From: Balanoglossus misakiensis | Taxonomy: Eukaryota; Animalia; Hemichordata | Length of the DNA stretch: 64,000 bases | Direction of reading: 5' to 3' | NCBI GenBank assembly: GCA_040954595.2 | Contig: CM082585.2 | Coordinates: forward strand, 3,254,902 to 3,318,901 | Shown here: piece by piece, positions 1 through 64,000 of the stretch | Numbering within the stretch: the stretch's first letter is position 1 | Layout: each line of letters begins with the position of its first letter | The notes under the pieces: model-generated | Told to the model about the DNA's origin: nothing | What the model saw: the letters and a program-made list of their open reading frames with translations, nothing else | Database searches by the model: none | Position numbers and translations under genes: made by a program

Positions 1-35
1 TCGGATTTATCTTTAACAACGGGTACCAAGATTAT

Positions 36-36
<1 letters not shown>

Positions 37-66
<30 letters not shown>

Positions 67-298
67 TACATACATACATACATACATACATACATACATA
101 CATACATACATACATACATACATACATACATACATACATACATACATACATACATACATACATACATACATACATACATACATACATACATACATACATA
201 CATACATACATACATACATACATACATACATACATACATACATACATACATACATACATACATACATACATACATACATACATACATACATACATACA
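37..298. repeat. Compound microsatellite (CAGA)n(CATA)n
   Basis: Read directly; it produces the spurious MYVC-repeat ORFs. Confidence 0.99.
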
Positions 299-323
299 AG
301 CTCAACAAAAAATGTATACGTAC

Positions 324-3300
324 ATCTTGATGAATAGGATGGCCACTACTGTAATGACTAGCCCCATTGCAGCAAGACAACCCAGTACAGCACATATAAT
401 TACCCAAGTTTTGGAACCTAAGTAAATAACAATCGCATTAGCATGTTAAAAACTGTTGTTTTATTCCTTACTGGAGAAAAGGATTTTACCCACTCCCACA
501 AACAAAATAAAATGGTCAGTTATAAAAGAAGAATAATCAGTATACATTTCATTGATTTGATATACGTTTGACTTTTAGTCGACTCTTTCGCTTTAAACCC
601 GTTACCCGGTGAGTGTCATTTGTTCATTTGTTTCAACTTCGATGTGTTTTTTCTGGCAATATAAATGAACACACACATTACCTTCCAGACAATGAGGGCT
701 GCTTAAGGCATAACATTCGCCCTCCACGACACAAATATCAGTCTATATTTACAAAAGAAAATAGAACCGGTAGATATTAACTTATTGCAGCCAGTAGCCA
801 TTCAACATCATCACGAGACAAATTTAACAGAAATAGATCCAAAATTGCCGCTAGGACACATTTATCAATACATTTTATCGTATTTTAGCACAAGATCATT
901 GACGAGATAAAAAGATTCATTGACCCACCTTCCGAAAACAAAATCCAGTTGTTCCATTGCATACATCACAATTTGAATTATAGATGATAACGAGAATGTT
1001 CCCACTCTCCATGGTGCCGTCGTTACTAATGGAAACCAATGCACCAACTGGTTGTTGGGTGTTACCAAAATCATTGTACCCTTGACTTCTGTTATAAATA
1101 GGGCATTGAACTTCTTCGAATGTCCAATAAACAGGGGAAAAGTATTCTGTGACATCGCCAATAGTGAAGTTTAATTTTGATATCTACAGGAAAGGTCATA
1201 CAGTATAGGTCATAGCTGTTAATAATATTATATTCAGGACCGAATGTTCTTCTGTGATATACACCAGCTTTGGTGGATTCTTGTTGGTTTGAATAGACAT
1301 AGACTTTTATTTCCCTCGGAAGATACCATACATGCCAATTTTCCAGGTCTGAAACAATGGAAAATAATAGCACTATCATAGATTAAATAAAAATTATACC
1401 CTCACCTGCACTGGTGTCACGTGACATGTCAGGTCTGCGGATTTGACAAAGTCGTCACCATAAATTGACACGTAGGAACAATTCTCCTTGCTTGAATCAC
1501 ACAGGCCCCGTATTCCTGAACGATAAACCTGGGGAGGTTGACTCAAATCTGTCGAGCAGTCCGTACCGCCATACCCGTTGTAACAAGAACAGACACCACT
1601 GATGCACTCCCCTGTACCACTGCAGTCAGAGGGGCACAATTTTCCAAGTTTTGAAATGGGCGGTCCAAAAGTTTCGTTGGAAGCACCACTTGGCTCCCAG
1701 AATGATGTGTTCTTCGATAGTACCTCTTCGCACTGTTCTGCCAGTATTTCTTTCGAAGCCTTTGCCTGAGATAAGTCATCAAACACCTGTGAAAACAATT
1801 TTCAGTTGGTTGGTTAAATTAGTTGGGTATGTATGTATGTATGTATGTATGTATGTATGTATGTATGTATGTATTATGTATGTTTACAAGCATGTTTGTC
1901 TTGAAGTTCTTTTCTTACCTGGATATCAAATTTACAATCTTCGATAAATTCGTCCACCTCATCATCATCTATTGCTTTTGAACAGATTTCCCTTATTGTT
2001 GTGTTACTGATTTGTTGAAAACATTCGTCATAAGCGTCTTGTTCTGTAATGCCGGATGGAGTTGGCCAGCTGGGAATCTAGAGTAACCAGTAAATGGAGA
2101 AAATTGTACTTTGAGCGGAGTAAATTTCAGACCGCCGATGTGGATGATTCGTTTTGGCACACCCGAAAGGGGTTTGTCAAGACTTTCAAGTACTTTGTGT
2201 ACTTTAGGTGGTTTTTTTCTCTTGAAACAAGGGGCGACGCCCATGACATCAATGCCAGCCTAATAACTGTACACTGTTACAAAATGATGAAAATGTATCT
2301 GTCTCGTCCACTCACAACTAGGATGCTTCAGCCATTAGTACAGACGTTCGAGATCCATCGTATAATTGAATCTTCGCGTACCGGACAAATACGGGACCAT
2401 AGGGTGTTGTGTACCAGAATGCAATATATATAGGTGGTGCGATTTACCTCGTGTTCAAACTCATCATCAAACGTGAAAGCCAAATCATCGTTAGAATCCT
2501 GTCCACTGTTGGTTTGTTTTTCCGCATACTTATCAGTCACGTCACATGTGTTTTCATCACAATTTGTCGGAGGCTGGCGTGCGTTATCTTTGCCATTACC
2601 GCAAAGGGCATCAGGAGCGGTGTTATCAGCATTTGGTGTGCAAGAGCAATACACCTCACTGATGGCGGTCCTCTTGACAAATGCACCTAGTTCTCCGTAA
2701 AACAAATTCTTGCCTTCCGGAACACTACAGGAGAGATCACGGAACAAATGTGAGTGGAATGTACTGTCAATACAAAATTTTCGGGGATATTCGATCTTTG
2801 TTTACCTTTCAGCATACATACATACATACATACATACATACATACATACATACATACATACATACGATATAAAAACTCAACATAAAAATGTATACGTACA
2901 TCTTTATGCATACACACACGCGCGCGTACACACTTGTGCAGGCACGCACGTACTCACCTCCATGAAACAGCAAATTCATTCGCTATTGTACTTCGGTCTG
3001 CTGGTGTGTGTTTCTTTGACGTAGATGCCTCTGGTCCATGAAGTAGATCGTTAGTATCATTACCATCGTAACTTCCACACAATCCTGAATTCTCCCAACC
3101 AAAATCAGATGCGGCAGAAAAATAAACATTATAGTAATACGTAAAGTATAACTTAACATCGACGTAGGAACCGGTCGGGAAATAAATCTGGAGAGATGAA
3201 ATGAAAAGAACAGCCGCTATAAAAGCAACTGTAGCAAATTATTCAGCATATTTGGCTGTAATTTTGACTTTATTTCCAGTATTTATGTTCTGTGTGTATG

Positions 3301-4623
3301 AAATGCAATTTCTTGCTCTACTCCAAACAACATGCTAATATACCCAGCACTCCACTTGTCAACATAGCCTGTATGTATGTATGTAGGTATGTATGTATGT
3401 ATGACATTATGTTGACTGCATCAACAAGTGGTGCCAACATATCTTTTATTTTACTATGTATGTACATGATCAGCTTGTTCAGTAATAATTACATCAATCA
3501 GTTATGTCCAAATTCAACAGGATAATTTTTCATTTTCAAACATATGAAACATTCAGAGTGCCAAGAGTGGTTTGTTATTATTAAAAATGTACAAAATAGC
3601 ATAAAATATTTCTTGATATTTCATTTTAGATTGCTCAATGGATATATACTATTTCAAAATATCATCAACCATTCATATTCCATGGCAGTGTTGGTCACGT
3701 GACAGGTCACATGACAGATCACATGACAACATATTTTAATTAAAACAAAGCTTATTTAATAATGATTCAGAAAATATATAGTTTATGCATTCACACATCA
3801 ACTCATCAAACACAATTGACTGTTAACTGACTACACCCAGTTTTAAGCCCATTTGTATATATTGGCTGTGGTATATGGTTTTACATAGGCAATGGTAGTC
3901 AAGGGGTTAAAGGCGTTTTGTTAACGTTACTCTCTCCCTGAAATCACATTTCTTTCTCGCTTACCCTGTAATCTCTTCCATTATTTTTGCTGATGAGCCG
4001 GAAACCAGGTGTCATAACGCCATTAGTCAAGACCTTGACAATAGTCTTTGGATAGGTTTTGTAATACGAGTTTGTTTGCCAACCCCCCGTGGGACTTCGC
4101 CTATAGTTGGCTACATTCTCGGTGACTGTTTTGCACCGATCTACAATTATGATGTCATCTACAGCTCGTACAGCTACACCACAGTTGCACGCTACACGTC
4201 GACTTCCACATACGGTCAAACGTGTCTGTATCTACAGGTAGAACGAAAACTGAATTGTCAGAATGTCAGAATGCGTACCCAAAGCGTTTTCTGATTGGAT
4301 GAGCAGTTTACTTTGGAAACAAATAGACGGGGGTTTTGGCGCAGGTTGAGATGTAGCAAAGAACCAGCAAAATGTACAGATCGGACCACCTAAAAATCTG
4401 CCTTAAATCAGATTGACTGATTCCAGTCATTTGGAAGATGTATTAATAATAATGTTGTGGTTTACCTCAAGTGGGAAATAACTGTGTTTGTAGTAGATAT
4501 ATTCCCCAGGAAGATAAACATGAAAATACCTGTATAAAAAGGAGCAAAGTATTTCACACTTGGCAAAATACACTTTACCAGTTGCGGTTAATTCGATTAT
4601 GATAATTATATATGTTTTATTTA

Positions 4624-4674
<51 letters not shown>

Positions 4675-7600
4675 GTTACCAGTTAAGGGGTTTAAAGAAT
4701 TATATAAACAATTCATCAATTTAATGTACAATCATTCCGGATTCTTCAGATTCATAATTTAGCGCTAAAGACCTCATTTTTCAAAGTGGCCTATATCTAA
4801 AATTGCAGACGTTTCAACGTTTTCGGTTAGAGATTTTCTACATATTCACAAAAAGACCACGGGTATTGTTAACACTATTTAAAATCTCTTTACCGGTGAG
4901 TCTGGTGGCGTGTGTACTACGGATCGAAGGTACAAAACTTCGCTCGAAACCCAACGCGAGTTGGAGACCGATTTTATTTACGCACAACATTGTAGCAATT
5001 TTTCGTATGTTTGCGCGCGCTCTGAAATCACACGATGTCAACTGAGTGTGAACTAGTTGTTTCGCGTCGTGTCGTCTGCCCAGTTTTCGTGGCTAAAACG
5101 ACAGGAATAATACCCCAGCTGGCTTTATAATTGCACATATCGTGAGATTTGAGCGCCATAGAAACCGCAGATATCGTGGAACAGGAAGGTTAGTGTTAAA
5201 ATCATTGTTTTTAATCGAAGTATTAATTTGACCTCTGAGTTTTGCTACGTTTGTGTCGGTGTCAAACGGCCGCAATGTTTACACGGCAGCCAAATAGAAT
5301 CGGGGAAATGAAGAAATGTTATCACGATACTTCGGATTTCGTGTTATTATTTCTTGGGAATTTTATCGTTTTCTCAGACGAGGTGACAGGACAGACACAC
5401 GAGGCATCTCGCGGTTCCGTTTTCAATGTTGAATTTTATGTTTTGAGTGCATTTGCGTGTCAGCTGACAGGTCTTTGCATTCATCAGAAGCTATCGTGCG
5501 TCGCTGAGATTTGATTCTTCACAAACGAAAATTATGTCATAATCATACCAAATAAAACATTTCCAGAAATTTAGAAGTTTGCGGACTTTTCTGCTAGTTG
5601 TCTATTTAGTGTTGAAGTCATGCTGAACTGCCAAATTTAACGCAGACTCGCCGTCAACACTCGAACAGTGTACTTCTTCTACGAGTGTGTCCTGTAACTG
5701 CCTTCCTTCGATAACCATACAACAACAAATAGACGGTAAACGTTTATGCAATACCAATGGATTTATGTTTTAAAACTGGTCGACAGTCAGGAAATATGCA
5801 TAAACAATCGATTGATTGTTTTTCCCAGCCAAACTATCGTATCTTGTGATTTTTTTTGTAGTGAAACTGTGGATATCGGCAGGCTGCATTGCAAGTTATT
5901 CTGCACATGCGCAGTTCCTCTGTCTTGAAAGAAAAGTCAAATTTCACCAACTTATTAATGTGCATTCGGAAAAAAAATCCCAAATGTTTTTTTGGTGACC
6001 AAAAATACTGCCAGTGTGATTTTGTGTTCAAATCCAACCTATTATTATTTAAATTGACTTGTGATACCCTCTCTCAGCACATAAAGCATAATTTCAGCCC
6101 CAAAATGGTTGCCATAGAAACATGTGATCACTAAACGGATACCATTTTTGTTCTTTTTGAGCCAATATACCCCTATGGTGAAATTTTTGTGGAAATCGGA
6201 CCTATTATTATTAAAATTATTATTTTTATATAATTCTTTATTTAATTATTTAATAATTACCAGTTAAGGGGTTTAAAGAATTACATAAGCAATTTATCAA
6301 TTTAATAAGCACGGGTGGATTTTCTGTACAATCATTCCTGATTCTTCAGATTCATAATTTAGCGCTAAAGACATCATTTTTCAAAGTGGCCTATATCTAA
6401 AATTGCAGACGTTTCAACGCTTTCGGTTAGAGATTTTCTACATATTCACGAAAAGCCACGGGTATTGTTAACACTATTTAAAATCTCTTTACCCGGTGAG
6501 TGTGGTGGCGTGTGTACTACAGATCGAAGGTACAAAACTTCGCTCGAAACCCAACGCGAGTTGGAGACCGAGTTTATTTACGTACAACATTGTAGCAATT
6601 TTGCGCGCGCTCTGAAATCACACGATGTCAACTGAGTGTGAACGAGCTGTTTCGCGTCGTGTCGTCTGCCCAGTTTTCGTGGCTAAAACGACAGGAATAA
6701 TACCCCAGTTGGCTTTATAATTGCACATATCGTGAGATTTGAGCGCCATAGAAACCGCAGATATCGTGGAACAGGAAGGTTAGTGTTAAAATCATTGTTT
6801 TTAATCGAAGTATTAATTTGACCTCTGAGTTTTGCTACGTTTGTGTCGGTGTCAAACGGCCGCAATGTTTACACGGCAGCCAAATAGAATCGGGGAAATG
6901 AAGAAATGTTATCACGATACTTCGGATTTCGTGTTATTATTTCTTGGGAATTTTATCGTTTTCTCAGACGAGGTGACAGGACAGACACACGAGGCATCTC
7001 GCGGTTCCGTTTTCAATGTTGAATTTTACGTTTTGAGTGCATTTGCGTGTCAGCTGACAGGTCTTTGCATTCATCAGAAGCTATCGTGCGTCGCTGAGAT
7101 TTGATTCTTCATGAACGAAAATTATTTCAAGTAAAACATTTCCTAGAAATTTATAAGTTTGCAGACTTTTCTGCTAGTTGTCTATTTAGTGTTGAAGTCA
7201 TGCTGAACTGCCAAATTTAACACAGACTCGCCGTCAACACTCGAACAGTGTACTTCTTCTACGAGTGGGTCCTGTAACTGCCTTCCTTCGGTAACCATAC
7301 AACAACAAATAGACGGTAAACGTGTATGCAATACCAATGGATTTATGTTTTAAAACTGGCCGACAGTCAGGAAATATGCATGAACAATTGATTGATTGGA
7401 TTTCCCAGCGATACTATTGTATCTTGTGATTTTTTTGTAGTGAAACTGTGGAAATCGGCAGGCTGCATTGCCAGTTGTTCTGCACATGCGCAGTTCCTCT
7501 GTCTTGAAAGAAAAATCAAATTTCACCAACTTATAAATGTGCATTCGGAAAATAAACACCAAATGTTTTCTTTGTGACCAAAAATACTGCCAGTGTGATT

Positions 7601-10600
7601 TCGTGTTCAAATCCAACCTATTATTGCATATGTAGTACAGTATTCCAAGCGGCCCGTGCAATAATAATTCTGGTATTTTTGCGAGCTCATATGCAAATGA
7701 GCAACTAACATAAAATAAGATCCCCAATTTCCTACACAATCGATCTTATCTCTTAAAGTTTATCACCATGTGTTTCATAATCATTTGTAGTTTGTATATA
7801 CCTCCATAGAATTTGCGAAAGGTTTTATTTTACATCCCAAAAAGCTTATTGTTGTTTTAGTTGTGCGCGCGACAATGTGGTATTTTTTACAGCTGATATG
7901 CAAATTAGTAAAAACAAAGACGACCTGTGTCGGAACTATTTTTTTGTTTGTAAATATTGTCGTCTGCTGCTGTGACGAAACCTTTCTATTCCATGGATGA
8001 ACAGTATTACGACTGGACAAACTGCATATATGTTGAAAGTTTAGGGACCGAATTCTATTATCCAGACGAGACAAGTGAAACAAGCCATGATTTATCAGCC
8101 TCGGCAAGTACGGTGGAGAAAAATATGAATATTTCTAGCCCAGGGTCGTCCCTGTCGACAACATCCAGCGCGAGCGCAAGACCGAGATTCGTCGATTTTA
8201 CATCGGAGGACGTAAATACTTTCGTAGGAGACCACAAAAACAAAAACACCGTGTTGAAAACGAAAAGAGAAGTTGCGGTATTTGAAGAATGGAAGGCGAC
8301 CATGACAACAGAAAGTCGGGGTTTGATGGAAATACCGCCTTCTGACCTCGATCCCCTTCTTGCACGGTTTTTTATCGGCGTTCGGAAAAAGAACGGGGAA
8401 GAGTATGAGCCGGACTCGATTTCCAGCTACCAAAAATCTATCGACAGGTGGCTGCGTGATAACAACTACGGCAAGAGCATAATTCGGGACGAAGAGTTCG
8501 CATCAAGTCGTCGTGCCTTAGCAGCAAAACGTAAACAACTGAAAGGCGCCGGGAAGGGCAACTTGCCAAACAAGGCAGAGCCGGTGTCCGCGGAACAGGA
8601 GACGGCGCTACTGAAAGCAGGTCAGCTCGGTGTTCATTCGGCGGTCGCGTTGTTGAATACTATCTGGCTCAACAACACTAAGCTTTTCGGTCTTCGCGGC
8701 AACGATGAACATCATCAAATGGAATGGGGAGACGTGACTTTGCAGGAAGATGAGAACGGCGAATATATCGTGTATAATGAAAGACTCACAAAAACCCGGC
8801 GAGGTGAACCAGGCAATACGCGAAGTTTCGCTCCGAAAGCCTATGCCACCCCTTCCTCTCCTGAAACATGTCCTGTCAGCGTGTACAAGAACTTTGCTTC
8901 GCGACGACCCCAGAAAATGAATACCACTTCCGCACCTTTCTATCTTGGAATCGAGTACGTTCCCTGCACTGTTAACAACGGCATATGGTTTAGAAATCAA
9001 CGAATGGGCATAAATAAACTCCGATCCCTGATGAAAACGATGTCGAAAGCAGCGGGACTGACCGGAAAGTTAAGTAACCACAGCGCTAGAAAGGCCTGTG
9101 TTCAACGCCTCCTCGACGCTGGAGTCCCACCAAATACAACAGCACAACTGAGTGGTCATAAGAATGTATCAAGCCTAAATAGATACGCAGTGGCCAACCA
9201 ATTCCAACAGCGACAGATGAGCGAGATCCTGAGCGGCGCAAAGAAAAGTTTCGATCCGCGACCGTCTTCAAGTGCCACCGATGTTGACAAAACCACCGCC
9301 GACAAGACGTCAACCGATACCAATAATATTGTATCGAGTCAATCTAATGTTTCCGTCCTTACAAACAACGTGAGTGCTTTAAATAACACCCCTCAAGTGC
9401 ACGGTATGTTTGCCAATGCTCAGATTTTTGGCGGAACTTTCAATTTTAGCTTTAATGTCAACAAGTCACCCATCCCTAAACGTCGACGTATTATTTTCCC
9501 TGACTCCGATGACTCAGATTGAACGCAGCTGTAGTTTCGCTCATTTCGGCGAAATGTAATGCCCATTTGATAAGTTTGGAATGTTCGTTTATTACTTGTT
9601 GTTATTTATTGTTCAGTTTAGCTTCGCATTAAATTGTTTATCAAACTTTATTTACATGTATTCGTGTTGTGTTTGACTCGACGATGAATGAAAGTGTGTG
9701 ACCCTGTTATAAATTTGCATATCAATAGCGCTGATGGATTTTAACCAATGAAACGTGACCAAGTAACTTGGGGCAGATCACAAGTGTTTCGCCTATAGTA
9801 TTAATCCGCTGCTATTAACCAGGCCGAGAATTTCGCTAAATTGTGGAACATATGCAATAATAACAGAACGGCACGCCCCCTTGCGGCACTTTGAGGGATA
9901 CGTATGTTATTTTCACTCGTGAGCCGGTGTATCCTGCTGTATTTTCACTCGCTACGCTCGCGAAAATACGGCCGCAGGATACACCGGCTCACTCATGAAA
10001 ATAACATACGTATCCCTCAAAGTGCCGCAAGGGGGCGTGCCGTTCTGTCATATTATTATTTAAATTGAGTTGTGATACCCTCTCTTAGCACAAAAAGCAT
10101 AATTTCAGCCCCAAAATGGTTGCCATAGAAACATGTGATCACTAAATGGATATCATTTTTGTTCTTTTTGAGCCAAAATACCCCTATGGTGAAATTTTTG
10201 TGGAAATCGGACTTATTATTATTAAAATTATTATTTTTATATAATTCTTTATTTAATTATTATTATTACAAGATACCCCTATGGTGAAATCTTTGTGGAA
10301 ATCGAACATATTATTATTTAAATTATTATTTTTATATAATTCTTTATTTAATTATTATTATTATTACCAGTTAAGGGGTTTAAAGAATTCTATAAACAAT
10401 TTATCAATTTAAAGTACCATCATTCCTGATTCTTCAGATTCATAATTTAGCGCTAAAGACATCATTTTTCAAAGTAGCCTATATCTAAAATTGCAGACGT
10501 TTCAACACTTTCGGTTGGAGATTTTCTACATATTCACAAAAAGACCACGGGTATTGTTAACACTATTTCAAACCTTGTTACCCGGTGACTCTGGTGGCGT

Positions 10601-13600
10601 GTGTACGACCATTTTCAACAACCACGAAAGTCGATCTGTCAAATTTTGGTCAGTTCCATAGGCATCGCCATGCAATTTGCAGTGCGGGGCTGGAAAATTC
10701 AAGTGTTGTAGGTTTTAGGATTTGCCACAGAGAGTAAGGCACTTAATGACAGCTTTTTTAAAAGATCAGCTCGCTGGATTTTTTTCGTGTTGGAGACACT
10801 GCTAATTGTAATTTCTGTTTCCGACCCGTAATTTTCCAGACGCTTGACAACGTAGTCAGGCTTTTTGAATACTTAATGAGTGATAATAGACACACCCACT
10901 TTGCGCGCTCAGTCTGAAGACTGTATACAATGGACTAATGTTTTAAAACTGGTCGACATTAAGGAAGTATGCATGAACAATCGACTGATTGGATTCCCCA
11001 GCGATACTATTTTATCTTGTGATTTTTTACTTGTCCAAGAATTTATGGACGATAGCGTCGGCATTGACGATGTGGATACAAACCAACAAGCCGCTGCTAA
11101 CTTAAACCGAACATCCTCCCTTGATTTATTGGGCTTGTTTTTCAGAAATTTACCTATACCTGTATTTAGTATCAGCAGCGGCCGTCAGCAAGAACGTCCC
11201 GGTGCGCATACAAGGCATACCACTTTGAAACTATTTTACACAAGACAGTTGCGGCAAAATCCATGTGAATTGGTTTATTGATTGAGAAAAAATACAAGCT
11301 TTCGCTTGGTAAAACTATCACTACCTAAATCGACAAATATTCTGCAACTTCTACGAAAATATGCCCTGCGAGACGTACTTCGGCTTACATGTCCGCAATT
11401 TTGAATTAATGAGTTGTTCGCCGTCGTCACCTCCGTCTTACGCCTTCCATTGTTAACAAAACGTTCGCGAAAAAAATGACAAAAGATCGTTCGACATGAA
11501 AACGTTACCGAACTCTTTGTGCGTCGAACGCACCCCTGGTTCTGCACATGCGCAGTTCCTATATCTTGAAAGAAAAGTCAAATTTCACCAACTAGTAAAT
11601 GTGCATTCGGAAAATAAAGTCCAAATGTATTATTTGTGACCAAAAATACTGCCAGTGTGATTTTTTTGTTCAAATCCAACCTATTATTATTATTTAAATA
11701 GACTTAGATACCCTCTCTTAGCAGAATTGTCATTGCAATGGACTGTTTTTATGATTTAGGAAAATGTACAATTTAAGCCCCCAAACGAGTAACATCAAAA
11801 TGTGTGTTATCAAAACAAACATCATATTTATTTGTCTTTGCCCTTAGGTACACATTTGGCGGAATTTTGGAGTGATCTCACTACTTATTAATGGAATTTT
11901 GTACATTTTGTGATCACAAAACGGATATCATTTTTGTTCTTTATGAGCCAGGCTACCCCTATGGTGAAATTTTTGTGGAAATCGGACCTATTATTATTAA
12001 AATTATTATTTTTTTATAATTCTTTTTTTAATAATTTAATTATTATTATGTTAATATCCGTTCAATAAATATACTGTAAAATTATATCATTATCTTAAAG
12101 TTCAAAATGACAAAGTCGCTGTTTGACCGATTTTGTGATATCAGGAATACATGGAATACTTGTCACTGTCTCTTACTGTGCAATATAGTGTCAGTGCATA
12201 ACCTAAGAGTCAGAACCTACCCTTGTATGAAAAGTAGACTTGGATGTGATATCTAGATGAAATTAAGTTCCTGTATCAAAGTCTGTCTCCATTGACAAAT
12301 AAACATTGCCACAGCAGTGTACTACATGTAAATGACTGGAATAATCCACACTCTGAGATCTCATTACAAGCCTCATGTGGTCTTAAAACACTATGCAACA
12401 GTGGCTAAGCAGTCAAGTACATGGACAAAATTTGATTCAACAGTGAATAACTTGTGGTAGACACCATACATCGTTGCACTGAACATTCGATCTTGTCTGT
12501 CTACAAGCAGAGAAGAGATTGGGTAGATTTTACCAGTACTTCCGCATGATTCAAGTAGTAAACAAAAGGAACACTTTTCGTATCAAACACAATTCATGGG
12601 AAAAAATAAAAAAGACAGACTTTGTCCCTTTAAGTCGAAGCTTTAAGTTTATCATTTCATAAAGGTATACTTGCATTCCATCAAAGGTGTTATAGTGAGG
12701 GTCTCCAATGCCACTACACTTTTTAGCCCGCGCATCACGGTCGTGTGTTCGGATCTGTTGAGGCAAGACACATGTGTAAATAAATTCAGAGATGGAGAGC
12801 AAAGACAGTATTTGTTGTTCCAAAATAAAAAGAAAGGGACGCATAGACCATCAAATGTTATTGTGTTGTAGAAACAATTGGTTCAAAGCGCTTCACAAAA
12901 AAATTTGAAAACTAGCTAATTTATTCCAGACGAACATTCTAGACTGTATAATTAAAATCATTATAATAAGTCTAAAAATTCAATGTTCCCTAGTTGCAAC
13001 ACAGCTCAACGCACCAGTATCGTGTCGGGAATTCGGTAACCGTTCCAGAGATCAGAATGCGGTGTTTCTATCTGCTTGAATTCCAGAGTAAGATCGCCTG
13101 GGCCATCGCTAAAGAAGTCCCTTCTTGCTTTCACTCGTATAGGATATGGGCCAAGTGGCCTATCTGGCGTCATGAAGGTCCCGCACTGATCTTGGACAAC
13201 GGCGTCGACGTACTTCCCATATATACCAGATCGTTCGGTGATGGTGACCGGGATCTGTACCGAACAGTTCGGTGTACACAGGAACGGCACGGTGGGTTCC
13301 AAATCAATAGACACAGAGTCAAGATTCTCAAAGACATTTATGACTGGGGGTCTGCCGCGAACCTATCAATGCGAAAGTATAATAATGGCAAAAATGGAAT
13401 AAGATCCCGTAAATGCCACATATTCCTTATATAATGCCAACAATGATACCAATTGTTAAGTGTTGTTCCTGTACCCGAACATTCACCTGTTAGGGGTTTA
13501 ACTTTAAATAATGTATTCTACCTACCCATTCATCCATTAGTATATCTATGTGTGCATGCATGCTAGATATGTCTGCCTGTCCATCCATCAAGCTAACTGT

Positions 13601-16072
13601 CTAAGTACCCAACTATATACATATTCTGCATGCATCACTATACACATGATGACTGGGCATAAGGGCAACAGCAAACGTCTGTAACCTGAGGGCTTGTGAG
13701 TCACAGACCCGAAAACCAGTCAATATGCGTTTTGCGACAAACCTCACCCGCAGCCATGCATAAGAAATCACCATAAACAAAGTGAGCGGGCATCATTTTT
13801 CGGAACTGATGCCCGGCGGGCAACAGCACAAAAAGAACGAACACCACATGACTATCAACTGACGAATGAGAACACAGTCTGCAGATGAGGTGTCTTACAA
13901 TACCACTTTCACTTTGAGTTTATGCATACTTGTCTCTGTTCCTTATATGCATGCTGGTGACGCGGTTCAGGTCAATTTTTTGGTATAAGTTGAGATTTTT
14001 TACTGTCTGCGTCTGTGATACAACATTAATAACAGCACTCTCACACTGAGTTACAAAGTAATACACTTCATCGTAGACAAGAAAGTGTAACTTACAATGA
14101 TTCCGGCAAAGAACGGTCGACTTTGCTTTCTCCCAAGAGATATGCCATTGTCAAATACTTCCACTTCACACCGAATCTACAAAAAATGTGACAAGTTAGT
14201 AATGTGTAACTGATTATCACAAGGAGGAAATCATAGTTAAGGTAGATAACTAGATACAGTACGTGGGTACCATATTCCTTAGCCTTAGGCCTACACGTAC
14301 ATTTTGAGAAAGCGGTGTTACAATATTGTCATTTTTCTGGAAATGTTCACAAAATGTGCCTAAAGAGGCGTATTATTAAATAATATAAAGAATACTCTAT
14401 GTCACCGTGATTGATATTTTGGTACAGCTGTTCCGAGTTTTTACCATAAGAAAACTATGGCATTAGAGTTAAGAAAAGTGCCCCCAACACAAAAGTACCA
14501 TGGGAACACATTGTTTTCTCTTTATCTTGTATTGAAAATTCATTGATTATGATATACATGTACATAAAATCAGAAAAATGTCAATATTCTATTGTCTGAA
14601 TACTGGTGTCATCGAAAGCACGGTCAGTTGTACTAGTAGACATGGGGTCGTGCATGACTGTTACAAGTTTTGTCCCAACCTGTCAGTAGTTGACTATGTA
14701 CATAATAAATAAAGACAAACTTGTGGGGCCGTATCGGATAGATGAGCATTAACACCCAGGCATGCAAACGATGGGCTTTGATTGGTACGGAAGTTGCACG
14801 TGTCCACGAAAGGTGGAAGTTCCGTTCCTGATCGAACTTTGAATGTGCACACTGTTGTTTGTCAAAGATATGAATCAATCGTTTAGTAATATCTGACGAC
14901 AGGTGACAAAAAATCACCAAGCGACTAGTGGGCAGGTCTGTAAAAATGGTAAAACATTGAACAGTTGATAAAGAATGTTATTTAATGGCGCTCATGTCAA
15001 ACAAACCTGCGATCCAATTTTGCTCGACCAGTAGACCTCTTCCATTGTTGATATACCTGGCGAATCGGGTAAAACTTGCGTAAAAATTAGGTCTTCTCCG
15101 GCAAACCAGTCAAAGTGTAGAGACACGTCTCGAGGTGTGGCATCATGAGTGGCGTCACAGTGGAACAAAACTTGGTTGGCCATTGTGCTGTGATACAACT
15201 CTATACCTGTCGGTTTTACAGGAAATGCGGTAATTTAATGAAGTGTGTATTTTTATGGGGGCCCGTTCTGGTCAAAATTGTAGTTTATTAATAAAACGTG
15301 TTAGAATTAATTTTGTAGAGCCTGGAATTAAATTACCAGTATACATAATTAATTTTTATGTGCTTTAATTAATTTTTTGTAGTCATGCAGAATTAATTTT
15401 ATGTGTTCTAAATAATTATTTTATCTTATCTTTGTTAGAAATAATTTTGCCAACATCTCGAATTATTTTTACGTGTAGACTCGAATTAATTACAGGTGTA
15501 GTGTCGAATTAATTTTACGTGTTGTGTTGAATTAATTTTACGTGTTGTGTCGAATTAACTTTACGTGTTGTGTCGAATTAACTTCACGTGTTATGTCGAA
15601 TCAATATTGCCCCTACAATCCTTTGCGCGTAAATCAAGATGGCGGCGGCTGAGCATGTCTTTCTCGCCGCATAAAGTTCGAAAAGGGGTCGTTGTACAAG
15701 TTGTTAGACGTTTTGGGGCGGTTTGCTGTCCAATATAAATGCAGTGTGCTCGATAACGGCGATCGGTGCACGAGTTTTGGTCTACAGACGGAATTTTCTA
15801 GTCGACGTTGTGGGAACCGTTGTTGAGCTCGGATGGGTCGCCACAGTGCTCTGAGTCGTTGTCTCCGAATAAGACGTGGAAGTTATGTGCGCCGTTGTCG
15901 TTGTCTCGGTATAAGTTGATGTAGGTGTCGAAGGTGGTGGTGTGGTTTCTGATTCCGTAGAATTAGGCGTATGCCAGGTAGTACTCGTGTAGTACCAAGT
16001 AGTACTGGATCTCTGACATCGAGTATTTGACGCAAACAGAAGCAGGATCACAGCTAGTTTTGCGATCGCCAT
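324..16072 (-). CDS. VWD and EGF domain-containing (VWDE-like) type-I membrane protein, multi-exon; probably continues beyond the window start
   Basis: Manually spliced, phase-consistent exons: ~15790-16072 (signal peptide MAIAKLAVILLLFAS plus S/T-rich tract; donor uncertain), 15007-15206, 14096-14176 (FFAGII), 13015-13362, 12675-12754 (CSGIGDPHYNTFDG), 4466-4529, 3965-4231 (ACNCGVAVR), 2958-3187 (GLCGSYDGN...FAVSW), 2448-2724, 1919-2077 (WPTPSGITE), 1406-1786 (EGF: [28 protein letters not shown]), 929-1183 (SISNDG), 682-742, 324-417 (TM: WVIICAVLGCLAAMGLVITVVAILFI). Confidence 0.9.
1828..1873. repeat. (GTAT)n intronic microsatellite
   Basis: Read directly. Confidence 0.95.
2813..2864. repeat. 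(CATA)n intronic microsatellite
   Basis: Read directly. Confidence 0.95.
7993..9522 (+). CDS. Tyrosine recombinase, DUF3504/KIAA1958-ZMYM-QRICH1-like (Crypton type), 509 aa from first ATG
   Basis: Intronless ORF with RKKNGEEYEPDS core-binding motif and a full catalytic set: FGLRG (R), TKTRRG (K), NHSARK (HxxR), SGHKN (H), LNRYA (Y). Confidence 0.92.
   Translation: MDEQYYDWTNCIYVESLGTEFYYPDETSETSHDLSASASTVEKNMNISSPGSSLSTTSSASARPRFVDFTSEDVNTFVGDHKNKNTVLKTKREVAVFEEWKATMTTESRGLMEIPPSDLDPLLARFFIGVRKKNGEEYEPDSISSYQKSIDRWLRDNNYGKSIIRDEEFASSRRALAAKRKQLKGAGKGNLPNKAEPVSAEQETALLKAGQLGVHSAVALLNTIWLNNTKLFGLRGNDEHHQMEWGDVTLQEDENGEYIVYNERLTKTRRGEPGNTRSFAPKAYATPSSPETCPVSVYKNFASRRPQKMNTTSAPFYLGIEYVPCTVNNGIWFRNQRMGINKLRSLMKTMSKAAGLTGKLSNHSARKACVQRLLDAGVPPNTTAQLSGHKNVSSLNRYAVANQFQQRQMSEILSGAKKSFDPRPSSSATDVDKTTADKTSTDTNNIVSSQSNVSVLTNNVSALNNTPQVHGMFANAQIFGGTFNFSFNVNKSPIPKRRRIIFPDSDDSD
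9863..10048 (+). repeat. Terminal hairpin of element 1
   Basis: 53-bp perfect outer stem (9863-9915/9996-10048), CTCG x CTCA internal loop, 18-bp inner stem, apical CTCG-CTACG-CTCG. Confidence 0.97.
15440..15605. repeat. ~23-bp minisatellite (GTCGAATTAATTTTACGTGTTGT) in intron 1
   Basis: About five good units preceded by degenerate GAATTAA units. Confidence 0.85.
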
Positions 16073-19000
16073 CGTCGTCGTCAAGCTGCGTGAACACATT
16101 TCACTGGTATGGCTTCGGCTGGTCTTTATTAACAGTTAGCCTTGTTGTGTTGAATGTTGTTATGGCGACGTAGTTGATACAATCTTGACACGATTGATTG
16201 GAGTTTTATCAGCTGACATTACGTCCATCACGAGCTACTATTAGCGAAACTGACGTTTGATTGTGTCAGACTTCAATTCCAGAGCAAATAGACATTTCTT
16301 TATTGTTAAGTTCACTTCCTTGAAGAAAATTCGTTTTGATGACAGCGCTTGCATTCATGTTTGCGTTTAACAATTGAAAATACCATAAGGCTTGATAAGA
16401 GTATTGTAGGCGTGGTTTGTTCTCAGTTTTTGCAACTGTGTGTGAATTTTGTTCTTTCTAATGTTTTCAGTACAAATCGAAAAAAAACAAAGTAGCCGGC
16501 AGCAACGTTTTTAATCAATCGAACTTGTCATTATGTAAAGAAAACGTTGTTGGTGTTTTTGATGTCAATTTTGTGTGTGACCTCATTTGACAAAAAAACC
16601 TACAGTGCATGTACTGGAATTATCGCATCCACTTTGGATTAATATTTCCCGATAAACTTTGATCGTTGCGCTCCCAGATTTCGCGATTCTTGCGTGTGTA
16701 TGTTTACATGACAACGCCTGCAAACTGGTTGATGAGAACTGTGGCTTTGTACAATAGTTGTTTTTATGACACAAATATCAATCAATTTTCTATGTTTTTC
16801 TTTACCGGGCATTTCTTTCGGGTCACGACGATAAGCGGATTGTGCGCAAGATATCAAGACACTATTTGACAGTTCGTGTAGACCCACTCATGAACAATGC
16901 CCTACAGTCTGCCTCACAACTTTTTGCTCCTTTCGATGTCATTTTTTCCAGGCGTTAAACTGCGAACACTGTAATTTATTGGTACTGTACATGTACAACA
17001 GTGAATAAAACAACGTCTACGATTTTCTACTGCACTGGAAAATATTTCAATGGAAACAAAAAATCGTGCCATTTTTCAACTACGCACATACAATAGCCTT
17101 CAGTTACTTCCGCCATGGTGTACCCAGCCAACGCATTAGCCGTACATAACCAAATCGACATTTCAAGATTGATATGACAAGTATGATGAATTTGGACGCA
17201 GAAAACGGAAAAGTCACTACAGTTTGCTGTGGTCATTAATTTGTTATCGTAAATGCCAATGTTTAATCCAAAATTTTGTCATGCTGTTTCTTTTAAACTC
17301 TTATGAAATCAAAACATTAAATTTATGCGCAACCCGCGTCCAGGAGTCACAAATGAACCACGGTCTCTTTTACAAGAAACACAACACTTGTCTTGCTGTT
17401 GAATTCCAGAATATATGTCGTGAAGGGATAATTATGTGCGGGTATACTTGCAGCGATTTTTCTGATATACACTTTCTATGTATAAAGATAACTTAAATTC
17501 CTTGCTCACACAATGATCACGCGCTTGTGACAACTATATCTACAGTGAATTGAGTTTCTGTCACTTAAAAGTGGCCGCGCACTGCCGGGTTTGTGATACA
17601 CATTATTGAAATTTCAGCCTACTGACCTTGATGACATAAATTTTATAAGTCTATATTATTGGCCGAAATCAATCAACACCTTACACGTATCGTAACATTG
17701 CAGTCGAACATGTCTATTATTAAGTTGATAGCTTTACCCCTGTCACCACAATGGTTTTGTCCAGATCGAAAATTTCCTATGGAGATCACTGTTTTCGCAA
17801 CACTGCTAATTTATTTTTTCTCCATACAGTTAACACAGCGCAATTGCACTTTGAGTCAAAGTTTTGTACAGTGACCCCAAATTTTAAAAGTGCCGTGAGC
17901 AAAATATGAGAGAAAACTGTCAGATTTCGATTACATGTATTGTTGTATGTATTAGCGCAGACTTTGCAAATATCCATGGACATACTACACCCATGTACTA
18001 TGCACTATGCCCCGCCAACGCGTGTCAGATATACTGTCGCGGCACATTATCCAACCTAGCTTTGCGTACAGGTCTGTGTGTGTTCCCGGCGTTACACAGA
18101 CCTGTACGCAGAGCGATATCCAACCAAGCGAGATTGATAGCAAAGATCGTTCCAATCCTGGCAATGTTCAACGCAACCTCCTTCAACAAAATCATCCAGT
18201 TTCTATTTGACCCGACCAAAACCTAACGGTCAGGTAAAACGACGCCGATCCGTATAGCATCAAATGGCGACCCTATATATAGGGACCGTCGGATACTAGA
18301 TTATGACTGCTTCTATCAAAAGTCACGAAGAAAACATGTACTTCCAACAACACCGAAAGAATAACACACATCCACACTGAAATTCCCTTCCTTGTTCAAG
18401 CGATAGTGGCAATGATTTTGAATAAAGATGACCACTGCTAGGAAAGTCTTAATGTCAGGATTTGTGTGGCCAAATCTCATTTGCAGTTGTCTCAATACAG
18501 TTGACAGGATACTTTACACTTCGAGCTCTACACGTGATAGCCAATGAACTCGTTTTGTCGATTAGGCGTTATAAAAAAAGCCCGCGAGTTTCTTTTCACT
18601 TTACGCTTATCACACGACCTGAACAATAGACTCTACTTAAGAGAGTTGTGGGTAATAATCCACTGCGATCCAAGTCTCTCTGATTGGCTGACATGGTCTT
18701 CCCGTAAGTGTTAATTTTAAGGCTTGGTGCTGTGTGTCCAACAATGAGGTGCCATAGCAATCCCAAGAGTCTGTGTCAATGACGATTGACACTGTTGTTC
18801 CAGAATTCAACGCTGCAGTGAACTATTTCTTCAGTTCAGAAATTCAAATATTTGAGCAAATAGAAAAAAAAGTATTGTTGTACTATTATTGCGAGGCCTC
18901 ATTAGGCCCGGGTTCTATTAAATGGGTCGTAATTGTTTTGGCACGTTTTCGCAGGATAATTTCCATTGTTTTCGTCGACCGACTTCGCAGTTTGTTAATA

Positions 19001-19463
19001 ATTCTTTTGGCACGAACTCGTTCTTCGCGCGCGTCACGTCACTTTCAGCCGGTTTCAAGGATTCCCAACAAAATGCATGATGTCAACAAAAATGAACTCG
19101 ACCACAATAATTGTGACTCGGCAACGTTACACTATTTGGTTTAGCCCTGAAGCCGACAACTATGACGGCTTTCGCGAGTGTTCGAAAAAAGATTCACCTG
19201 CCACATAGAGGAGGCAGACACTTTACTTGGAAATTCGCTCTAGACACTTCAGTCACCTTGCGATAGTCTATATGGACAGTCGTCTAAGCCAATTACCTCT
19301 AAATTAGCATTTCGTCGATTTTTAGCATTCATCATCCACAGTTTCAATGTATTTGTACAACATTATTGTTCAATAAGTGTAGAAAACATATTTTGTTGAT
19401 TTTGTTTTCACCCCACTCACTAGAAGGCGATAGTTGTGACGTCGCTCCGCCATGAAGAATTAG

Positions 19464-19603
19464 GCATAATCCCCGCCTCAGACGGGTATAAACGGGATTT
19501 GGGTACAATTCGAGGAATGTATCACGAGTATATAGAGGAAATTGTACCCAAATCGAGTGTTTACCCGACTGAGGCGGGGGTTATTGCTTTATATTACATC
19601 AAC
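19464..19603 (-). mobile_element. Relic terminal hairpin of a Crypton-like element (element 4)
   Basis: Imperfect palindrome 19464-19587 with CGAG (CTCG on minus) in unpaired segments, followed by TTTAT... as in element 3. The partner end was not found. Confidence 0.6.
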
Positions 19604-19616
19604 AATTGATTTTGTG

Positions 19617-19830
19617 GTGATAATATCGTTTGGTTCTTCTGCCAATCTGGTAATTTGAAGCTCTGTTTTTGCATTGTTTTCTTCTCACCACATGGTCCTA
19701 GCACTTTCTGTAGCCAGTCATGTTTTTAAGTCCTTGAGGATGAGCTTGCAACTTATACAGCTCGTTTTTCAGATAAGTATTTAATCTGTGATGACTTCAA
19801 TGCCAGAACGGCTGAAGAGCCAGATGTCTT
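19617..19830 (+). pseudogene. Degenerate non-LTR retrotransposon endonuclease fragment
   Basis: Translates DNIVWF...VLEDEL...LICDDFNARTAEEPD, matching the APE GDFNAR motif; disrupted. Confidence 0.6.
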
Positions 19831-20119
19831 GATGTTTCTTCAGAACCTCTAACAGTGACGTCATATCAGATGAGATGCCCTTGGCTGTGGTTTCCCTTAT
19901 CATTTTACTGGGTTTCTTGGTTCCGTCTTCTCCCAATCATTGAATAGCACGATCCCGAAACTTGTAGAAAGTCGTCTTAATTCACGACGCAGGTGTTCAT
20001 CAAATACTCTTCAGATTAATTTGCACAGATTACAATGATAAATAGCAAATCCCAGTATTACAAAAAAATGTGCAAATTAATCTGAAAAGGGAGAAGTTGC
20101 AGAACGAAATCAATAGATT

Positions 20120-20825
20120 GTGTGCGGAATTACGCCAGCAACAGCAAGTATATCTCAAGCAGCGGAAATTGACCAACAGTACCGTATTGAAAGGGAGCGT
20201 GCCATTCGGGCTGAAGAGCAACTCGAAGAGACTCAAAAGAAGATGGATCTTGAGCGTAAATGCAGTGACAAGGAAATCAAGAGAGAACGGGGAGAGATGT
20301 TTGAGGTTTTACCCGGCCGTACTGTATACGTCGCTGAAAAACCGGAGAAAATACCAAAACGTGGTGGTGGACCTCGGACTGTTGCGGTATTTTAGATGAA
20401 CAAGGTTCCTTAAATGATGTCTGACACGGACGACAAACGTTTAGTGCAAAAGCACGTTTATTGCTATAATAGGCGGTGTTAACTACTCAACCGCTAGAAC
20501 CCAACTGACAGGGAAATTTCCAAAAGTTGCAAATCACAACAGGGCGAACGTAATAACAAGCACTAATTGCTACATGTGAGTGAGCGGGATGAAAAGTGAT
20601 TGGTCATAGTAAAAAAAGTGCCTGATTGGCCAAAGGTGATCTCCTTCAGGATCCGCATGGCGATGCAAAGTTTGATATACACTCTAATTGTTAAAATAAC
20701 AGTTATTTGTTCTCCGACACGGACCGAGGGTGATAAATGGATTGAAGATGTTGACAGATATCTGAAAACAAGACCCCTGTCCTTGGAGGAACAAGTCGAT
20801 TTTACCATGGAACATTTACTGACCT
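20120..20825 (+). pseudogene. Gypsy (PNMA-like) gag relic split by a solo LTR
   Basis: Removing 20380-20724 rejoins in frame TVYVAEKPEKIPKRGGGPRTEGDKWIEDVDRYLKTRPLSLEEQVDFTMEHL. Confidence 0.65.
20380..20719 (-). mobile_element. Solo LTR, 340 bp
   Basis: TG...CA ends, 5-bp TSD CGGAC (20375-20379 and 20720-20724), AATAAA on the minus strand near 20460. Confidence 0.8.
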
Positions 20826-22388
20826 GATTGACAATTTCACGAATTCACAGGCTCCTGAGATGAAGTGAATTTTGTGTGACTATTGGACACGTGAGGAAAT
20901 TTGCAGAAAATCCTAATATGCAAATCTTCGCTGTGTGCTGCATTGCGGACGGTGGAAAGTGAATTTATTTTTCTATATACTCGAGTGAGTTGTATACAGT
21001 TGATGTCAACTTATGACTTGAGACATGATTTCATTTATTTAAACACACTGCTACATGTCTTGTCTCCTTCTCTGATTAAGCTTATTCATCCAAAAACACT
21101 TGTAAGTCATATGCCCCGGAAATATATATCAGCAAATGTACCCAAGACGTAAAGCCCAGAGACAATGAATGAATATTTTATGTAACTCATGCTTGTTGAG
21201 TTATTTCAGCAAGAACTGGTTACATTAGTGATATCAGAGTTGCTTGCGCACTGGGTTAAAAGATAAGCAAGACTCATTAACTTTGGCGTGGCTGTGTTAA
21301 CGAGTTCCTTCAGAATACTAGGCGGACCTTCCATGAATTCCACTTGAGGTAATGCTGACTTGATCTCATTAAACAGTGGTTGGAATGCCCCGTAACACCA
21401 GATAATATATTGTGGTTAGTGGTTCAAACATGTTATTTGGTGGAAAGAGTAACCGCTTACAAAATACGGCCTAGCATTCTGCGAAGGTCTGGCAAGGGGT
21501 GATGCAACATGATCGTATGCCCATCTTCACTAAATTAGATACGTAATAATATCACATGTACTAAACTAACTTGTTCATAAAGGAAATTACACGTGCTTGA
21601 TTTTTCATCTGAACTGTTGACGATACAATGTAACCTAATCGTAATACTGTCTTTCTTCCTCTTTATATTTCGTAATACCTAACGAGCGTATTTGTAAAAG
21701 TATTCCATCTCCCGCCGGACTTCATCGGAAATTTCATCCAGAGCGTAGCACAGTAGTCGTATACCAATGAATTGTCCGCTGTCAATCTCTGCATCCACCA
21801 ATCTTTCGGCCACCAATGGCGGCAATGCAAGTCTGTGAATGGCTGTGTCAAAGTACTTGTACTTGCCCAAATGGTTCCGTCACCCAGTCATGATCGATCA
21901 TCAATTTCACAACCTTCACAGTCTCCCCTTGCCATAACAAAGAAAACAGCACGGACAGAGCTTCATAAGTTTCCACACATCAATATTAATATTTATTTCT
22001 TCAAAATGTATATCTTCATTATGTTTATATTTATATATTTATATCTCCTTAATGTTTTCTATTTAAGCCACTCTCATGAATTTTAATGAATTAAAATTAA
22101 TTATTGTTTATGAATGCATGAATGTTAAGTGTCTTATCGACTTATCTGTACTGCAGTCGCGTTTTCAGTAATGCATTGTAATGAGAACCTGTCTTTCACA
22201 CCTGACCAAGGAACCAGTTGCCAATATTGGACGTGGCCATTCGGACTTGTATTTATAACATATGTGCGGTAGTCCGGTGCGTCCCAGTGACGCAGTCCGA
22301 AGCACAATGAAATATTGTTTCTTTCTTAAAGACATCCTTAGGGGTTGCGCAACTCGTCAAAATATGGCAACAATACAACAATTACCCC

Positions 22389-22391
22389 TAT

Positions 22392-22450
<59 letters not shown>

Positions 22451-22452
22451 TT
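22389..22452. repeat. (TATT)n microsatellite
   Basis: Read directly; a similar tract lies at ~28746-28810. Confidence 0.95.
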
Positions 22453-23128
22453 CACGAACCAACAGGTTGACCCAATAACAGGTCCGTTTGAAATAAAATG
22501 ACTGTACACAATAGACTAAGAAAATAGAAGAAAAAACAGCTGAATAACAACAAACAGACAATAAACGTACTGACAAGACATTGACGCATGAAACAAAACA
22601 GGAAACTGTTATAAACACACAAAAACACGATAAAATACAATTATTCAGTAAAAAGGGGTTTGCATAATGCATGTCGGAAACAGTCAGCTATGCAGAAATT
22701 CCACTTGCAAAGTTGCAAATACACGAGTTAAATGTATGATAAAGTAACATACTAGATGATGCGTGTAATTACGTTATGCAAAACTATTCTGTAATATTCT
22801 GCATTCGACTAGATGACACATATTAAAACATGCACGTGGAAGTTACTATAGCAACACAATGATGTACTAGTATGTTACAACTCCGTTTGCTACACAGTGA
22901 CATTGTCTTTCACACAGTGGACATTACAAAACACCGAGATGTTTCAACGAGTGCTAATTTCTCTGATGTTGCTATACTGTGGACGCAGATCTGAAGCAGG
23001 TAAGAATACAGGTTTATGATTGAAGAAAACGCGTCAATGGTCGCTTCTACAGAAGAATTCAGTCTGCAAAATGCATTTCTTCGTCGTTTTAGTTTCCGTT
23101 TATATGAATGTTGGACTAAAAATTCTGA

Positions 23129-23856
23129 GATGGCATTGCACGAAACCGTCAAGACTTTTTCAGAGGCCTATTTCTCATCAACGAGAAAATTAAAACCCCT
23201 ATAAACCATTCATATTCTGGAAGCTGAGTTTTTTAACTTTTGTTTGAGGTAGACATTTTATTGATCCCCGGAAATGGTGGCGTTTTTGGGTTAAAAACAC
23301 CATTTTTGATATTATGTCATTCAATTGAAATTAGGTAAAACATTTGACCATGCATCATGCATCTTAATATGTCATTCGAAACTAGTGTACACGTGCGAAA
23401 AAAAACGAAAATTTTGTTTTGCGTTATCTGCTTCCATTGAGTAACAGCGTTTGTAAGTTAGATTTTTAGGAAATTTGATAAAATTTACGATGAGTTGTAT
23501 TGAATCAGTTTATTTCCGCCAGGAACACTTTATCGACTAAAAAAATTTCGTATTGTTAGATGGGTCATACATAATCCCCTGTTAAAACTTGAGCACATTC
23601 GGCCAACGCAGAGCGAAGCTAAATTCCTCTGAAGTTGTCAAAAGCAGCGAAAATGCAAACTGAGAAAAATGGCAGTTTGCATTGTTGACACCTATTTCTT
23701 TAGCTGTGGACTCATTCAGAAAAGTGCCATTTTGTGGTGATTATGCACCATTTCCGCCAAGACGCATTTGTCAGAATGTGGATCAGTATTAGAACTACCG
23801 ATTTATGTAAAAAAGTAAAATTTGGCAAAAATCACAACTTTTCATGCAATGCCACC
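23129..23856. mobile_element. Kolobok-like MITE (older copy)
   Basis: TIRs GATGGCATTGCACGAAA / TTTCATGCAATGCCACC; TTAA on the right flank, left flank degenerate. Confidence 0.55.
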
Positions 23857-24165
23857 TTAACATAATTATAATGTCACTTGATAAAATCCTTCATATTTGT
23901 GATGAGTACTTCAACATTTGGGGAGAGAGTCTCTATCGATGGCCATGATTCCCCTTTACGGCAAAATGTATATTAAATCAGTAAATTTGCGAATCGCCGT
24001 ACGACCCAGGTGCCTTAAAACCCGTATCTGGGCCGTAAAGGTTTTATCATATGCCTAATTGAACGATAATCTACAAGAAATAAATAAAATACACATTCTA
24101 TAATGTTTTCGAATGTAAATATTACGAGTTTAAATGTCGTTTTGAAATGATCAATCGCGTAGCAT

Positions 24166-27100
24166 TTATATATAATTCCCCCGTATTTCGAACGAGCGTG
24201 TCTGCGTCGCGGACGAGTGATTCCCCGTATAGCGGCCGTATCCCTCCGAGCCGCAGGCGAGGAGGGATACAGCTATACGGGGAATCACGAGTTCGCGACG
24301 CAGACACACGAGTGAGGAATGCGGGGGAATTATACTTTTTATCACATACATAGACCAAGTTTCCATGAAATTGAGTTTCATTGTGAATTGAAAACATTTC
24401 AGCAAAAGAAAGATAGCACTATTTTATAATAATAATAATAATAATGCTTTATTGCTCTTTTAGGCCTCCAGCCCATATTGCAAACTTATATTTATACACA
24501 CAGAATTTTACAGAGAGTACAAAAAGAGAAAAGAGATAAAAATTACAAACATTCTTTTCTCAAACTGATTGCTTTGTGAACAAATAAGGCCAGATTTCGT
24601 ATTTCTTTGTTATTTTCTGAAGCCATGAGTGAGTAATATTTTTCGAGTGTTGGAATTGTATATGACCATCTCGGTAAATACATGCTTCTTAAAGTCTGGT
24701 ATAAAGGACAGATACAAATAAAGTGATATTCGTCCTCGATCTCAGTAGACCCACATACTCTGCAAATTCTATCTTCAAAGTCGATTCCCTGTGCCCTCCC
24801 CTCCTCAACTGCCAAATCAAAACCACAAGTTCTAAGACGAGCGAGGGCACTCCTTAGTTTGAAAACAATATTCAATTTTAAGTAGTTCTCTGTATGAAAT
24901 GATGTTTTAAAGTTACAGTACAAACGAAGTTTACTCTTACTACAGGTGTCTGAGAAACAGTTTTGTTTGAAAATATCACTTGCTCTTGTCATAAAATTGA
25001 GAAGAAAAAGATCAAAATCCCCTGGGCCTTGCCATAGCCATACATCTCCAAAACCGTGTTCATGCAAAAGACATTTTACATTTGTTGCCCATGATTTTTT
25101 CCCATTTTTGTCCAGTGTCACCGATAATTTGTAGGCATGTTTGGCTACTCTGTTTGTGGGCATTTTTAATAACTTGAACCAGTATAAAATAACTTTCTTA
25201 AAAGTGTGAATAAATATTGGATGTCTTCCACAATCTCCTAGAATGCAAGCATCTGGTGTAGTTGATTTAACGCCCATAAAGGCTTTACAATATTTCAGTT
25301 GTACTCTTTCAGCAACTTGATATCTCTGATATCCCTATATTTCAGATCCATATGTTAAGACTGGCAATATCATGGAATCAAAAAGTTTAAAATAGTCTTT
25401 AAAAGATAAAGTGCCACTGTTTTTAATCATACGGAAAATAGCGCCCATAGCTTTTCTGGCTTGGTCTGAGAGTACGGTAACAGCTTTACTCCAGATGTTT
25501 CTACTTGAAATTATTAAACCTAAATATTTGTAGTAACTGACAGTTTTTAGTTGTTCTCTATTATAAAACCATTTTTCACATTTCTTTAAAACACCCCCTC
25601 TACGAAAAACAATTATTTGTGACTTTTCCATATTTACAGATAGTTTCCATTTATGACAGAAACATTCCAGTACTCTAGTCAGTCTTTGTAGCCCAACTGG
25701 CGTATCACTAAAAATTGTAACATCATCAGCATAAAGAAGTGCAAATAGGTCGTAAAGTTCTTGAGTGATTTGAATACCATGATTACCCGAATTTACTAAC
25801 ATATTATTTAATTCATTGATGAACAGAGAAAAAAGAAAAGGACTCAACATACACCCTTGTCGAACTCCGACAGAGCAATTAAAGAAATCGGTTACTCCAT
25901 TTCGACTCTTGACACAAGATTTAACTTCTTTATAAATGGATTTAAGAATATTATACATTTTGCCCATGACACCCTCTAGACAAAGTCTATATAACAAGAG
26001 ATTGTGATTTACTGAATCAAAAGCTTTACTGAAATCTACAAACAAACAATAGAAACGACCTTTTGATCTAGAAAGATATTTCTGTACCATAATGTGAAGA
26101 ACAAAGATATTATCAACAGCGCTAAAACCACGTCTGAAACCAGCTTGACATTCAGTGATACAACCTTGCATTTCAGCCCATTTTACAAGTCTCTGATTTA
26201 GTATAAAAGTAAAAATCTTGCCTCTGAAATTGTTTGGGTCATGTAAACTACCCTTCTTATGAAGTGGTACAATTATTCCCTTACTCCACTCGCTTGGAAA
26301 AACACCAGAGTCAAAAATGGCATTGAACGTGAAATCAAGTACCGTGATTAGACTTTGTTTTGCATTTCGATAAAATTCATTGGGGATACCATCCGGACCC
26401 GGGGATTTACCAGCTTTTAACTTATTCAGTGCACAGACGATTTCTTGAGTTGTAATATGACTATTTAGAATCTCTTCAGCACTATTTTAAAACGATCGAC
26501 AGATCATGTTATGCGGTCGGGGTCCTGTGTCGGGGTCACACGCAAACGGACATTAAACCACGATCAGCTGTTAGTAATAACGGGCCCCGAAGGTTAAGTT
26601 TATCGCGCTATTTCTGAGTGAAATCAGACGAAATATGAGACACCTGACGATATTTTTTGTAGGTAAATATGGTTGATAACACAGCAAATTCAGAAACTAC
26701 GTGAACGTTACTTGACAGCGCGGCCCATTGTTTACAACACCGGACATTTTATAAGGGTCGAACTCAACAACATTGACTTTTCGAATAGAAATTGCAAGCA
26801 GCATATCAATTTCATATTTGTGAAACACTTTAGCAATAAAATCATTGTTAAATATTTATATTGAAGACGTGTCGGTTTAAAATCTAAACGCAAACTTTTA
26901 TCCAAGATTAACAGAGAAATTGCTGCATGGATAAACATCATGTATCTGAAACATTGAAAACAACAATAGTTCGTGGTGAATCGACGTCAAATTTACTGAA
27001 AATGCTGGGAAATGACGAGAATAAATTGGCTTTTATCCTACTACGTTCATGTCCTGAGAAATGTCGTTGCTACTGCCTGAAATAAAACATGGTCATCGCT

Positions 27101-27441
27101 CGCCTGCTCGACTCGACCTGTTGACTGGCTGCAAGCTGCTGGGGTTGTGCTGCTCGATGCTCCAGCGATGTCGATCGTGACGTTTAACTTGCAATTTTAC
27201 ATGCTCATTTTACATTTAAAACATGTGCTTTATTACCCCATATTTCCCTGTGCTTCAAAAGTCTCCCTCTTTTGGGATTCGGGCATATTTCTGATCGAGA
27301 ACAGGTGATGTTTGTTTGTTTACATAACGAAAATAGTCCGGGCATCCATATTCAACACATGTGTAATAAGGATTCGTCGAGGTCATATACCTGTAGTGTG
27401 ACGTCACACTATAGGGTTAACTGGGTCTATGTATGTGATAA
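24166..27441 (-). mobile_element. Non-autonomous Crypton-like element (element 3), ~1.2 kb plus a nested LINE
   Basis: 19-bp inverted pair 27424-27442 / 24338-24356 abuts a 164-bp hairpin (24171-24334) with six unpaired CGAG (CTCG on minus). No YR ORF. No empty site is available, so the ends are approximate. Confidence 0.75.
24427..26477 (-). mobile_element. 5'-truncated RTEX-like non-LTR retrotransposon (RT plus C-terminal CCHC region)
   Basis: RT motifs QAGFR, FVDFSKAFDSV, GVRQGCMLSP, LLYADD, YKYLG. C-terminus RICRVC...EDEYHFICICPLY. (TTA)n tail. 12-bp TSD AGCACTATTTTA (24415-24426 and 26478-26489). In-frame stop at 25335. Confidence 0.9.
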
Positions 27442-28065
27442 AGAGCTGTATTCCTCCAGTTCTTGCGGATTGATATGATTTATGTCATTTGTTTACATTC
27501 TGTTGCACGTGAGTTATAGACGCGCTCGAACTCGCACAGCTGAGCGCGAGCGATATGTTATTTCTTTTCCTCGCAACGATCGACGCCGACAGTCACACAT
27601 TCATGCATTAATCAGATCAAATCATCACCATCTGCGTCATGAAATGCTAAATTCCTGGGGCCACCTGTAACTTACTTGCGTAACTCATTATTATGGCCAT
27701 ATCTAATTTGACAAACCCAAAGGGCGGGGATTTTCCGTTGTCTTGAATATGAACCAAATAAGAATCCTAATTTTTGGCCCAATTTTGGGTACCCTCAGCT
27801 GACCTTTGATGTACTTACTGAAGTACTTACAACGTAGAAGTTCACCTTTGGTTGCTGTGTTTGTACTTGTAGGACATGCATTTCGGGTGGTTGCCTACTT
27901 CCCCATATCTCAACATCGAGAGCAAATACAGCCTGCGCATTTGAATGGTACAACCCTGAATGGAGTCTTATGGTTATTCACTCTATGCTTGGGCCCCTTC
28001 AACGCTGCTTGCAGCTTTAATTTAAGTGTTGAAAGTTATAGATCATATTGTAAACAAGTCCTTAA

Positions 28066-28642
28066 AGTGCCTATGTCATGCTGTGAAAAGTTTTCATTTT
28101 CCACGTCAAAAGCTCACCTAGGGTACCTGTCTATGCATTGCCTATTGTGTCGGTTCCGAAAAATGTGCGCGAATGCCGGAATTTGCCACCTTTTTTTCAT
28201 GCCTGTGATCAGGGAGCCACTTCGCACTCGAGCCAGGCGAAGGTATTTGCTTATGGACAAACAAGTACACTACATCCTAGTGTACCATTCTGCTAACAGT
28301 AAAGTGTAATTAGCGGTCCATGCATAATTAAGTCCACAGACAAAGACAAGCTATATAAAAAGTGTTCAAAGCAAAGGAAGCCCTTGCCTCACATTACAGG
28401 CAGAGGATTTACGAAGGTGCGAAAGACTATTTGTCCACATCAAGATAAGTCTTCCACTGAACTTCGAAAAGCCGAAAAAACTCGACTGAGTTGGGTTAGG
28501 GGTACACGCCCACCCGCCACTTTTACTTGCCTGTTATCTATGCACAGAGGGCAAAACGCATTGCAAGATAGTAACATACGTTAACGTCAAGACCCAAAAT
28601 AGTGATTTTACGCGTTGTTGTATAGGGCATGACATAGGCACT
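28066..28642. mobile_element. Kolobok-like MITE
   Basis: Perfect 16-bp TIR AGTGCCTATGTCATGC with TTAA on both flanks. Confidence 0.85.
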
Positions 28643-30730
28643 TTAAGCTTCCAAAATTCTCATGTTCGAAATAAGTGTGAAATACTTAGTGAGGTTATTA
28701 AAATAATTTTTTTTCAAAAATCATACAGCAGTCATTAACTGAAAGTATTTATTTATTTATTTATTTTTTTATTTATTTATTTTTTTATTTATTTATTTAT
28801 TTATTTATTTGTAAAACACCTTACTAGCCTAAAACTGGTCATTTGCTACTTTTCGACACAGAGCAAAAGCTTTGCTTAGACTGTCGCAACATTTATCAGT
28901 TTGGGTACCAGAATTCACAAGCCGAAATGACAATCACAGCCCAAAATGTTACATCTCAACTTATTTGACGCTAGTTTGCGCGCGCTGGATAGTTTGACAG
29001 ATCACAGAGTCGCTTATTTTGATACCAGGGCGCGTAATAAATTTCGTCGACAGACTGCAACATTTAGATGAAAAATGAGAAGATGTATCAAAGGTTAAAA
29101 CATTCTAGGATAATTAGCAAACTCAATTGCCTAGGGGGCCCTAATCAGATGCCGCCAAAAAGGAAAACGATGTGTCCATTGTGACTGGCAATCTGTCACT
29201 ACTTTAACTCTGATGTCTTCTATCTTTGTACTTATATATCGTCCACTGCCTCAGTTTCCAGCCAAGCACAGAATACAGAATTGTTCGTCAGTTATTTTAT
29301 GTTATTGTTGTTGTTTTGTTATTATCGTCTTTATGCATGTGTGCGATGGGGATAGAGAGAAAAGAAATCGTTGAATAATGTCATTTTTTACAGATTATTA
29401 CTACGCACTTAAAGCTCATCTTCGAAACGGTTACAGACATAAGCTACACGCAAACGTATTAGACACGTGTCAGACAGATATAGGAATATGGAATTGAACT
29501 TTAGGGAACAACACATGCCGTCGTTTGGTTTAAATCAATTGAAATAGTGAAATGTAAGCAAACGAAAGGTTGTCATGTACGGTTTATAGGAATGACTCTT
29601 TCTAACAAGCATCGCGTATCGTGTTCAGTGCTAATATTAACGCTGTAAACGTTAGGGGGCAAATTATAGTTAATACAACAACAGACGGCCCCTATTATTT
29701 TCTTTTTCTTTTTTGTAAAACCCCTGCCTACTCGACTATCATAACAAATCGAAAAGCTTTTGCAAAGAGAAGCATCGCTTGAAAACAACCACGGCAAGTA
29801 ACAAGTCCGCAAACGCACCAAAACCCAACGACACTAAACCGTACGATATCCAAATTTTGGCGGAAAGATGTAATAATACGAGCAGATTGTAAACTCTCGG
29901 CGGTGTGATCTCGGGTACAATCAGTACCATTTAGGCGCTCTAATGCATTTGGCCGCCGGTCATTCCCCAACCACATCTCGACAGTTTGCCGATAGTCGTT
30001 GTCATCACTTTGATGAAATAGGTACGTCGGAGTTTTTCTCGCAGGGTTTCGAGTGCATCATCGAACAAGCGACCCCATATGTGAAAGGGCGCCACCAAGC
30101 TCAGATGGAAGGTTTTTTTGGCAAGCATGCACTCTTCAGGTAGAAGTGTGCGTAGGACGAATATTTAAATATTTTCGAGAAACATGGTCTATAAATGCAT
30201 ACATTTTACAAGCTTTAGTTAACGTGGCCGCTTGCCAACTTGCTTTGTGAAAATGTATAACCATCACCCACGCTTTGAACAGGTTGACCTCTGTCCATAT
30301 ATCTCTTTCTTATCTTCTATGGTGATCGGTGGCAGAGGGAGATATATTGCTCATAGGAGTGTGTTTAGTATACAAGAGAATAGTGCAGTAGCCTTATTTA
30401 AATATTATCAACAATGCACATTGTGAACCCGCCCAAACGTTGGGAATAGTCGACAGCCTTTAAACAGGAACTAAGCGCAAATATTCAACACGGTAAAACT
30501 AACCTTCGAGATCGTACAGAGAAATATCTTACACACAGTGGAGGGACCATGACTTATATTAGTTTAAACGTTAAAAACTGCCGCAGGCAGTTCGGGTTGT
30601 TTGGCCCGTTATGGAGATGTTGAGTGTTCTTATCGTTTGTTCAAGAATGCCGTCACCTGTGCTTCACTTTTAAATAGCCAGGGTTCAGTAGGGTCAGCTA
30701 CCTAGCCACAGGTAGGGAAGGGAAGACAAG

Positions 30731-32215
30731 ATGGCGTCGAATATGTCCGAAGTGAAGCAGCACATGAAGGACGGGCTGCTGTCATGCGCAATCTGTTCCG
30801 AAGTGTACAGGACACCAAAGGTACTGCCCTACAGACGAACTACCAACTGGCGGAACTAGTCGGGTTGCCAAATACAGATTTATGCCCTAACCCAAAATAT
30901 CAGTATGCACAATGTTTTTTTGCAGATTACTCAACTATAACCCAAATCTTTATGATGCCACCTTGGCACCATTGAGGGTTTCGAGAAATCCAAGACGGCC
31001 GCCAAGATGGCCATCAACCATGAAACAATAATTTTGGTAATAGTCGAACTACGTGTCTGCTTTTTTCTCTATTTCTGTTTTCGGGGCCATTGAATCCATA
31101 TTTAGCATTGGTTGGAAACCAGAAAACCGAGCCCTCCAATTTGGCTGTTTCCGATGACGGTATTTACTATGTCACGGACATCGGCAACGGGCAGATTGTC
31201 GTCTGCGACAAGGACAGCCACCTGCTGAGAACCTTCGGCCAAGACGAGCCCCTCAAACCAGATGGTATCGTGCTGACACGAGACGGGTACTGCCCTACAG
31301 ACGAACTACCAACTGGCGGAACTAGTCGGGTTGCCAAATACAGATTTATGCCCTAACCCAAAATATCAGTATGCACAATGTTTTTTTGCAGATTACTCAA
31401 CTATAACCCAAATCTTTATGATGCCACCTTGGCACCATTGAGGGTTTCGAGAAATCCAAGACGGCCGCCAAGATGGCCATCAACCATGAAACAATAATTT
31501 TGGTAATAGTCGAACTACGTGTCTGCTTTTTTCTCTATTTCTGTTTTCGGGGGCCATTGAATCCATATTTAGCATTGGTTGGAAACCAGAAAACCGAGCC
31601 CTCCAATTTGGCTGTTTCCGATGACGGTATTTACTATGTCACGGACATCGGCAACGGGCAGATTGTCGTCTGCGACAAGGACAGCCACCTGCTGAGAACC
31701 TTCGGCCAAGACGAGCCCCTCAAACCAGATGGTATCGTGCTGACACGAGACGGGTTCGTCGTCATGAGCGATTTGCAGAAGATGGCCACTACCTCAGGAA
31801 GTACACGCTTGACGGGCGACACGTAGCGACGTGCGGAAAAAGTGGCAGCGGCCCCGGGGAGTTCAACTGTCCATCCTCGCTCGCAGGAGTAACCAGTCAC
31901 AACCAGATTCTTGTCTCTGATGGAGCGATAACAATCAAATCCACATTCTGAACACGGATGGACGCTACGTATCTTCGGCAGCAATTTTTTGAGCGGGCCT
32001 GGTGGGATCGAAGAGGATCGGAACGACAACGTGTACGTCTGCGACGACGCCGCCAAAGTTTTGAAGTTCGACAAACGCGGGAAATTTCTGGAGACAGTCG
32101 TTCATGAAGGTGATATTGTTCCTTTCTACGTCGGGGTCAGGAGAAAAAAACGGCGTTCCTGGCAATCAGCGAAGGTTGCAACAACGATGTCAAAGTTGTC
32201 ACACTGCAAAGGTGA
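30731..32215 (+). pseudogene. TRIM-NHL pseudogene copy 1 (RING start plus NHL repeats)
   Basis: MASNMSEVKQHMKDGLLSCAICSEVYRTPKVLP, then a break. NHL repeats PSNLAVSDDGIYYVTDIGNGQIVV and GKSGSGPGEFNCP. Frameshifts present. Confidence 0.8.
30821..31754 (+). repeat. Near-perfect ~466-bp tandem duplication within TRIM copy 1
   Basis: GTACTGCCCTACAGACGAAC at 30821 and 31287; the copies differ by about one G. Confidence 0.92.
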
Positions 32216-33591
32216 ATGCACGTGAACGAGTCGCAATCCCAACTGTCTATCACACTTCATTTGTGGCACTTCATGCAACAGTGTCGCCATTGTTTTTAAC
32301 TTCCAGCTTGCTCTTCTCTTTTGAAGCTTTTTTCCACTATCACATATTGGCTTGGTTCCGGCTTCAAATAGCCACATGATAGACCAGAAGTCTCGTGCCG
32401 GTAACCGCCACACGGAATACTTACGTTACATAAGGGTACAGGACAAGAAACTTGATGACACGTGTACTACACAAGCAAAAGTACTGCAAACAATGTACAG
32501 CCAATGGGTTTCAATGGAAACTAACTGTATGTAATTTGGGCTGTTTTTCAACATTTTTTTCTGCGGTCATTTTATCCCTCTGTCTTTGCCACGTGATGAC
32601 AAACTGTGCATTTTCTGCTTTCTCAACAAATCGTGTATATCTGCAATAGCCATTATTCTTGACACGTGAATCTAAGTTAAGTTCGGACTTAAATTAAAAT
32701 TTGAACAATAAAAAGTCTCCCAGTTTGGCCAAAAATGCCTTATCATGGACGCTGCCGAAGCTTCACATTGAATTCGGGAACTGCTCAAGAAGATGTAGAC
32801 AATCAAGGAAAATTAGATCACGCATTTTGTTCCGCCATTCTTTATTTGTGGCCATCACCTTGAATTATTTTATATCTTTGTTTTCCTGATTAAATATTGT
32901 ACTGCTTCATTATAGGCATTGCCTCGATGTTTTACGTTTTTATATATATTTCTTACATCTATTTTACTCAATATAAATACAAATAAACAAATAACTAGTG
33001 TTACTTGAAGTGACAATCTCCACAATAAAAAGGCGTGGTGAAATTATCTCCGATAAATATGTTTAAATCAAAATGTGGAATTTCTGTGCACTCGATGTGT
33101 ACCTCTTATACCCCTGGTTAAATTTTATCTGACCTGCCTTCTCTCTGGGGTCTATGATATGCATGGCTTGGTGCAGTTGGCATTTGGGGTTATCAAAGTT
33201 TACGGCGCTCAATTGGACTTTGTAAATAAGGCATAAATAATACTTCAATCAATTACATTGACAGTTTTTCAGTTGTGGGGGGACACTCCCACCTCTACTA
33301 GAGACGCCATGTTCTCTTTTACAAGTTTCACGAACCATTTTGACGCTGCCATCTTTTTGGGTTATTCTCTTTTAATGAAGCAAGCAGGATAAATACACGT
33401 TTTGTAAAGGTAGGAATATCATTTTATGTGCGATTAGAGTGCTCATGTTAACATATCGAAGGGTTCATTTTCAATATTGGACGCGGCAGACACATATTCT
33501 AGTGGTGTATAGATAAGGTTGTTTTACACCACGTTGGCCAGATTATCGCACATATGCTGTAAAGCCCGATGAAGTTAAAGAACCCCACTTA

Positions 33592-34366
33592 GGAACCGTT
33601 CAGTTTTTACGGCTGGGTGGCCGGCAAGTTTGTGTCATCGGTTTTCAAAATCAGGCTGACCCCCCCCCCCCCTCTTCACCCATGAACAAAAAATGATGAC
33701 CCCCATTTGATAGGCCCAAAAATATGATGACCCCCCCCCCACGCCGAAAACATTCGTTGTCATTATCCTATGTACACTGTATACAATATAAAAGGGAATG
33801 AGGCTCCTAACACCTCAATTATAAATTTCTTAAAGTAATTAAAGTATATATCGGTATATCGTTTCAATAAAGCAATCTATGAATAAACTAAAATGACAAG
33901 TTAATACAATAGTTGCTAGAATTGGTAAAACAAGAAAAGTGGCGGGAGTAAAATACAGTGCTCAAAGTTGCCTTTTAATGAACTCAAAAGCAAATTAACT
34001 CAATGTTGGGGAGGACCAATTTTACTTTTGCCACTCCACTCAAAGTAAGCAATGGTGGGGTGGGGTTGCAAGTAGTCTGCCCTGGTACACTAGACAAACC
34101 AGCCAATGAATGACATGTGGCAAAGAATGGAGGGGTGGGTGAAGAGGGGGTGTACCCATCCCACATTAGAAAATTTTGTAAAATAAAGGGCGCGGAACTG
34201 CAATTTTGTGGACTCAAAAGCAAAAGTTCGGTGGCAAAAGTATGTGACCCCCTACACGTTTTAAAAAATATGACACCCCCCCCCCCCTTTGGACTTCAAA
34301 ATTTAAGTGACCCCCTCCCCCTTGGATTTTGCCGGGGCACCCCAGCCGTAAAAACTGAACGGTCCC
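33592..34366. mobile_element. PIF/Harbinger-like MITE
   Basis: TIR GG(A/G)ACCGTTCAGTTTTTACGGCTGGG; left flank TTA; duplicated with the host unit. Confidence 0.75.
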
Positions 34367-35902
34367 TTGGGCATTAATGCACACAAATTTATGTGAAGCT
34401 AAGTTCAGAGAATCACAATACACCACCTGAAACCACAATTTGTTAATCCAGATTGTACTAAAATTACTCCAGAAATTCGACGTAAACTGAGGTGTAGAAC
34501 ACTTCACGGTCAGAGTGGGTCATATTGGCCAATTTAAAGATGTTTTAACAGGAGACCCGTATTTGTCTCTGCTGATATTAAACATGTAAGTAAACAACAT
34601 TAATAGGAATGCCTTATACATAGACTTGACACCACATAATGTCATAATGGTGTAGGCTCGGGAAGTAAATAGAGTAAAAGTGGAGAATGAGTTGAAATAA
34701 CAGAACACAACAAGAATCACACCCATACAGATTTAAGGCACCGCAGGGTACTTACTGAAATGGACAAAAACCATCACGAACTGCATTGCTGTCAAATTTG
34801 ACAAGACCCGTGAACCAATTAGAGAGTTTGTGTATGCTTATCTTTGACATAGGCAGAGTTGAACCTTTTTGATCAAACGTGAGAATATTTTCAGCAAACG
34901 TTCTCCACAGATATATGCAGGCACAATGTTCGCTTATACATCACGTCATCAAAGCGTGCTCACATGCTTCTTTTCATTGTATTTCAAATTTATTATTAAC
35001 ATTTTAAAGGTCGGTGTCCCCTATTAAAAGTTTTCAAGGTGGTCAGAGAGTGGTTACCTATTGGAGGAATGTTAGTTTAACATAACTATTTATAAACGTC
35101 TGGCCTGGAATTCCTACCTTGGGTCAAACTACGGTTCCTGGCATGTCTCTTGAGGTCAAACTGAATAAGTATTAAGCATTCTTATCTCAAGTGGCAAAAT
35201 AATAAATTTAAATCAGAGCAGCCACGTGATAACACGAAACAAAAATTGTTTCATAGTATTATTCAGGTGTGATGGACTTGACATTGGTACTTTACCCAAC
35301 TTGCCAACTTGCTTGGTGAAAATTTACCACCATCACCCACGCTTTGACAAGGTTGACCTCTGTCCAATTTATTCAAGTTGCAAGATCGTTGCATGTGTAG
35401 GCCTGCGTTTGTACATGTAAATGTATTTCTTAACACGCGTTATATCTCATTCTTATCTTCAATGGTGATCGGTGGCAGAGGGAGATAGATTGGTTATAAG
35501 GGTGTGTTTAGTATACTAGAGAATAGTGCAGTAGCCTTATTTAAATATTATCAACAGTGCACATTGTGAACCCGCCCAAACCTTTGGAATAGTCGACAGC
35601 CTTTAAACAGGAACTAAGCGCAAATATAAGTAAAACTAACTTATGAGATCGTACAGAGAAATAACTTATACACAGTGGAGGGACCGCGACTTATATTAGC
35701 TTAAACGTTAAAACGGACACAGGCAGTTCAGGTTGTTTGTCCCATTATGGAGTCATGACTAAGTGCTGGTAGTCGTTGAGTGTTCTTATCGTTTGTTCAA
35801 GAATGACGTCACTTGTGCTTCACTTTTGAATAGCCAGAGTTCAGTAGGGTCAGCTACCTAGCCACAGGTAGAACATTTGTTGCTGAGGGACGGGAAGACA
35901 AG

Positions 35903-36002
35903 ATGGCGTCGAATATGTCCGAAGTGAAGCAGCACATGAAGCACGGGCTGCTGTCATGCGCAATCTGTTCCGAAGTGTACAGGACACCAAAGGTACTGCC
36001 CT
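35903..36002 (+). pseudogene. TRIM pseudogene copy 2 (RING start only)
   Basis: MASNMSEVKQHMKHGLLSCAICSEVYRTPKVLP with the same breakpoint as copy 1; NHL region deleted. Confidence 0.75.
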
Positions 36003-36404
36003 ACAGACAAACTACCAACTGGCGGAACTAGTCGGGTTGCCAAATACAGATGTATGCCCTAACCCAAAATATCAGTATGCACAATGTTTTTTTGCAGATT
36101 ACTCAACGCCGTGTTCTCTTCTACAAGTTACACGTACCATTTTGACGCTGCCATCTCTTTGGGTCATTCTCTTTTAATGAAGCAAGCAGGATAAATACAC
36201 GCTTTGTACAGGTAGGAATATCATTTTATGTGCGATTAGAGTACTCATGTTAACAAATCGAAGGGTTCATTTTCAATATTGGACGCGGCAGACACTTTGC
36301 ATATTCTAGTGGTGTATACATGTAGATAAGGTTGTTTTACACCACGTTGGCCAGATTATCGCTCATATGCTGTAAAGCCCGATGAAGTTAAGGAACCCCA
36401 ATTA

Positions 36405-37176
36405 GGAACCGTTCAGTTTTTATGGCTGGGTGGCTGGCAAGTTTGTGTCATCGGTTTTCAAAATCAGGCTGACCCCCCCCCCTTCACCCATGACCAAAAA
36501 ATGATGACCCTCATTTGATAGGCCCAAACATATGATGACCCCCCCCCCCCCCACGCCGAAAACATTCGTTGTCCTTATCCTATGTACACTGTATGCAATA
36601 TAAAAGGGAATGAGGCTCCTAACACCTCAATTATAAATTTCTTAAAGTAATTAAAGTATATATCGGTATATCGTTTCAATAAAGCAATCTATGAATAAAC
36701 TAAAATGACAAGTTAATACAATAGTTGATAGAACTGGTAAAACAAGAATAGTGGCGGGGGTAAAATACAGTGCTCAAAGTTGCATTTTAATAAACTCAAA
36801 AGCAAATTAACTCAATGTTGGGGAGGACCAATTTTACTGTTGCCACTCCACTCAAAGTAAGCATCGGTGGGGTGGGGTGGCAAGTAGTCTGCCCTGGTAC
36901 ACTAGACAAACCAGCCAATGAATGACATGTGGCAAAGAATGGAGGGGGTGGGTGTAGAGGGGGTGTACCCATCCCACATCAGAAAATTTTGTAAAATAAA
37001 GGGCATGGAACTGCAATTATGTGGACTCAAAAGCAAAAGTTCGGTGGCAAAAGTATGTGACCCCCTACACGTTTTAAAAAATATGACACCCCCCCCCTTT
37101 GGACTTCAAAATTTAAGTGACCCCCTCCCCCTTGGATTTTGCCGGGGCACCCCAGCCGTAAAAACTGAACGGTCCC
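36405..37176. mobile_element. PIF/Harbinger-like MITE (paralogous copy)
   Basis: Same TIRs and flanks as 33592-34366. Confidence 0.75.
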
Positions 37177-37594
37177 TTGGGCATTAATGCACACAAATTT
37201 ATGTGAAGCTAAGTTCAGAGAATCACAATACACCACCTGAAACCACAATTTGTTAATCCAGATTGTACTAAAATTACTCCAGAAATTCGACGTAAACTGA
37301 GGTGTAGAACACTTTACGGTCAGAGTGGGTCATATTGGCCAATTTAAAGATGTTTTAACAGGAGACCCGTATTTGTCTCTGCTGATATTAAACATGTAAG
37401 TAAACAACATTAATAGGAATGCCTTATACATAGACTTGACACCACATAATGTCATAATGGTGTAGGCTCGGGAAGTAAATAGAGTAAAAGTGGAGAATGA
37501 GTTGAAATAACAGAACACAACAAGAATCACACCCATACAGATTTAAGGCACCGCAGGGTACTTACTGAAATGGACAAAAACCATCACGAACTGC

Positions 37595-38385
37595 TATTAT
37601 CGCTGGTTTCTTAAGGTTGTTCATGCATCGGGGAATCTGCAGCGATGAGGTAACGGGCTCTGACGAGAACAGTGATCCACGGAGACACGTATCTGATTCA
37701 CGTTCATTTATTGTCGAGGATTACTCTAGTACATCAAATACGCCCAATAAAGTACGCGAGGAAGGGAACGGACCCAGTAGCCTGAGGTACTCCCATCTCC
37801 CGTTAGATTATTCTCTTCTTCTTTGGAAACAAAGTTCTCTTATAAGTACTTTTCTCAAGGCGTGGTTAATCATGTAAAATATCACAAATACAATGTGTTA
37901 CAATTTCATTGGGCATCAATTCAACTCTATATGTACCAATTTACATAAAGCGTAATATAACAAAGTCAGTTCGATGACGATTGACAACCAGAGCAATCAG
38001 TTAAACACCAGCTCTCCCTATCTACTTCAAATACATAAAATCAAATACTATCAAATATTGACATTCCCGACACTCTAAAATATCCTTCGGATTGGCTGTC
38101 GGTCATTGACGTAAATCAAAGAAAGACAAAAGTAATTAAAGAAGAAATTATCTCTGTCAAGATCACGACCAAACCAAGGTGATCAAATACAAGGACTAGC
38201 AACCATCATATACAAACACCTCCTCCCACGTATTTTAATAAAGATGTAATTAAACTCATTCGTTGATTGATATTCCCAGGTCTCAATATTAAAGGCATTT
38301 GACCTCTATACACGGAATTACTCATCTTACGCTCTAGATTAGTTGACCCTTAAAATCATATTTGACTTTTATACAGATCGTAACA
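37595..38385 (-). repeat. 3' LTR
   Basis: Direct repeat of 44715-45505; preceded on the minus strand by the PPT. Confidence 0.97.
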
Positions 38386-39476
38386 CTCCCCTCGTTTTAA
38401 AACAATGCGTCCCGCATTGGACACAAATCCCTTAACTAAAAAGATAATACATATAAAAATACAATTTGATAAATCGGTGATCTCTTAAAGAGCAGCACAC
38501 CAAGGGTAGTTTTTCAGTTCCACCCCAAGAATATATTGATGTTCCGTATGATTTTGAAATGTTAGTGTACAATATATACATATAACAAAAGTGAAGTAAA
38601 ATAATTGAAAAAATCAAGTCATGCCTATGAAGTGATCGTCCTAAAAATTATGAAATTACAATACAAAAATTACTACAGAATAAAAGTACATATACAACTT
38701 GATGTAAACTTAAAATAGAATGTGCTCATAAAACCTTCGCACACATATCCACCTACTAATATAAACAATAAAATCGCAACTCCTATAAACCCATAAAACG
38801 TTGTATCCATCATTCAACACAATCTTAATATCTGTTGTCTTATTGACTCAAGAAACACTCTTGCATTCTTTTACATCGAATGATCCGCCGACGTTTCTTA
38901 TTCTCGTCGTTACGTCATATCTGGCAAATTCAATAACGTTAAAAAAGTTAAACTAAAACATTTAAGCGTTTTGTCAAAAATCCACTTTTTACAACTTCGA
39001 AAATGGCATTTTCTTCATTCGAAAATAGGATTTTCTTTGGTTTCTTTGTACATGTACAAACACATAGCCATAAAAAAGAGGCTATTTACACAAACTGGAC
39101 CATTTATTCAGGTCATCAAACGAACGGAAAATTCAACTCACAACTTTTTTCTCTAGTATAAAAATCTCTGTAACTTCAAACTTCATTAGTAATTTCTTTA
39201 TAACTTAAATACATCAATACATGTTAACCAAGCGACACGGGAACCAGGTTGCATAGCACATACAACTAAACTCAGCAAACAAAGGATAATAAAACGTCAT
39301 TCGATAACTTACGCATCATTTAAACGAATCAAGGGACATGCCAATCGTACACTCACTCATACAGGCCGGCCAACACTCATACCTCTCAGTCGTGCTCAAA
39401 TTTTCAATTCACACAACCACGTGTCTCCTTCTTCCGTTTTTTTCTCTGTTACGCTCTTATTTTTCTGTCCGTAGAT

Positions 39477-42400
39477 TTAAATGTGCAAATGTGCTATAAC
39501 CTGTTTCTCTTGGATCTTTACAGGATTTCTCATCAAATACTCTTTTGCAGTTTCATTCAAATTGTCTTCATCCTCCCACGTATTATGTTTGTTTGAATAA
39601 TTCTTCCACTTAACCAAATACTGTAATTTCCCATTTCTATATCGACCCTTTAACACATTTTCTATTTCGTAAAATGGCTCAGAAGCATTATTCTGACAAT
39701 TCCCATTGTTGTCAGTTTCATCGATAGCACTGGGACTTGTCCTTGACGACAAATCTCTCAATCCCAATCCGTCAATTTGATCAGAACCATTTTCTGATTC
39801 TGCATATATTTCTGCTTCTGGACTTTGACATATTTCGGTCCCATTTTCATAATTTGTGGTTTCTGGGACATCGTTTTCTTCACACGACTCATCAGATGAG
39901 GATGAGTCAAACTCAGAGGGGCGCAAATAAGCTCTTTTTAGTCTATTCTCATGTATGACTTTACGATAATTTCTGGTGCTATTTATGAAACGCAACTTAT
40001 AATTAACAGGACTCACCTTTTCAGAAATAATGTAAGGACCTGTCCACTTATGTACGAATTTCTTATTAACTCCTGGTTTAACAGCTGGTGTGTATAAATA
40101 TACAGGATCCCCCACTTTAAGATGTTGTGACCGTTGGATATTTTGATCATAACGGTCCTTCATATTCTGTTGATATCGATCTATATTCTCTTTGGCGATT
40201 TTATGAGCTATCTCCCTTTTAGCAGCTAAATGTTTAAGGTGTGTATCTATATTTCTTGTCCTCCCCTCAACTGGCTGGAATTCAACATCCATGGGCAATG
40301 TGGGATGCCGACCGTATAACAGATAATACGGGCTGAACCCACTGGACTCTTGAGGGCTAACTCTATAAGCGAAAAGCACTGAACTTAGGTACCGATCCCA
40401 ATCTTTCTGTTTACTATCGACAAACATGGACAGCATGTCGACTAGGCAACCGTTGAAACGCTCTGTAAGGCCATTGGTCTGTGGACGATAAGGGGTGGAA
40501 ACTTTCCTCTGAATGTTGAAATATTTGCAAGTTTCACGAACTACTTGGGATAAAAAATTCGATCCCTGATCACTCATCAAAACTCTGGGGCTTCCATAAG
40601 TAGCAATTACTTCATCAAACAAAATCTTAGCAACTGTCTCAGCTCGTGCATTACGTAATGGATATGCTAGTGGGAATTTAGTAAAGTAATCAGTAAGTAC
40701 TAAGATGTATTTATGACCATCATAAGTTCTAGGGAGGGGTCCCACAATATCCATACCCAGTCGGTCCCAGGGTCCTGATACTGGAATAGGTAACAACTTA
40801 GCACGAGTAGTGGGTGTGGCTCTCTTTCGTGTGTGACAATGTGCGCATGTCTTTACGTACATATTAACATCCCGGGGCATCCTTTCCCAAAAATACCTCT
40901 GTCTTAAAACTCCCAACGTTTTAGTGTATCCCAAATGTCCCGCTAAAACACAATCATGAGCCCACCGCAGAACATAATTTCTTAAGGACTTAGGTATCAC
41001 AACCTGTCTAACACAATCTAATTTACCAGCTGATTTCCCCGTGGGTTTCCAAAAATGATACAAAACCCCGTCAACAATGTCGTAATTTGGAGCCATACTA
41101 ACAAATTTACGAGCTAACTTTTGATCAGTAGGTAGCTCATCATTCTCTAAATAATTCAGAAATTTACTCAAATAATTATCTTTTCTCTGTTCTCCCTTCA
41201 TTCGTGATTGTACCTCACTGTCGAATGTGTTATCCACTTCAGTGTTGGAAGCATTTTCCTCCACGTCAGTGTTAGAAGTATCGTTAGAACTGTTAATTAA
41301 AGTCCCATACCCAGGTGTGTCCTCATTATTTGCAGAATTATGAACCTCGGGTTCGGTTTGTTGCCCTGCATGTACATTATTTATACAAGGTGAGTTTATG
41401 GGCTCAGTGTTTACACACTTATCTACCATTGGAAACTGACTGTTAGGCTTGTAATTTATCTCAGGCGCATGCTCTAAATCAGTGACGTCAGACTTGTACC
41501 CCTCACATTGTTGATATGGTCTCCTTGACAACCCGTCAGCATTCATGTGTTTCTTACCAGGTCTATAGATAATTTCGTAATCGTACTGCTGCATGGTCAT
41601 TATCCAACGGCCAATACGCCCCCTCGGTATTTTCTGTTTAAACATGTAAGTCAGATTGGAGTGATCAGTCACTATAGTAACACGGTTGCTACGTACATAG
41701 TGATCACATTGTCGAATAGCATGAATGACGGCCAAAGCTTCCAATTCTGTAATTGAGTAATTTCTTTCGTGACAGTTTAAACTTCGACCCCCATATAAAA
41801 TTACTCGTTCAACACCATTCTGTCGTTGAGCTAAAACAAACCCCAGGGCATGAGTGGAACTATCGGTATAAATTATAAAATTTTCATTCATATCAGGATA
41901 CCCTAGAATTGGTGCATGACACAGAACATGTTTTAATTTCTCGAATGCTTGTTCGCATCGATCATCCCATTCAAATTTCGTGTCCTTTCCCAACAATTTA
42001 TGCAGAGGCCTTGCAATGATCGAGAAATTCTTTATAAACTTTCTATAATAATTGGCCAACCCCAAAAATGATTTCAACTGTGTGACAGTATGAGGACGGG
42101 GATATTCTTTAACAGCTGTTACTTTACTCTCGTCAGCCGCAATTCCATCCTTACTGATAATATGACCCAAAAATTTAACACTCTTTCTCATAAATTGACA
42201 TTTGCTGGGCTTTAATTTCAATCCAGCTTGACGTAACCTGGTTAGGACAGTATCAATGTGTTGTAGATGCTCCTCAAAAGAGCTGCTAAATATAATAATA
42301 TCATCGATATAACATAACACATATTGCCACATAATATTGCGTAACACGTGTTGCATAGTACGCTGAAAACAACTGGGACTATTTCGCAACCCCTGGGCAA

Positions 42401-42782
42401 GTCTCCTGTATTGATATAAACCATGATGTGTGACAAATGCTGTTTTTGGTCTGCTCTCTTCATCTAATTCCAATTGAAAAAATCCTGACTGTAAGTCTAG
42501 CGTCGAAAAATACTGAGGCTTATTCTTGCCCAACATTTCAAGAGATTCGTCAGTTCTAGGCAAGGGAAACGAATCAGGCACTGTAATATTATTTAAATGA
42601 CGAAAATCTGTGCAAAAGCGCCACGAACCATCAGGCTTTTTAACTAAAACTACTGGACTAGCAAACGGTGAAGTAGATGGCTCGATAATATTTTGTTCTA
42701 ACAGCTGATCAACTTGTCGCTCAAGTTCACGCCTTTTCTCAGGCGTTACTCGGTAAGGTGGGCGACGAAACGGGGCAGCACC
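39477..42782 (-). CDS. Gypsy pol: RT, RNase H, integrase, chromodomain
   Basis: LDLQSGFFQ, YIDDII, TDSSTHALG, ELEALA, HHCC zinc finger, DIVGP...SDQG...ERFN, GPY, YEIENVL...YLVKWKNY...NTWE. The frame is open upstream of the listed ORF to ~42782. Confidence 0.95.
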   Translation of the reverse strand, partial: GAAPFRRPPYRVTPEKRRELERQVDQLLEQNIIEPSTSPFASPVVLVKKPDGSWRFCTDFRHLNNITVPDSFPLPRTDESLEMLGKNKPQYFSTLDLQSGFFQLELDEESRPKTAFVTHHGLYQYRRLAQGLRNSPSCFQRTMQHVLRNIMWQYVLCYIDDIIIFSSSFEEHLQHIDTVLTRLRQAGLKLKPSKCQFMRKSVKFLGHIISKDGIAADESKVTAVKEYPRPHTVTQLKSFLGLANYYRKFIKNFSIIARPLHKLLGKDTKFEWDDRCEQAFEKLKHVLCHAPILGYPDMNENFIIYTDSSTHALGFVLAQRQNGVERVILYGGRSLNCHERNYSITELEALAVIHAIRQCDHYVRSNRVTIVTDHSNLTYMFKQKIPRGRIGRWIMTMQQYDYEIIYRPGKKHMNADGLSRRPYQQCEGYKSDVTDLEHAPEINYKPNSQFPMVDKCVNTEPINSPCINNVHAGQQTEPEVHNSANNEDTPGYGTLINSSNDTSNTDVEENASNTEVDNTFDSEVQSRMKGEQRKDNYLSKFLNYLENDELPTDQKLARKFVSMAPNYDIVDGVLYHFWKPTGKSAGKLDCVRQVVIPKSLRNYVLRWAHDCVLAGHLGYTKTLGVLRQRYFWERMPRDVNMYVKTCAHCHTRKRATPTTRAKLLPIPVSGPWDRLGMDIVGPLPRTYDGHKYILVLTDYFTKFPLAYPLRNARAETVAKILFDEVIATYGSPRVLMSDQGSNFLSQVVRETCKYFNIQRKVSTPYRPQTNGLTERFNGCLVDMLSMFVDSKQKDWDRYLSSVLFAYRVSPQESSGFSPYYLLYGRHPTLPMDVEFQPVEGRTRNIDTHLKHLAAKREIAHKIAKENIDRYQQNMKDRYDQNIQRSQHLKVGDPVYLYTPAVKPGVNKKFVHKWTGPYIISEKVSPVNYKLRFINSTRNYRKVIHENRLKRAYLRPSEFDSSSSDESCEENDVPETTNYENGTEICQSPEAEIYAESENGSDQIDGLGLRDLSSRTSPSAIDETDNNGNCQNNASEPFYEIENVLKGRYRNGKLQYLVKWKNYSNKHNTWEDEDNLNETAKEYLMRNPVKIQEKQVIAHLHI

Positions 42783-44637
42783 CTCTATGTTTGATTACAT
42801 CACAGTTGCCTAAACGACCACTAGAATCAACAAAAGCTTCCATATTGTGCAGTAAAACATCTCTAAGCTGTTTACGCTGTGTATTAGTTATCTCTAATTC
42901 ATTAAATTTCAATTGACCCATCAAATAATCCGTCTCTTTCTGTGTACGGGGCCCTTGAGGTGAGACACAATTAACGGCAGTATGATCGAGTGGGATTATT
43001 TGACTATTTCTGGGCAAGGGCGAAAACATCCCAACAACACTGTTTTTCTTAATTTTGACCACAGTATCCAAAGTGTTTATAACTCGCATGGGAAGAAAAT
43101 TCTTATTCGAATAGGCCAACCCCTTAGCTACCAAAATACCCGGGGTTAATCGCGTGCGTTTATCAGAAATACAACCTAAAACTCCAGTAAAATATTTATA
43201 CGGCACATTCACTGGAATAACCATTTCACTTCCAGGTGGAATGTTAACATCAACATTGGTTCTTAACGGTACGTCAGATTGTAATCTTAAAATATTACCC
43301 TTGAAATCAATAACAGCTCTATAACGCTTCATAAAATCAAGTCCCAAAATCAGATTATGCTGAAGAGACTCAACTAAATTAACATACAGTAATACACGCT
43401 TATTCCCAATAAAAGCAGGTATTTTCATAAATCCAAATACCTTCAATTTGTCTTCGTTTGCTGTTTGTACACAATTATATCTGGACTTGAACATCGGATA
43501 ATTCTTAAGAGCGGGAACAAGCTCTAACAACCGAATAGGAGCTACAGTAATATTCGCTCCAGTATCAATTAATGACGTCACCTTTTCATGACATATTGAA
43601 ATTGGAATAACATTCTCATGAAAAGCACACCCATCTTTGTTAACAAAGTTTGTACCACCTTTAACATTATAGGCACCCTCTTTCCCGAGTGCATTTATAC
43701 CCTTCAATGACCTCTTGTCGGACGATCCATCGAAATAAAATTTCCGACCTGGCTTCAAACCATTTCCAGAGAACGCATATTTTGAACAATTTCTAGCTAT
43801 ATGATCGTAACGCCCACAATTAAAACATGCACGGGAATTAAATTGATGATATCGAGGAAAACATTGGGCAGAGTGCCTTGTAAAATTGTATCTGTTCCTC
43901 TTTACCTTATTGTCTATTGTTCGTTCTCTTGCTCTGTAATTCGGCGATTTCTTCTCTCTTTTTGTCGATCGTCCTCGATGATCTGGCGCTCTTGTCTTGG
44001 TCTTCACTTCTTGAACTTGTTTCATTTCGTCAATCCGTTTCGAGATTTGTTGTAAAAGACCCGCATCTGGCTCGTCTGTCCCTGGTAATTCTGCCACGAC
44101 CTCTGCTGTTCGAGCATGTTTGTACGCTGTTTCGAAGTCCTTAGGTGTCATTCCCGCTACGAACTTTAGTATGTCCGGTCTCAGTCCGTTCATGAAGAAG
44201 GATAGTATTTCCTCATCAGTCTTTTTCGCCCTTTCTGCTTTTTCGCATATCAATTCCGCATATTGTTCCACAGTCTGGTCCGGCAGTTGCTTCAGGCGAA
44301 ACAGTTTCTCGTCATACAACCACATCGGACCGCACTTATCAAAACGAGCGAGGAAGACATTTTGCAGTGTCGTCAGATCATTTTTCTTTTCAGCAGACAG
44401 TCTGTAGAACCATCGCTCCGCTTCACCAGTCAAATATAGTCCGATTCCTTTAAGCCGTTTCTCGTCTGACCATTGCTTAAAGTCAGCAAAGTCTAGATAT
44501 TTTTTCCACCATCGGCGTGCATTCTCAGTCTCTGTACCCGAAAAGAAACGTGGGCCTACCTGACCTCCAGCTCTGAGTGTAACCTGTCGTATTTCTGATA
44601 TTTGACTGTTCAAGTCGTTTAGCATCTCGCGATCCAT
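42739..44637 (-). CDS. Gypsy gag-protease, separated from pol by a frameshift near 42785
   Basis: Capsid-like region, zinc knuckle CFNCGRYDHIARNC, protease LIDTGA. Confidence 0.92.
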   Translation of the reverse strand: MDREMLNDLNSQISEIRQVTLRAGGQVGPRFFSGTETENARRWWKKYLDFADFKQWSDEKRLKGIGLYLTGEAERWFYRLSAEKKNDLTTLQNVFLARFDKCGPMWLYDEKLFRLKQLPDQTVEQYAELICEKAERAKKTDEEILSFFMNGLRPDILKFVAGMTPKDFETAYKHARTAEVVAELPGTDEPDAGLLQQISKRIDEMKQVQEVKTKTRAPDHRGRSTKREKKSPNYRARERTIDNKVKRNRYNFTRHSAQCFPRYHQFNSRACFNCGRYDHIARNCSKYAFSGNGLKPGRKFYFDGSSDKRSLKGINALGKEGAYNVKGGTNFVNKDGCAFHENVIPISICHEKVTSLIDTGANITVAPIRLLELVPALKNYPMFKSRYNCVQTANEDKLKVFGFMKIPAFIGNKRVLLYVNLVESLQHNLILGLDFMKRYRAVIDFKGNILRLQSDVPLRTNVDVNIPPGSEMVIPVNVPYKYFTGVLGCISDKRTRLTPGILVAKGLAYSNKNFLPMRVINTLDTVVKIKKNSVVGMFSPLPRNSQIIPLDHTAVNCVSPQGPRTQKETDYLMGQLKFNELEITNTQRKQLRDVLLHNMEAFVDSSGRLGNCDVIKHRGCCPVSSPTLPSNA

Positions 44638-44703
44638 AGTGCAATCTCTCCGCTGGACGTCGCCGTTTCTGTCTCCGATGGATTTGTTTCGTCTACCCTC
44701 GTT

Positions 44704-44712
44704 TCTCCACCA
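44704..44712 (-). promoter_or_regulatory. Primer binding site, probably tRNA-Ala
   Basis: TGGTGGAGA lies 2 nt inside the 5' LTR boundary and is complementary to a tRNA 3' end ...UCUCCACCA. Confidence 0.7.
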
Positions 44713-44714
44713 TG

Positions 44715-45505
44715 TATTATCGCTGGTTTCTTAAGGTTGTTCATGCATCGGGGAATCTGCAGCGATGAGGGAACGGGCTCTGACGAGAACAGTGATCCAC
44801 GGAGACACGTATCTGATTCACGTTCATTTATTGTCGAGGATTACACTAGTACATCAAATACGCCCAATAAAGTACGCGAGGAAGGGAACGGACCCAGTAG
44901 CCTGAGGTACTCCCATCTCCCGTTAGATTATTCTCTTCTTCTTTGGAAACAAAGTTCTCTTATAAGTACTTTTCTCAAGGCGTGGTTAATCATGTAAAAT
45001 ATCACAAGTACAATGTGTTACAATTTCATTGGGCATCAATTCAACTCTATATGTACCAATTTACATAAAGCGTTATATAACAAAGTCAGTTCGATGACGA
45101 TTGACAACCAGAGCAATCAGTTAAACACCAGCTCTCCCTATCTACTTCAAATACATAAAATCAAATACTATCAAATATTGACATTCCCGACACTCTAAAA
45201 TATCCTTCGGATTGGCTGTCGGTCATTGACGTAAATCAAAGAAAGACAAAAGTAATTAAAGAAGAAATTATCTCTGTCAAGATCACGACCAAACCAAGGT
45301 GATCAAATACAAGGACTAGCAACCATCATATACAAACACCTCCTCCCACGTATTTTAATAAAGATGTAATTAAACTCATTCGTTGATTGATATTCCCAGG
45401 TCTCCATATTAAAGGCATTTGACCTCTATACACGGAATTACTCATCTTACGCTCTAGATTAGTTGACCCTTAAAATCATATTTGACTTTTATACAGATCG
45501 TAACA
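44715..45505 (-). repeat. 5' LTR
   Basis: Direct repeat of 37595-38385. Confidence 0.97.
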
Positions 45506-46998
45506 CTGCATTGCTGTCAAATTTGACAAGACCCGTGAACCAATTAGAGAGTTTGTGTATGCTTATCTTTGACATAGGCAGAGTTGAACCTTTTTGATCA
45601 AACGTGACAATATTTTCAGCAAACGTTCTCCACAGATATATGCAGGCACAATGTTCGCTTATACATCACGTCATCAAAGCGTGCTCACATGCTTCTTTTC
45701 ATTGTATTTCAAATTTATTATTAACATTTTAAAGGTCGGTGTCCCCTATTAAAAGTTTTCAAGGTGGTCAGAGAGTGGTTACCTATTGGAGGAATGTTAG
45801 TTTAACATAACTATTTATAAACGTCTGGCCTGGAATTCCTACCTTGGGTCAAACTACGGTTCCTGGCATGTCTCTTTAGGCCAAACTATATAAGTATTAA
45901 GCATTCTTATCTCAAGTGGCAAAATAATAAATTTAAATCAGAGCAGCCACGTATTATTCAGGTGTGATGGACTTGACAGTGGTACTTTACCCAATTTGCC
46001 AACTTGCTTGGTGAAAATTTACCACCATCACCCACGCTTTGACAAGGTTGACCTCTGTCCAATTTATTCAAGTTGGAAAATCGTTGCATGTGTAGGCCTA
46101 CGTTTGTACATGTAAATGTATTTCTTAACACGCGTTATATCTCATTCTTATCTTCTGATCGGTGGCAGAGTGAGATATAATTCTCATAGGGGTGTGTTTA
46201 GTATACTAGAGTATAGTGCAGTGACCTGATTTCAATATTATAAACAGTGCACATTGTGAACCCGCCCAAACTTTGGGAATAATCGACAGCCTTTAAACAG
46301 GAACTAAGCGCAAATATTGAACACGGTAAAACTAACCTACGAGATCGTACAGAGAAATCTCTTATACACAGTGGAGGGACCATGACTTTTATCATATGCT
46401 CATGCTGATATCACCTCCTCCAAGTGACGTTTAACGTGAATATCACCACGTTTAGTGAGAAATATCACCGGCGATATTTAACACTAAACGTCATCATTTC
46501 TTGCGCTTATACCCGGAACTATGTTCATGAAAATGGCGACCTTAGATGTAAACAAACATAACCCTATACAGGGCCCGGTTTCATGAGATTTGACATACCG
46601 GTAGTCAACATCGATATGCATGGAGTTCTGATGGCCACGGACATGTGTTATAAATAAAGGATTTATCTTGGTGATTGATTTGGAAAACAAACGATTATTA
46701 GTTACACACGTAGAAAAAATATGACAACGTCACGTCAACACTGTGCGTCACGCGCGCGAGTAGTTGTCCAGGTGACCGGTCTGTTTACGGTCGTTTACCA
46801 AATAAAGATAACCCGAATATTTTCACAATTATACCTTCTTCAGACTTTTTTTTGTAGTTTTCAGTAAAATAAACGACTACATTTTTTATGGTTACGTTTT
46901 AAAAACAATTCACCACTAAAATGAAAATCCGGTCAATAAAAAGTGGATGCCTATCGAACGTACGGCAAAATTTACTCACTTCCTAAATAGACATTGCA

Positions 46999-48423
46999 AT
47001 GGAAGCATTCAATGACCCAGAGATACAGGAAATTTTCCAACTTGCTGAGTTATTGTGTCAAGATGACACTGATACTGCTGTACCCGAACCAAATCAGCAA
47101 CAACAGCAAAATCAAAATCGGTATGTGGAATTTAATGATGGCGATTTGGACGACTTTGTGGACCAGCAAAAAAAGAAGAATACCGTAAGGAGTACGAACA
47201 CGGCAGTGAAGCAGTTTCAAGAATGGATGTCGAGTATGCGCCCAACAGAAACTCGTCGTATTGTTGATATGCCACCCCAAGATCTGGATAGCCACCTTGC
47301 TGCGTATTTTGTTGGAGCCAGGCAGAAAAATGGTGAGCAGTATGAACCCGATACTTTGACAAGCTATCAGCGGGGAATCGAGCGTTATCTTCAGGACAAC
47401 GGTTACCCGGTCTCGATCATCCGTGGCAATGAGTTCCAGCGCTCCCGAAAATGCCTCTCAGCAAAAAGAGTTGAACTAAAAAAACAGGGACGGGGAAATA
47501 AGCCACAAGCTGCCGAAGTGATTACAGATGAAGAAGAACAACTTTTAATTGAACGAGGATTTGTCGGTCGATCGACTCCCGAAGCGTTGTTCAACGCAGT
47601 TTGGATGAACAACACCAAGATGTTGGGCTTTCGCGGTGGCCAAGAAAACCGGGAATTGAAATGGGGGGATATCAAGCTCAAAAATACGGCCGACCACAAA
47701 GAATATCTCGAATTCAACGAAAGGGAGACTAAGACCAGATTTGGACAAGCTGGTGCAAAACCACGACCCTTCAACCCCAAAATCTTCGCAACTCCCGAGA
47801 AGCCAGACACATGTCCCATAGCCACATACAAGGAGTTCGCTAATCGTCGCCCCGTTGAAATGAATACCCCAGACAGCCCCTTCTACTTGGCAATCAATTA
47901 TTCGCCCTCATCAACCATATGGTTTAAGAAATCTCCAATGGGAAAGAATAAGTTGGCAACAGTCGTCCAGAGTATGAGCGAGAAAGCGGGCATCAGAGGG
48001 AAAAAAACCAATCACAGCATGAGAAAAACAGCCATCACGAAATTGCTGCACGCAGGCATTCCACCGACCCAAGTACAACAGTTATCGGGCCACAGTCAGC
48101 TGCAGTCGGTCAACAACTACGCCACCGCCTCGCTCAGGCAGCAGGAGGAGATGTCAAACATCCTCGCTCCATGTTCATCCAAACAAGTCGAAAATCGGGC
48201 AATTTCTGGTTCCGTCAGTTCAAACACGTGTCAGATGGAAGCGGCGACAACGGGCGGTATATTTAGCGACGCAGTGATATATGGCGGCTCGTTTAATATC
48301 TATGTTTCAAATGCGACGTCAACGGGATCATCATCTATGACACAGCCCCCACCACCGTACAAACGCCGCCGCCGTGCAGTCATTTATGACTCTCCGTCCT
48401 CATCAGAAAATTCCCAGGAATGA
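46999..48423 (+). CDS. Tyrosine recombinase, DUF3504/Crypton type, 474 aa
   Basis: RQKNGEQYEPDT; LGFRGG (R), TKTR (K), NHSMRK (HxxR), SGHSQ (H), NNYA (Y). Clearly homologous to, but diverged from, the ORF at 7993-9522. Confidence 0.92.
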   Translation: MEAFNDPEIQEIFQLAELLCQDDTDTAVPEPNQQQQQNQNRYVEFNDGDLDDFVDQQKKKNTVRSTNTAVKQFQEWMSSMRPTETRRIVDMPPQDLDSHLAAYFVGARQKNGEQYEPDTLTSYQRGIERYLQDNGYPVSIIRGNEFQRSRKCLSAKRVELKKQGRGNKPQAAEVITDEEEQLLIERGFVGRSTPEALFNAVWMNNTKMLGFRGGQENRELKWGDIKLKNTADHKEYLEFNERETKTRFGQAGAKPRPFNPKIFATPEKPDTCPIATYKEFANRRPVEMNTPDSPFYLAINYSPSSTIWFKKSPMGKNKLATVVQSMSEKAGIRGKKTNHSMRKTAITKLLHAGIPPTQVQQLSGHSQLQSVNNYATASLRQQEEMSNILAPCSSKQVENRAISGSVSSNTCQMEAATTGGIFSDAVIYGGSFNIYVSNATSTGSSSMTQPPPPYKRRRRAVIYDSPSSSENSQE

Positions 48424-48900
48424 TCAGACTTTGAGACTCTTTTTGAACTTTGAAATGAATGGCTTTATTAAATTATTTGCAATTTAACTGATGTCATACC
48501 GATTTTAAACATGTTAAATTCATGACGTTCACTTGTTGTTGCACCCCCAAAAAAATGTGTTCGATTCAATTTTCAAACGTTTTGTTGTTTTGCATGATAG
48601 AGAGCGGTTGACCTCCTTGAACAATTTACTATTTAAAGACATCTTTGACTTACCGATGTTGTCGTTTCCCACCGTTATTTAACATCTTTACAGTTATCCT
48701 CATATTTTTATATCACCGCTACGCTACACTTAAAAATGGCGCGTCATGTCAACATCATCAGTCATGAATGAAGCCGATTTACAATGTTAATAAAATATCA
48801 ATGCGCTAAGCGGAATAAAATAATTCATTAAAATTAAAGTGTTCTCGCTTTATTTTTTCATTTTTCTTGTAAATTCCGAAGTTTGAGCATATGATAAATC

Positions 48901-49046
48901 GGTTATCGCCCCATATCCCCTCTTGTTGGGCCATATTTGTGTGGGTTGTGAGCTGCATCACACTCGTCTTCGACTCGTGTGATGCTGCTCACAACCCACA
49001 CTCGCGGCAAATATGGCCCAACAAGAGGGGATATGGGGCGATAACC
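48901..49046 (+). repeat. Terminal hairpin of element 2
   Basis: 39-bp perfect outer stem, one-sided bulge CTCGCGG, T-T mismatch, apical CTCG-TCTTCGA-CTCG. Confidence 0.97.
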
Positions 49047-49155
49047 TCATAATATTAGTTTAAACGTTAAAAACTGCCGCAGGCAGTTCGGGTTGTTTGG
49101 CCCATTATGGAGTTGTTGAGTGTTCTTATCGTTTGTTCAAGAATGACGTCACCTA

Positions 49156-50776
49156 CATGGAAAACCCCGTGATAGCCTACTGCACCACATGTGAGATTCC
49201 TATATGAAGAACATGTACAGCTGCGAAACATCGCGAGCATGCGCACAAAAGTGTCTTACAGGTTGCCGAGGCTGACCAGAATCTCTTGAAATTCCTGGCG
49301 CGAGAACTGAAGCAAGCGCAGCGGACAGTTGTCGCTCGGAAGAAGGTTCGAATAAAACGTTCCAGGACTTGGAATCCTTCAAGGGTGATGTCGAATCACA
49401 GATTGAGCAGCACGCGCAGCAATTCATTGAGGGTTTTTTTCCCAGAAGCAGGTGAAGTTAAAAGGCGAGCAGGAAAGCGTCGTCAAACAACGGCAGCATG
49501 CGATCAAATCACGGCTTGAAATCCCCGAAGATGACAGTCGGTCGCTGACCAGTGCACTGAAGTTGACGGATATGGGGTGAGATCCCCGCCAAAACTAAAA
49601 TATGATTAGTTGCCGCATTATTAGTAGGTGAACAATTTCAAATCGTTCACCTACTAATAATTTAATTAGCACCTAATCATAAAGCTCCTAATAATTCAGC
49701 ACCAAATTTTTCACATACTGATAATTCGGCACCAAATCATAAACCTGCAAATAATTCACCACTAAGTCGTTCACCTGCTAATAAATCGGCACCTAATCAT
49801 AAACCTGCAAATAATTCAGCACCAAATTTTTCACCTACTAATAATGCGGCACCTAATCATAACGCTGCTAATAATTCAGCATCAAATATTTTACCTACTA
49901 ATAATCAGCATCTATGCAAATATAAAATGTTTAGCAAATAATGATAAAAATAGTCAATAATACTAAATAGCAAAAAGCATAAATCGAATTATTTTAGTTT
50001 TGGCGGGGATCTCACCCAATAGACGGAGGGCGTAGTGCAGTCAGCCGGACTACATTGTGGTCTGTCGACCAACAAGGCGGTACATCGGCACGTCAATTAC
50101 CTGCTGATGAAGAGATGCATTTTCACCGATGAAATCCCCACTGTGAGTTTCGTACCAAATTTGGAATTCGTCGAACATGCAGAATCCACATTTTCCTGAC
50201 TGTAAACCGGAAAGACGAGCTGGTAGTTGCAGACGAGGACAGTCACCTGCTGAGAACCTTCGGCCACGACGAGCGCCTCAAACCAGACGGTGTCGTGCTG
50301 ACACGAGACGGGTTCGTCGTCGTCAGCGATTTGCAGAAGACGGCCACTACCTCAGGAAGTACACGCTTGACGGGCGACACGTAGCGACGTGCGGAAAAAG
50401 TGGCAGCGGCCCCGGGGAGTTCAACTGTCCATCCTCGCTGGCAGTAGTAACCAGTCACAACCAGATTCTTGTCTCTGATGGCGATAACAATCGAATCCAC
50501 ATTCTGAACACGGATGGACGCTACGTATCTTCGTTCGGCAGCAATTATTTGAGCGGGTCTGGTGGGATCGAAATGGATCAGGACGACAACGTGTACGTCT
50601 GAGACGCCGCCGCCAAAGTTTTGAGGTTCGACAAACGCGGGAAATTTCTGGAGACAGTCGTCCAAGAAGGTGATATTGTTCCTTTCTACGTCGCGGTCAG
50701 GAGAACAAAACCGGCGTTCCTGGCAATCAGCGAAGGTTGCAACAACGTTGTCAAAGTTGTCACACTGCAAAGGTGA
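49156..50776 (+). pseudogene. TRIM-NHL pseudogene copy 3 (B-box, coiled coil, NHL)
   Basis: AYCTTCEIPI*RTCTAAKHREH (B-box with a Cys-to-stop change), helical region, NHL ILVSDGDNNRIHIL. Stops, frameshifts and a MITE insertion. Confidence 0.8.
49571..50021. mobile_element. IS3EU-like MITE with internal minisatellite
   Basis: 32-bp TIR TATGGGGTGAGATCCCCGCCAAAACTAAAATA (1 mismatch), 6-bp TSD GACGGA, internal ~30-bp repeats (CACCTACTAATAATTCAGCACCAAAT-like). Confidence 0.8.
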
Positions 50777-51106
50777 ATGCACGTGAACGATTCGCAATCC
50801 CAACTGTCTAGCACACTTCATTTGTGGCACTTCATGCAACAGTGTCGCCATTGTTTTAAACTTCCCGCGTGCTCTTCTCTTTTGATGCTTTTTTCCGCTA
50901 TCACATATTGGCTTGGCTCCGGCTTCAAGTAGCCACACGATAGACCAGAAGTCTCGTGCCGGTAACCGCCACACTGAATACTTGCGATACATTAGGGTAC
51001 AGGACAAGAAACTTGATGACATGTGTACAACACAAACTAAAGTACTGCAAACAATGTACAGCCAATGGGTTTCAATGGGAACTAGCTGTATGTAATTTGG
51101 GCCGTT

Positions 51107-53457
51107 TTTAGCTCACGTGAAAATCACGTGAGCTTATGGTTTAGCGATGTCTGTGTGTGTGTATGTATGTATGTGTGTGTGTGTGTGTGTCTGTCTGTAT
51201 ACCCGATATCTCAAGAACCGCTGAACCGATTTCCACCAAATTTAGTACACAGGTTCAGATATCATATGGCAAGAACTGAAAAGGTTTTGGTGGGTGTGGC
51301 TTTGATATTAATGAAGTTATTTAAGTTTTAATTTTTCTATTACATGGTTGTCTATGTGAGCTTTCGTTAATGCCGCATATATGACCAGTGGAAACGATAG
51401 TTTGAGGAGATCGACTGTTTGAGGGCGCTGTGAAATGAGACATTCTTGGCGATATTGCCGTTGTTCTGTCCATGCTCAGACGCTGTACCCGTCGTTACGA
51501 ATAACTTCCCTACGTGAATCCACAAGGAAGCTAACGTTGTTTAGTTGCTTCATAGAGCGTAAATTGTTAATCTACAGGACCGTCAGACGAATACTCTTTT
51601 CAAATGAAGTTTGAAACTACTTACGAGTAAGTTAGTGGAGACAATATGGCGGATAGTTGGCGTGCAGCCGAATCCGCGTTATGACTATGACGTGACCCAT
51701 TCATCAAGACAAACCGTAAATGATTCACGCATATTGTGGTCCTCACGCAGTCAATCTCAAAATGTCACCAGGCTTTCTATTTGTCTATTGTTCAGAGAAA
51801 AATAACGTGGCGGTTGATCACACTCAACAGTAAAATCCGTTTTGTGAATTTATAGACAGTCTGTTATCGCCAATACTATATAGCGATTGCTAGATGGCCT
51901 ACCCAATATGTGATCGAGCGAGAATGATAACATTGAATGTCTGTTCAGATCTCATTCCGTACGTCATACGTCAACATTTCGATTTCGATTTAATCCATTC
52001 ATAAAGAATTTAGAGAAAGTCGTCTTGAATTGTGACCCCGATTATCAATTTTACGATGATTTTTTGGCGACGGAATACACGAGACGCCATTGCATAACTA
52101 CGTCAGCTGGACTTCCAAGGTTACCATTTTGTGTGTATGGAATCTTATCACAGAGACTACGTACTTTGACAATATGCCATGCTATATCAATGACGCCCCA
52201 GAAAATTTGTCGAAAAATGAATTTGTCTTCTCATGGTGGTGCAATATATTTTAATGTCTATTTTGAGGTTGATTTTGGTTTTTGGCTAACATGTATATCA
52301 ATGTCAGCTTATAGCATAAGTTGGTGTCCGTCGTCTATGTATGTCTGTATGTGTGCCTCATACAGAATTATGTATTTTGCGAATGGATCAGTTTCGTCTA
52401 AATGTATTGATGTATGTATGTGTATGTCCATCAACATCAAAAACTTGAAACTACTGATATTTAGTGTGTACATAGAAATTGTTTTTGCGAAAAAATGCAT
52501 ACTGGTATTAACTGGAAAAATGTTCAAATAGTCAAAATTGAAAAACTTAATAACAGCGGATCAGATTCAGTTAAAAATTGGCGTGCATTGGTGTGCAAGT
52601 ACTATGGGAAGACCTCGTATGATTTTGTTCAGGTGGAGTCAGTATCTGGCGTTTGCTATTTTTCATGAATTTTGGGGGGAATTTTCTGCAGTTTTGTTAA
52701 ACAAATTTCTTCTCTGAAATTACATGTCCACTTGATGGGAAACTTGATATGGAGGTTCATAGGGCTTACCTGAATCACATTTGTGCAAACGGTGGTGAAA
52801 TTTGCAAAAATGCATTTTTGGGCAATATTTCCTGTTTTTGTCAAAAAATCAAATCCCGTGAAACTGTAAGTGCAATTGTTTTGATACTTTGTATTTGGGT
52901 TTCTAGGGGTGATCTCAGTCAGATATGATCAAATTGTAAAGAAATGTGCATAATTGTATTTTTTGGGAATTCTGCAGGGTTTGGCAAAATAGTCTTCAGT
53001 AAAACCACAAGTCCAATTGATTGGAAACTTTGAATGGGAATTCATATATGTGATATCAGTCAGATTTGTCTGAGTTACCTGTTGTTTGCCAAAATGTCTT
53101 CCTTATTGAAACTTGTTAAAGAGGTTCTTAGGCATGAACAGAAATCAGATTTGTTGAAATCTGGTGAAATATTCATACTTTTTGGTATATTTCTTGCCAT
53201 TTTTGATCAACGAGTTTTAGAATTCTATAGACTTATCTTTTTATGCAGTTCAGGATGGGGTACATGACTCACAACCCCTTACAAAAATTGACAAGGCAAC
53301 AATTCCACAAACATGTTTACATTTCACAATGGTGCAACACACAACCCTTACACCATATACACTATAAACCAAATTGGTTTAACACTGGTTTTTCTAATCT
53401 TGTTATTCTGTCAACTTATCACAGTACTGCACGTGAGCATATTCAGTTAATATCTGG
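51107..53457 (+). mobile_element. Helentron-associated non-autonomous element (HINE/DINE-1-like)
   Basis: Inserted in a T-run (empty paralogue ~32545) with no TSD. 5' AGCTCACGTG...CACGTGAGCT, (GT)/(CTGT) microsatellite, 3' subterminal CACGTGAGC. Confidence 0.75.
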
Positions 53458-55405
53458 TTCAACATTTATATCTGCGTGCATTTTATCCCTCTGTTTTTGC
53501 CACGTGATGACAAACTGTGCATTTTCTGCTTTCTCAACAAATCGTGTATAGCCATTATTCTTGACTCGTGAATCCAAGTTTAGTTCGGACTTAAATTTAA
53601 ATTTGAACAATAAAAAGTCTCCCAGTTTGGCCAAATATGCCTTATCATGGACGCTGCCGAAACTTCACATTGAATTGGAACTGCTCAAGAAGATGTAGAC
53701 AATCAAGGAAAAATAGATCACGCATTTCTTTTCGCCATTCTTCATGTGCGGCCACCACCTTAAATTATTTTATGTCTTTGTTTCCCTGATTAAATTTTGT
53801 ACTGCTTCAATATCCGCATTGCCTCGATGTTTTACGTTTATATATATATTCCTTACATCTATTTTACTCAATATAAATACAAATAAACAAATCACTAGTG
53901 TTCCTGGAAGAGACAATCTCCACAATAAAAATGCGTGGTGAAATTATCGCCAATAAATATGTTTAAATCAAAATGTACAATTTCTGTGCACTCGATGTGT
54001 ACCTCTTATACCCCTGGTTAAATTTTATCTGACCTGCCTTCTCTGTGGGGTCTATGATATCCATGGGTTGGTGCAGTTGGCATTTGGGGTTACCAAAGTT
54101 TACCGCGCTCAATTGGACTTTGTAAATAAGGCATAAATAATATTTCAATCAATTACATTGACAGTTTTTCAGTTGTGGGGGGACACTCCCACCTCTACTA
54201 GAGACGCCATGTTCTCTTTTACAAGTTACACGTACCATTTTGACGCTGCCATCTTTTTGGGTTATTCTTTTTTAATGAAGCAAGTAGGATAAATACACGT
54301 TTTGTAAAGGTAGGAATATCATATTATGTTCGATTAGAGTGCTCATGTTAACGTATCGAAGGGTTCATTTTACATTGGACGCGGCAGACTCTTTGCATAT
54401 TCTAGTGGTTTATAGATAAGGTTGTTTTACACCTCATTGACCAGATTATCGCACATATGCTGTAAAGCCCGATGAAGTTAAGGAACCCCACTTAGGAACC
54501 GTTCAGTTTTTACGGCTGGGTGGCCGGCAAGTTTGTGTCATCGGTTTTCAAAATCAGGCTGACCCCCCCCCCTTCACCCATGACCAAAAAATGATGACCC
54601 CCATTTGATAGGAAAATCAAGGAAAATTAGATCACGCATTTTGTTCCGCCATTCTTTATTTGTGGCCATCACCTTGAATTATTTTATATCTTTGTTTTCC
54701 TGATTAAATATTGTACTGCTTCATTATAGGCATTGCCTCGATGTTTTACGTTTTTATTTATATTTCTTACATCTATTTTACTCAATATAAATACAAATAA
54801 ACAAATAACTAGTGTTACTTGAAGTGACAATCTCCACAATAAAAAGGCGTGGTGAAATTATCTCCGATAAATATGTTTAAATCAAAATGTGGAATTTCTG
54901 TGCACTCGATGTGTACCTCTTATACCCCTGGTTAAATTTTATCTGACCTGCCTTCTCTCTGGGGTCTATGATATGCATGGCTTGGTGCAGTTGGCATTTG
55001 GGGTTACCAAAGTTTACGGCGCTCAATTGGACTTTGTAAATAAGGCATAAATAATACTTCAATCAATTACATTGACAGTTTTTCAGTTGTGGGGGGACAC
55101 TCCCACCTCTACTAGAGACGCCATGTTCTCTTTTACAAGTTTCACGAACCATTTTGACGCTGCCATCTTTTTGGGTTATTCTCTTTTAATGAAGCAAGCA
55201 GGATAAATACACGTTTTGTAAAGGTAGGAATATCATTTTATGTGCGATTAGAGTGCTCATGTTAACATATCGAAGGGTTCATTTTCAATATTGGACGCGG
55301 CAGACACATATTCTAGTGGTGTATAGATAAGGTTGTTTTACACCACGTTGGCCAGATTATCGCACATATGCTGTAAAGCCCGATGAAGTTAAAGAACCCC
55401 ACTTA

Positions 55406-56181
55406 GGAACCGTTCAGTTTTTACGGCTGGGTGGCCGGCAAGTTTGTGTCATCGGTTTTCAAAATCAGGCTGACCCCCTCCCCCCTCTTCACCCATGAAC
55501 AAAAAATGATGACCCCCATTTGATAGGCCCAAAAATATGATGACCCCCCCCCCCCCACGCCGAAAACATTCGTTGTGATTATCCTATGTACACTGTATGC
55601 AATATAAAAGGGAATGAGGCTCCTAACACCTCAATTATAAATTTCTTAAAGTAATTAAAGTATATATCGGTATATCGTTTCAATAAAGCAATCTATGAAT
55701 AAACTAAAATGACAAGTTAATACAATACTTGCTAGAATTGGTAAAACAAGAATAGTGGCGGAGGTAAAATACAGTGCTCAAAGTTGTATTTTAATCAACT
55801 CAAAAGCAAATTAACTCAATGTTGGGGAGGACCAATTTTACTTTTGCCACTCCACTCAAAGTAAGCATCGGTGGGGTGGGGTGGCAAGTAGTCTGCCCTG
55901 GTACACTAGACAAACCAGCCAATGAATGACATGTGGCAAAGAATGGAGGGGGTGGGTGTAGAGGGGGTGTACCCATCCCACATTAGAAAATTTTGTAAAA
56001 TAAAGGGCGCGGAACTGCAATTATGTGGACTCAAAAGCAAAAGTTCGGTGGCAAAAGTATGTGACTCCCCTAAACGTTTTAAAAAAGATGACACCCCCCC
56101 CCCTTGGACTTCAAAATTTAAGTGACCCCCTCCCCCTTGGATTTTGCCGGGGCACCCCAGCCGTAAAAACTGAACGGTCCC
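55406..56181. mobile_element. PIF/Harbinger-like MITE (paralogous copy)
   Basis: TTA on both flanks; a truncated copy lies at 54495-~54612. Confidence 0.8.
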
Positions 56182-56716
56182 TTAGGAATTAATGCACACA
56201 AATTTATGTGAAGCTAAGTTCAGAGAATCACAATACACCACCTGGAACCACAATTTGTTAATCCAGATTGTACTAAAATTACTCCAGGAATTCGACGTAA
56301 AGTGAGGTGTAGAACTCTTCACGGTCAGAGTGGGTCATATTTGCCAATTTAAAGATGTTTTAACAGGAGACCCGTATTTGTCTCTGCTGATATTAAACAT
56401 GTAAGTAAACAACATTAATAGGAATGCCTTATACATAGACTTGACACCACATAATGGCATAATGGTTGTAGGCTCGGGAAGTAAATAGAGTAAAAAATGG
56501 AAAATGAGTTGAAATAACAGAACACAACAAGAATCACACCCATACAGATTTAAGGCACCGCAGGGTACTTACTGAAATGGACAAAACCCATCACGAACTG
56601 CATTGCTGTCAAATTTGACAAGACCAGTGAACCAATTAGAGAGTTTGTGTATGCTTATCTTTGACATAGGCAGAGTTGAACCTTTTTGATCAAACGTGAC
56701 AATATTTTCAGCAAAC

Positions 56717-57224
56717 TGTCATGTCTCCCAATTGAGGGTAATACACGTTCCCGGGTGATGGTGGGTGAAGGTGATGATGGTTGATGAAGAGACGGGAACA
56801 CGTGCGGAGTGTAAATGTAAACGCCGATGACTTTATTTAGAAAGGCCAGCCGTGGACATACAGGACAAGCCTGCAGTCCCGGCTGGACCAGCGGAACGAC
56901 CGCACTTCAAGAATTCTCCAACTGAACTCCACCTTTACTAAGATACAGAATCATTTTTATAACACATCAAACTGCCCGCGTGGGGTCTGTACAAAACACT
57001 ATTGTTCTTCGCCCAAGCTGAGAACAAGACAAAGACATACTTTAACATTTACAATTAATGATAGCCCAGGCTCAAAAAATTATAAAGACTCTACTTCACA
57101 GTTACAATTACAAAGTGACAAATGAAACTTGGAATGCGGGCTTTTGCATGGAGGTAACTACATTTCCAAGGTGTGAACTCTCCCGCATGGTTTGCTAAGT
57201 TTCTTACGCTGTAGGTGTGTGACA
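56717..57224 (-). mobile_element. Solo LTR, 508 bp
   Basis: TGTCA...TGACA ends, TSD AAAC, empty paralogues (TTTCAGCAAACGTTCTCC at ~34890 and ~45615), AATAAA on the minus strand. Confidence 0.9.
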
Positions 57225-58079
57225 AAACGTTCTCCACAGATATATGCAGGCACAATGTTCGCTTATACATTACGTCATCAAAGCGTGCTCACATGCTTCT
57301 TTTCATTGTATTTCAAATTGATTATTAAAGCCTCAGTATTTCTCGTTTGGGCATAATTTTGTTTGAAACGGCATCTATAATTTCTAAAAGTAGATGATAA
57401 TTGATACTGAATCGAACAGTCATCATCCCCAGCTCTGCTCATAAACACATACAATTTGCAATATAACAAGTGAAGATTGACTTTCTGTCCGGACAGAAAG
57501 TCACGTGAGTTAGGCTATTGTTGACACATGGAATGCAACGTAATAACACTACTGCGCATTCGCACTCAAATGTACACAAGTTTCAGCAAACAGCAACTGC
57601 GCGGCGACCACGTCCGCGTCCATAGGGTCAAACTTCGGTTCGTGTCATGCCTCTTTATAGGCCAAACTGAATAAGTATTAAGAATTCTTATCTCAAGTGG
57701 CAAAATAATAAATGTAAATCAGAGCAGACACGCGATAACACGAAACAAAAATTGTTTCGTTGTATTATTCAGGTGTGATGGACTTGACAGTGGTACTTTA
57801 CCCAAATTGACATATTAAATCGCAGTTCACACTTTTTTCGGTATTTGGCACAGACCTGATGTGTGTTACGTTGAGACAAACAACCAGTAAACTCTTAACA
57901 ATAATCATATCAACATAAAGATACTAAAATAACCAAAATAATGCTAAAAATGAAACTACGAAATATCTTAATGATCTTAATAAAACCTAGAAGAATCACA
58001 CAAAAACTGTTTGAATAACAACATGAACGTGTAATGACATCAAGAATCTTACCTTTTGACGTGACAGATCTATACAAGA

Positions 58080-61000
58080 ATGGGTGACAACGAGGGTGCA
58101 GCACAACCCGGCGTGTTGTTTGTTTCTAGTTCCTGGAATACAAATCAACGTGGTCTCCCTGACTTCCACAGAGCTCTAGTGAAAGATTTCTCTGCACGAA
58201 AAGGCAACAAATATAAGATGTATACAACTACCCTCGATGTTAAAGTAGGGAAGGAAGATGAGGAAGACGCAAATAAAGCGGACATTACCCTGATTTCAGC
58301 AACAAGACTTCCGAGACGAACTGAGGATCCTGTCAACCTCAATTGGCTTATCTACCATAAGGTTCACTATGAGCACCTCAACAAATTAAAGAACATTCAG
58401 TATGTGGTTGGGTATGCTCCGGAAACTGCTGATGCTGCTGCCGACATCCAAAAAACTCTCTTCCGCAAAGCAAAACTATACCAGATTAACCATGAACAGC
58501 CTCGCTATTTGCCTGATAACAAGCGTGCAAACATGGAGAAAAAAATGCTCGAAATTGCTCTTGAAGCTGATGTTGTCGCATCAATCGGTCCAAGTATGTA
58601 CGACCACTACAGTAATGCATACAGAGCTATGGATAAGGAAACACCCCATATTAAACTTTTACCAAAGACTACAGATACATTTTCAAGCAAAGAAGTCAAG
58701 TTACAGAAACATATTCGGCAACATTCAATATTAACATACGGAGGCATAGACACATCCGAGAAACTGGCTGAGACAGTTGCAGCGTCCATTGGTCACATTG
58801 GAAACACACGAGATGGTAAACCACCCAATTGGACAATACTTGATGTTCCAACAGAGAAAGTCAAAAGTATAGGTTTATTCTTGACCGAGAAGATGAAAAG
58901 TGAGAGAGTGAAGCCATCGTTTCCGCCTGAGTGCACTTCCAAGGAACTCGTAACACGTCTTTGTCAATGTCATCTCTGCATTGTGATTACATGTAATCAA
59001 TGCCGTGGATTCGAAGGTTTAGAAGCCATGACAACTGGGGTTCCTACCTTCGTCGATGAAGGATCCGAACTCGGTGATTTGATAAGCTCAGAGTTCAGAT
59101 ACCATTCCGATTACTTTGTCGTTCGTCCTGACCAATGGGAAAACAAGATCAAGCTTGTTCTGGAAAATACGGATATTGCTTTCAAAAAGGCAGCTGCACT
59201 GAAATCAGACTTGATTGAGAGTACAACGACAGAGGACAGCTTTGCGAGGTTTGCATCTTTGTTTTCCGATGGGACAGCGCCATCTCCAGGTAAGCAGCAA
59301 GTAATACCCACCCCCACATTCTTATTTGGTACACATTGTTATACCTGCTTATTAATGATCAATCTCAGCGATTTGCTCATGTAATATACTCAAAGTGTTG
59401 TTTTGAAACAGCTTGGACTGACGAAACCAGCTACGAAGTGATAATGCGATAGGAGAATCCAATGACAATTAAAGCTGCTAGCAGCATGGAAGCGGCCCGA
59501 GCAAATAGAGATAATCATGACAAATCCATTGCATCAAATGGTATGGAGTGTAATTCATGCCAAAATTAGCACCAAGCTTTTCGATGAGAGCACTAAAGCT
59601 TTTCGATGAGAGTACCTCAGCTTTTCGATGAGAGCACCCTCTTTTCGATGAGAGCATCCGCTTTTCGATGAGAGCACCAAGCTTTTCGATCAGAGCACTA
59701 AAGCTTTTCGATGAGAGTACCTCAGCTTTTCGATGAGAGCACCCTCTGTTCGATGAGAGTACCTCAGCTTTTCGATGAGAGTATTCACTTTTCGATGAGA
59801 GTACCCGCTTTTCGATGAGAGTACCCGCTTTTCGATGAGAGTACCTCAGCTTTTCGATGAGAGCACCCTCTTTTCGATTAAAGAGCACCCCTCTTTTCGA
59901 TCAGAGCACCCCAGACGCCCTAGATCACTAAAGAGTTTTTACAACTCGGCCCGCTGGCGTTTTTCCTACGTCACAACGCGTCATGGCTACGTCACATCGC
60001 GTCACTGGATTTTCCATCAAATTTATAGTAATATGCTAGGGAGATCAGTAAACCGGAAGGTCAAACTTTGACCATGTGCATGGGAAACGGCTTCAAAACA
60101 CGAACCGTTCATCGTGTTGACGCCAGGCCGGAGAAGTGGTTCAGCAGAGAACCAAAACGGGCCAGTAGATTGAGGAAAATAGCACAGAATCTCGAGTTCA
60201 TGGAATCTGAGCAACTCCAAATAGAACAACAAACAATTCTAAAAGAAAAAAAAGTTGAAAAATCGGTAAAAGTTAGTTTCTAGGGCTTAAATGTTTTGTA
60301 TATTTATTTAACAGGGGTCGAAATTAAGCTTCGCCCGATTGCCCGGGGCAACTATATATTGATACACGGCAAGTAAATTGTCAACCTTACATGCCCAATC
60401 GGACAGCCAAAAAATGACAGAAGCTTTTTTTTGAAAGGCAAGCCACGAGCGGTTCTAAAATAAACTTCCATAATAACATGTACACTTGACGCGTTCCAGT
60501 CAAAGCAGACCTAAAATGTATCAATTTGTAAGCATAAAATTAACCCATTCAAAATATTCAAATTAGAAAAGACGCATATGCATTCTTGGCGTCCCCAGAG
60601 ACACACAAAGGGCAAGTGCGGCCCTGGACACAAGATGAAAGAGATGATACGGGGGGGGGGGGGGGGTCGGCAACGGTCCACTTTGTGCAGTGAACTCACG
60701 TTGATCTTTGCAAAATAAATGACGTTATTTTCTTGTAAAATCCAACCCGTGCATTTGATCACTGGGCTACGTCCACGACGGCAAGCAAATTGGGCGTCCA
60801 TACTGTCAAAGTTTCAAAACTTTAAACTTCCGGGTCACCGCTATAAGACCCCCTAAGCACACCCCAGTAGACCTGAATACTCTCATCGAAAAGCTTGGTG
60901 CTCTCATCGAAAAGCGGGTGCTCCTATCGAAAAGTGGGATGGTAACTCTGATCAAAAAGCTAGGTGCTCTTATCGAAAACCTTGGGTGCTCTTATCGAAA

Positions 61001-63843
61001 AGCTTGGTGATCTTATCGAAAAGCTGAGGTACACTCATCGAAAAGAGGGTGCTCTCATCGAAAAGCTGGGGTACTCTCATCGAAAAGAGGGTGCTCTCAT
61101 CGAAAAGAGGGGCGCTCTTTAATCGAAAAGAGGGTGTTCTCATCGAAAAGTGAATACTGTAATCGAAAAGCTGAGGTACTCTCATCGAAAAGCGGGTGCT
61201 CTCATCGAAAAGCTTGGTGCTAATTTTGGCACTTTTTTACACTCCATATAAGGCTGCATCAGGAGTCCCATCTCTCCAAATGCCTAGGCTGAATCTGCTG
61301 GGGATGCCGAGATATGGGGAAAGTAAGTCAAAGGTCATCTGAGGTCACCTTAAATTTTGGCAAGAAATTTTGATTCCATACTGGTCCATGCCCAATAAAA
61401 ACCAAACCTCTAGCCCTTTTGGTTAGCCTGTAATTAGGAATGCACATAATTAATGACTTAGGCAGGTGTTACGGGTGACCCCAGAATTTGGCATTTTATT
61501 ATGGTCCCTTCCCTCCAAACGCCAAAGCTGTACCTGCCCTGGATGCCGAGATATCGGAAAGTAGGTTAATGGTCGCCTAAGGTCACTCAAAAATTGGACA
61601 TGAAATTTTGTTCCCATAATGGTTTATGTCCAATAAAAACCAAACCTCTAGCCCTTTTGTTTAGCCTGGAATTAGGTATGCACATAATTAATAAGTTAAG
61701 CAGGTGCCACAGATCGCTTTGGCCCCTAAAAGGGTAAAAACTGATGGAAACAGTCGCCACTGCGCTGCTTGAGGTCTTCATTCCGTTACATCGGGTATTT
61801 CACGTCTTACATTTTAGTCAATTCATCTCCCTTTGTGTCGCTTGACCCTGTTTCAAACAGCGAATCACAACTTAATGTATGATTTGGGTATACAGATACA
61901 ATTGCATAATAAGAAACCCATCTGCTAGAACATAGAATGTGCTGAGGTGAAATGAGAGACTGTTAGTGTATTTGATTTGTTGAATCACTGTTGTTTTCCT
62001 TCATTAAAAGACCTCTACGTGGAAATTGGCTTGGATTTCAACAAGTCGGAAAATCAACAAGAGAAGGAATCCAATGGTGATTTGATAAGCGGTCAGGATG
62101 AAGAAGCTGCTAAGAATCGCTGTACAGAACAGTTCAAGAGAAACGCAAGTAAAGTGGTGCATGAAGACAGTCAGGAACTACGGAAAATATGTGAAAAGTC
62201 GACAACTGGAATCCATCGAGTGCCAACTTTAAGTCTAGGGTCCCTTGGAATGAAAGTCAACTTTCTCTCGGCTGTAAATCTCTATAGATTTAGGTCCAGC
62301 TGTCAGACTGGTAGATTTTGTTCTGCTCTTGAACCGCTGTTGATCAATGATGAAATGAGAATGGAGGTCGCGATAGTGAACATGCCGGTTAAACTAGTAG
62401 CCACATATGACCAGAAAAAGTTCAGCGACATTGACCATTTCTTTATCAAACGTAAGTAAAAGTACGAAGTCGTGAATAACTTGAAACTGCCATGCATTCT
62501 ATATCAGATTTTTATCGCTGGTATTATGGCGTCATGCGAATATCTACTGTCTTTTTGTATGCCAGTTAAATGATGTAATTCTACCACTATCATTTACAAG
62601 GTAATTAACTGGTGCATGATAAATAGTCAATATATTATCTCAATGCTGTTTGTAAAACAGGAGACGGAGGAGTTCCAAACGAAGCTCAAATCAATGAGGG
62701 TCGACAAGATAATTTGAGAGGTGGAGAAACATTCCCATCAGACACATGTGTGAGTATCCATATCAGGCATGGTTTCAATCATCCAAATACCAATTTACTC
62801 GCTCAACCTGAATGTTTAAGAATTGTAGTAAAAAGTTTAAGTTTGAAAACCACTGAAAAATCAAACCAGGATCTCGATGTTTTATGACGATACCTTTGCG
62901 TTTAAGGCGTATGAAGTTACTGTGAGAGGCACACTTTACTTCTTCAAGAAATGTGGTGGAAAATGACAATTCCCCCTATTTATTATTTTTTTAAAGTGTT
63001 GTCATAGGAATCATATTATAAAATAGCCTTACACATTACATAACTATTTGTAGGACCACACAAATCCATTAAGGATTTTTTAGTTGTAATACATAATATT
63101 CACCACACAAATTAACCCATTTATAGCATTTTGGAGTTCGCATAATATGTGGTATGTTTTATACAATTATATGATGATTGTTATATACGTTTTCTTCTCG
63201 TTAAGGTCGCCGTTGATACTGTCACACTTCAACAAGACAATGAAGATGAGATATCATTGGAAGGTAGGCTACTGTGGATGGTCAATAATCTGCACAGATG
63301 ATCATGAGATTTGGTATCTTTTCACTTCATATTATTCAAAAGTAGTTTTTTTATAATCAAACTGCTTCAAAATGTAAGCTTATTGATATGGTATGGGTAA
63401 CAGATAAGTTTCGTGTCATACTTTAAATTTACGGTACCAAATATTTTGCAACCGGGTTGTGAATCTGGGTTGTCTTGAATGCTTTGCTGAGATAGAAATA
63501 TGCTGATAATGTGCTCAAATGCCAGATGAAACTGTAAGCAGACTCTGAACACTTTACTGTGTTTTGTTTTCTAAAAAATGTATTTTTGTATTCTATCCAG
63601 GTAAGCGGGGGTTATATTTGAAAATTAGCCCCTCACGTCATCAGTTGGCCGTGACACATTTGCCTCAAATTTTCAAAACTGGGCCTTGGATTCAAACTGA
63701 ACAGAGTGGAATACTTCAGACTGAAATCCAGATGACAAACAGGGTACAGAGAATCCTATTCTCAAAACAGGAAATACTTTCATTACTTGGCATTAAAGAA
63801 TTCCTTCTGACTGATACTGACTTTGAAGAGCTGGCTGTTTCAG
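58080..63843 (+). CDS. Glycosyltransferase (GT-B/GT4-like) domain protein with probable TRADD-N-like domain; 3' incomplete
   Basis: Phase-consistent exons 58080-59289, 62011-62451, 62661-62749, 63206-63263, 63601-63843. GT4-like motifs VLFVSSSW...GL, ADVVASIGP, GFEGLEAMTTGVPTFV. Exon 2 has GSLGMKV...NLYRF...GRFCSALEPLLI. Confidence 0.75.
59542..61248. mobile_element. Foldback-type element with modular inverted terminal arrays (TATGG...CCATA, IS3EU-like ends)
   Basis: Outer TIR TATGGAGTGTAA...TGCCAAAATTAGCACCAAGC. About 15 units of CTTTTCGATGAGAG(C/T)ACC (21-23 bp) at the left, inverted at the right. TSD not preserved. Confidence 0.8.
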
Positions 63844-63907
63844 GTAATTAACATTCTTCTCATTGGTACTGTTGTTATTAGTATTACTTTGCGTTTACTA
63901 TCTGTTG

Positions 63908-64000
63908 TTAGGTGCCATTGGTATGTACCATGGGACCTTATGAAATCAGTTGCGTCTGTATGTATGTATGTATGGATGGATGTATGTCAGTATGTCCGTC
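63908..64000 (+). mobile_element. Probable 5' end of another HINE-type element
   Basis: TTAGGTGCCATTGG...CCATGGGACC short inverted repeat followed by (TGTA)n; cut by the window edge. Confidence 0.4.

Follow-up and report, generated by a model that had tools for sequence, protein, structure and literature searches.

How does a transposon that encodes a tyrosine recombinase (YR) and no reverse transcriptase (RT) make use of an internal sequence that is complementary to both of its termini? This question is raised by element E1, which lies in a 64,000-nucleotide stretch of transposon-rich animal DNA (the window). The first-pass annotation had placed a YR element without RT at 7621..10052, with a terminal hairpin and an internal reverse complement of the joined ends, and had proposed, by analogy with DIRS retrotransposons, integron attC and CTX attP, that one strand may fold on this internal splint, which would hold both termini side by side as a substrate of the recombinase.

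An intact CryptonA element

CryptonA has been defined as the Cryptons with DUF3504 (PMC13465315; here and below, the cited papers are drawn on for the portions available). E1 carries a YR with this domain and encodes a YR only. The element, its ends and the unoccupied copies of its target are the following.

7621..10052, plus strand: E1, a CryptonA element of 2432 bp (empty sites, a joint skipping 2432 nt, and a detector length of 2432)
7621..7633, plus strand: left end of E1, beginning TTAT, the predicted cleavage-side recombinase arm
7993..9522, plus strand: sole long ORF of E1, a 509 aa DUF3504 tyrosine recombinase (Pfam matches, alignment)
10046..10052, plus strand: right-end spacer of 7 nt, which terminates the element
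5921..6189 (plus strand) and 11564-11726: unoccupied copies of the E1 target repeat (comparison within the window)

The host DNA around E1 is repeated sequence, two unoccupied copies of which lie inside the window, and a contig joint (7618->10051) found in two sequencing runs of one sample omits 2432 nt; filled and empty sites, by which mobility is judged in CryptonA, are both present. In run X3, another flank meets the left end of E1 at 7619. E1 and its empty sites overlap by 7 nt (TATTATT), which by itself leaves the cut position ambiguous by 7 nt, and the register TCATA|TTAT is fixed by a second element, E2, whose overlap with its empty sites is 0. Sequence comparison of the ends of E1 found no TIR, no true TSD and no long terminal repeats. 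Read depth in run X2 was 52,865 at 7653, inside the left end, versus about 570 at the ORF, an excess that suggests many gene-less kin, depth not being equal to copy number. No end-to-end circle joint of E1 or E3 was present among the joints listed, which come from one-sample contigs with rare forms dropped and are uninformative either way. RNA data sets containing E1 were likewise absent from those listed, which says nothing about its expression.

The ORF of E1, which has no intron, matches DUF3504 with an E-value of 4e-26 (92 bits against a Pfam cut-off of 29.7) and Phage_integrase with 2.5e-10, while neither the ORF list nor the Pfam search revealed RT, RNase H, DDE, GCR1_C or Gag in the element. 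Residues R235, K267, R366, H389 and Y398 are invariant across 36 aligned sequences and H363 is also present; the intact R-H-R-Y set points to a transposon rather than a domesticated gene. The nearest named proteins belong to hemichordates, with 59% over 96% of the query in one case and 70% over 64% in the other, so the host is probably a marine invertebrate. The top structural match of the AlphaFold model (mean pLDDT 75) is Cre (Z 16.6, rmsd 7.4 A, 286 aligned), followed by an archaeal Xer (Z 16.1) and QRICH1 (Z 15.1); IntI4 ranks below Cre (Z 12.9, rmsd 7.2, 250 aligned; profile E 0.011), and Tn1549 Int appears among both the sequence and the structure matches. Like CryptonA as described in PMC3212892 and PMC13465315, E1 has a single DUF3504 YR with intact R-H-R-Y in an element of about 2.0-2.7 kb, and it resembles the group also in lacking a C-terminal GCR1_C, TIR and TSD and in having non-autonomous kin. 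E1 is an intact CryptonA DNA transposon, and its initial description as a YR element without RT is borne out by the empty sites, the contig joint, the DUF3504 ORF and the absence of an RT domain.

Several other features were observed along the way. The motif ATATGCAAAT, which we take to be octamer-like and which is possibly a promoter or binding motif, occurs in E1 at 7671-7704 and 7878-7911, upstream of the ORF, and inverted at 9707-9724, downstream of it. Small palindromes lie 5' of the ORF at window 46448-46491 and in the related loci L009 (311-348), L004 (49-93) and L054 (2859-2924), and such upstream palindromes in related loci often adjoin CCAAT-like sequence. Elsewhere, the window carries a Gypsy-type LTR retrotransposon encoding gag, protease, RT, RNase H, integrase and a chromodomain (39477-44730, minus strand), a MITE-like sequence of about 450 bp that is bounded by ~32-nt terminal inverted repeats and contains short repeats (49571-50021), an ORF with a GT4-conflict glycosyltransferase match (58065-59384, E 2e-31), and two related stretches (50147-51112 and 31634-32101) with NHL-repeat-like coding fragments recognized by eye.

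The fold at the right end

The right end of E1 is organized as follows.

9848..9860, plus strand: internal complement of the E1 left arm, a 13/13 complement of 7621..7633
9861..9865, plus strand: internal spacer of 5 nt, opposite the 7-nt end spacer (bubble)
9866..10045, minus strand: long terminal hairpin of E1, its bottom strand carrying GA loops in tandem
9917-9918/9993-9994 and 9949-9950/9958-9959, minus strand: the tandem GA loops of the E1 bottom strand
9951..9957, minus strand: GCGTAGC mini-hairpin (GNA triloop) at the hairpin tip, on the bottom strand only

Sequence comparison confirmed that, 2 missing nt apart, the stretch 9848-9871 is reverse-complementary to the E1 ends once these are joined. 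The hairpin is about 200 nt long, its arms (9860-9937 and 9974-10051) have 78 nt each and are 95% complementary, and its folding z-score is -23.8 against 200 shuffles, in agreement with what had been noted from the sequence at first. The 13-nt complement of the left end is located at the base of this hairpin. Since the right-end half of 9848-9871 is that same hairpin base, the independent evidence for the suggested splint is the 13-nt left-end match alone; complementarity to the left terminus holds, and the right half adds nothing beyond the hairpin. Among 4000 random 25-mers of the window, a draw that may contain the element ends themselves, at most 1 (E1), 3 (E2) and 1 (E3) equalled the observed match.

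Other readings of the hairpin were considered and set aside. Rfam matches to miRNA precursors reached 37.8 bits versus a gathering threshold of 90 and are generic stem matches; a protelomerase-type role was rejected on the ground that the conserved parts are the hairpin base and the tip structure, not the sequence of a palindromic centre.

The same design is found at other places in the window.

46389..49051, plus strand: E2, same design as E1 with another end sequence (empty sites, zero overlap)
46999-48423: intact DUF3504 ORF of E2, 43% identical to that of E1
30236-30658 and 35305-35812: empty sites of E2, with no junction letters in common
24166..27441, minus strand: E3, a third family with the same design (empty-site joint 24165->27442, overlap 0)
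19460..19601, minus strand: E4, right end of a fourth element, with hairpin and 5-versus-7 spacer (by eye)

A search within E3 found no recombinase match, and the element is interrupted by an RT-encoding LINE-like insertion, which was observed at 24543-26486 (minus strand) and is bypassed by a contig joint (24403->26478). The window copy of E3 carries one additional base that most contigs lack, and in the corrected register its left arm and internal copy agree at 13/13 positions. No left end was found for E4.

When the ends are joined, an arm (..ATAA, GTAA or ATTA in most families, not in E1) is followed by a 7-nt spacer and, across the crossover, by an arm beginning with TTAT. The internal copy is inverted and has a 5-nt spacer unlike the end spacer in sequence, so that 5 nt regularly lie opposite 7 nt in a bubble adjoining the crossover, as in integron attC or CTX attP(+). 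Empty sites establish the length of 7 nt for E1-E3 only; in several multi-copy families it follows from shared ends, and for the remaining ones it is assumed; in the L040 family the end spacer has 6 nt. The Crypton ends compared showed no conserved base where the spacer adjoins the cut. The mismatch between spacers of 5 and 7 nt speaks against the functional side of the DIRS analogy. Indeed, DIRS-1's internal complementary region (ICR) is an exact complement of both ends and templates their repair (PMC7192593), whereas an internal copy that mismatches the 7-nt spacer is unable to template the right end.

The end layout among relatives

A metagenome scan confirmed 443 relatives, of which the best 80 of 443 were kept, and a prokaryote-genome scan added 2 further loci that are probably host DNA within MAGs; the scan of viral contigs gave no relatives. 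As a separate observation, animal-type Cryptons lie within bacterial MAG contigs at L081 2118-3494 and L082 4001-5302 (a 439-kb contig). The 82 loci group into 42 ORF families. An unsupervised detector, which requires a left arm, an internal complement, a 5-nt spacer and a hairpin base, was positive in 18/84 sequences overall and, as a control, in 6/160 cross-family chimeras. The full layout was present in 14/29 loci with enough flank, or 12 without L036 and L046, whose matches are in the wrong register and are probably spurious, their family counting by way of L056 and L057. By family, it was present in 9 of the 18 testable ones (7 from the 82 loci, plus two window elements). The left arm agreed with its own internal copy at 8.3/10 of positions 5-14 and with cross-family copies at 3.8, in a comparison that took E3 one base out of register, and only 3/156 cross-family arm pairs scored 9.

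The expectation that relatives would share the left-end complement and the hairpin is thus upheld in half of the testable families, and the other 9/18 are negative in the full detector. Four of these (L027/75, L048, L069, L082) have the hairpin, with the left end undetected. In the remaining five (L005, L030/72/76, L055, L064, L071), the detector and the motif scan found no hairpin of this kind and no tip motif; these families are scattered among positive families in a tree of 27 rows of chosen loci from the present survey, which is compatible with decayed copies without proving it. Multi-copy families have left ends at TTAT or TAAT, with flanks that differ between copies. In one family of Cryptons (L034/L036/L046/L051/L056/L057/L065) the ORF is in the opposite orientation to the ends, the hairpin tip being flipped in L034 and deleted in L036/L046. 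Additional hairpins with the same tip or loop signature were seen at a distance from the ORF in L035 (1468-1572), L050 (2191-2307) and L072 (3819-3921), and are probably neighbouring gene-less elements.

The host sequence at the insertion sites shows a preference on one side. In particular, beyond 23 right ends, with anchors picked by hand, position +2 is T in 21/23, +3 is A in 16/23 and +4 is T in 16/23, position +1 being variable; the count leaves out the L040 family, the truncated L009, L010, L056 and L069, the duplicate L046, and L005 and L050, whose hairpins look unrelated. No left-flank host position was significant at p<0.01 among 21 left ends. The arm-side nTAT preference and the random host sequence on the spacer side indicate that targets resemble the arm and bear no relation to the spacer. 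The spacer itself is identical in 4/4 copies of the inverted-ORF family and in 3/3 of the related L003/L029/L048, and spacers of the L008 group differ by single changes only.

The strand on which the fold is written was compared in 34 ORF-linked hairpins, found regardless of motif and falling into 18 clusters. On the bottom strand of the 18 cluster representatives, 2x2 loops are GA/GA in 23 cases versus TC/TC in 2, mismatches are purine-purine in 107 versus pyrimidine-pyrimidine in 43, and G.T occurs in 35 cases versus A.C in 19. The tip carries CGNAG on the bottom strand in 22/34 hairpins and on the top strand in 4/34, or 11 versus 3 among the representatives (p 0.057; p-values here count related families as independent). 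Within the 64-kb window there are 3 instances of the composite tip motif, one each in E1, E2 and E3 and all on the bottom strand of the element concerned, against a null mean of 0.03 (30 resamples). In L008, L075 and L034 the hairpin interior is on the wrong strand, through either a real inversion or an assembly flip. In the inverted-ORF family, the loop signature tracks the ends, as judged from the left-end match and the shared boundaries, and not the gene, so that an origin from mRNA or cDNA becomes less likely; a role as a transcript hairpin was set aside on the same evidence. ViennaRNA energies of the two strands of E1-E3 are equal, so the standard model gives no added support to a strand preference. 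Tandem GA is stable in DNA. The DNA form of GNA mini-hairpins greatly exceeds the RNA form in stability, the RNA melting temperature quoted being that of the tetraloop form (PMC13037366). The literature search found no paper on tandem sheared GA plus triloops.

As to earlier descriptions, animal Cryptons were reported without terminal repeats by Kojima and Jurka in 2011 (PMC3212892), no detectable repeats were reported for fungal Cryptons in the Glomhopper paper (PMC13465315), and the available portions of these two papers contain no description of the internal complement, the hairpin or a single-strand model. Kojima connected Eulor5/6 to Crypton termini in 2018 (PMC5753468), and Bao in 2015 mentions hairpins for Helitrons only, in the text available (PMC4455052). 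The titles and abstracts listed in the literature searches yielded no description of this Crypton end design, and the portions of Crypton papers examined contain no demonstration of the transposition route. The end layout is a genuine trait, family-wide within an already known group of transposons, and the mechanism proposed for it below is unreported in the literature searched.

A proposed single-strand route and its alternatives

Judging from the end structure, we consider it fairly probable that the recombinase integrates E1 from a folded bottom strand, antisense to the ends, much as IntI acts on attC and XerC on CTX attP(+), by a single-strand exchange that replication completes. In the step that is least constrained, the recombinase would exchange the bottom strand only at both ends, and replication would free a bottom-strand circle, or else a double-stranded circle would extrude a cruciform. 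The joined ends and the internal copy would then pair to give a cleavage arm of 13-19 bp, a 7x5 bubble and, as second arm, the hairpin base. Tyr398 would cleave the bottom strand after ..ATAA, and one strand would be exchanged with an nTAT target in duplex form, no spacer homology being needed, leaving a junction to be resolved by host replication or repair. A YR monomer occupies duplex DNA 5' of the cut, and the 5'-OH is set free into the spacer. With this placement, cleavage of the bottom strand after ..ATAA would seat the enzyme on the left-arm duplex, which is paired, and leave the free end in the bubble, whereas with a top-strand cut the enzyme would sit on the bubble. Moreover, the constancy of spacers within families implies that the host-bearing top strand is not inherited, which favours exchange of one strand. 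The idea of a folded single-strand substrate, as a prediction, is strengthened by a layout that recurs with changed sequence and kept pairing and by the strand-polarised signatures of the hairpins. For the internal copy, a role as partner strand in a recombination site is a better reading than that of a ligation splint.

Folded sites of this kind are known in bacteria. The integron attC site folds from the bottom strand, is cut after AA, and has an unpaired 5-6-nt spacer, a G.T and purine skew and a GAA terminal loop; as in an integron cassette, the unit in E1 begins at the cleavage arm (TT..) and has its complement at the base of a 3' hairpin (PMC5027507). The Crypton ends have, at sequence level, the bottom-strand hairpin, cleavage box, unpaired spacer, strand skew and GAA tip of attC, and the one-strand, replication-resolved exchange of integrons (PMC5027507) is proposed for them likewise. 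The differences are also clear: the Crypton arm has 13-19 nt versus 7 nt in attC, its stem has GA/GA loops instead of defined extrahelical bases, and it shows no conserved base on the spacer side of the cut (PMC5027507). Unlike attC, the ends begin with TTAT or TAAT with no conserved preceding G, and the GTTRRRY core and AAC triplet are missing; unlike integrons, Cryptons are eukaryotic, encode their own recombinase and have no attI platform, and the fold of the E1 protein is nearer to Cre than to IntI4. In CTX phage, attP1 and attP2 are inverted sites with ATTA/TTAT arms about 90 bp apart, and, as proposed here, two inverted copies of a YR site with differing spacers pair in ssDNA into an active site and exchange one strand pair (PMC3089051). 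CTX relies, however, on host XerCD, a fixed dif target and ssDNA from phage replication (PMC3089051), and the Crypton target is a loose nTAT. For excision, the Vibrio SE elements, YR elements that circularise one strand only in a copy-out manner, are a possible model, although they are bacterial, have four core genes and are not described as having a folded end in the portion of PMC9345347 available; Starship circles are another (10.64898/2026.09.21.753150).

The other explanations have to account for the same ends. In classical duplex excision and integration (the Goodwin model), the joined ends would form an ordinary duplex YR site, and the internal copy and hairpin would be accessory binding or resolution sites. 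The joined ends, in which inverted ATAA..TTAT arms flank a spacer of 6-7 nt, do resemble a site of the dif/lox type, the E1 protein has a Cre-like fold, E1 shares a 7-nt overlap with its target, and circles have been demonstrated for Starships, another eukaryotic YR element (10.64898/2026.09.21.753150). What makes this reading unlikely is that the overlap is zero in E2 and E3, that host sequence on the spacer side is random, and that the one-strand GA/GNA signatures would be purposeless. Two-strand exchange, as in Cre or lambda, requires spacer homology. A duplex exchange of the Tn916/Tn1549 type is independent of homology and proceeds through a heteroduplex spacer. It would account for insertion without overlap, and both sequence and structure comparisons gave Tn1549 Int as one of the matches, yet it predicts a variable host-derived coupling sequence at one end, against spacers that are nearly constant within families, and leaves the internal complement unaccounted for; we consider it very unlikely.

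A retro route of the DIRS kind, in which a borrowed RT would copy a full-length RNA into single-stranded cDNA and the internal copy would circularise it before integration by the YR, is improbable in our judgement. As in DIRS-1, a YR is combined with an internal region near the right end that is complementary to the left and then the right terminus, DIRS RT works in trans, and DIRS-1 has a single-stranded antisense intermediate, the counterpart of which is proposed for Cryptons (PMC7192593); the bottom strand is the cDNA strand in most families, and the E1 ORF is intronless. Unlike DIRS, with its RT and Gag, inverted LTRs and exact 88-bp ICR (PMC7192593), E1 has neither RT and Gag nor long terminal repeats, its internal copy, regularly mismatched, differs from the end spacer and hence could not template it, and the inverted-ORF family bears the signature on the mRNA-sense strand. 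We likewise give little credit to a real ssDNA fold that would act in second-strand priming or circle protection, as a primase-type signal, with recombination on duplex DNA. Phage ssDNA priming origins indeed carry mini-hairpins that resist SSB and nucleases (PMC13037366), but such a role leaves unexplained both the absent spacer homology and the fact that the fold restores a two-armed site precisely over the crossover, together with a 7x5 bubble of fixed size.

If integration from a folded bottom strand is taken further, animal CryptonA elements may be eukaryotic, self-mobilising counterparts of integron cassettes, in which a single transposon-encoded tyrosine recombinase would join a folded bottom-strand site, defined by its structure, to almost any nTAT target through one strand exchange and no spacer homology, a reading for which the sequence evidence tips the balance slightly. 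We know of no earlier YR with an ssDNA substrate in eukaryotes. The ends are exactly known, the strand and position of the cut are predicted, and both a target preference and an intact enzyme are available, which reduces the question to a simple oligonucleotide assay. The end design is a structural signature for locating gene-less Cryptons, and it raises the question of whether the ICR of DIRS is likewise a recombination site. If the proposal is true, a one-protein, marker-free integrase for ssDNA donors would be available, folded-ssDNA tyrosine recombination, described for bacterial IntI and XerCD, would extend to animals, and activity on ssDNA substrates would be ancestral to the DUF3504 domains of ZMYM, QRICH1 and KCTD1.

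Follow-up and report, generated by a model that had tools for sequence, protein, structure and literature searches.

Mismatch-bearing hairpins at the outer ends of CryptonA transposons in Balanoglossus misakiensis as candidate recombination sites on one folded strand

Introduction

The genes ZMYM2/3/4, QRICH1 and KCTD1 arose from the CryptonA lineage of transposons. According to the accessible text of earlier descriptions, members of this lineage are 2-2.7 kb long, carry a single gene for a DUF3504 tyrosine recombinase without a C-terminal domain, have non-autonomous derivatives and insert without target duplication (PMC3212892; Glomhopper, PMC13465315); they have been reported in the acorn worm Saccoglossus (PMC3212892). 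The 2011 survey of Kojima and Jurka gives no terminal repeats for animal Cryptons and enters 'n.d.' in all CryptonA rows, and the strings 'hairpin', 'palindrom' and 'stem' do not occur in its main text (PMC3212892). A usual tyrosine-recombinase site consists of two inverted arms of 11-13 bp around 6-8 bp (PMC3212892). In the accessible portion of a 2026 review, the transposition of Cryptons is described as undemonstrated, with a double-stranded circle being assumed (PMC13565253).

Several other systems, as far as the available parts of the cited reports go, bear on the elements described here. The integron site attC is used by IntI as one folded strand, with a stem of variable sequence and extrahelical bases through which the two strands differ (PMC7439510). 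The strand-biased SE elements of Vibrio, which have four genes, encode tyrosine recombinases that circularise one specific strand, and no hairpin is described for them in that part of the report (PMC9345347). DIRS elements, also mobilised with a tyrosine recombinase, harbour what is called the internal complementary region (ICR), a stretch complementary to both ends (PMC7192593). DNA mini-hairpins of the type GCGNAGC / GCGNNAGC are used on single-stranded DNA in the phage G4 origin and the N4 promoters; GNA is the one triloop able to form such a hairpin in DNA; in RNA it is much weaker, and ordinary folding models fail to capture it (PMC13037366). Tandem GA-AG mismatches, finally, stack very strongly (PMC8163305).

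Here we analyse a stretch of 64,000 nucleotides from the hemichordate Balanoglossus misakiensis (GCA_040954595.2, contig CM082585.2, positions 3,254,902 to 3,318,901), hereafter the window. An initial annotation had seen in four of its hairpins a common CTCG tetranucleotide left unpaired within otherwise unrelated stems, and had suggested a structure- and strand-specific recognition signal. We find that the hairpin at 9863-10048 forms the right-hand end of a CryptonA transposon of ~2.4 kb whose tyrosine recombinase is intact.

Results

Three elements of the window end in a long hairpin

The elements E1 and E2 (Table 1) are nested in other repeats that have empty copies inside the window, and these empty copies were used to place their boundaries. 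E1 lies in a TAT tract with seven shared bases at both flanks; its exact ends slide inside the 7 bp of a TATTATT repeat, from 7619 to 7626 at the start and from 10050 to 10057 at the end, and a short target repeat is possible for this element. Copies of its host repeat are found at 4626-7625, 10051-10609 and 11539-12048, the length of the TAT tract differing between the empty copies. For E2, both empty sites show a clean junction without target duplication and map the ends to the base. The hairpin is the last feature of E1 and of E2.

Table 1. Coordinates of the elements, genes, hairpins and end copies in the window
Feature	Position	Strand	Basis or note
Element E1, CryptonA, ~2,432 bp	7621..10052	+	empty copies of host repeat at ~6040-6046 and 11685-11688
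Element E2, second CryptonA family, 2,663 bp	46389..49051	+	empty sites 30555/30556 and 35692/35693
Element E3, non-autonomous, without recombinase remnant	24166..27441	-	contig junctions at both ends
Tyrosine recombinase gene of E1, 509 aa, DUF3504 + Phage_integrase	7993..9522	+	Pfam, catalytic residues
Tyrosine recombinase gene of E2, 474 aa	46999..48423	+	Pfam matches DUF3504, Phage_integrase
Hairpin H1 of E1	9863..10048	-	folding; tandem GA:GA and tip on minus strand
Hairpin H2, decayed, three CGAG on plus (CTCG on minus)	19466..19584	+	folding
Hairpin H3 of E3, three CGAG x CGAG tandems, tip CC-GCA-GG	24171..24334	+	folding
Hairpin H4 of E2, GA:GA 48963 x 48974, tip TC-GAA-GA	48901..49046	-	folding
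L of E1, left end, 15 nt	7619..7633	+	exact inverted match to L'
L' of E1, 15 nt, directly at hairpin foot	9848..9862	+	inverted copy of left end
L' of E2, 15 nt	48884..48898	+	inverted copy of 46388-46402
L' of E3, 19 nt	24338..24356	+	exact inverted copy of left end 27424-27442

The ends of E3, in which tblastn detected no remnant of a recombinase, were read from sequencing contigs, all from one sample of one study that is possibly the window's own source. At the right end (24166), 9, 7 and 1 contigs diverge into other flanks; five contigs pass from 24165 to letters matching 27442 onward (29/30), and E3 is inserted without target duplication. The element is split by a LINE fragment (~24420-26490), whose reverse-transcriptase portion lies on the minus strand at 24543-26486. 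In the outer flanks of other E3 copies, both runs gave a consensus GTGA at 9 to 6 bases from the end 24166, with an agreement of only 0.5 in one sample; this GTGA resembles the far end of E3 itself with a displacement of two bases, and a target preference is one possible explanation.

In all three mapped elements (3/3) the right end lies 3-5 nt outside the hairpin, and the element ends read ..TCATA, ..TCATA and ..TATAA. The empty sites of E1-E3 show neither target duplication nor paired terminal repeats (in E1 with the seven shared flanking bases), as is the case for mobile CryptonA elements. The far end belonging to H2 was not found within the window. Rfam had no match inside the window, and a search of viral contigs returned seven pattern matches with no relative among them. 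Among the 15 of 84 contig joints listed there was no circle junction, a result without weight for or against a circle.

Other repeats and genes surround these elements. A young Ty3/gypsy LTR retrotransposon (37595-45507, minus strand) has 793-bp LTRs that are 99.4% identical and encodes gag-protease and a pol with a C-terminal chromodomain. A 451-bp MITE-like element (49571-50021) possesses 32-bp terminal inverted repeats and internal repeats of ~60 bp, and a 434-aa ORF at 58080-59384 matches the conflict-system glycosyltransferase domain GT4-conflict (PF20706, E 2e-31). At 18059-18114, in a deeply covered repeat, a short hairpin with 21-bp arms lacks both CTCG and CGAG and represents a different element type.

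E1 and E2 encode tyrosine recombinases of the CryptonA type

E1 and E2 have one long ORF each, and their Pfam matches are limited to the recombinase (PF12012 with E 4e-26 and 1e-22, plus PF00589) and to a QRICH1 domain; neither a reverse transcriptase nor an extra C-terminal domain was present among the ORFs and Pfam matches of the two elements. The two proteins are 43% identical over 424 columns, and the nearest proteins are KIAA1958-like sequences of the acorn worms Ptychodera and Glandiceps. The E1 recombinase keeps R235, K267, H363, R366, H389 and Y398, leaving the R-H-R-Y set intact. On these sequence grounds, we assign both proteins to the CryptonA recombinases as they are described in PMC3212892. 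H1 starts 341 bp 3' of the E1 ORF and H4 478 bp 3' of the E2 ORF.

A structure model of the E1 recombinase (pLDDT 91) was closest to Cre, XerA and QRICH1 in a fold search (Cre: Z 17.9, rmsd 5.5, 290 aligned). The integron integrase IntI4 was a remote match that scored below Cre (E 3e-4; Z 13.9, rmsd 4.4, 251 aligned), in a search that cannot separate single- from double-strand recombinases. A kinship with AAV ITRs and HUH Rep proteins was discarded, and with it the analogy to AAV Rep-binding repeats drawn by the initial annotation, as the only long ORF of each element encodes a DUF3504 tyrosine recombinase and not an HUH Rep.

CTCG mirrors G·A tandems and GNA loops on the complementary strand

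H1 is an inverted repeat with 78-nt arms that are 95% complementary, and it folds with about -102 kcal/mol on either strand (z = -25.6). All CTCG motifs previously listed in tips and internal loops were recovered in H1 (tip CTCG-CTACG-CTCG at 9948-9960; CTCG x CTCA at 9916 x 9992), in H3 (read on the minus strand, where the tip spans 24247-24261 and two more CTCG x CTCG lie at 24193 x 24309 and 24214 x 24288) and in H4 (tip CTCG-TCTTCGA-CTCG at 48963-48977; a 7-nt one-sided bulge at 49001-49007 that begins with CTCG), the fourth hairpin, H2, having three CTCG. The excess of this tetramer on one strand is beyond chance: the four hairpins (615 nt) contain 15 CTCG vs 0 CGAG on the chosen strand, H2 and H3 having first been oriented by the motif itself, the orientation of H3 being later fixed independently via its ends. 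Shuffled sequences had a mean of 4.0 CTCG and a maximum of 11, so that 15 was reached in 0 of 5000, and the best strand bias of any 4-mer over 2000 shuffles was also 11.

The tetranucleotide is, however, not unpaired as had been proposed. Where CTCG faces CTCG, the outer C and G pair together and the mismatch comprises only TC x TC; a fully unpaired CTCG is found only in the bulge of H4. The opposite strand of CTCG x CTCG is CGAG x CGAG, that is C-G, G·A, A·G and G-C, and the tips of that strand are C(GTA)G in H1, C(GAA)G in H4 and C(GCA)G in H3. On the minus strand of H1, one tandem GA:GA is formed at 9916-9919 x 9992-9995, with one closing pair being T·G here, and a second at 9948-9951 x 9957-9960, with the tip GC-GTA-GC. 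This tip is exactly the mini-hairpin GCGTAGC, and the other tips, C(GAA)G, C(GCA)G and C(GATA)G, are of the same kind; the mini-hairpins of G4 and N4 differ in serving as replication or transcription starts, not as transposon ends. The tip of H2 is without a clean GNA cap. On the minus strand, the sequence of the H4 bulge is CCGCGAG, which could close as a C(GNNA)G mini-loop branching off the stem. CTCG mirrors, on the complementary strand, stabilising G·A pairs and a GNA loop; what is conserved there is a tandem G·A/A·G mismatch together with a loop of the form C(GNA)G or C(GNNA)G. The idea of a strand-specific structural signal gains support, now at a transposon end, but the initial annotation had assigned the motif to the wrong strand and mistaken its nature.

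The stems are nearly unrelated, as the initial annotation had stated, with a best local match of 10 nt, except that H1 and H3 have in common a 3-nt bulge 8 bp below the tip; a fixed bulge at this place, true for these two, was rejected as a general feature. In most copies of E3 a compensatory pair change was observed at 24201/24304, and no change in any CGAG was common among the copies. Since computed energies barely separate the strands (ViennaRNA DNA energies: H1, -102.2 vs -102.6; H4, -79.3 vs -78.3, favouring the CTCG strand), our choice of the folding strand rests on published non-canonical pairing. The motif may be read by a protein or may simply aid folding; its distance from the element end varies from ~20 to 85 bp, which argues against a fixed protein contact.

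An internal inverted copy of the far end adjoins the hairpin

Each mapped element contains, beside its hairpin, an inverted copy (L') of its other end (L) (Table 1). The far end of E3 was located via this rule, by a 17-nt exact inverted match at 27426 that was extended to 19 nt, and was then confirmed by the contigs. When the ends are joined in the model, L pairs with L' and lengthens the hairpin, and in E1 and E2 the side that bears the end has an excess of 2 nt; E3 also gives this excess once the extra base 24335, which is missing from nearly all other copies, is discounted. Modelled in this way, the two ends of each mapped element can close up along a single strand, leaving two bases over. 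L' and the left hairpin arm are together complementary to both element ends. The joined duplex ends are without paired inverted arms, of which the folded single strand has two, the L/L' duplex and the hairpin foot. A classical double-stranded model in which L and L' are the two ends was rejected, as the empty sites put the hairpin inside the element.

Related loci carry the same tip and the same polarity

We collected 83 loci with related recombinases, consisting of the best 80 of 289 metagenome hits and 3/3 genome hits (42 families at 80% DNA identity). Among the 39 eligible loci, having enough downstream DNA or a hairpin, a hairpin was present 50-900 bp downstream in 22 and absent in 17. The first hairpins downstream of the gene in these 22 loci (17 families) contained 60 CTCG vs 12 CGAG on the gene strand, against an all-flank background of 492 vs 474; per locus, 16 favoured CTCG, 2 favoured CGAG and 4 were tied. 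An inverted end copy of at least 12 nt (12-24 nt) was found upstream in 7 of the 22 hairpin loci, six loci having <250 bp upstream; two of the seven copies are weak (L078, low-complexity; L081, with a direct-strand control of 14 nt).

One family of seven loci has its hairpin upstream of the gene. In four of these (L044, L046, L057 and L060) CGAG was on the gene strand, and downstream in L057 there is an inverted copy of 16 nt. The CGAG strand therefore bears the hairpin at its 5' end regardless of gene direction. Polarity follows the element end and not transcription, which argues against a role in RNA.

The tips were surveyed with a motif-blind pattern (stem, 2x2 mismatch, short stem, 3-4 nt loop). 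It returned 15 hits, 11 of them distinct, and in 8 of the 11, GA:GA and a GNA or GNNA loop shared one strand, the remainder being one GA:GA with GCC, one AA:GA with GCA and one unrelated tip. GA:GA with a complementary TNC loop occurred in 0 of the 11 distinct tips, and the loop was closed by C-G in all nine GA:GA tips. The same census gave 3/3 for the window; three shuffles had 0, 1 and 2 hits, none of the GA:GA + GNA type. In 38 hairpin clusters, unrelated hairpins included, GA:GA made up 18 of 44 2x2 loops, 13 of them exactly CGAG x CGAG and five with other paired flanks, e.g. TGAG x CGAA; because of these five, we regard GA:GA and not CTCG as the invariant. A broad census of 2x2 mismatches with five flanking pairs was noisy, and GA:GA came first of 35 classes (13/118).

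In L007 (2093-2262) and L042 (3742-3885) the interior of the hairpin is inverted relative to family members, inside perfect stems of 26 and 11 bp; the flip in L007 may be an assembly artefact, and that in L042 is more likely a real inversion, possibly by template switch. At L076 (1009-1200) a hairpin end lies directly against another family's left end in a head-to-tail arrangement, and at L060 (3630-3790) one element begins next to another hairpin's tip motif; both arrangements hint at insertion into Crypton ends. L081, L082 and L083 are CryptonA elements in contigs of bacterial MAGs, two with a full CTCG hairpin behind the gene, and are probably animal host DNA within bacterial bins.

Discussion

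With a probability of roughly 0.55, we interpret the hairpin as the outer end of a CryptonA transposon and as a likely recombination site on one folded strand, the CGAG strand. Our fuller proposal, held more tentatively and at a little less than even odds, is that the CryptonA recombinase excises and integrates one folded strand, which would be set by tandem G·A mismatches and a GNA cap, at a site built from both ends via an internal splint, as an animal counterpart of integron cassette recombination. The CGAG strand would become single-stranded, probably in replication, and its C(GNA)G tip would nucleate folding. The G·A tandems would keep the helix of this strand continuous, whereas the other strand would have TC x TC gaps and a TNC loop. 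Pairing of L' with the far end would then bring the two element ends together at the base of a single long helix, the end-bearing side being longer by two bases. The recombinase would bind the L/L' duplex and the hairpin foot as two arms, and one strand exchange would yield a single-stranded circle. After refolding, this circle would undergo one-strand recombination with an AT-rich double-stranded target, to be resolved by replication without target duplication. A tyrosine recombinase also acts on one folded strand in the integration of CTX phage.

The analogy to integron attC sites drawn in the initial annotation is apt, as a single folded strand, a variable stem and extrahelical bases that make the strands unequal recur here. 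The differences are that attC has single G and T bulges in place of G·A tandems and a GNA cap, and that in our case the enzyme is encoded inside the element, the host is eukaryotic and the folded-strand mechanism is one that we infer; the RYYYAAC box, in which attC crosses over between A and C, was absent from the ends of E1-E3. The Vibrio SE elements would share the circularisation of one specific strand and differ in being bacterial. Some of our own data would weigh against a folded-strand model, namely that the nearest fold is Cre, a double-strand recombinase, that a hairpin was lacking in 17 of 39 loci and an end copy recovered in 7 of 22, that H2 is uncapped, and that the hairpin interior is flipped in L007 and L042.

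The main rival, which we consider unlikely, is that the folded CGAG strand is a mere splint that closes a single-stranded circle, as does the DIRS ICR, after which the circle would become double-stranded and integrate by the usual route. The complementarity of L' and the left hairpin arm to both ends, which is that of the ICR (PMC7192593), and the Cre-like protein fit this explanation. The elements differ from DIRS in having no reverse transcriptase, gag, RNase H or long inverted terminal repeats, and in that their complementary stretch doubles as an arm of the terminal hairpin. The missing reverse transcriptase speaks against a splint, as do the joined double-stranded ends, which offer no inverted arms, and the insertion of E2 and E3 without shared overlap.

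We judge it improbable that the recombinase, or a protein of the host, recognises CTCG on the element strand as a sequence code, be it through open pyrimidines of the folded top strand or through direct repeats in double-stranded DNA. The strong bias for CTCG, the 13 of 18 GA:GA loops that keep the exact tetramer and the truly unpaired bulge of H4 would agree with such a code, but the flanking C and G change in pairs in 5 of 18 loops, motif number and spacing vary, and the GNA or GNNA loop on the other strand would be left unexplained. Least probable of all is that the hairpin acts in RNA, or that its mismatches merely protect a long palindrome from deletion, with transposition via a plain double-stranded circle: such a circle is the published model (PMC13565253), the hairpins of E1 and E2, 340-480 bp behind the stop codon, could be transcribed and some tips resemble UNCG loops on the gene strand, yet polarity follows the element end and not the gene, in RNA the GNA mini-hairpin has far lower stability than in DNA (PMC13037366), one mismatch class dominates where any mismatch would break a palindrome, and the fixed register of L', hairpin and end would go unexplained.

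Judged by their sequences, the elements themselves belong to CryptonA; what appears to be new is the design of their ends and the predicted single-strand route. They differ from described CryptonA elements in that one end is a hairpin of 120-190 nt and the other is repeated internally in inverted form, a design that was not found in the Crypton literature searched, with Repbase and Dfam entries and subscription journals lying outside that search. Two intact recombinase genes and ends mapped by empty sites, to the base in E2 and within a 7-bp repeat in E1, lead to a sharp prediction of the folding strand, of the place where the ends come together and of the bases that are critical, which could be tested using oligonucleotides and a single purified protein. 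The hairpin and L' together provide a rule for locating Crypton ends, so far hard for annotators. If the folded-strand reading is true, structure-directed single-strand recombination would extend from bacteria to animals, and these transposons would represent a compact, sequence-tolerant recombination system.

What the first reader, a model, noticed from the sequence alone, without database searches (positions are those of the whole stretch)
46384..49061. Second, diverged recombinase element repeats the architecture and inserted without a TSD or matching core
Seen: ends TTATCATATGCTCA...GATAACCTCATA. The internal TGAGCATATGATAA-ATC-GGTTATCG again complements the joined ends with a 2-nt deficit. 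Both autonomous elements share TTAT, a CATATG near the left end and terminal TCATA. The empty site GACTT|ATATT is restored exactly with no duplication and does not match the predicted circle junction CATA|TTAT. Known: classical YR recombination needs identical 6-8 bp overlaps; integron and Tn916-type reactions do not. Inference: single-strand exchange or heteroduplex-tolerant integration into AT-rich sites. This independently replicates the element 1 observation.
Basis: partly seen in the sequence, partly recalled or inferred. Interest (0 to 1): 0.82.

Follow-up and report, generated by a model that had tools for sequence, protein, structure and literature searches.

The report
Crypton transposon that inserts one strand
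This is an animal Crypton jumping gene that landed without duplicating or matching its target, and its self-pairing ends and the landing sites of related elements suggest that it likely moves as one folded DNA strand, much as bacterial integron cassettes do.

Summary
Confirmed. Window 46389-49051 is a 2,663-bp Crypton with an intact DUF3504 tyrosine recombinase. A 14-nt copy of its left end lies inverted beside a long terminal hairpin, so both ends pair with it (2-nt deficit). Two paralogous empty sites in the window and contigs of two runs show precise insertion without duplication or shared core. Element 1 repeats the layout but does share a 7-bp core with its target. In a second genome, 107 of 108 scorable copies (9 families) show the same deficit; only 7 of 82 insertions share 5 bp or more with the target; targets form a recombinase-type dyad, TA-W-N6^W-T-A; none of 123 copies is the product expected from exchange of the other strand. 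The strand so implicated carries DNA-specific hairpin motifs (GNA loop, tandem G.A pairs). Best reading (0.65, inferred): integron/CTX-like single-strand exchange from a folded donor. Missing terminal repeats in animal Cryptons were reported in 2011; I found no paper on this layout or mechanism. The scan noted the layout before in other genomes (five notes); the target and strand tallies are added here.

The parts
46384..46388 (+). Left target flank (GACTT); host-repeat sequence, not element
   Evidence: matches empty paralogues at 30551-30555 and 35688-35692
46389..46402 (+). Left terminus 'A' (14 nt, starts TTATC); predicted recombinase half-site
   Evidence: boundary from empty sites; exact reverse complement of 48884-48897
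46448..46491 (.). Small imperfect palindrome near the left end; role unknown
   Evidence: self-BLAST, 86% over 44 nt
46999..48423 (+). Intronless 474-aa DUF3504 tyrosine recombinase ORF; R212, K245, H339, R342, H365 and Y374 present
   Evidence: Pfam DUF3504 1e-22, Phage_integrase 8e-12; alignment; predicted model matches Cre best, Foldseek E 3e-10
48884..48897 (-). Internal complement A' of the left terminus
48898..48902 (+). 5-nt internal spacer between the GATAA and TTATC half-sites (the joined ends have 7 nt)
   Evidence: sequence; deficit 2; co-fold leaves 5 nt opposite 3 nt unpaired
48901..49046 (.). Long terminal hairpin B'...B; this copy lacks 7 nt of the left arm that most contig depth of the family carries
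   Evidence: 7-nt insertion behind 48938 in X1 and X2 (table 4)
48963..48977 (-). Hairpin apex: on the minus strand a GAA triloop closed by C-G, with a CGAG/CGAG block (predicted tandem sheared G.A pairs)
   Evidence: motif chemistry from PMC13037366 and PMC10085684
49040..49051 (+). Right terminus: GATAA half-site plus 7-nt spacer ending TCATA
   Evidence: sequence; boundary from empty sites
49052..49054 (+). Right target flank ATA, fitting the W-T-A target preference
30551..30560 (+). Empty paralogous site A in the host repeat
35688..35697 (+). Empty paralogous site B in the host repeat
7621..10052 (+). Element 1: same layout, recombinase 41% identical, no long DNA similarity; ends ambiguous over a 7-bp TATTATT core shared with the target

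Best explanation
This is a CryptonA-type DNA transposon, inserted precisely with no duplication, whose Cre-like recombinase likely exchanges only one DNA strand, using a folded single-stranded donor. Shown: the intact enzyme, the A...A'B'...B layout, the 2-nt deficit, the precise empty site; in related families, a dyad target (TA-W-N6^W-T-A) and one fixed crossover at the edge of the left-end half-site. Inferred: (1) the minus strand, exposed as single-stranded DNA (for example during replication), folds at the GNA/CGAG apex; (2) A' and B' pair with the internal complement and build a two-half-site recombinase substrate with a 7-over-5-nt bubble as its core; (3) one exchange joins A' to B' and releases a single-stranded circle; (4) the folded circle exchanges the same strand with a double-stranded target, needing little or no core homology; (5) replication, not a second exchange, resolves the junction. 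Every copy then keeps the element's spacer on the right and the target's on the left.
For: Enzyme. Empty site. Deficit of exactly 2 in 107 of 108 scorable copies (123 examined, 15 too weak to score), in 9 of 9 scorable G001 families plus elements 1 and 2. Shared core of 5 bp or more in 7 of 82 insertions, none in 26 of 82. Target: +2 T 76 of 82, +3 A 74 of 82, +1 A/T 71 of 82; TA at -9/-8 in 34 of 82 against 9.8% background, p 6e-14. The crossover lies at the phosphate where such enzymes cut the bottom strand (cleavage geometry recalled from Xer/Cre). Reciprocal product 0 of 123. Apex motif: 328 hits against 66 for the reversed control in G001, oriented with the GNA loop on that same strand in 75 of 78 copies where it was found (45 of 123 had no strict apex). 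Independently of the motif search, 16 of 27 two-by-two mismatches in the stems are GA/GA on that strand and 0 on the other. The recombinase ORF runs either way relative to the ends, so the polarity does not follow transcription. Precedent: integron attC and CTX phage (PMC4792948).
Against: No circle, folded intermediate or activity was observed; no circle junction is listed in the X1/X2 contig joints (not proof of absence). The tallies come from another organism's families, not from element 2's family, and copies and families are related. Element 2's own target lacks TA at -9/-8, and element 1 does share a 7-bp core. Three F1 copies have a flipped apex, and in one autonomous copy (L165) the apex points the other way. 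Single G.T wobbles show no strand bias (17 against 19), and folding energies do not separate the strands. Targets with TA one base further out (7-bp spacing) are also enriched (18 of 82, p 9e-4), and 4 of 86 copies abut another element's end, so 7-bp duplex sites are usable; this weakens the idea that the deficit disables the duplex sites. Some spacer-side homology is favoured (-1 matches in 33 of 82 against 17.4 expected). Three of 15 informative empty sites show 2-4 extra bases.
Confidence: 0.65

Rival explanations
1. One strand is exchanged, but from an ordinary double-stranded circle. The hairpin and internal complement serve another step, such as priming second-strand synthesis, protecting a single-stranded copy or binding a regulator.
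For: It explains the constant spacer and the missing reciprocal product equally well. GNA mini-hairpins occur at single-strand replication origins (PMC13037366). Strand-biased circularization without folded sites is known in Vibrio SE elements (PMC9345347). 7-bp duplex sites are used as targets.
Against: It does not explain why A' is fused to the hairpin base in the exact register of the joined ends, with a fixed 2-nt deficit, across sequence-unrelated families.
Confidence: 0.15
2. The element is copied through RNA by a reverse transcriptase borrowed from DIRS-type elements. The internal complement splints the cDNA ends into a circle, as proposed for DIRS, and the recombinase integrates it.
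For: The geometry is that of the DIRS ICR (PMC8969392). One strand would be inherited.
Against: No RT is encoded. The ORF runs either way relative to the ends. The apex motifs are far more stable in DNA than in RNA. There is no second long ITR and no poly(A) end.
Confidence: 0.07
3. Tn916/Tn1549-type reaction: both strands are exchanged through mismatched coupling sequences and the heteroduplexes are removed by replication.
For: It needs no core identity. Tn916 targets are AT-rich stem-loop dyads (PMC12229494). Tn1549 Int is among the structural matches.
Against: It predicts variable, donor-derived bases at one end and both daughter products. The terminal 6-mer is constant and 0 of 123 copies are reciprocal.
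Confidence: 0.05
4. The ends belong to a Helentron-like rolling-circle element moved by an HUH enzyme in trans, and the recombinase gene is a passenger.
For: Helentrons and HINEs have subterminal inverted repeats, a 3' stem-loop and no target modification (PMC4067079).
Against: Their 3' palindromes are 5-10 bp and the target is TT or T-rich, whereas these hairpins have long arms (66-73 nt in element 2) and the target is a spaced dyad. All 11 long recombinase matches placed in G001 had a hairpin within 1.5 kb, 7 with the strict apex. There is no Rep/helicase ORF in elements 1 or 2.
Confidence: 0.05
5. Classical Crypton model: recombination through an identical 4-8 bp core, with this site altered after insertion.
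For: It holds for CryptonF and CryptonS (PMC3212892, PMC9977147). Element 1 shares 7 bp with its target.
Against: Element 2's flanks match two empty paralogues exactly at the junction. Only 7 of 82 related insertions share 5 bp or more.
Confidence: 0.03

Closest known systems
CryptonA DNA transposons (Kojima and Jurka 2011, PMC3212892)
   Same: Single DUF3504 recombinase ORF, about 2-2.7 kb, animal host, many gene-less derivatives. That paper already says no terminal repeats were found in animal Cryptons (terminal repeats 'n.d.' for all 8 CryptonA rows of its supplement 1).
   Different: The passages and supplement read describe no terminal hairpin, internal complement, target dyad or mechanism for them.
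CryptonF and CryptonS (Goodwin model; active CryptonF-1_cRei, PMC9977147)
   Same: Recombinase-only DNA transposons without a true target duplication.
   Different: They recombine through a short repeat matching the target (CACCG into CAYCG; TATGG). Here most insertions share no such core.
Integron cassettes (attC x attI) and phage CTX (PMC4792948)
   Same: Predicted working principle: folded single strand, one strand exchange, replicative resolution, fixed crossover.
   Different: Eukaryotic, self-encoded enzyme, dispersed degenerate targets. The site is built from two distant ends plus an internal complement, not from one local palindrome. An I2-like domain was not tested.
DIRS1-type retrotransposons (ITR plus internal complementary region, PMC8969392)
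   Same: An internal 3' segment complementary to both termini; tyrosine recombinase; no target duplication.
   Different: No gag, RT or RNase H, no long ITR pair; the ORF can face either way; there is a fixed 2-nt deficit.
Tn916/Tn1549 conjugative transposons (PMC12229494)
   Same: Homology-independent integration into AT-rich dyad targets.
   Different: No variable coupling sequence and no reciprocal product seen here.
Helentron/HINE elements (PMC4067079)
   Same: Asymmetric subterminal inverted repeat plus 3' hairpin, no target change.
   Different: HUH enzyme, short palindrome, TT target.

Membership tests
Crypton (CryptonA group) | Encodes a tyrosine recombinase only, of the DUF3504 type, with catalytic R-H-R-Y | tested here: met
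   one long ORF; R212, K245, H339, R342, H365, Y374
Crypton (CryptonA group) | No RT, no DDE transposase, no GCR1_C domain | tested here: met
   Pfam scan shows only DUF3504, Phage_integrase and a sub-threshold QRICH1 hit
Crypton (CryptonA group) | Interspersed mobile element without target duplication; animal members lack terminal repeats | tested here: met
   empty sites; PMC3212892
Crypton (CryptonA versus CryptonV) | Phylogenetic placement with Repbase reference elements | not testable with these tools
   no Repbase sequences held; CryptonV appears in 3 papers of the listing and only as a name in the one read
CryptonF/CryptonS (Goodwin model) | 4-6 bp terminal direct repeat identical to the target | tested here: not met
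   0 bp for element 2; 5 bp or more in 7 of 82 related insertions; element 1 is an exception with 7 bp
DIRS1-like retrotransposon | Internal region complementary to both termini | tested here: met
DIRS1-like retrotransposon | gag, RT/RNase H and long inverted terminal repeats | tested here: not met
Integron cassette / CTX-type single-strand integration | Donor site recombined as a folded single strand | not testable with these tools
   only indirect support
Integron cassette / CTX-type single-strand integration | Only one strand exchanged, with replicative resolution | tested here: inconclusive
   genetic signature fits (0 of 123 reciprocal products), but there is no biochemical test
Integron integrase | I2 insertion that binds extrahelical bases | not tested
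   the model matches Cre (E 3e-10) better than IntI4 2a3v (E 1e-6); no residue-level comparison was made
Tn916 family | Variable coupling sequence carried from the donor flank | tested here: not met
   constant terminal 6-mer
Helentron/HINE | Rep/helicase partner, short 3' palindrome, TT target | tested here: not met

The most novel reading that the evidence does not exclude
Animal DUF3504 Cryptons are the first eukaryotic transposons that recombine a folded single DNA strand with a tyrosine recombinase. An internal splint joins both ends into a bubble-cored site (7 nt over 5 nt) that fits a roughly 6-bp target spacer, a GNA/CGAG-capped hairpin marks the strand, and a single exchange inserts DNA at N^WTA sites with no homology requirement and no scar: an integron-like reaction in animals.
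Probability: 0.5. Interest if true: 0.88.

Novelty: new variant of a known kind. Interest (0 to 1): 0.72.

Why it matters
How animal Cryptons move without terminal repeats has been open since 2011, and reviews still extend the matching-core model to all Cryptons (PMC13465315, PMC8969392). The layout, target dyad and strand rule give defined substrates and a direct test. If right, a reaction known from bacterial integrons and phage CTX also runs in animal genomes. It would suggest where the DIRS internal complementary region came from, let many unclassified hairpin-ended repeats be assigned, and offer a small recombinase that inserts DNA scarlessly with little sequence requirement.

Tried and rejected
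No whole genome is held for the window, so element 2's own family could not be tabulated. The two runs that hold it are short-contig assemblies of one sample; they confirm the empty site, but the loose-end table shown (12 rows, 137 not shown) gave no flanks at the termini. A single-protein scan of metagenome contigs gave 2 decayed, truncated loci without usable ends. Viral contigs gave nothing in two protein scans and one chance pattern match. L005 is a weak, unrelated hit. The left end of the fourth hairpin element (19466-19603) was not found. Nearest-neighbour folding cannot tell the strands apart, since it has no terms for GNA loops or sheared G.A pairs. G.T wobble polarity showed no bias. 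Matching of target bases to the internal spacer showed no consistent signal (one of six positions passed). Family F6 (3 copies) was dropped from the target tally because its end lies in an AT run. Considered and rejected: post-insertion mutation of a matching core; an RNA terminator or 3'-UTR role for the hairpin (the ORF faces either way); CATATG as a family-wide motif. The strong form of 'the deficit inactivates both duplex sites' is weakened by 7-bp-spaced targets. Literature searches that returned no listing describing this layout or mechanism: (listings; passages read as cited). Repbase Reports and subscription journals are not searched and may hold such a description.
Full report
The element. 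Window 46389-49051 holds one long ORF (46999-48423, 474 aa) that matches DUF3504 (1e-22) and Phage_integrase (8e-12). In an alignment of 32 sequences (the two window proteins and 30 of the 120 listed homologues), K245, H339, R342 and Y374 are invariant and R212 and H365 nearly so. The predicted model (mean pLDDT 81) matches Cre best (E 3e-10), ahead of Tn1549 Int and IntI4. Named homologues come from hemichordates, bivalves and a sea anemone. It is therefore a Crypton of the animal DUF3504 (CryptonA) kind; placement against CryptonV could not be tested.

The ends. The first 14 nt (A) recur as an exact reverse complement (A', 48884-48897) fused to the base of a hairpin at 48901-49046. Read as recombinase half-sites, the joined ends would give GATAA-N7-TTATC and the internal copy is GATAA-N5-TTATC: a 2-nt deficit, also seen in element 1. 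A co-fold pairs all 14 nt of A and leaves 5 nt opposite 3 nt unpaired at the junction. A third element of the window (minus strand, left end 27441, hairpin 24171-24334, interrupted by a LINE) has a 20-nt-score A/A' match in the same layout.

The insertion. The element sits in a repeat with two empty copies in the window; both read GACTT|ATATT. One contig each of runs X1 and X2 (one sample) joins 46388 to 49052 with no ambiguity. There is no duplication and no base shared between element end and target. Element 1, by contrast, lies in a TATTATT run and shares 7 bp with its target, so it supports the layout but not the missing core.

A second genome. A scan of genome contigs returned a relative in a 16-Mb bin (G001, via L004) whose contigs look eukaryotic and hold 43 matches to the recombinase profile. 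I fetched part of it: 60 regions of up to 20 kb and the loci of ten searches. All 11 long recombinase matches that I placed had a hairpin within 1.5 kb, 7 with the strict apex motif, 2 with a degenerate one and 2 without. The ORF faces the hairpin in some elements and points away in others. Ten families gave 123 copies with both ends, found with anchors that skip the outer 8 nt so that the termini are read, not imposed. Left ends are sharp at TT(A/G); 100 of 123 right ends carry their family's commonest 6-mer. The deficit is exactly 2 in 107 copies, 3 in one, and unscorable in 15.

Empty sites in G001. 40 of 123 copies had a candidate paralogue. I removed 11 without a close fit, 5 with shared flanks and 5 ambiguous ones in tandem repeats, leaving 19. 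Four of these only match the end of the same or a tandem element. Of the other 15, 9 are exact, 2 are exact after a 1-nt register shift, 1 has a 10-nt loss at the right end, and 3 have 2-4 extra bases. None shows a 5-8 bp duplication.

Target pattern. I dropped 37 of 123 copies (26 with altered termini, 8 sharing a flank, 3 of family F6) and 4 that abut another element's end, leaving 82. The identical core between element and target is 0 bp in 26, at most 2 bp in 49, and 5 bp or more in 7. Targets have T at +2 (76), A at +3 (74), A/T at +1 (71, of which only 31 match the element's own T), and A/T at -9 and -8 (73 each). TA at -9/-8 occurs in 34 against 9.8% background. That is a dyad, TA-W-N6^W-T-A. 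Bases +5 and +6 follow each family's own left end (label-shuffle p 0.017 and 0.004, uncorrected for the 20 positions tested), as expected if the enzyme reads the target as a half-site. TA at -10/-9 (18 of 82) and -3/-2 (21 of 82) is also enriched, and -1 matches the element's last base in 33 of 82 (17.4 expected). So 7-bp spacing is tolerated and a little spacer homology helps without being required. Element 2's own target fits the right half only.

Which strand. Tyrosine recombinases cut each strand at the 5' edge of a 6-8 bp spacer (geometry recalled from Xer and Cre; spacer length in PMC3212892). The one crossover seen is the bottom-strand cut, at the edge of A'. A two-strand exchange through non-matching spacers, resolved by replication as in Tn916 (PMC12229494, passages), would give two daughter types and carry donor bases along. 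No copy among 123 has the element's spacer on the left and a target spacer on the right; 5 have a spacer-like left flank but keep the spacer on the right, 3 of them being tandem ends. Only bottom-strand information appears to be inherited.

The same strand carries single-strand DNA motifs. The apices of elements 1, 2 and 3, found by inverted-repeat search, all read CGAG-stem-GNA-stem-CGAG on that strand. GNA triloops form exceptionally stable DNA mini-hairpins, much weaker in RNA (PMC13037366, passages), and CGAG/CGAG blocks form tandem sheared G.A pairs (PMC10085684, abstract and passages). The motif has 328 hits in G001 against 66 for the reversed control. It points this way in 75 of 78 copies that show it; 3 are flipped and 45 show none by the strict rule. 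Outside the apex, 16 of 27 two-by-two stem mismatches in 19 families are GA/GA on this strand and none on the other (small families add noise and some are related). G.T wobbles show no bias. The CTCG blocks could alternatively be direct-repeat protein sites or relics of hairpin growth.

Mechanism. Most likely the bottom strand folds, the internal complement splints both ends into a bubble-cored site, one exchange releases a single-stranded circle, one exchange with a duplex target inserts it, and replication resolves the junction, as for integron cassettes and CTX phage (PMC4792948, passages). All of these steps are inferred; confidence 0.65. The main rival keeps the one-strand exchange but uses a duplex donor (0.15).

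What is known. Kojima and Jurka (PMC3212892; parts 1-2 of 7, passages and supplement 1 read) report no terminal repeats in animal Cryptons, so the missing repeat is not new. Passages of PMC13465315, PMC8969392 and PMC9977147 describe the matching-core model and the DIRS ICR, not this layout. Passages of PMC5753468, PMC4157794, PMC4067079 and PMC9345347 were read for comparison. Seven searches listed nothing that describes it; Repbase Reports and subscription journals were outside their reach. Five earlier notes of this scan describe the layout in other genomes; they are unchecked and were not counted as evidence.

Verdict. A real feature in a known superfamily, with an undescribed end design and a strand-specific insertion signature that make an open mechanism testable. 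New variant of a known kind; interest 0.72.

Noticed in passing
window 24171-27441 (minus): Third element with the same A/A'/hairpin layout and no recombinase ORF found, interrupted by a LINE-like RT element (about 24420-26500) that ends in an (ATT)n tail; its exact right end was not fixed.
   Followed up: partly
window 19466-19603 (minus): Fourth hairpin with an adjacent A'-like stretch and a different apex; no matching left end within 3 mismatches.
   Followed up: partly
window 39477-44637 (minus), repeats at 37595-38387 and 44715-45507: Ty3/Gypsy LTR retrotransposon with chromodomain; its 793-bp LTRs are 99.4% identical and it sits in the same host repeat just left of element 2.
   Followed up: no
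window 58080-59384: 434-aa ORF matching Pfam GT4-conflict (E 2e-31), followed by inverted tandem-repeat arrays at about 59600-61200.
   Followed up: no
window 49571-50021: About 450-bp MITE-like element with 30-bp inverted ends and internal tandem repeats; one X2 contig skips it (49564 to 50022, 6 ambiguous letters).
   Followed up: no
window 48938: Most contig depth of element 2's family carries 7 extra bases in the left hairpin arm, which would add another GA/GA block on the minus strand; the window copy has lost them.
   Followed up: partly
G001 (L004 and others): The record is titled as a bacterial MAG, but the contigs read look like eukaryotic host DNA (microsatellites, TTAGGG-like runs, many Cryptons); likely bin contamination.
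   Followed up: no
L060, L033, L140, L220, L252, L139: Elements often insert at the right end or inside the internal complement or hairpin of other family members, building tandem and nested arrays reminiscent of cassette arrays.
   Followed up: partly
L165:9082-9226, L163:9257-9360: Recombinase-linked hairpins with perfectly symmetric bases and no clear A/A' pair; possibly a sub-lineage with a different end design.
   Followed up: no
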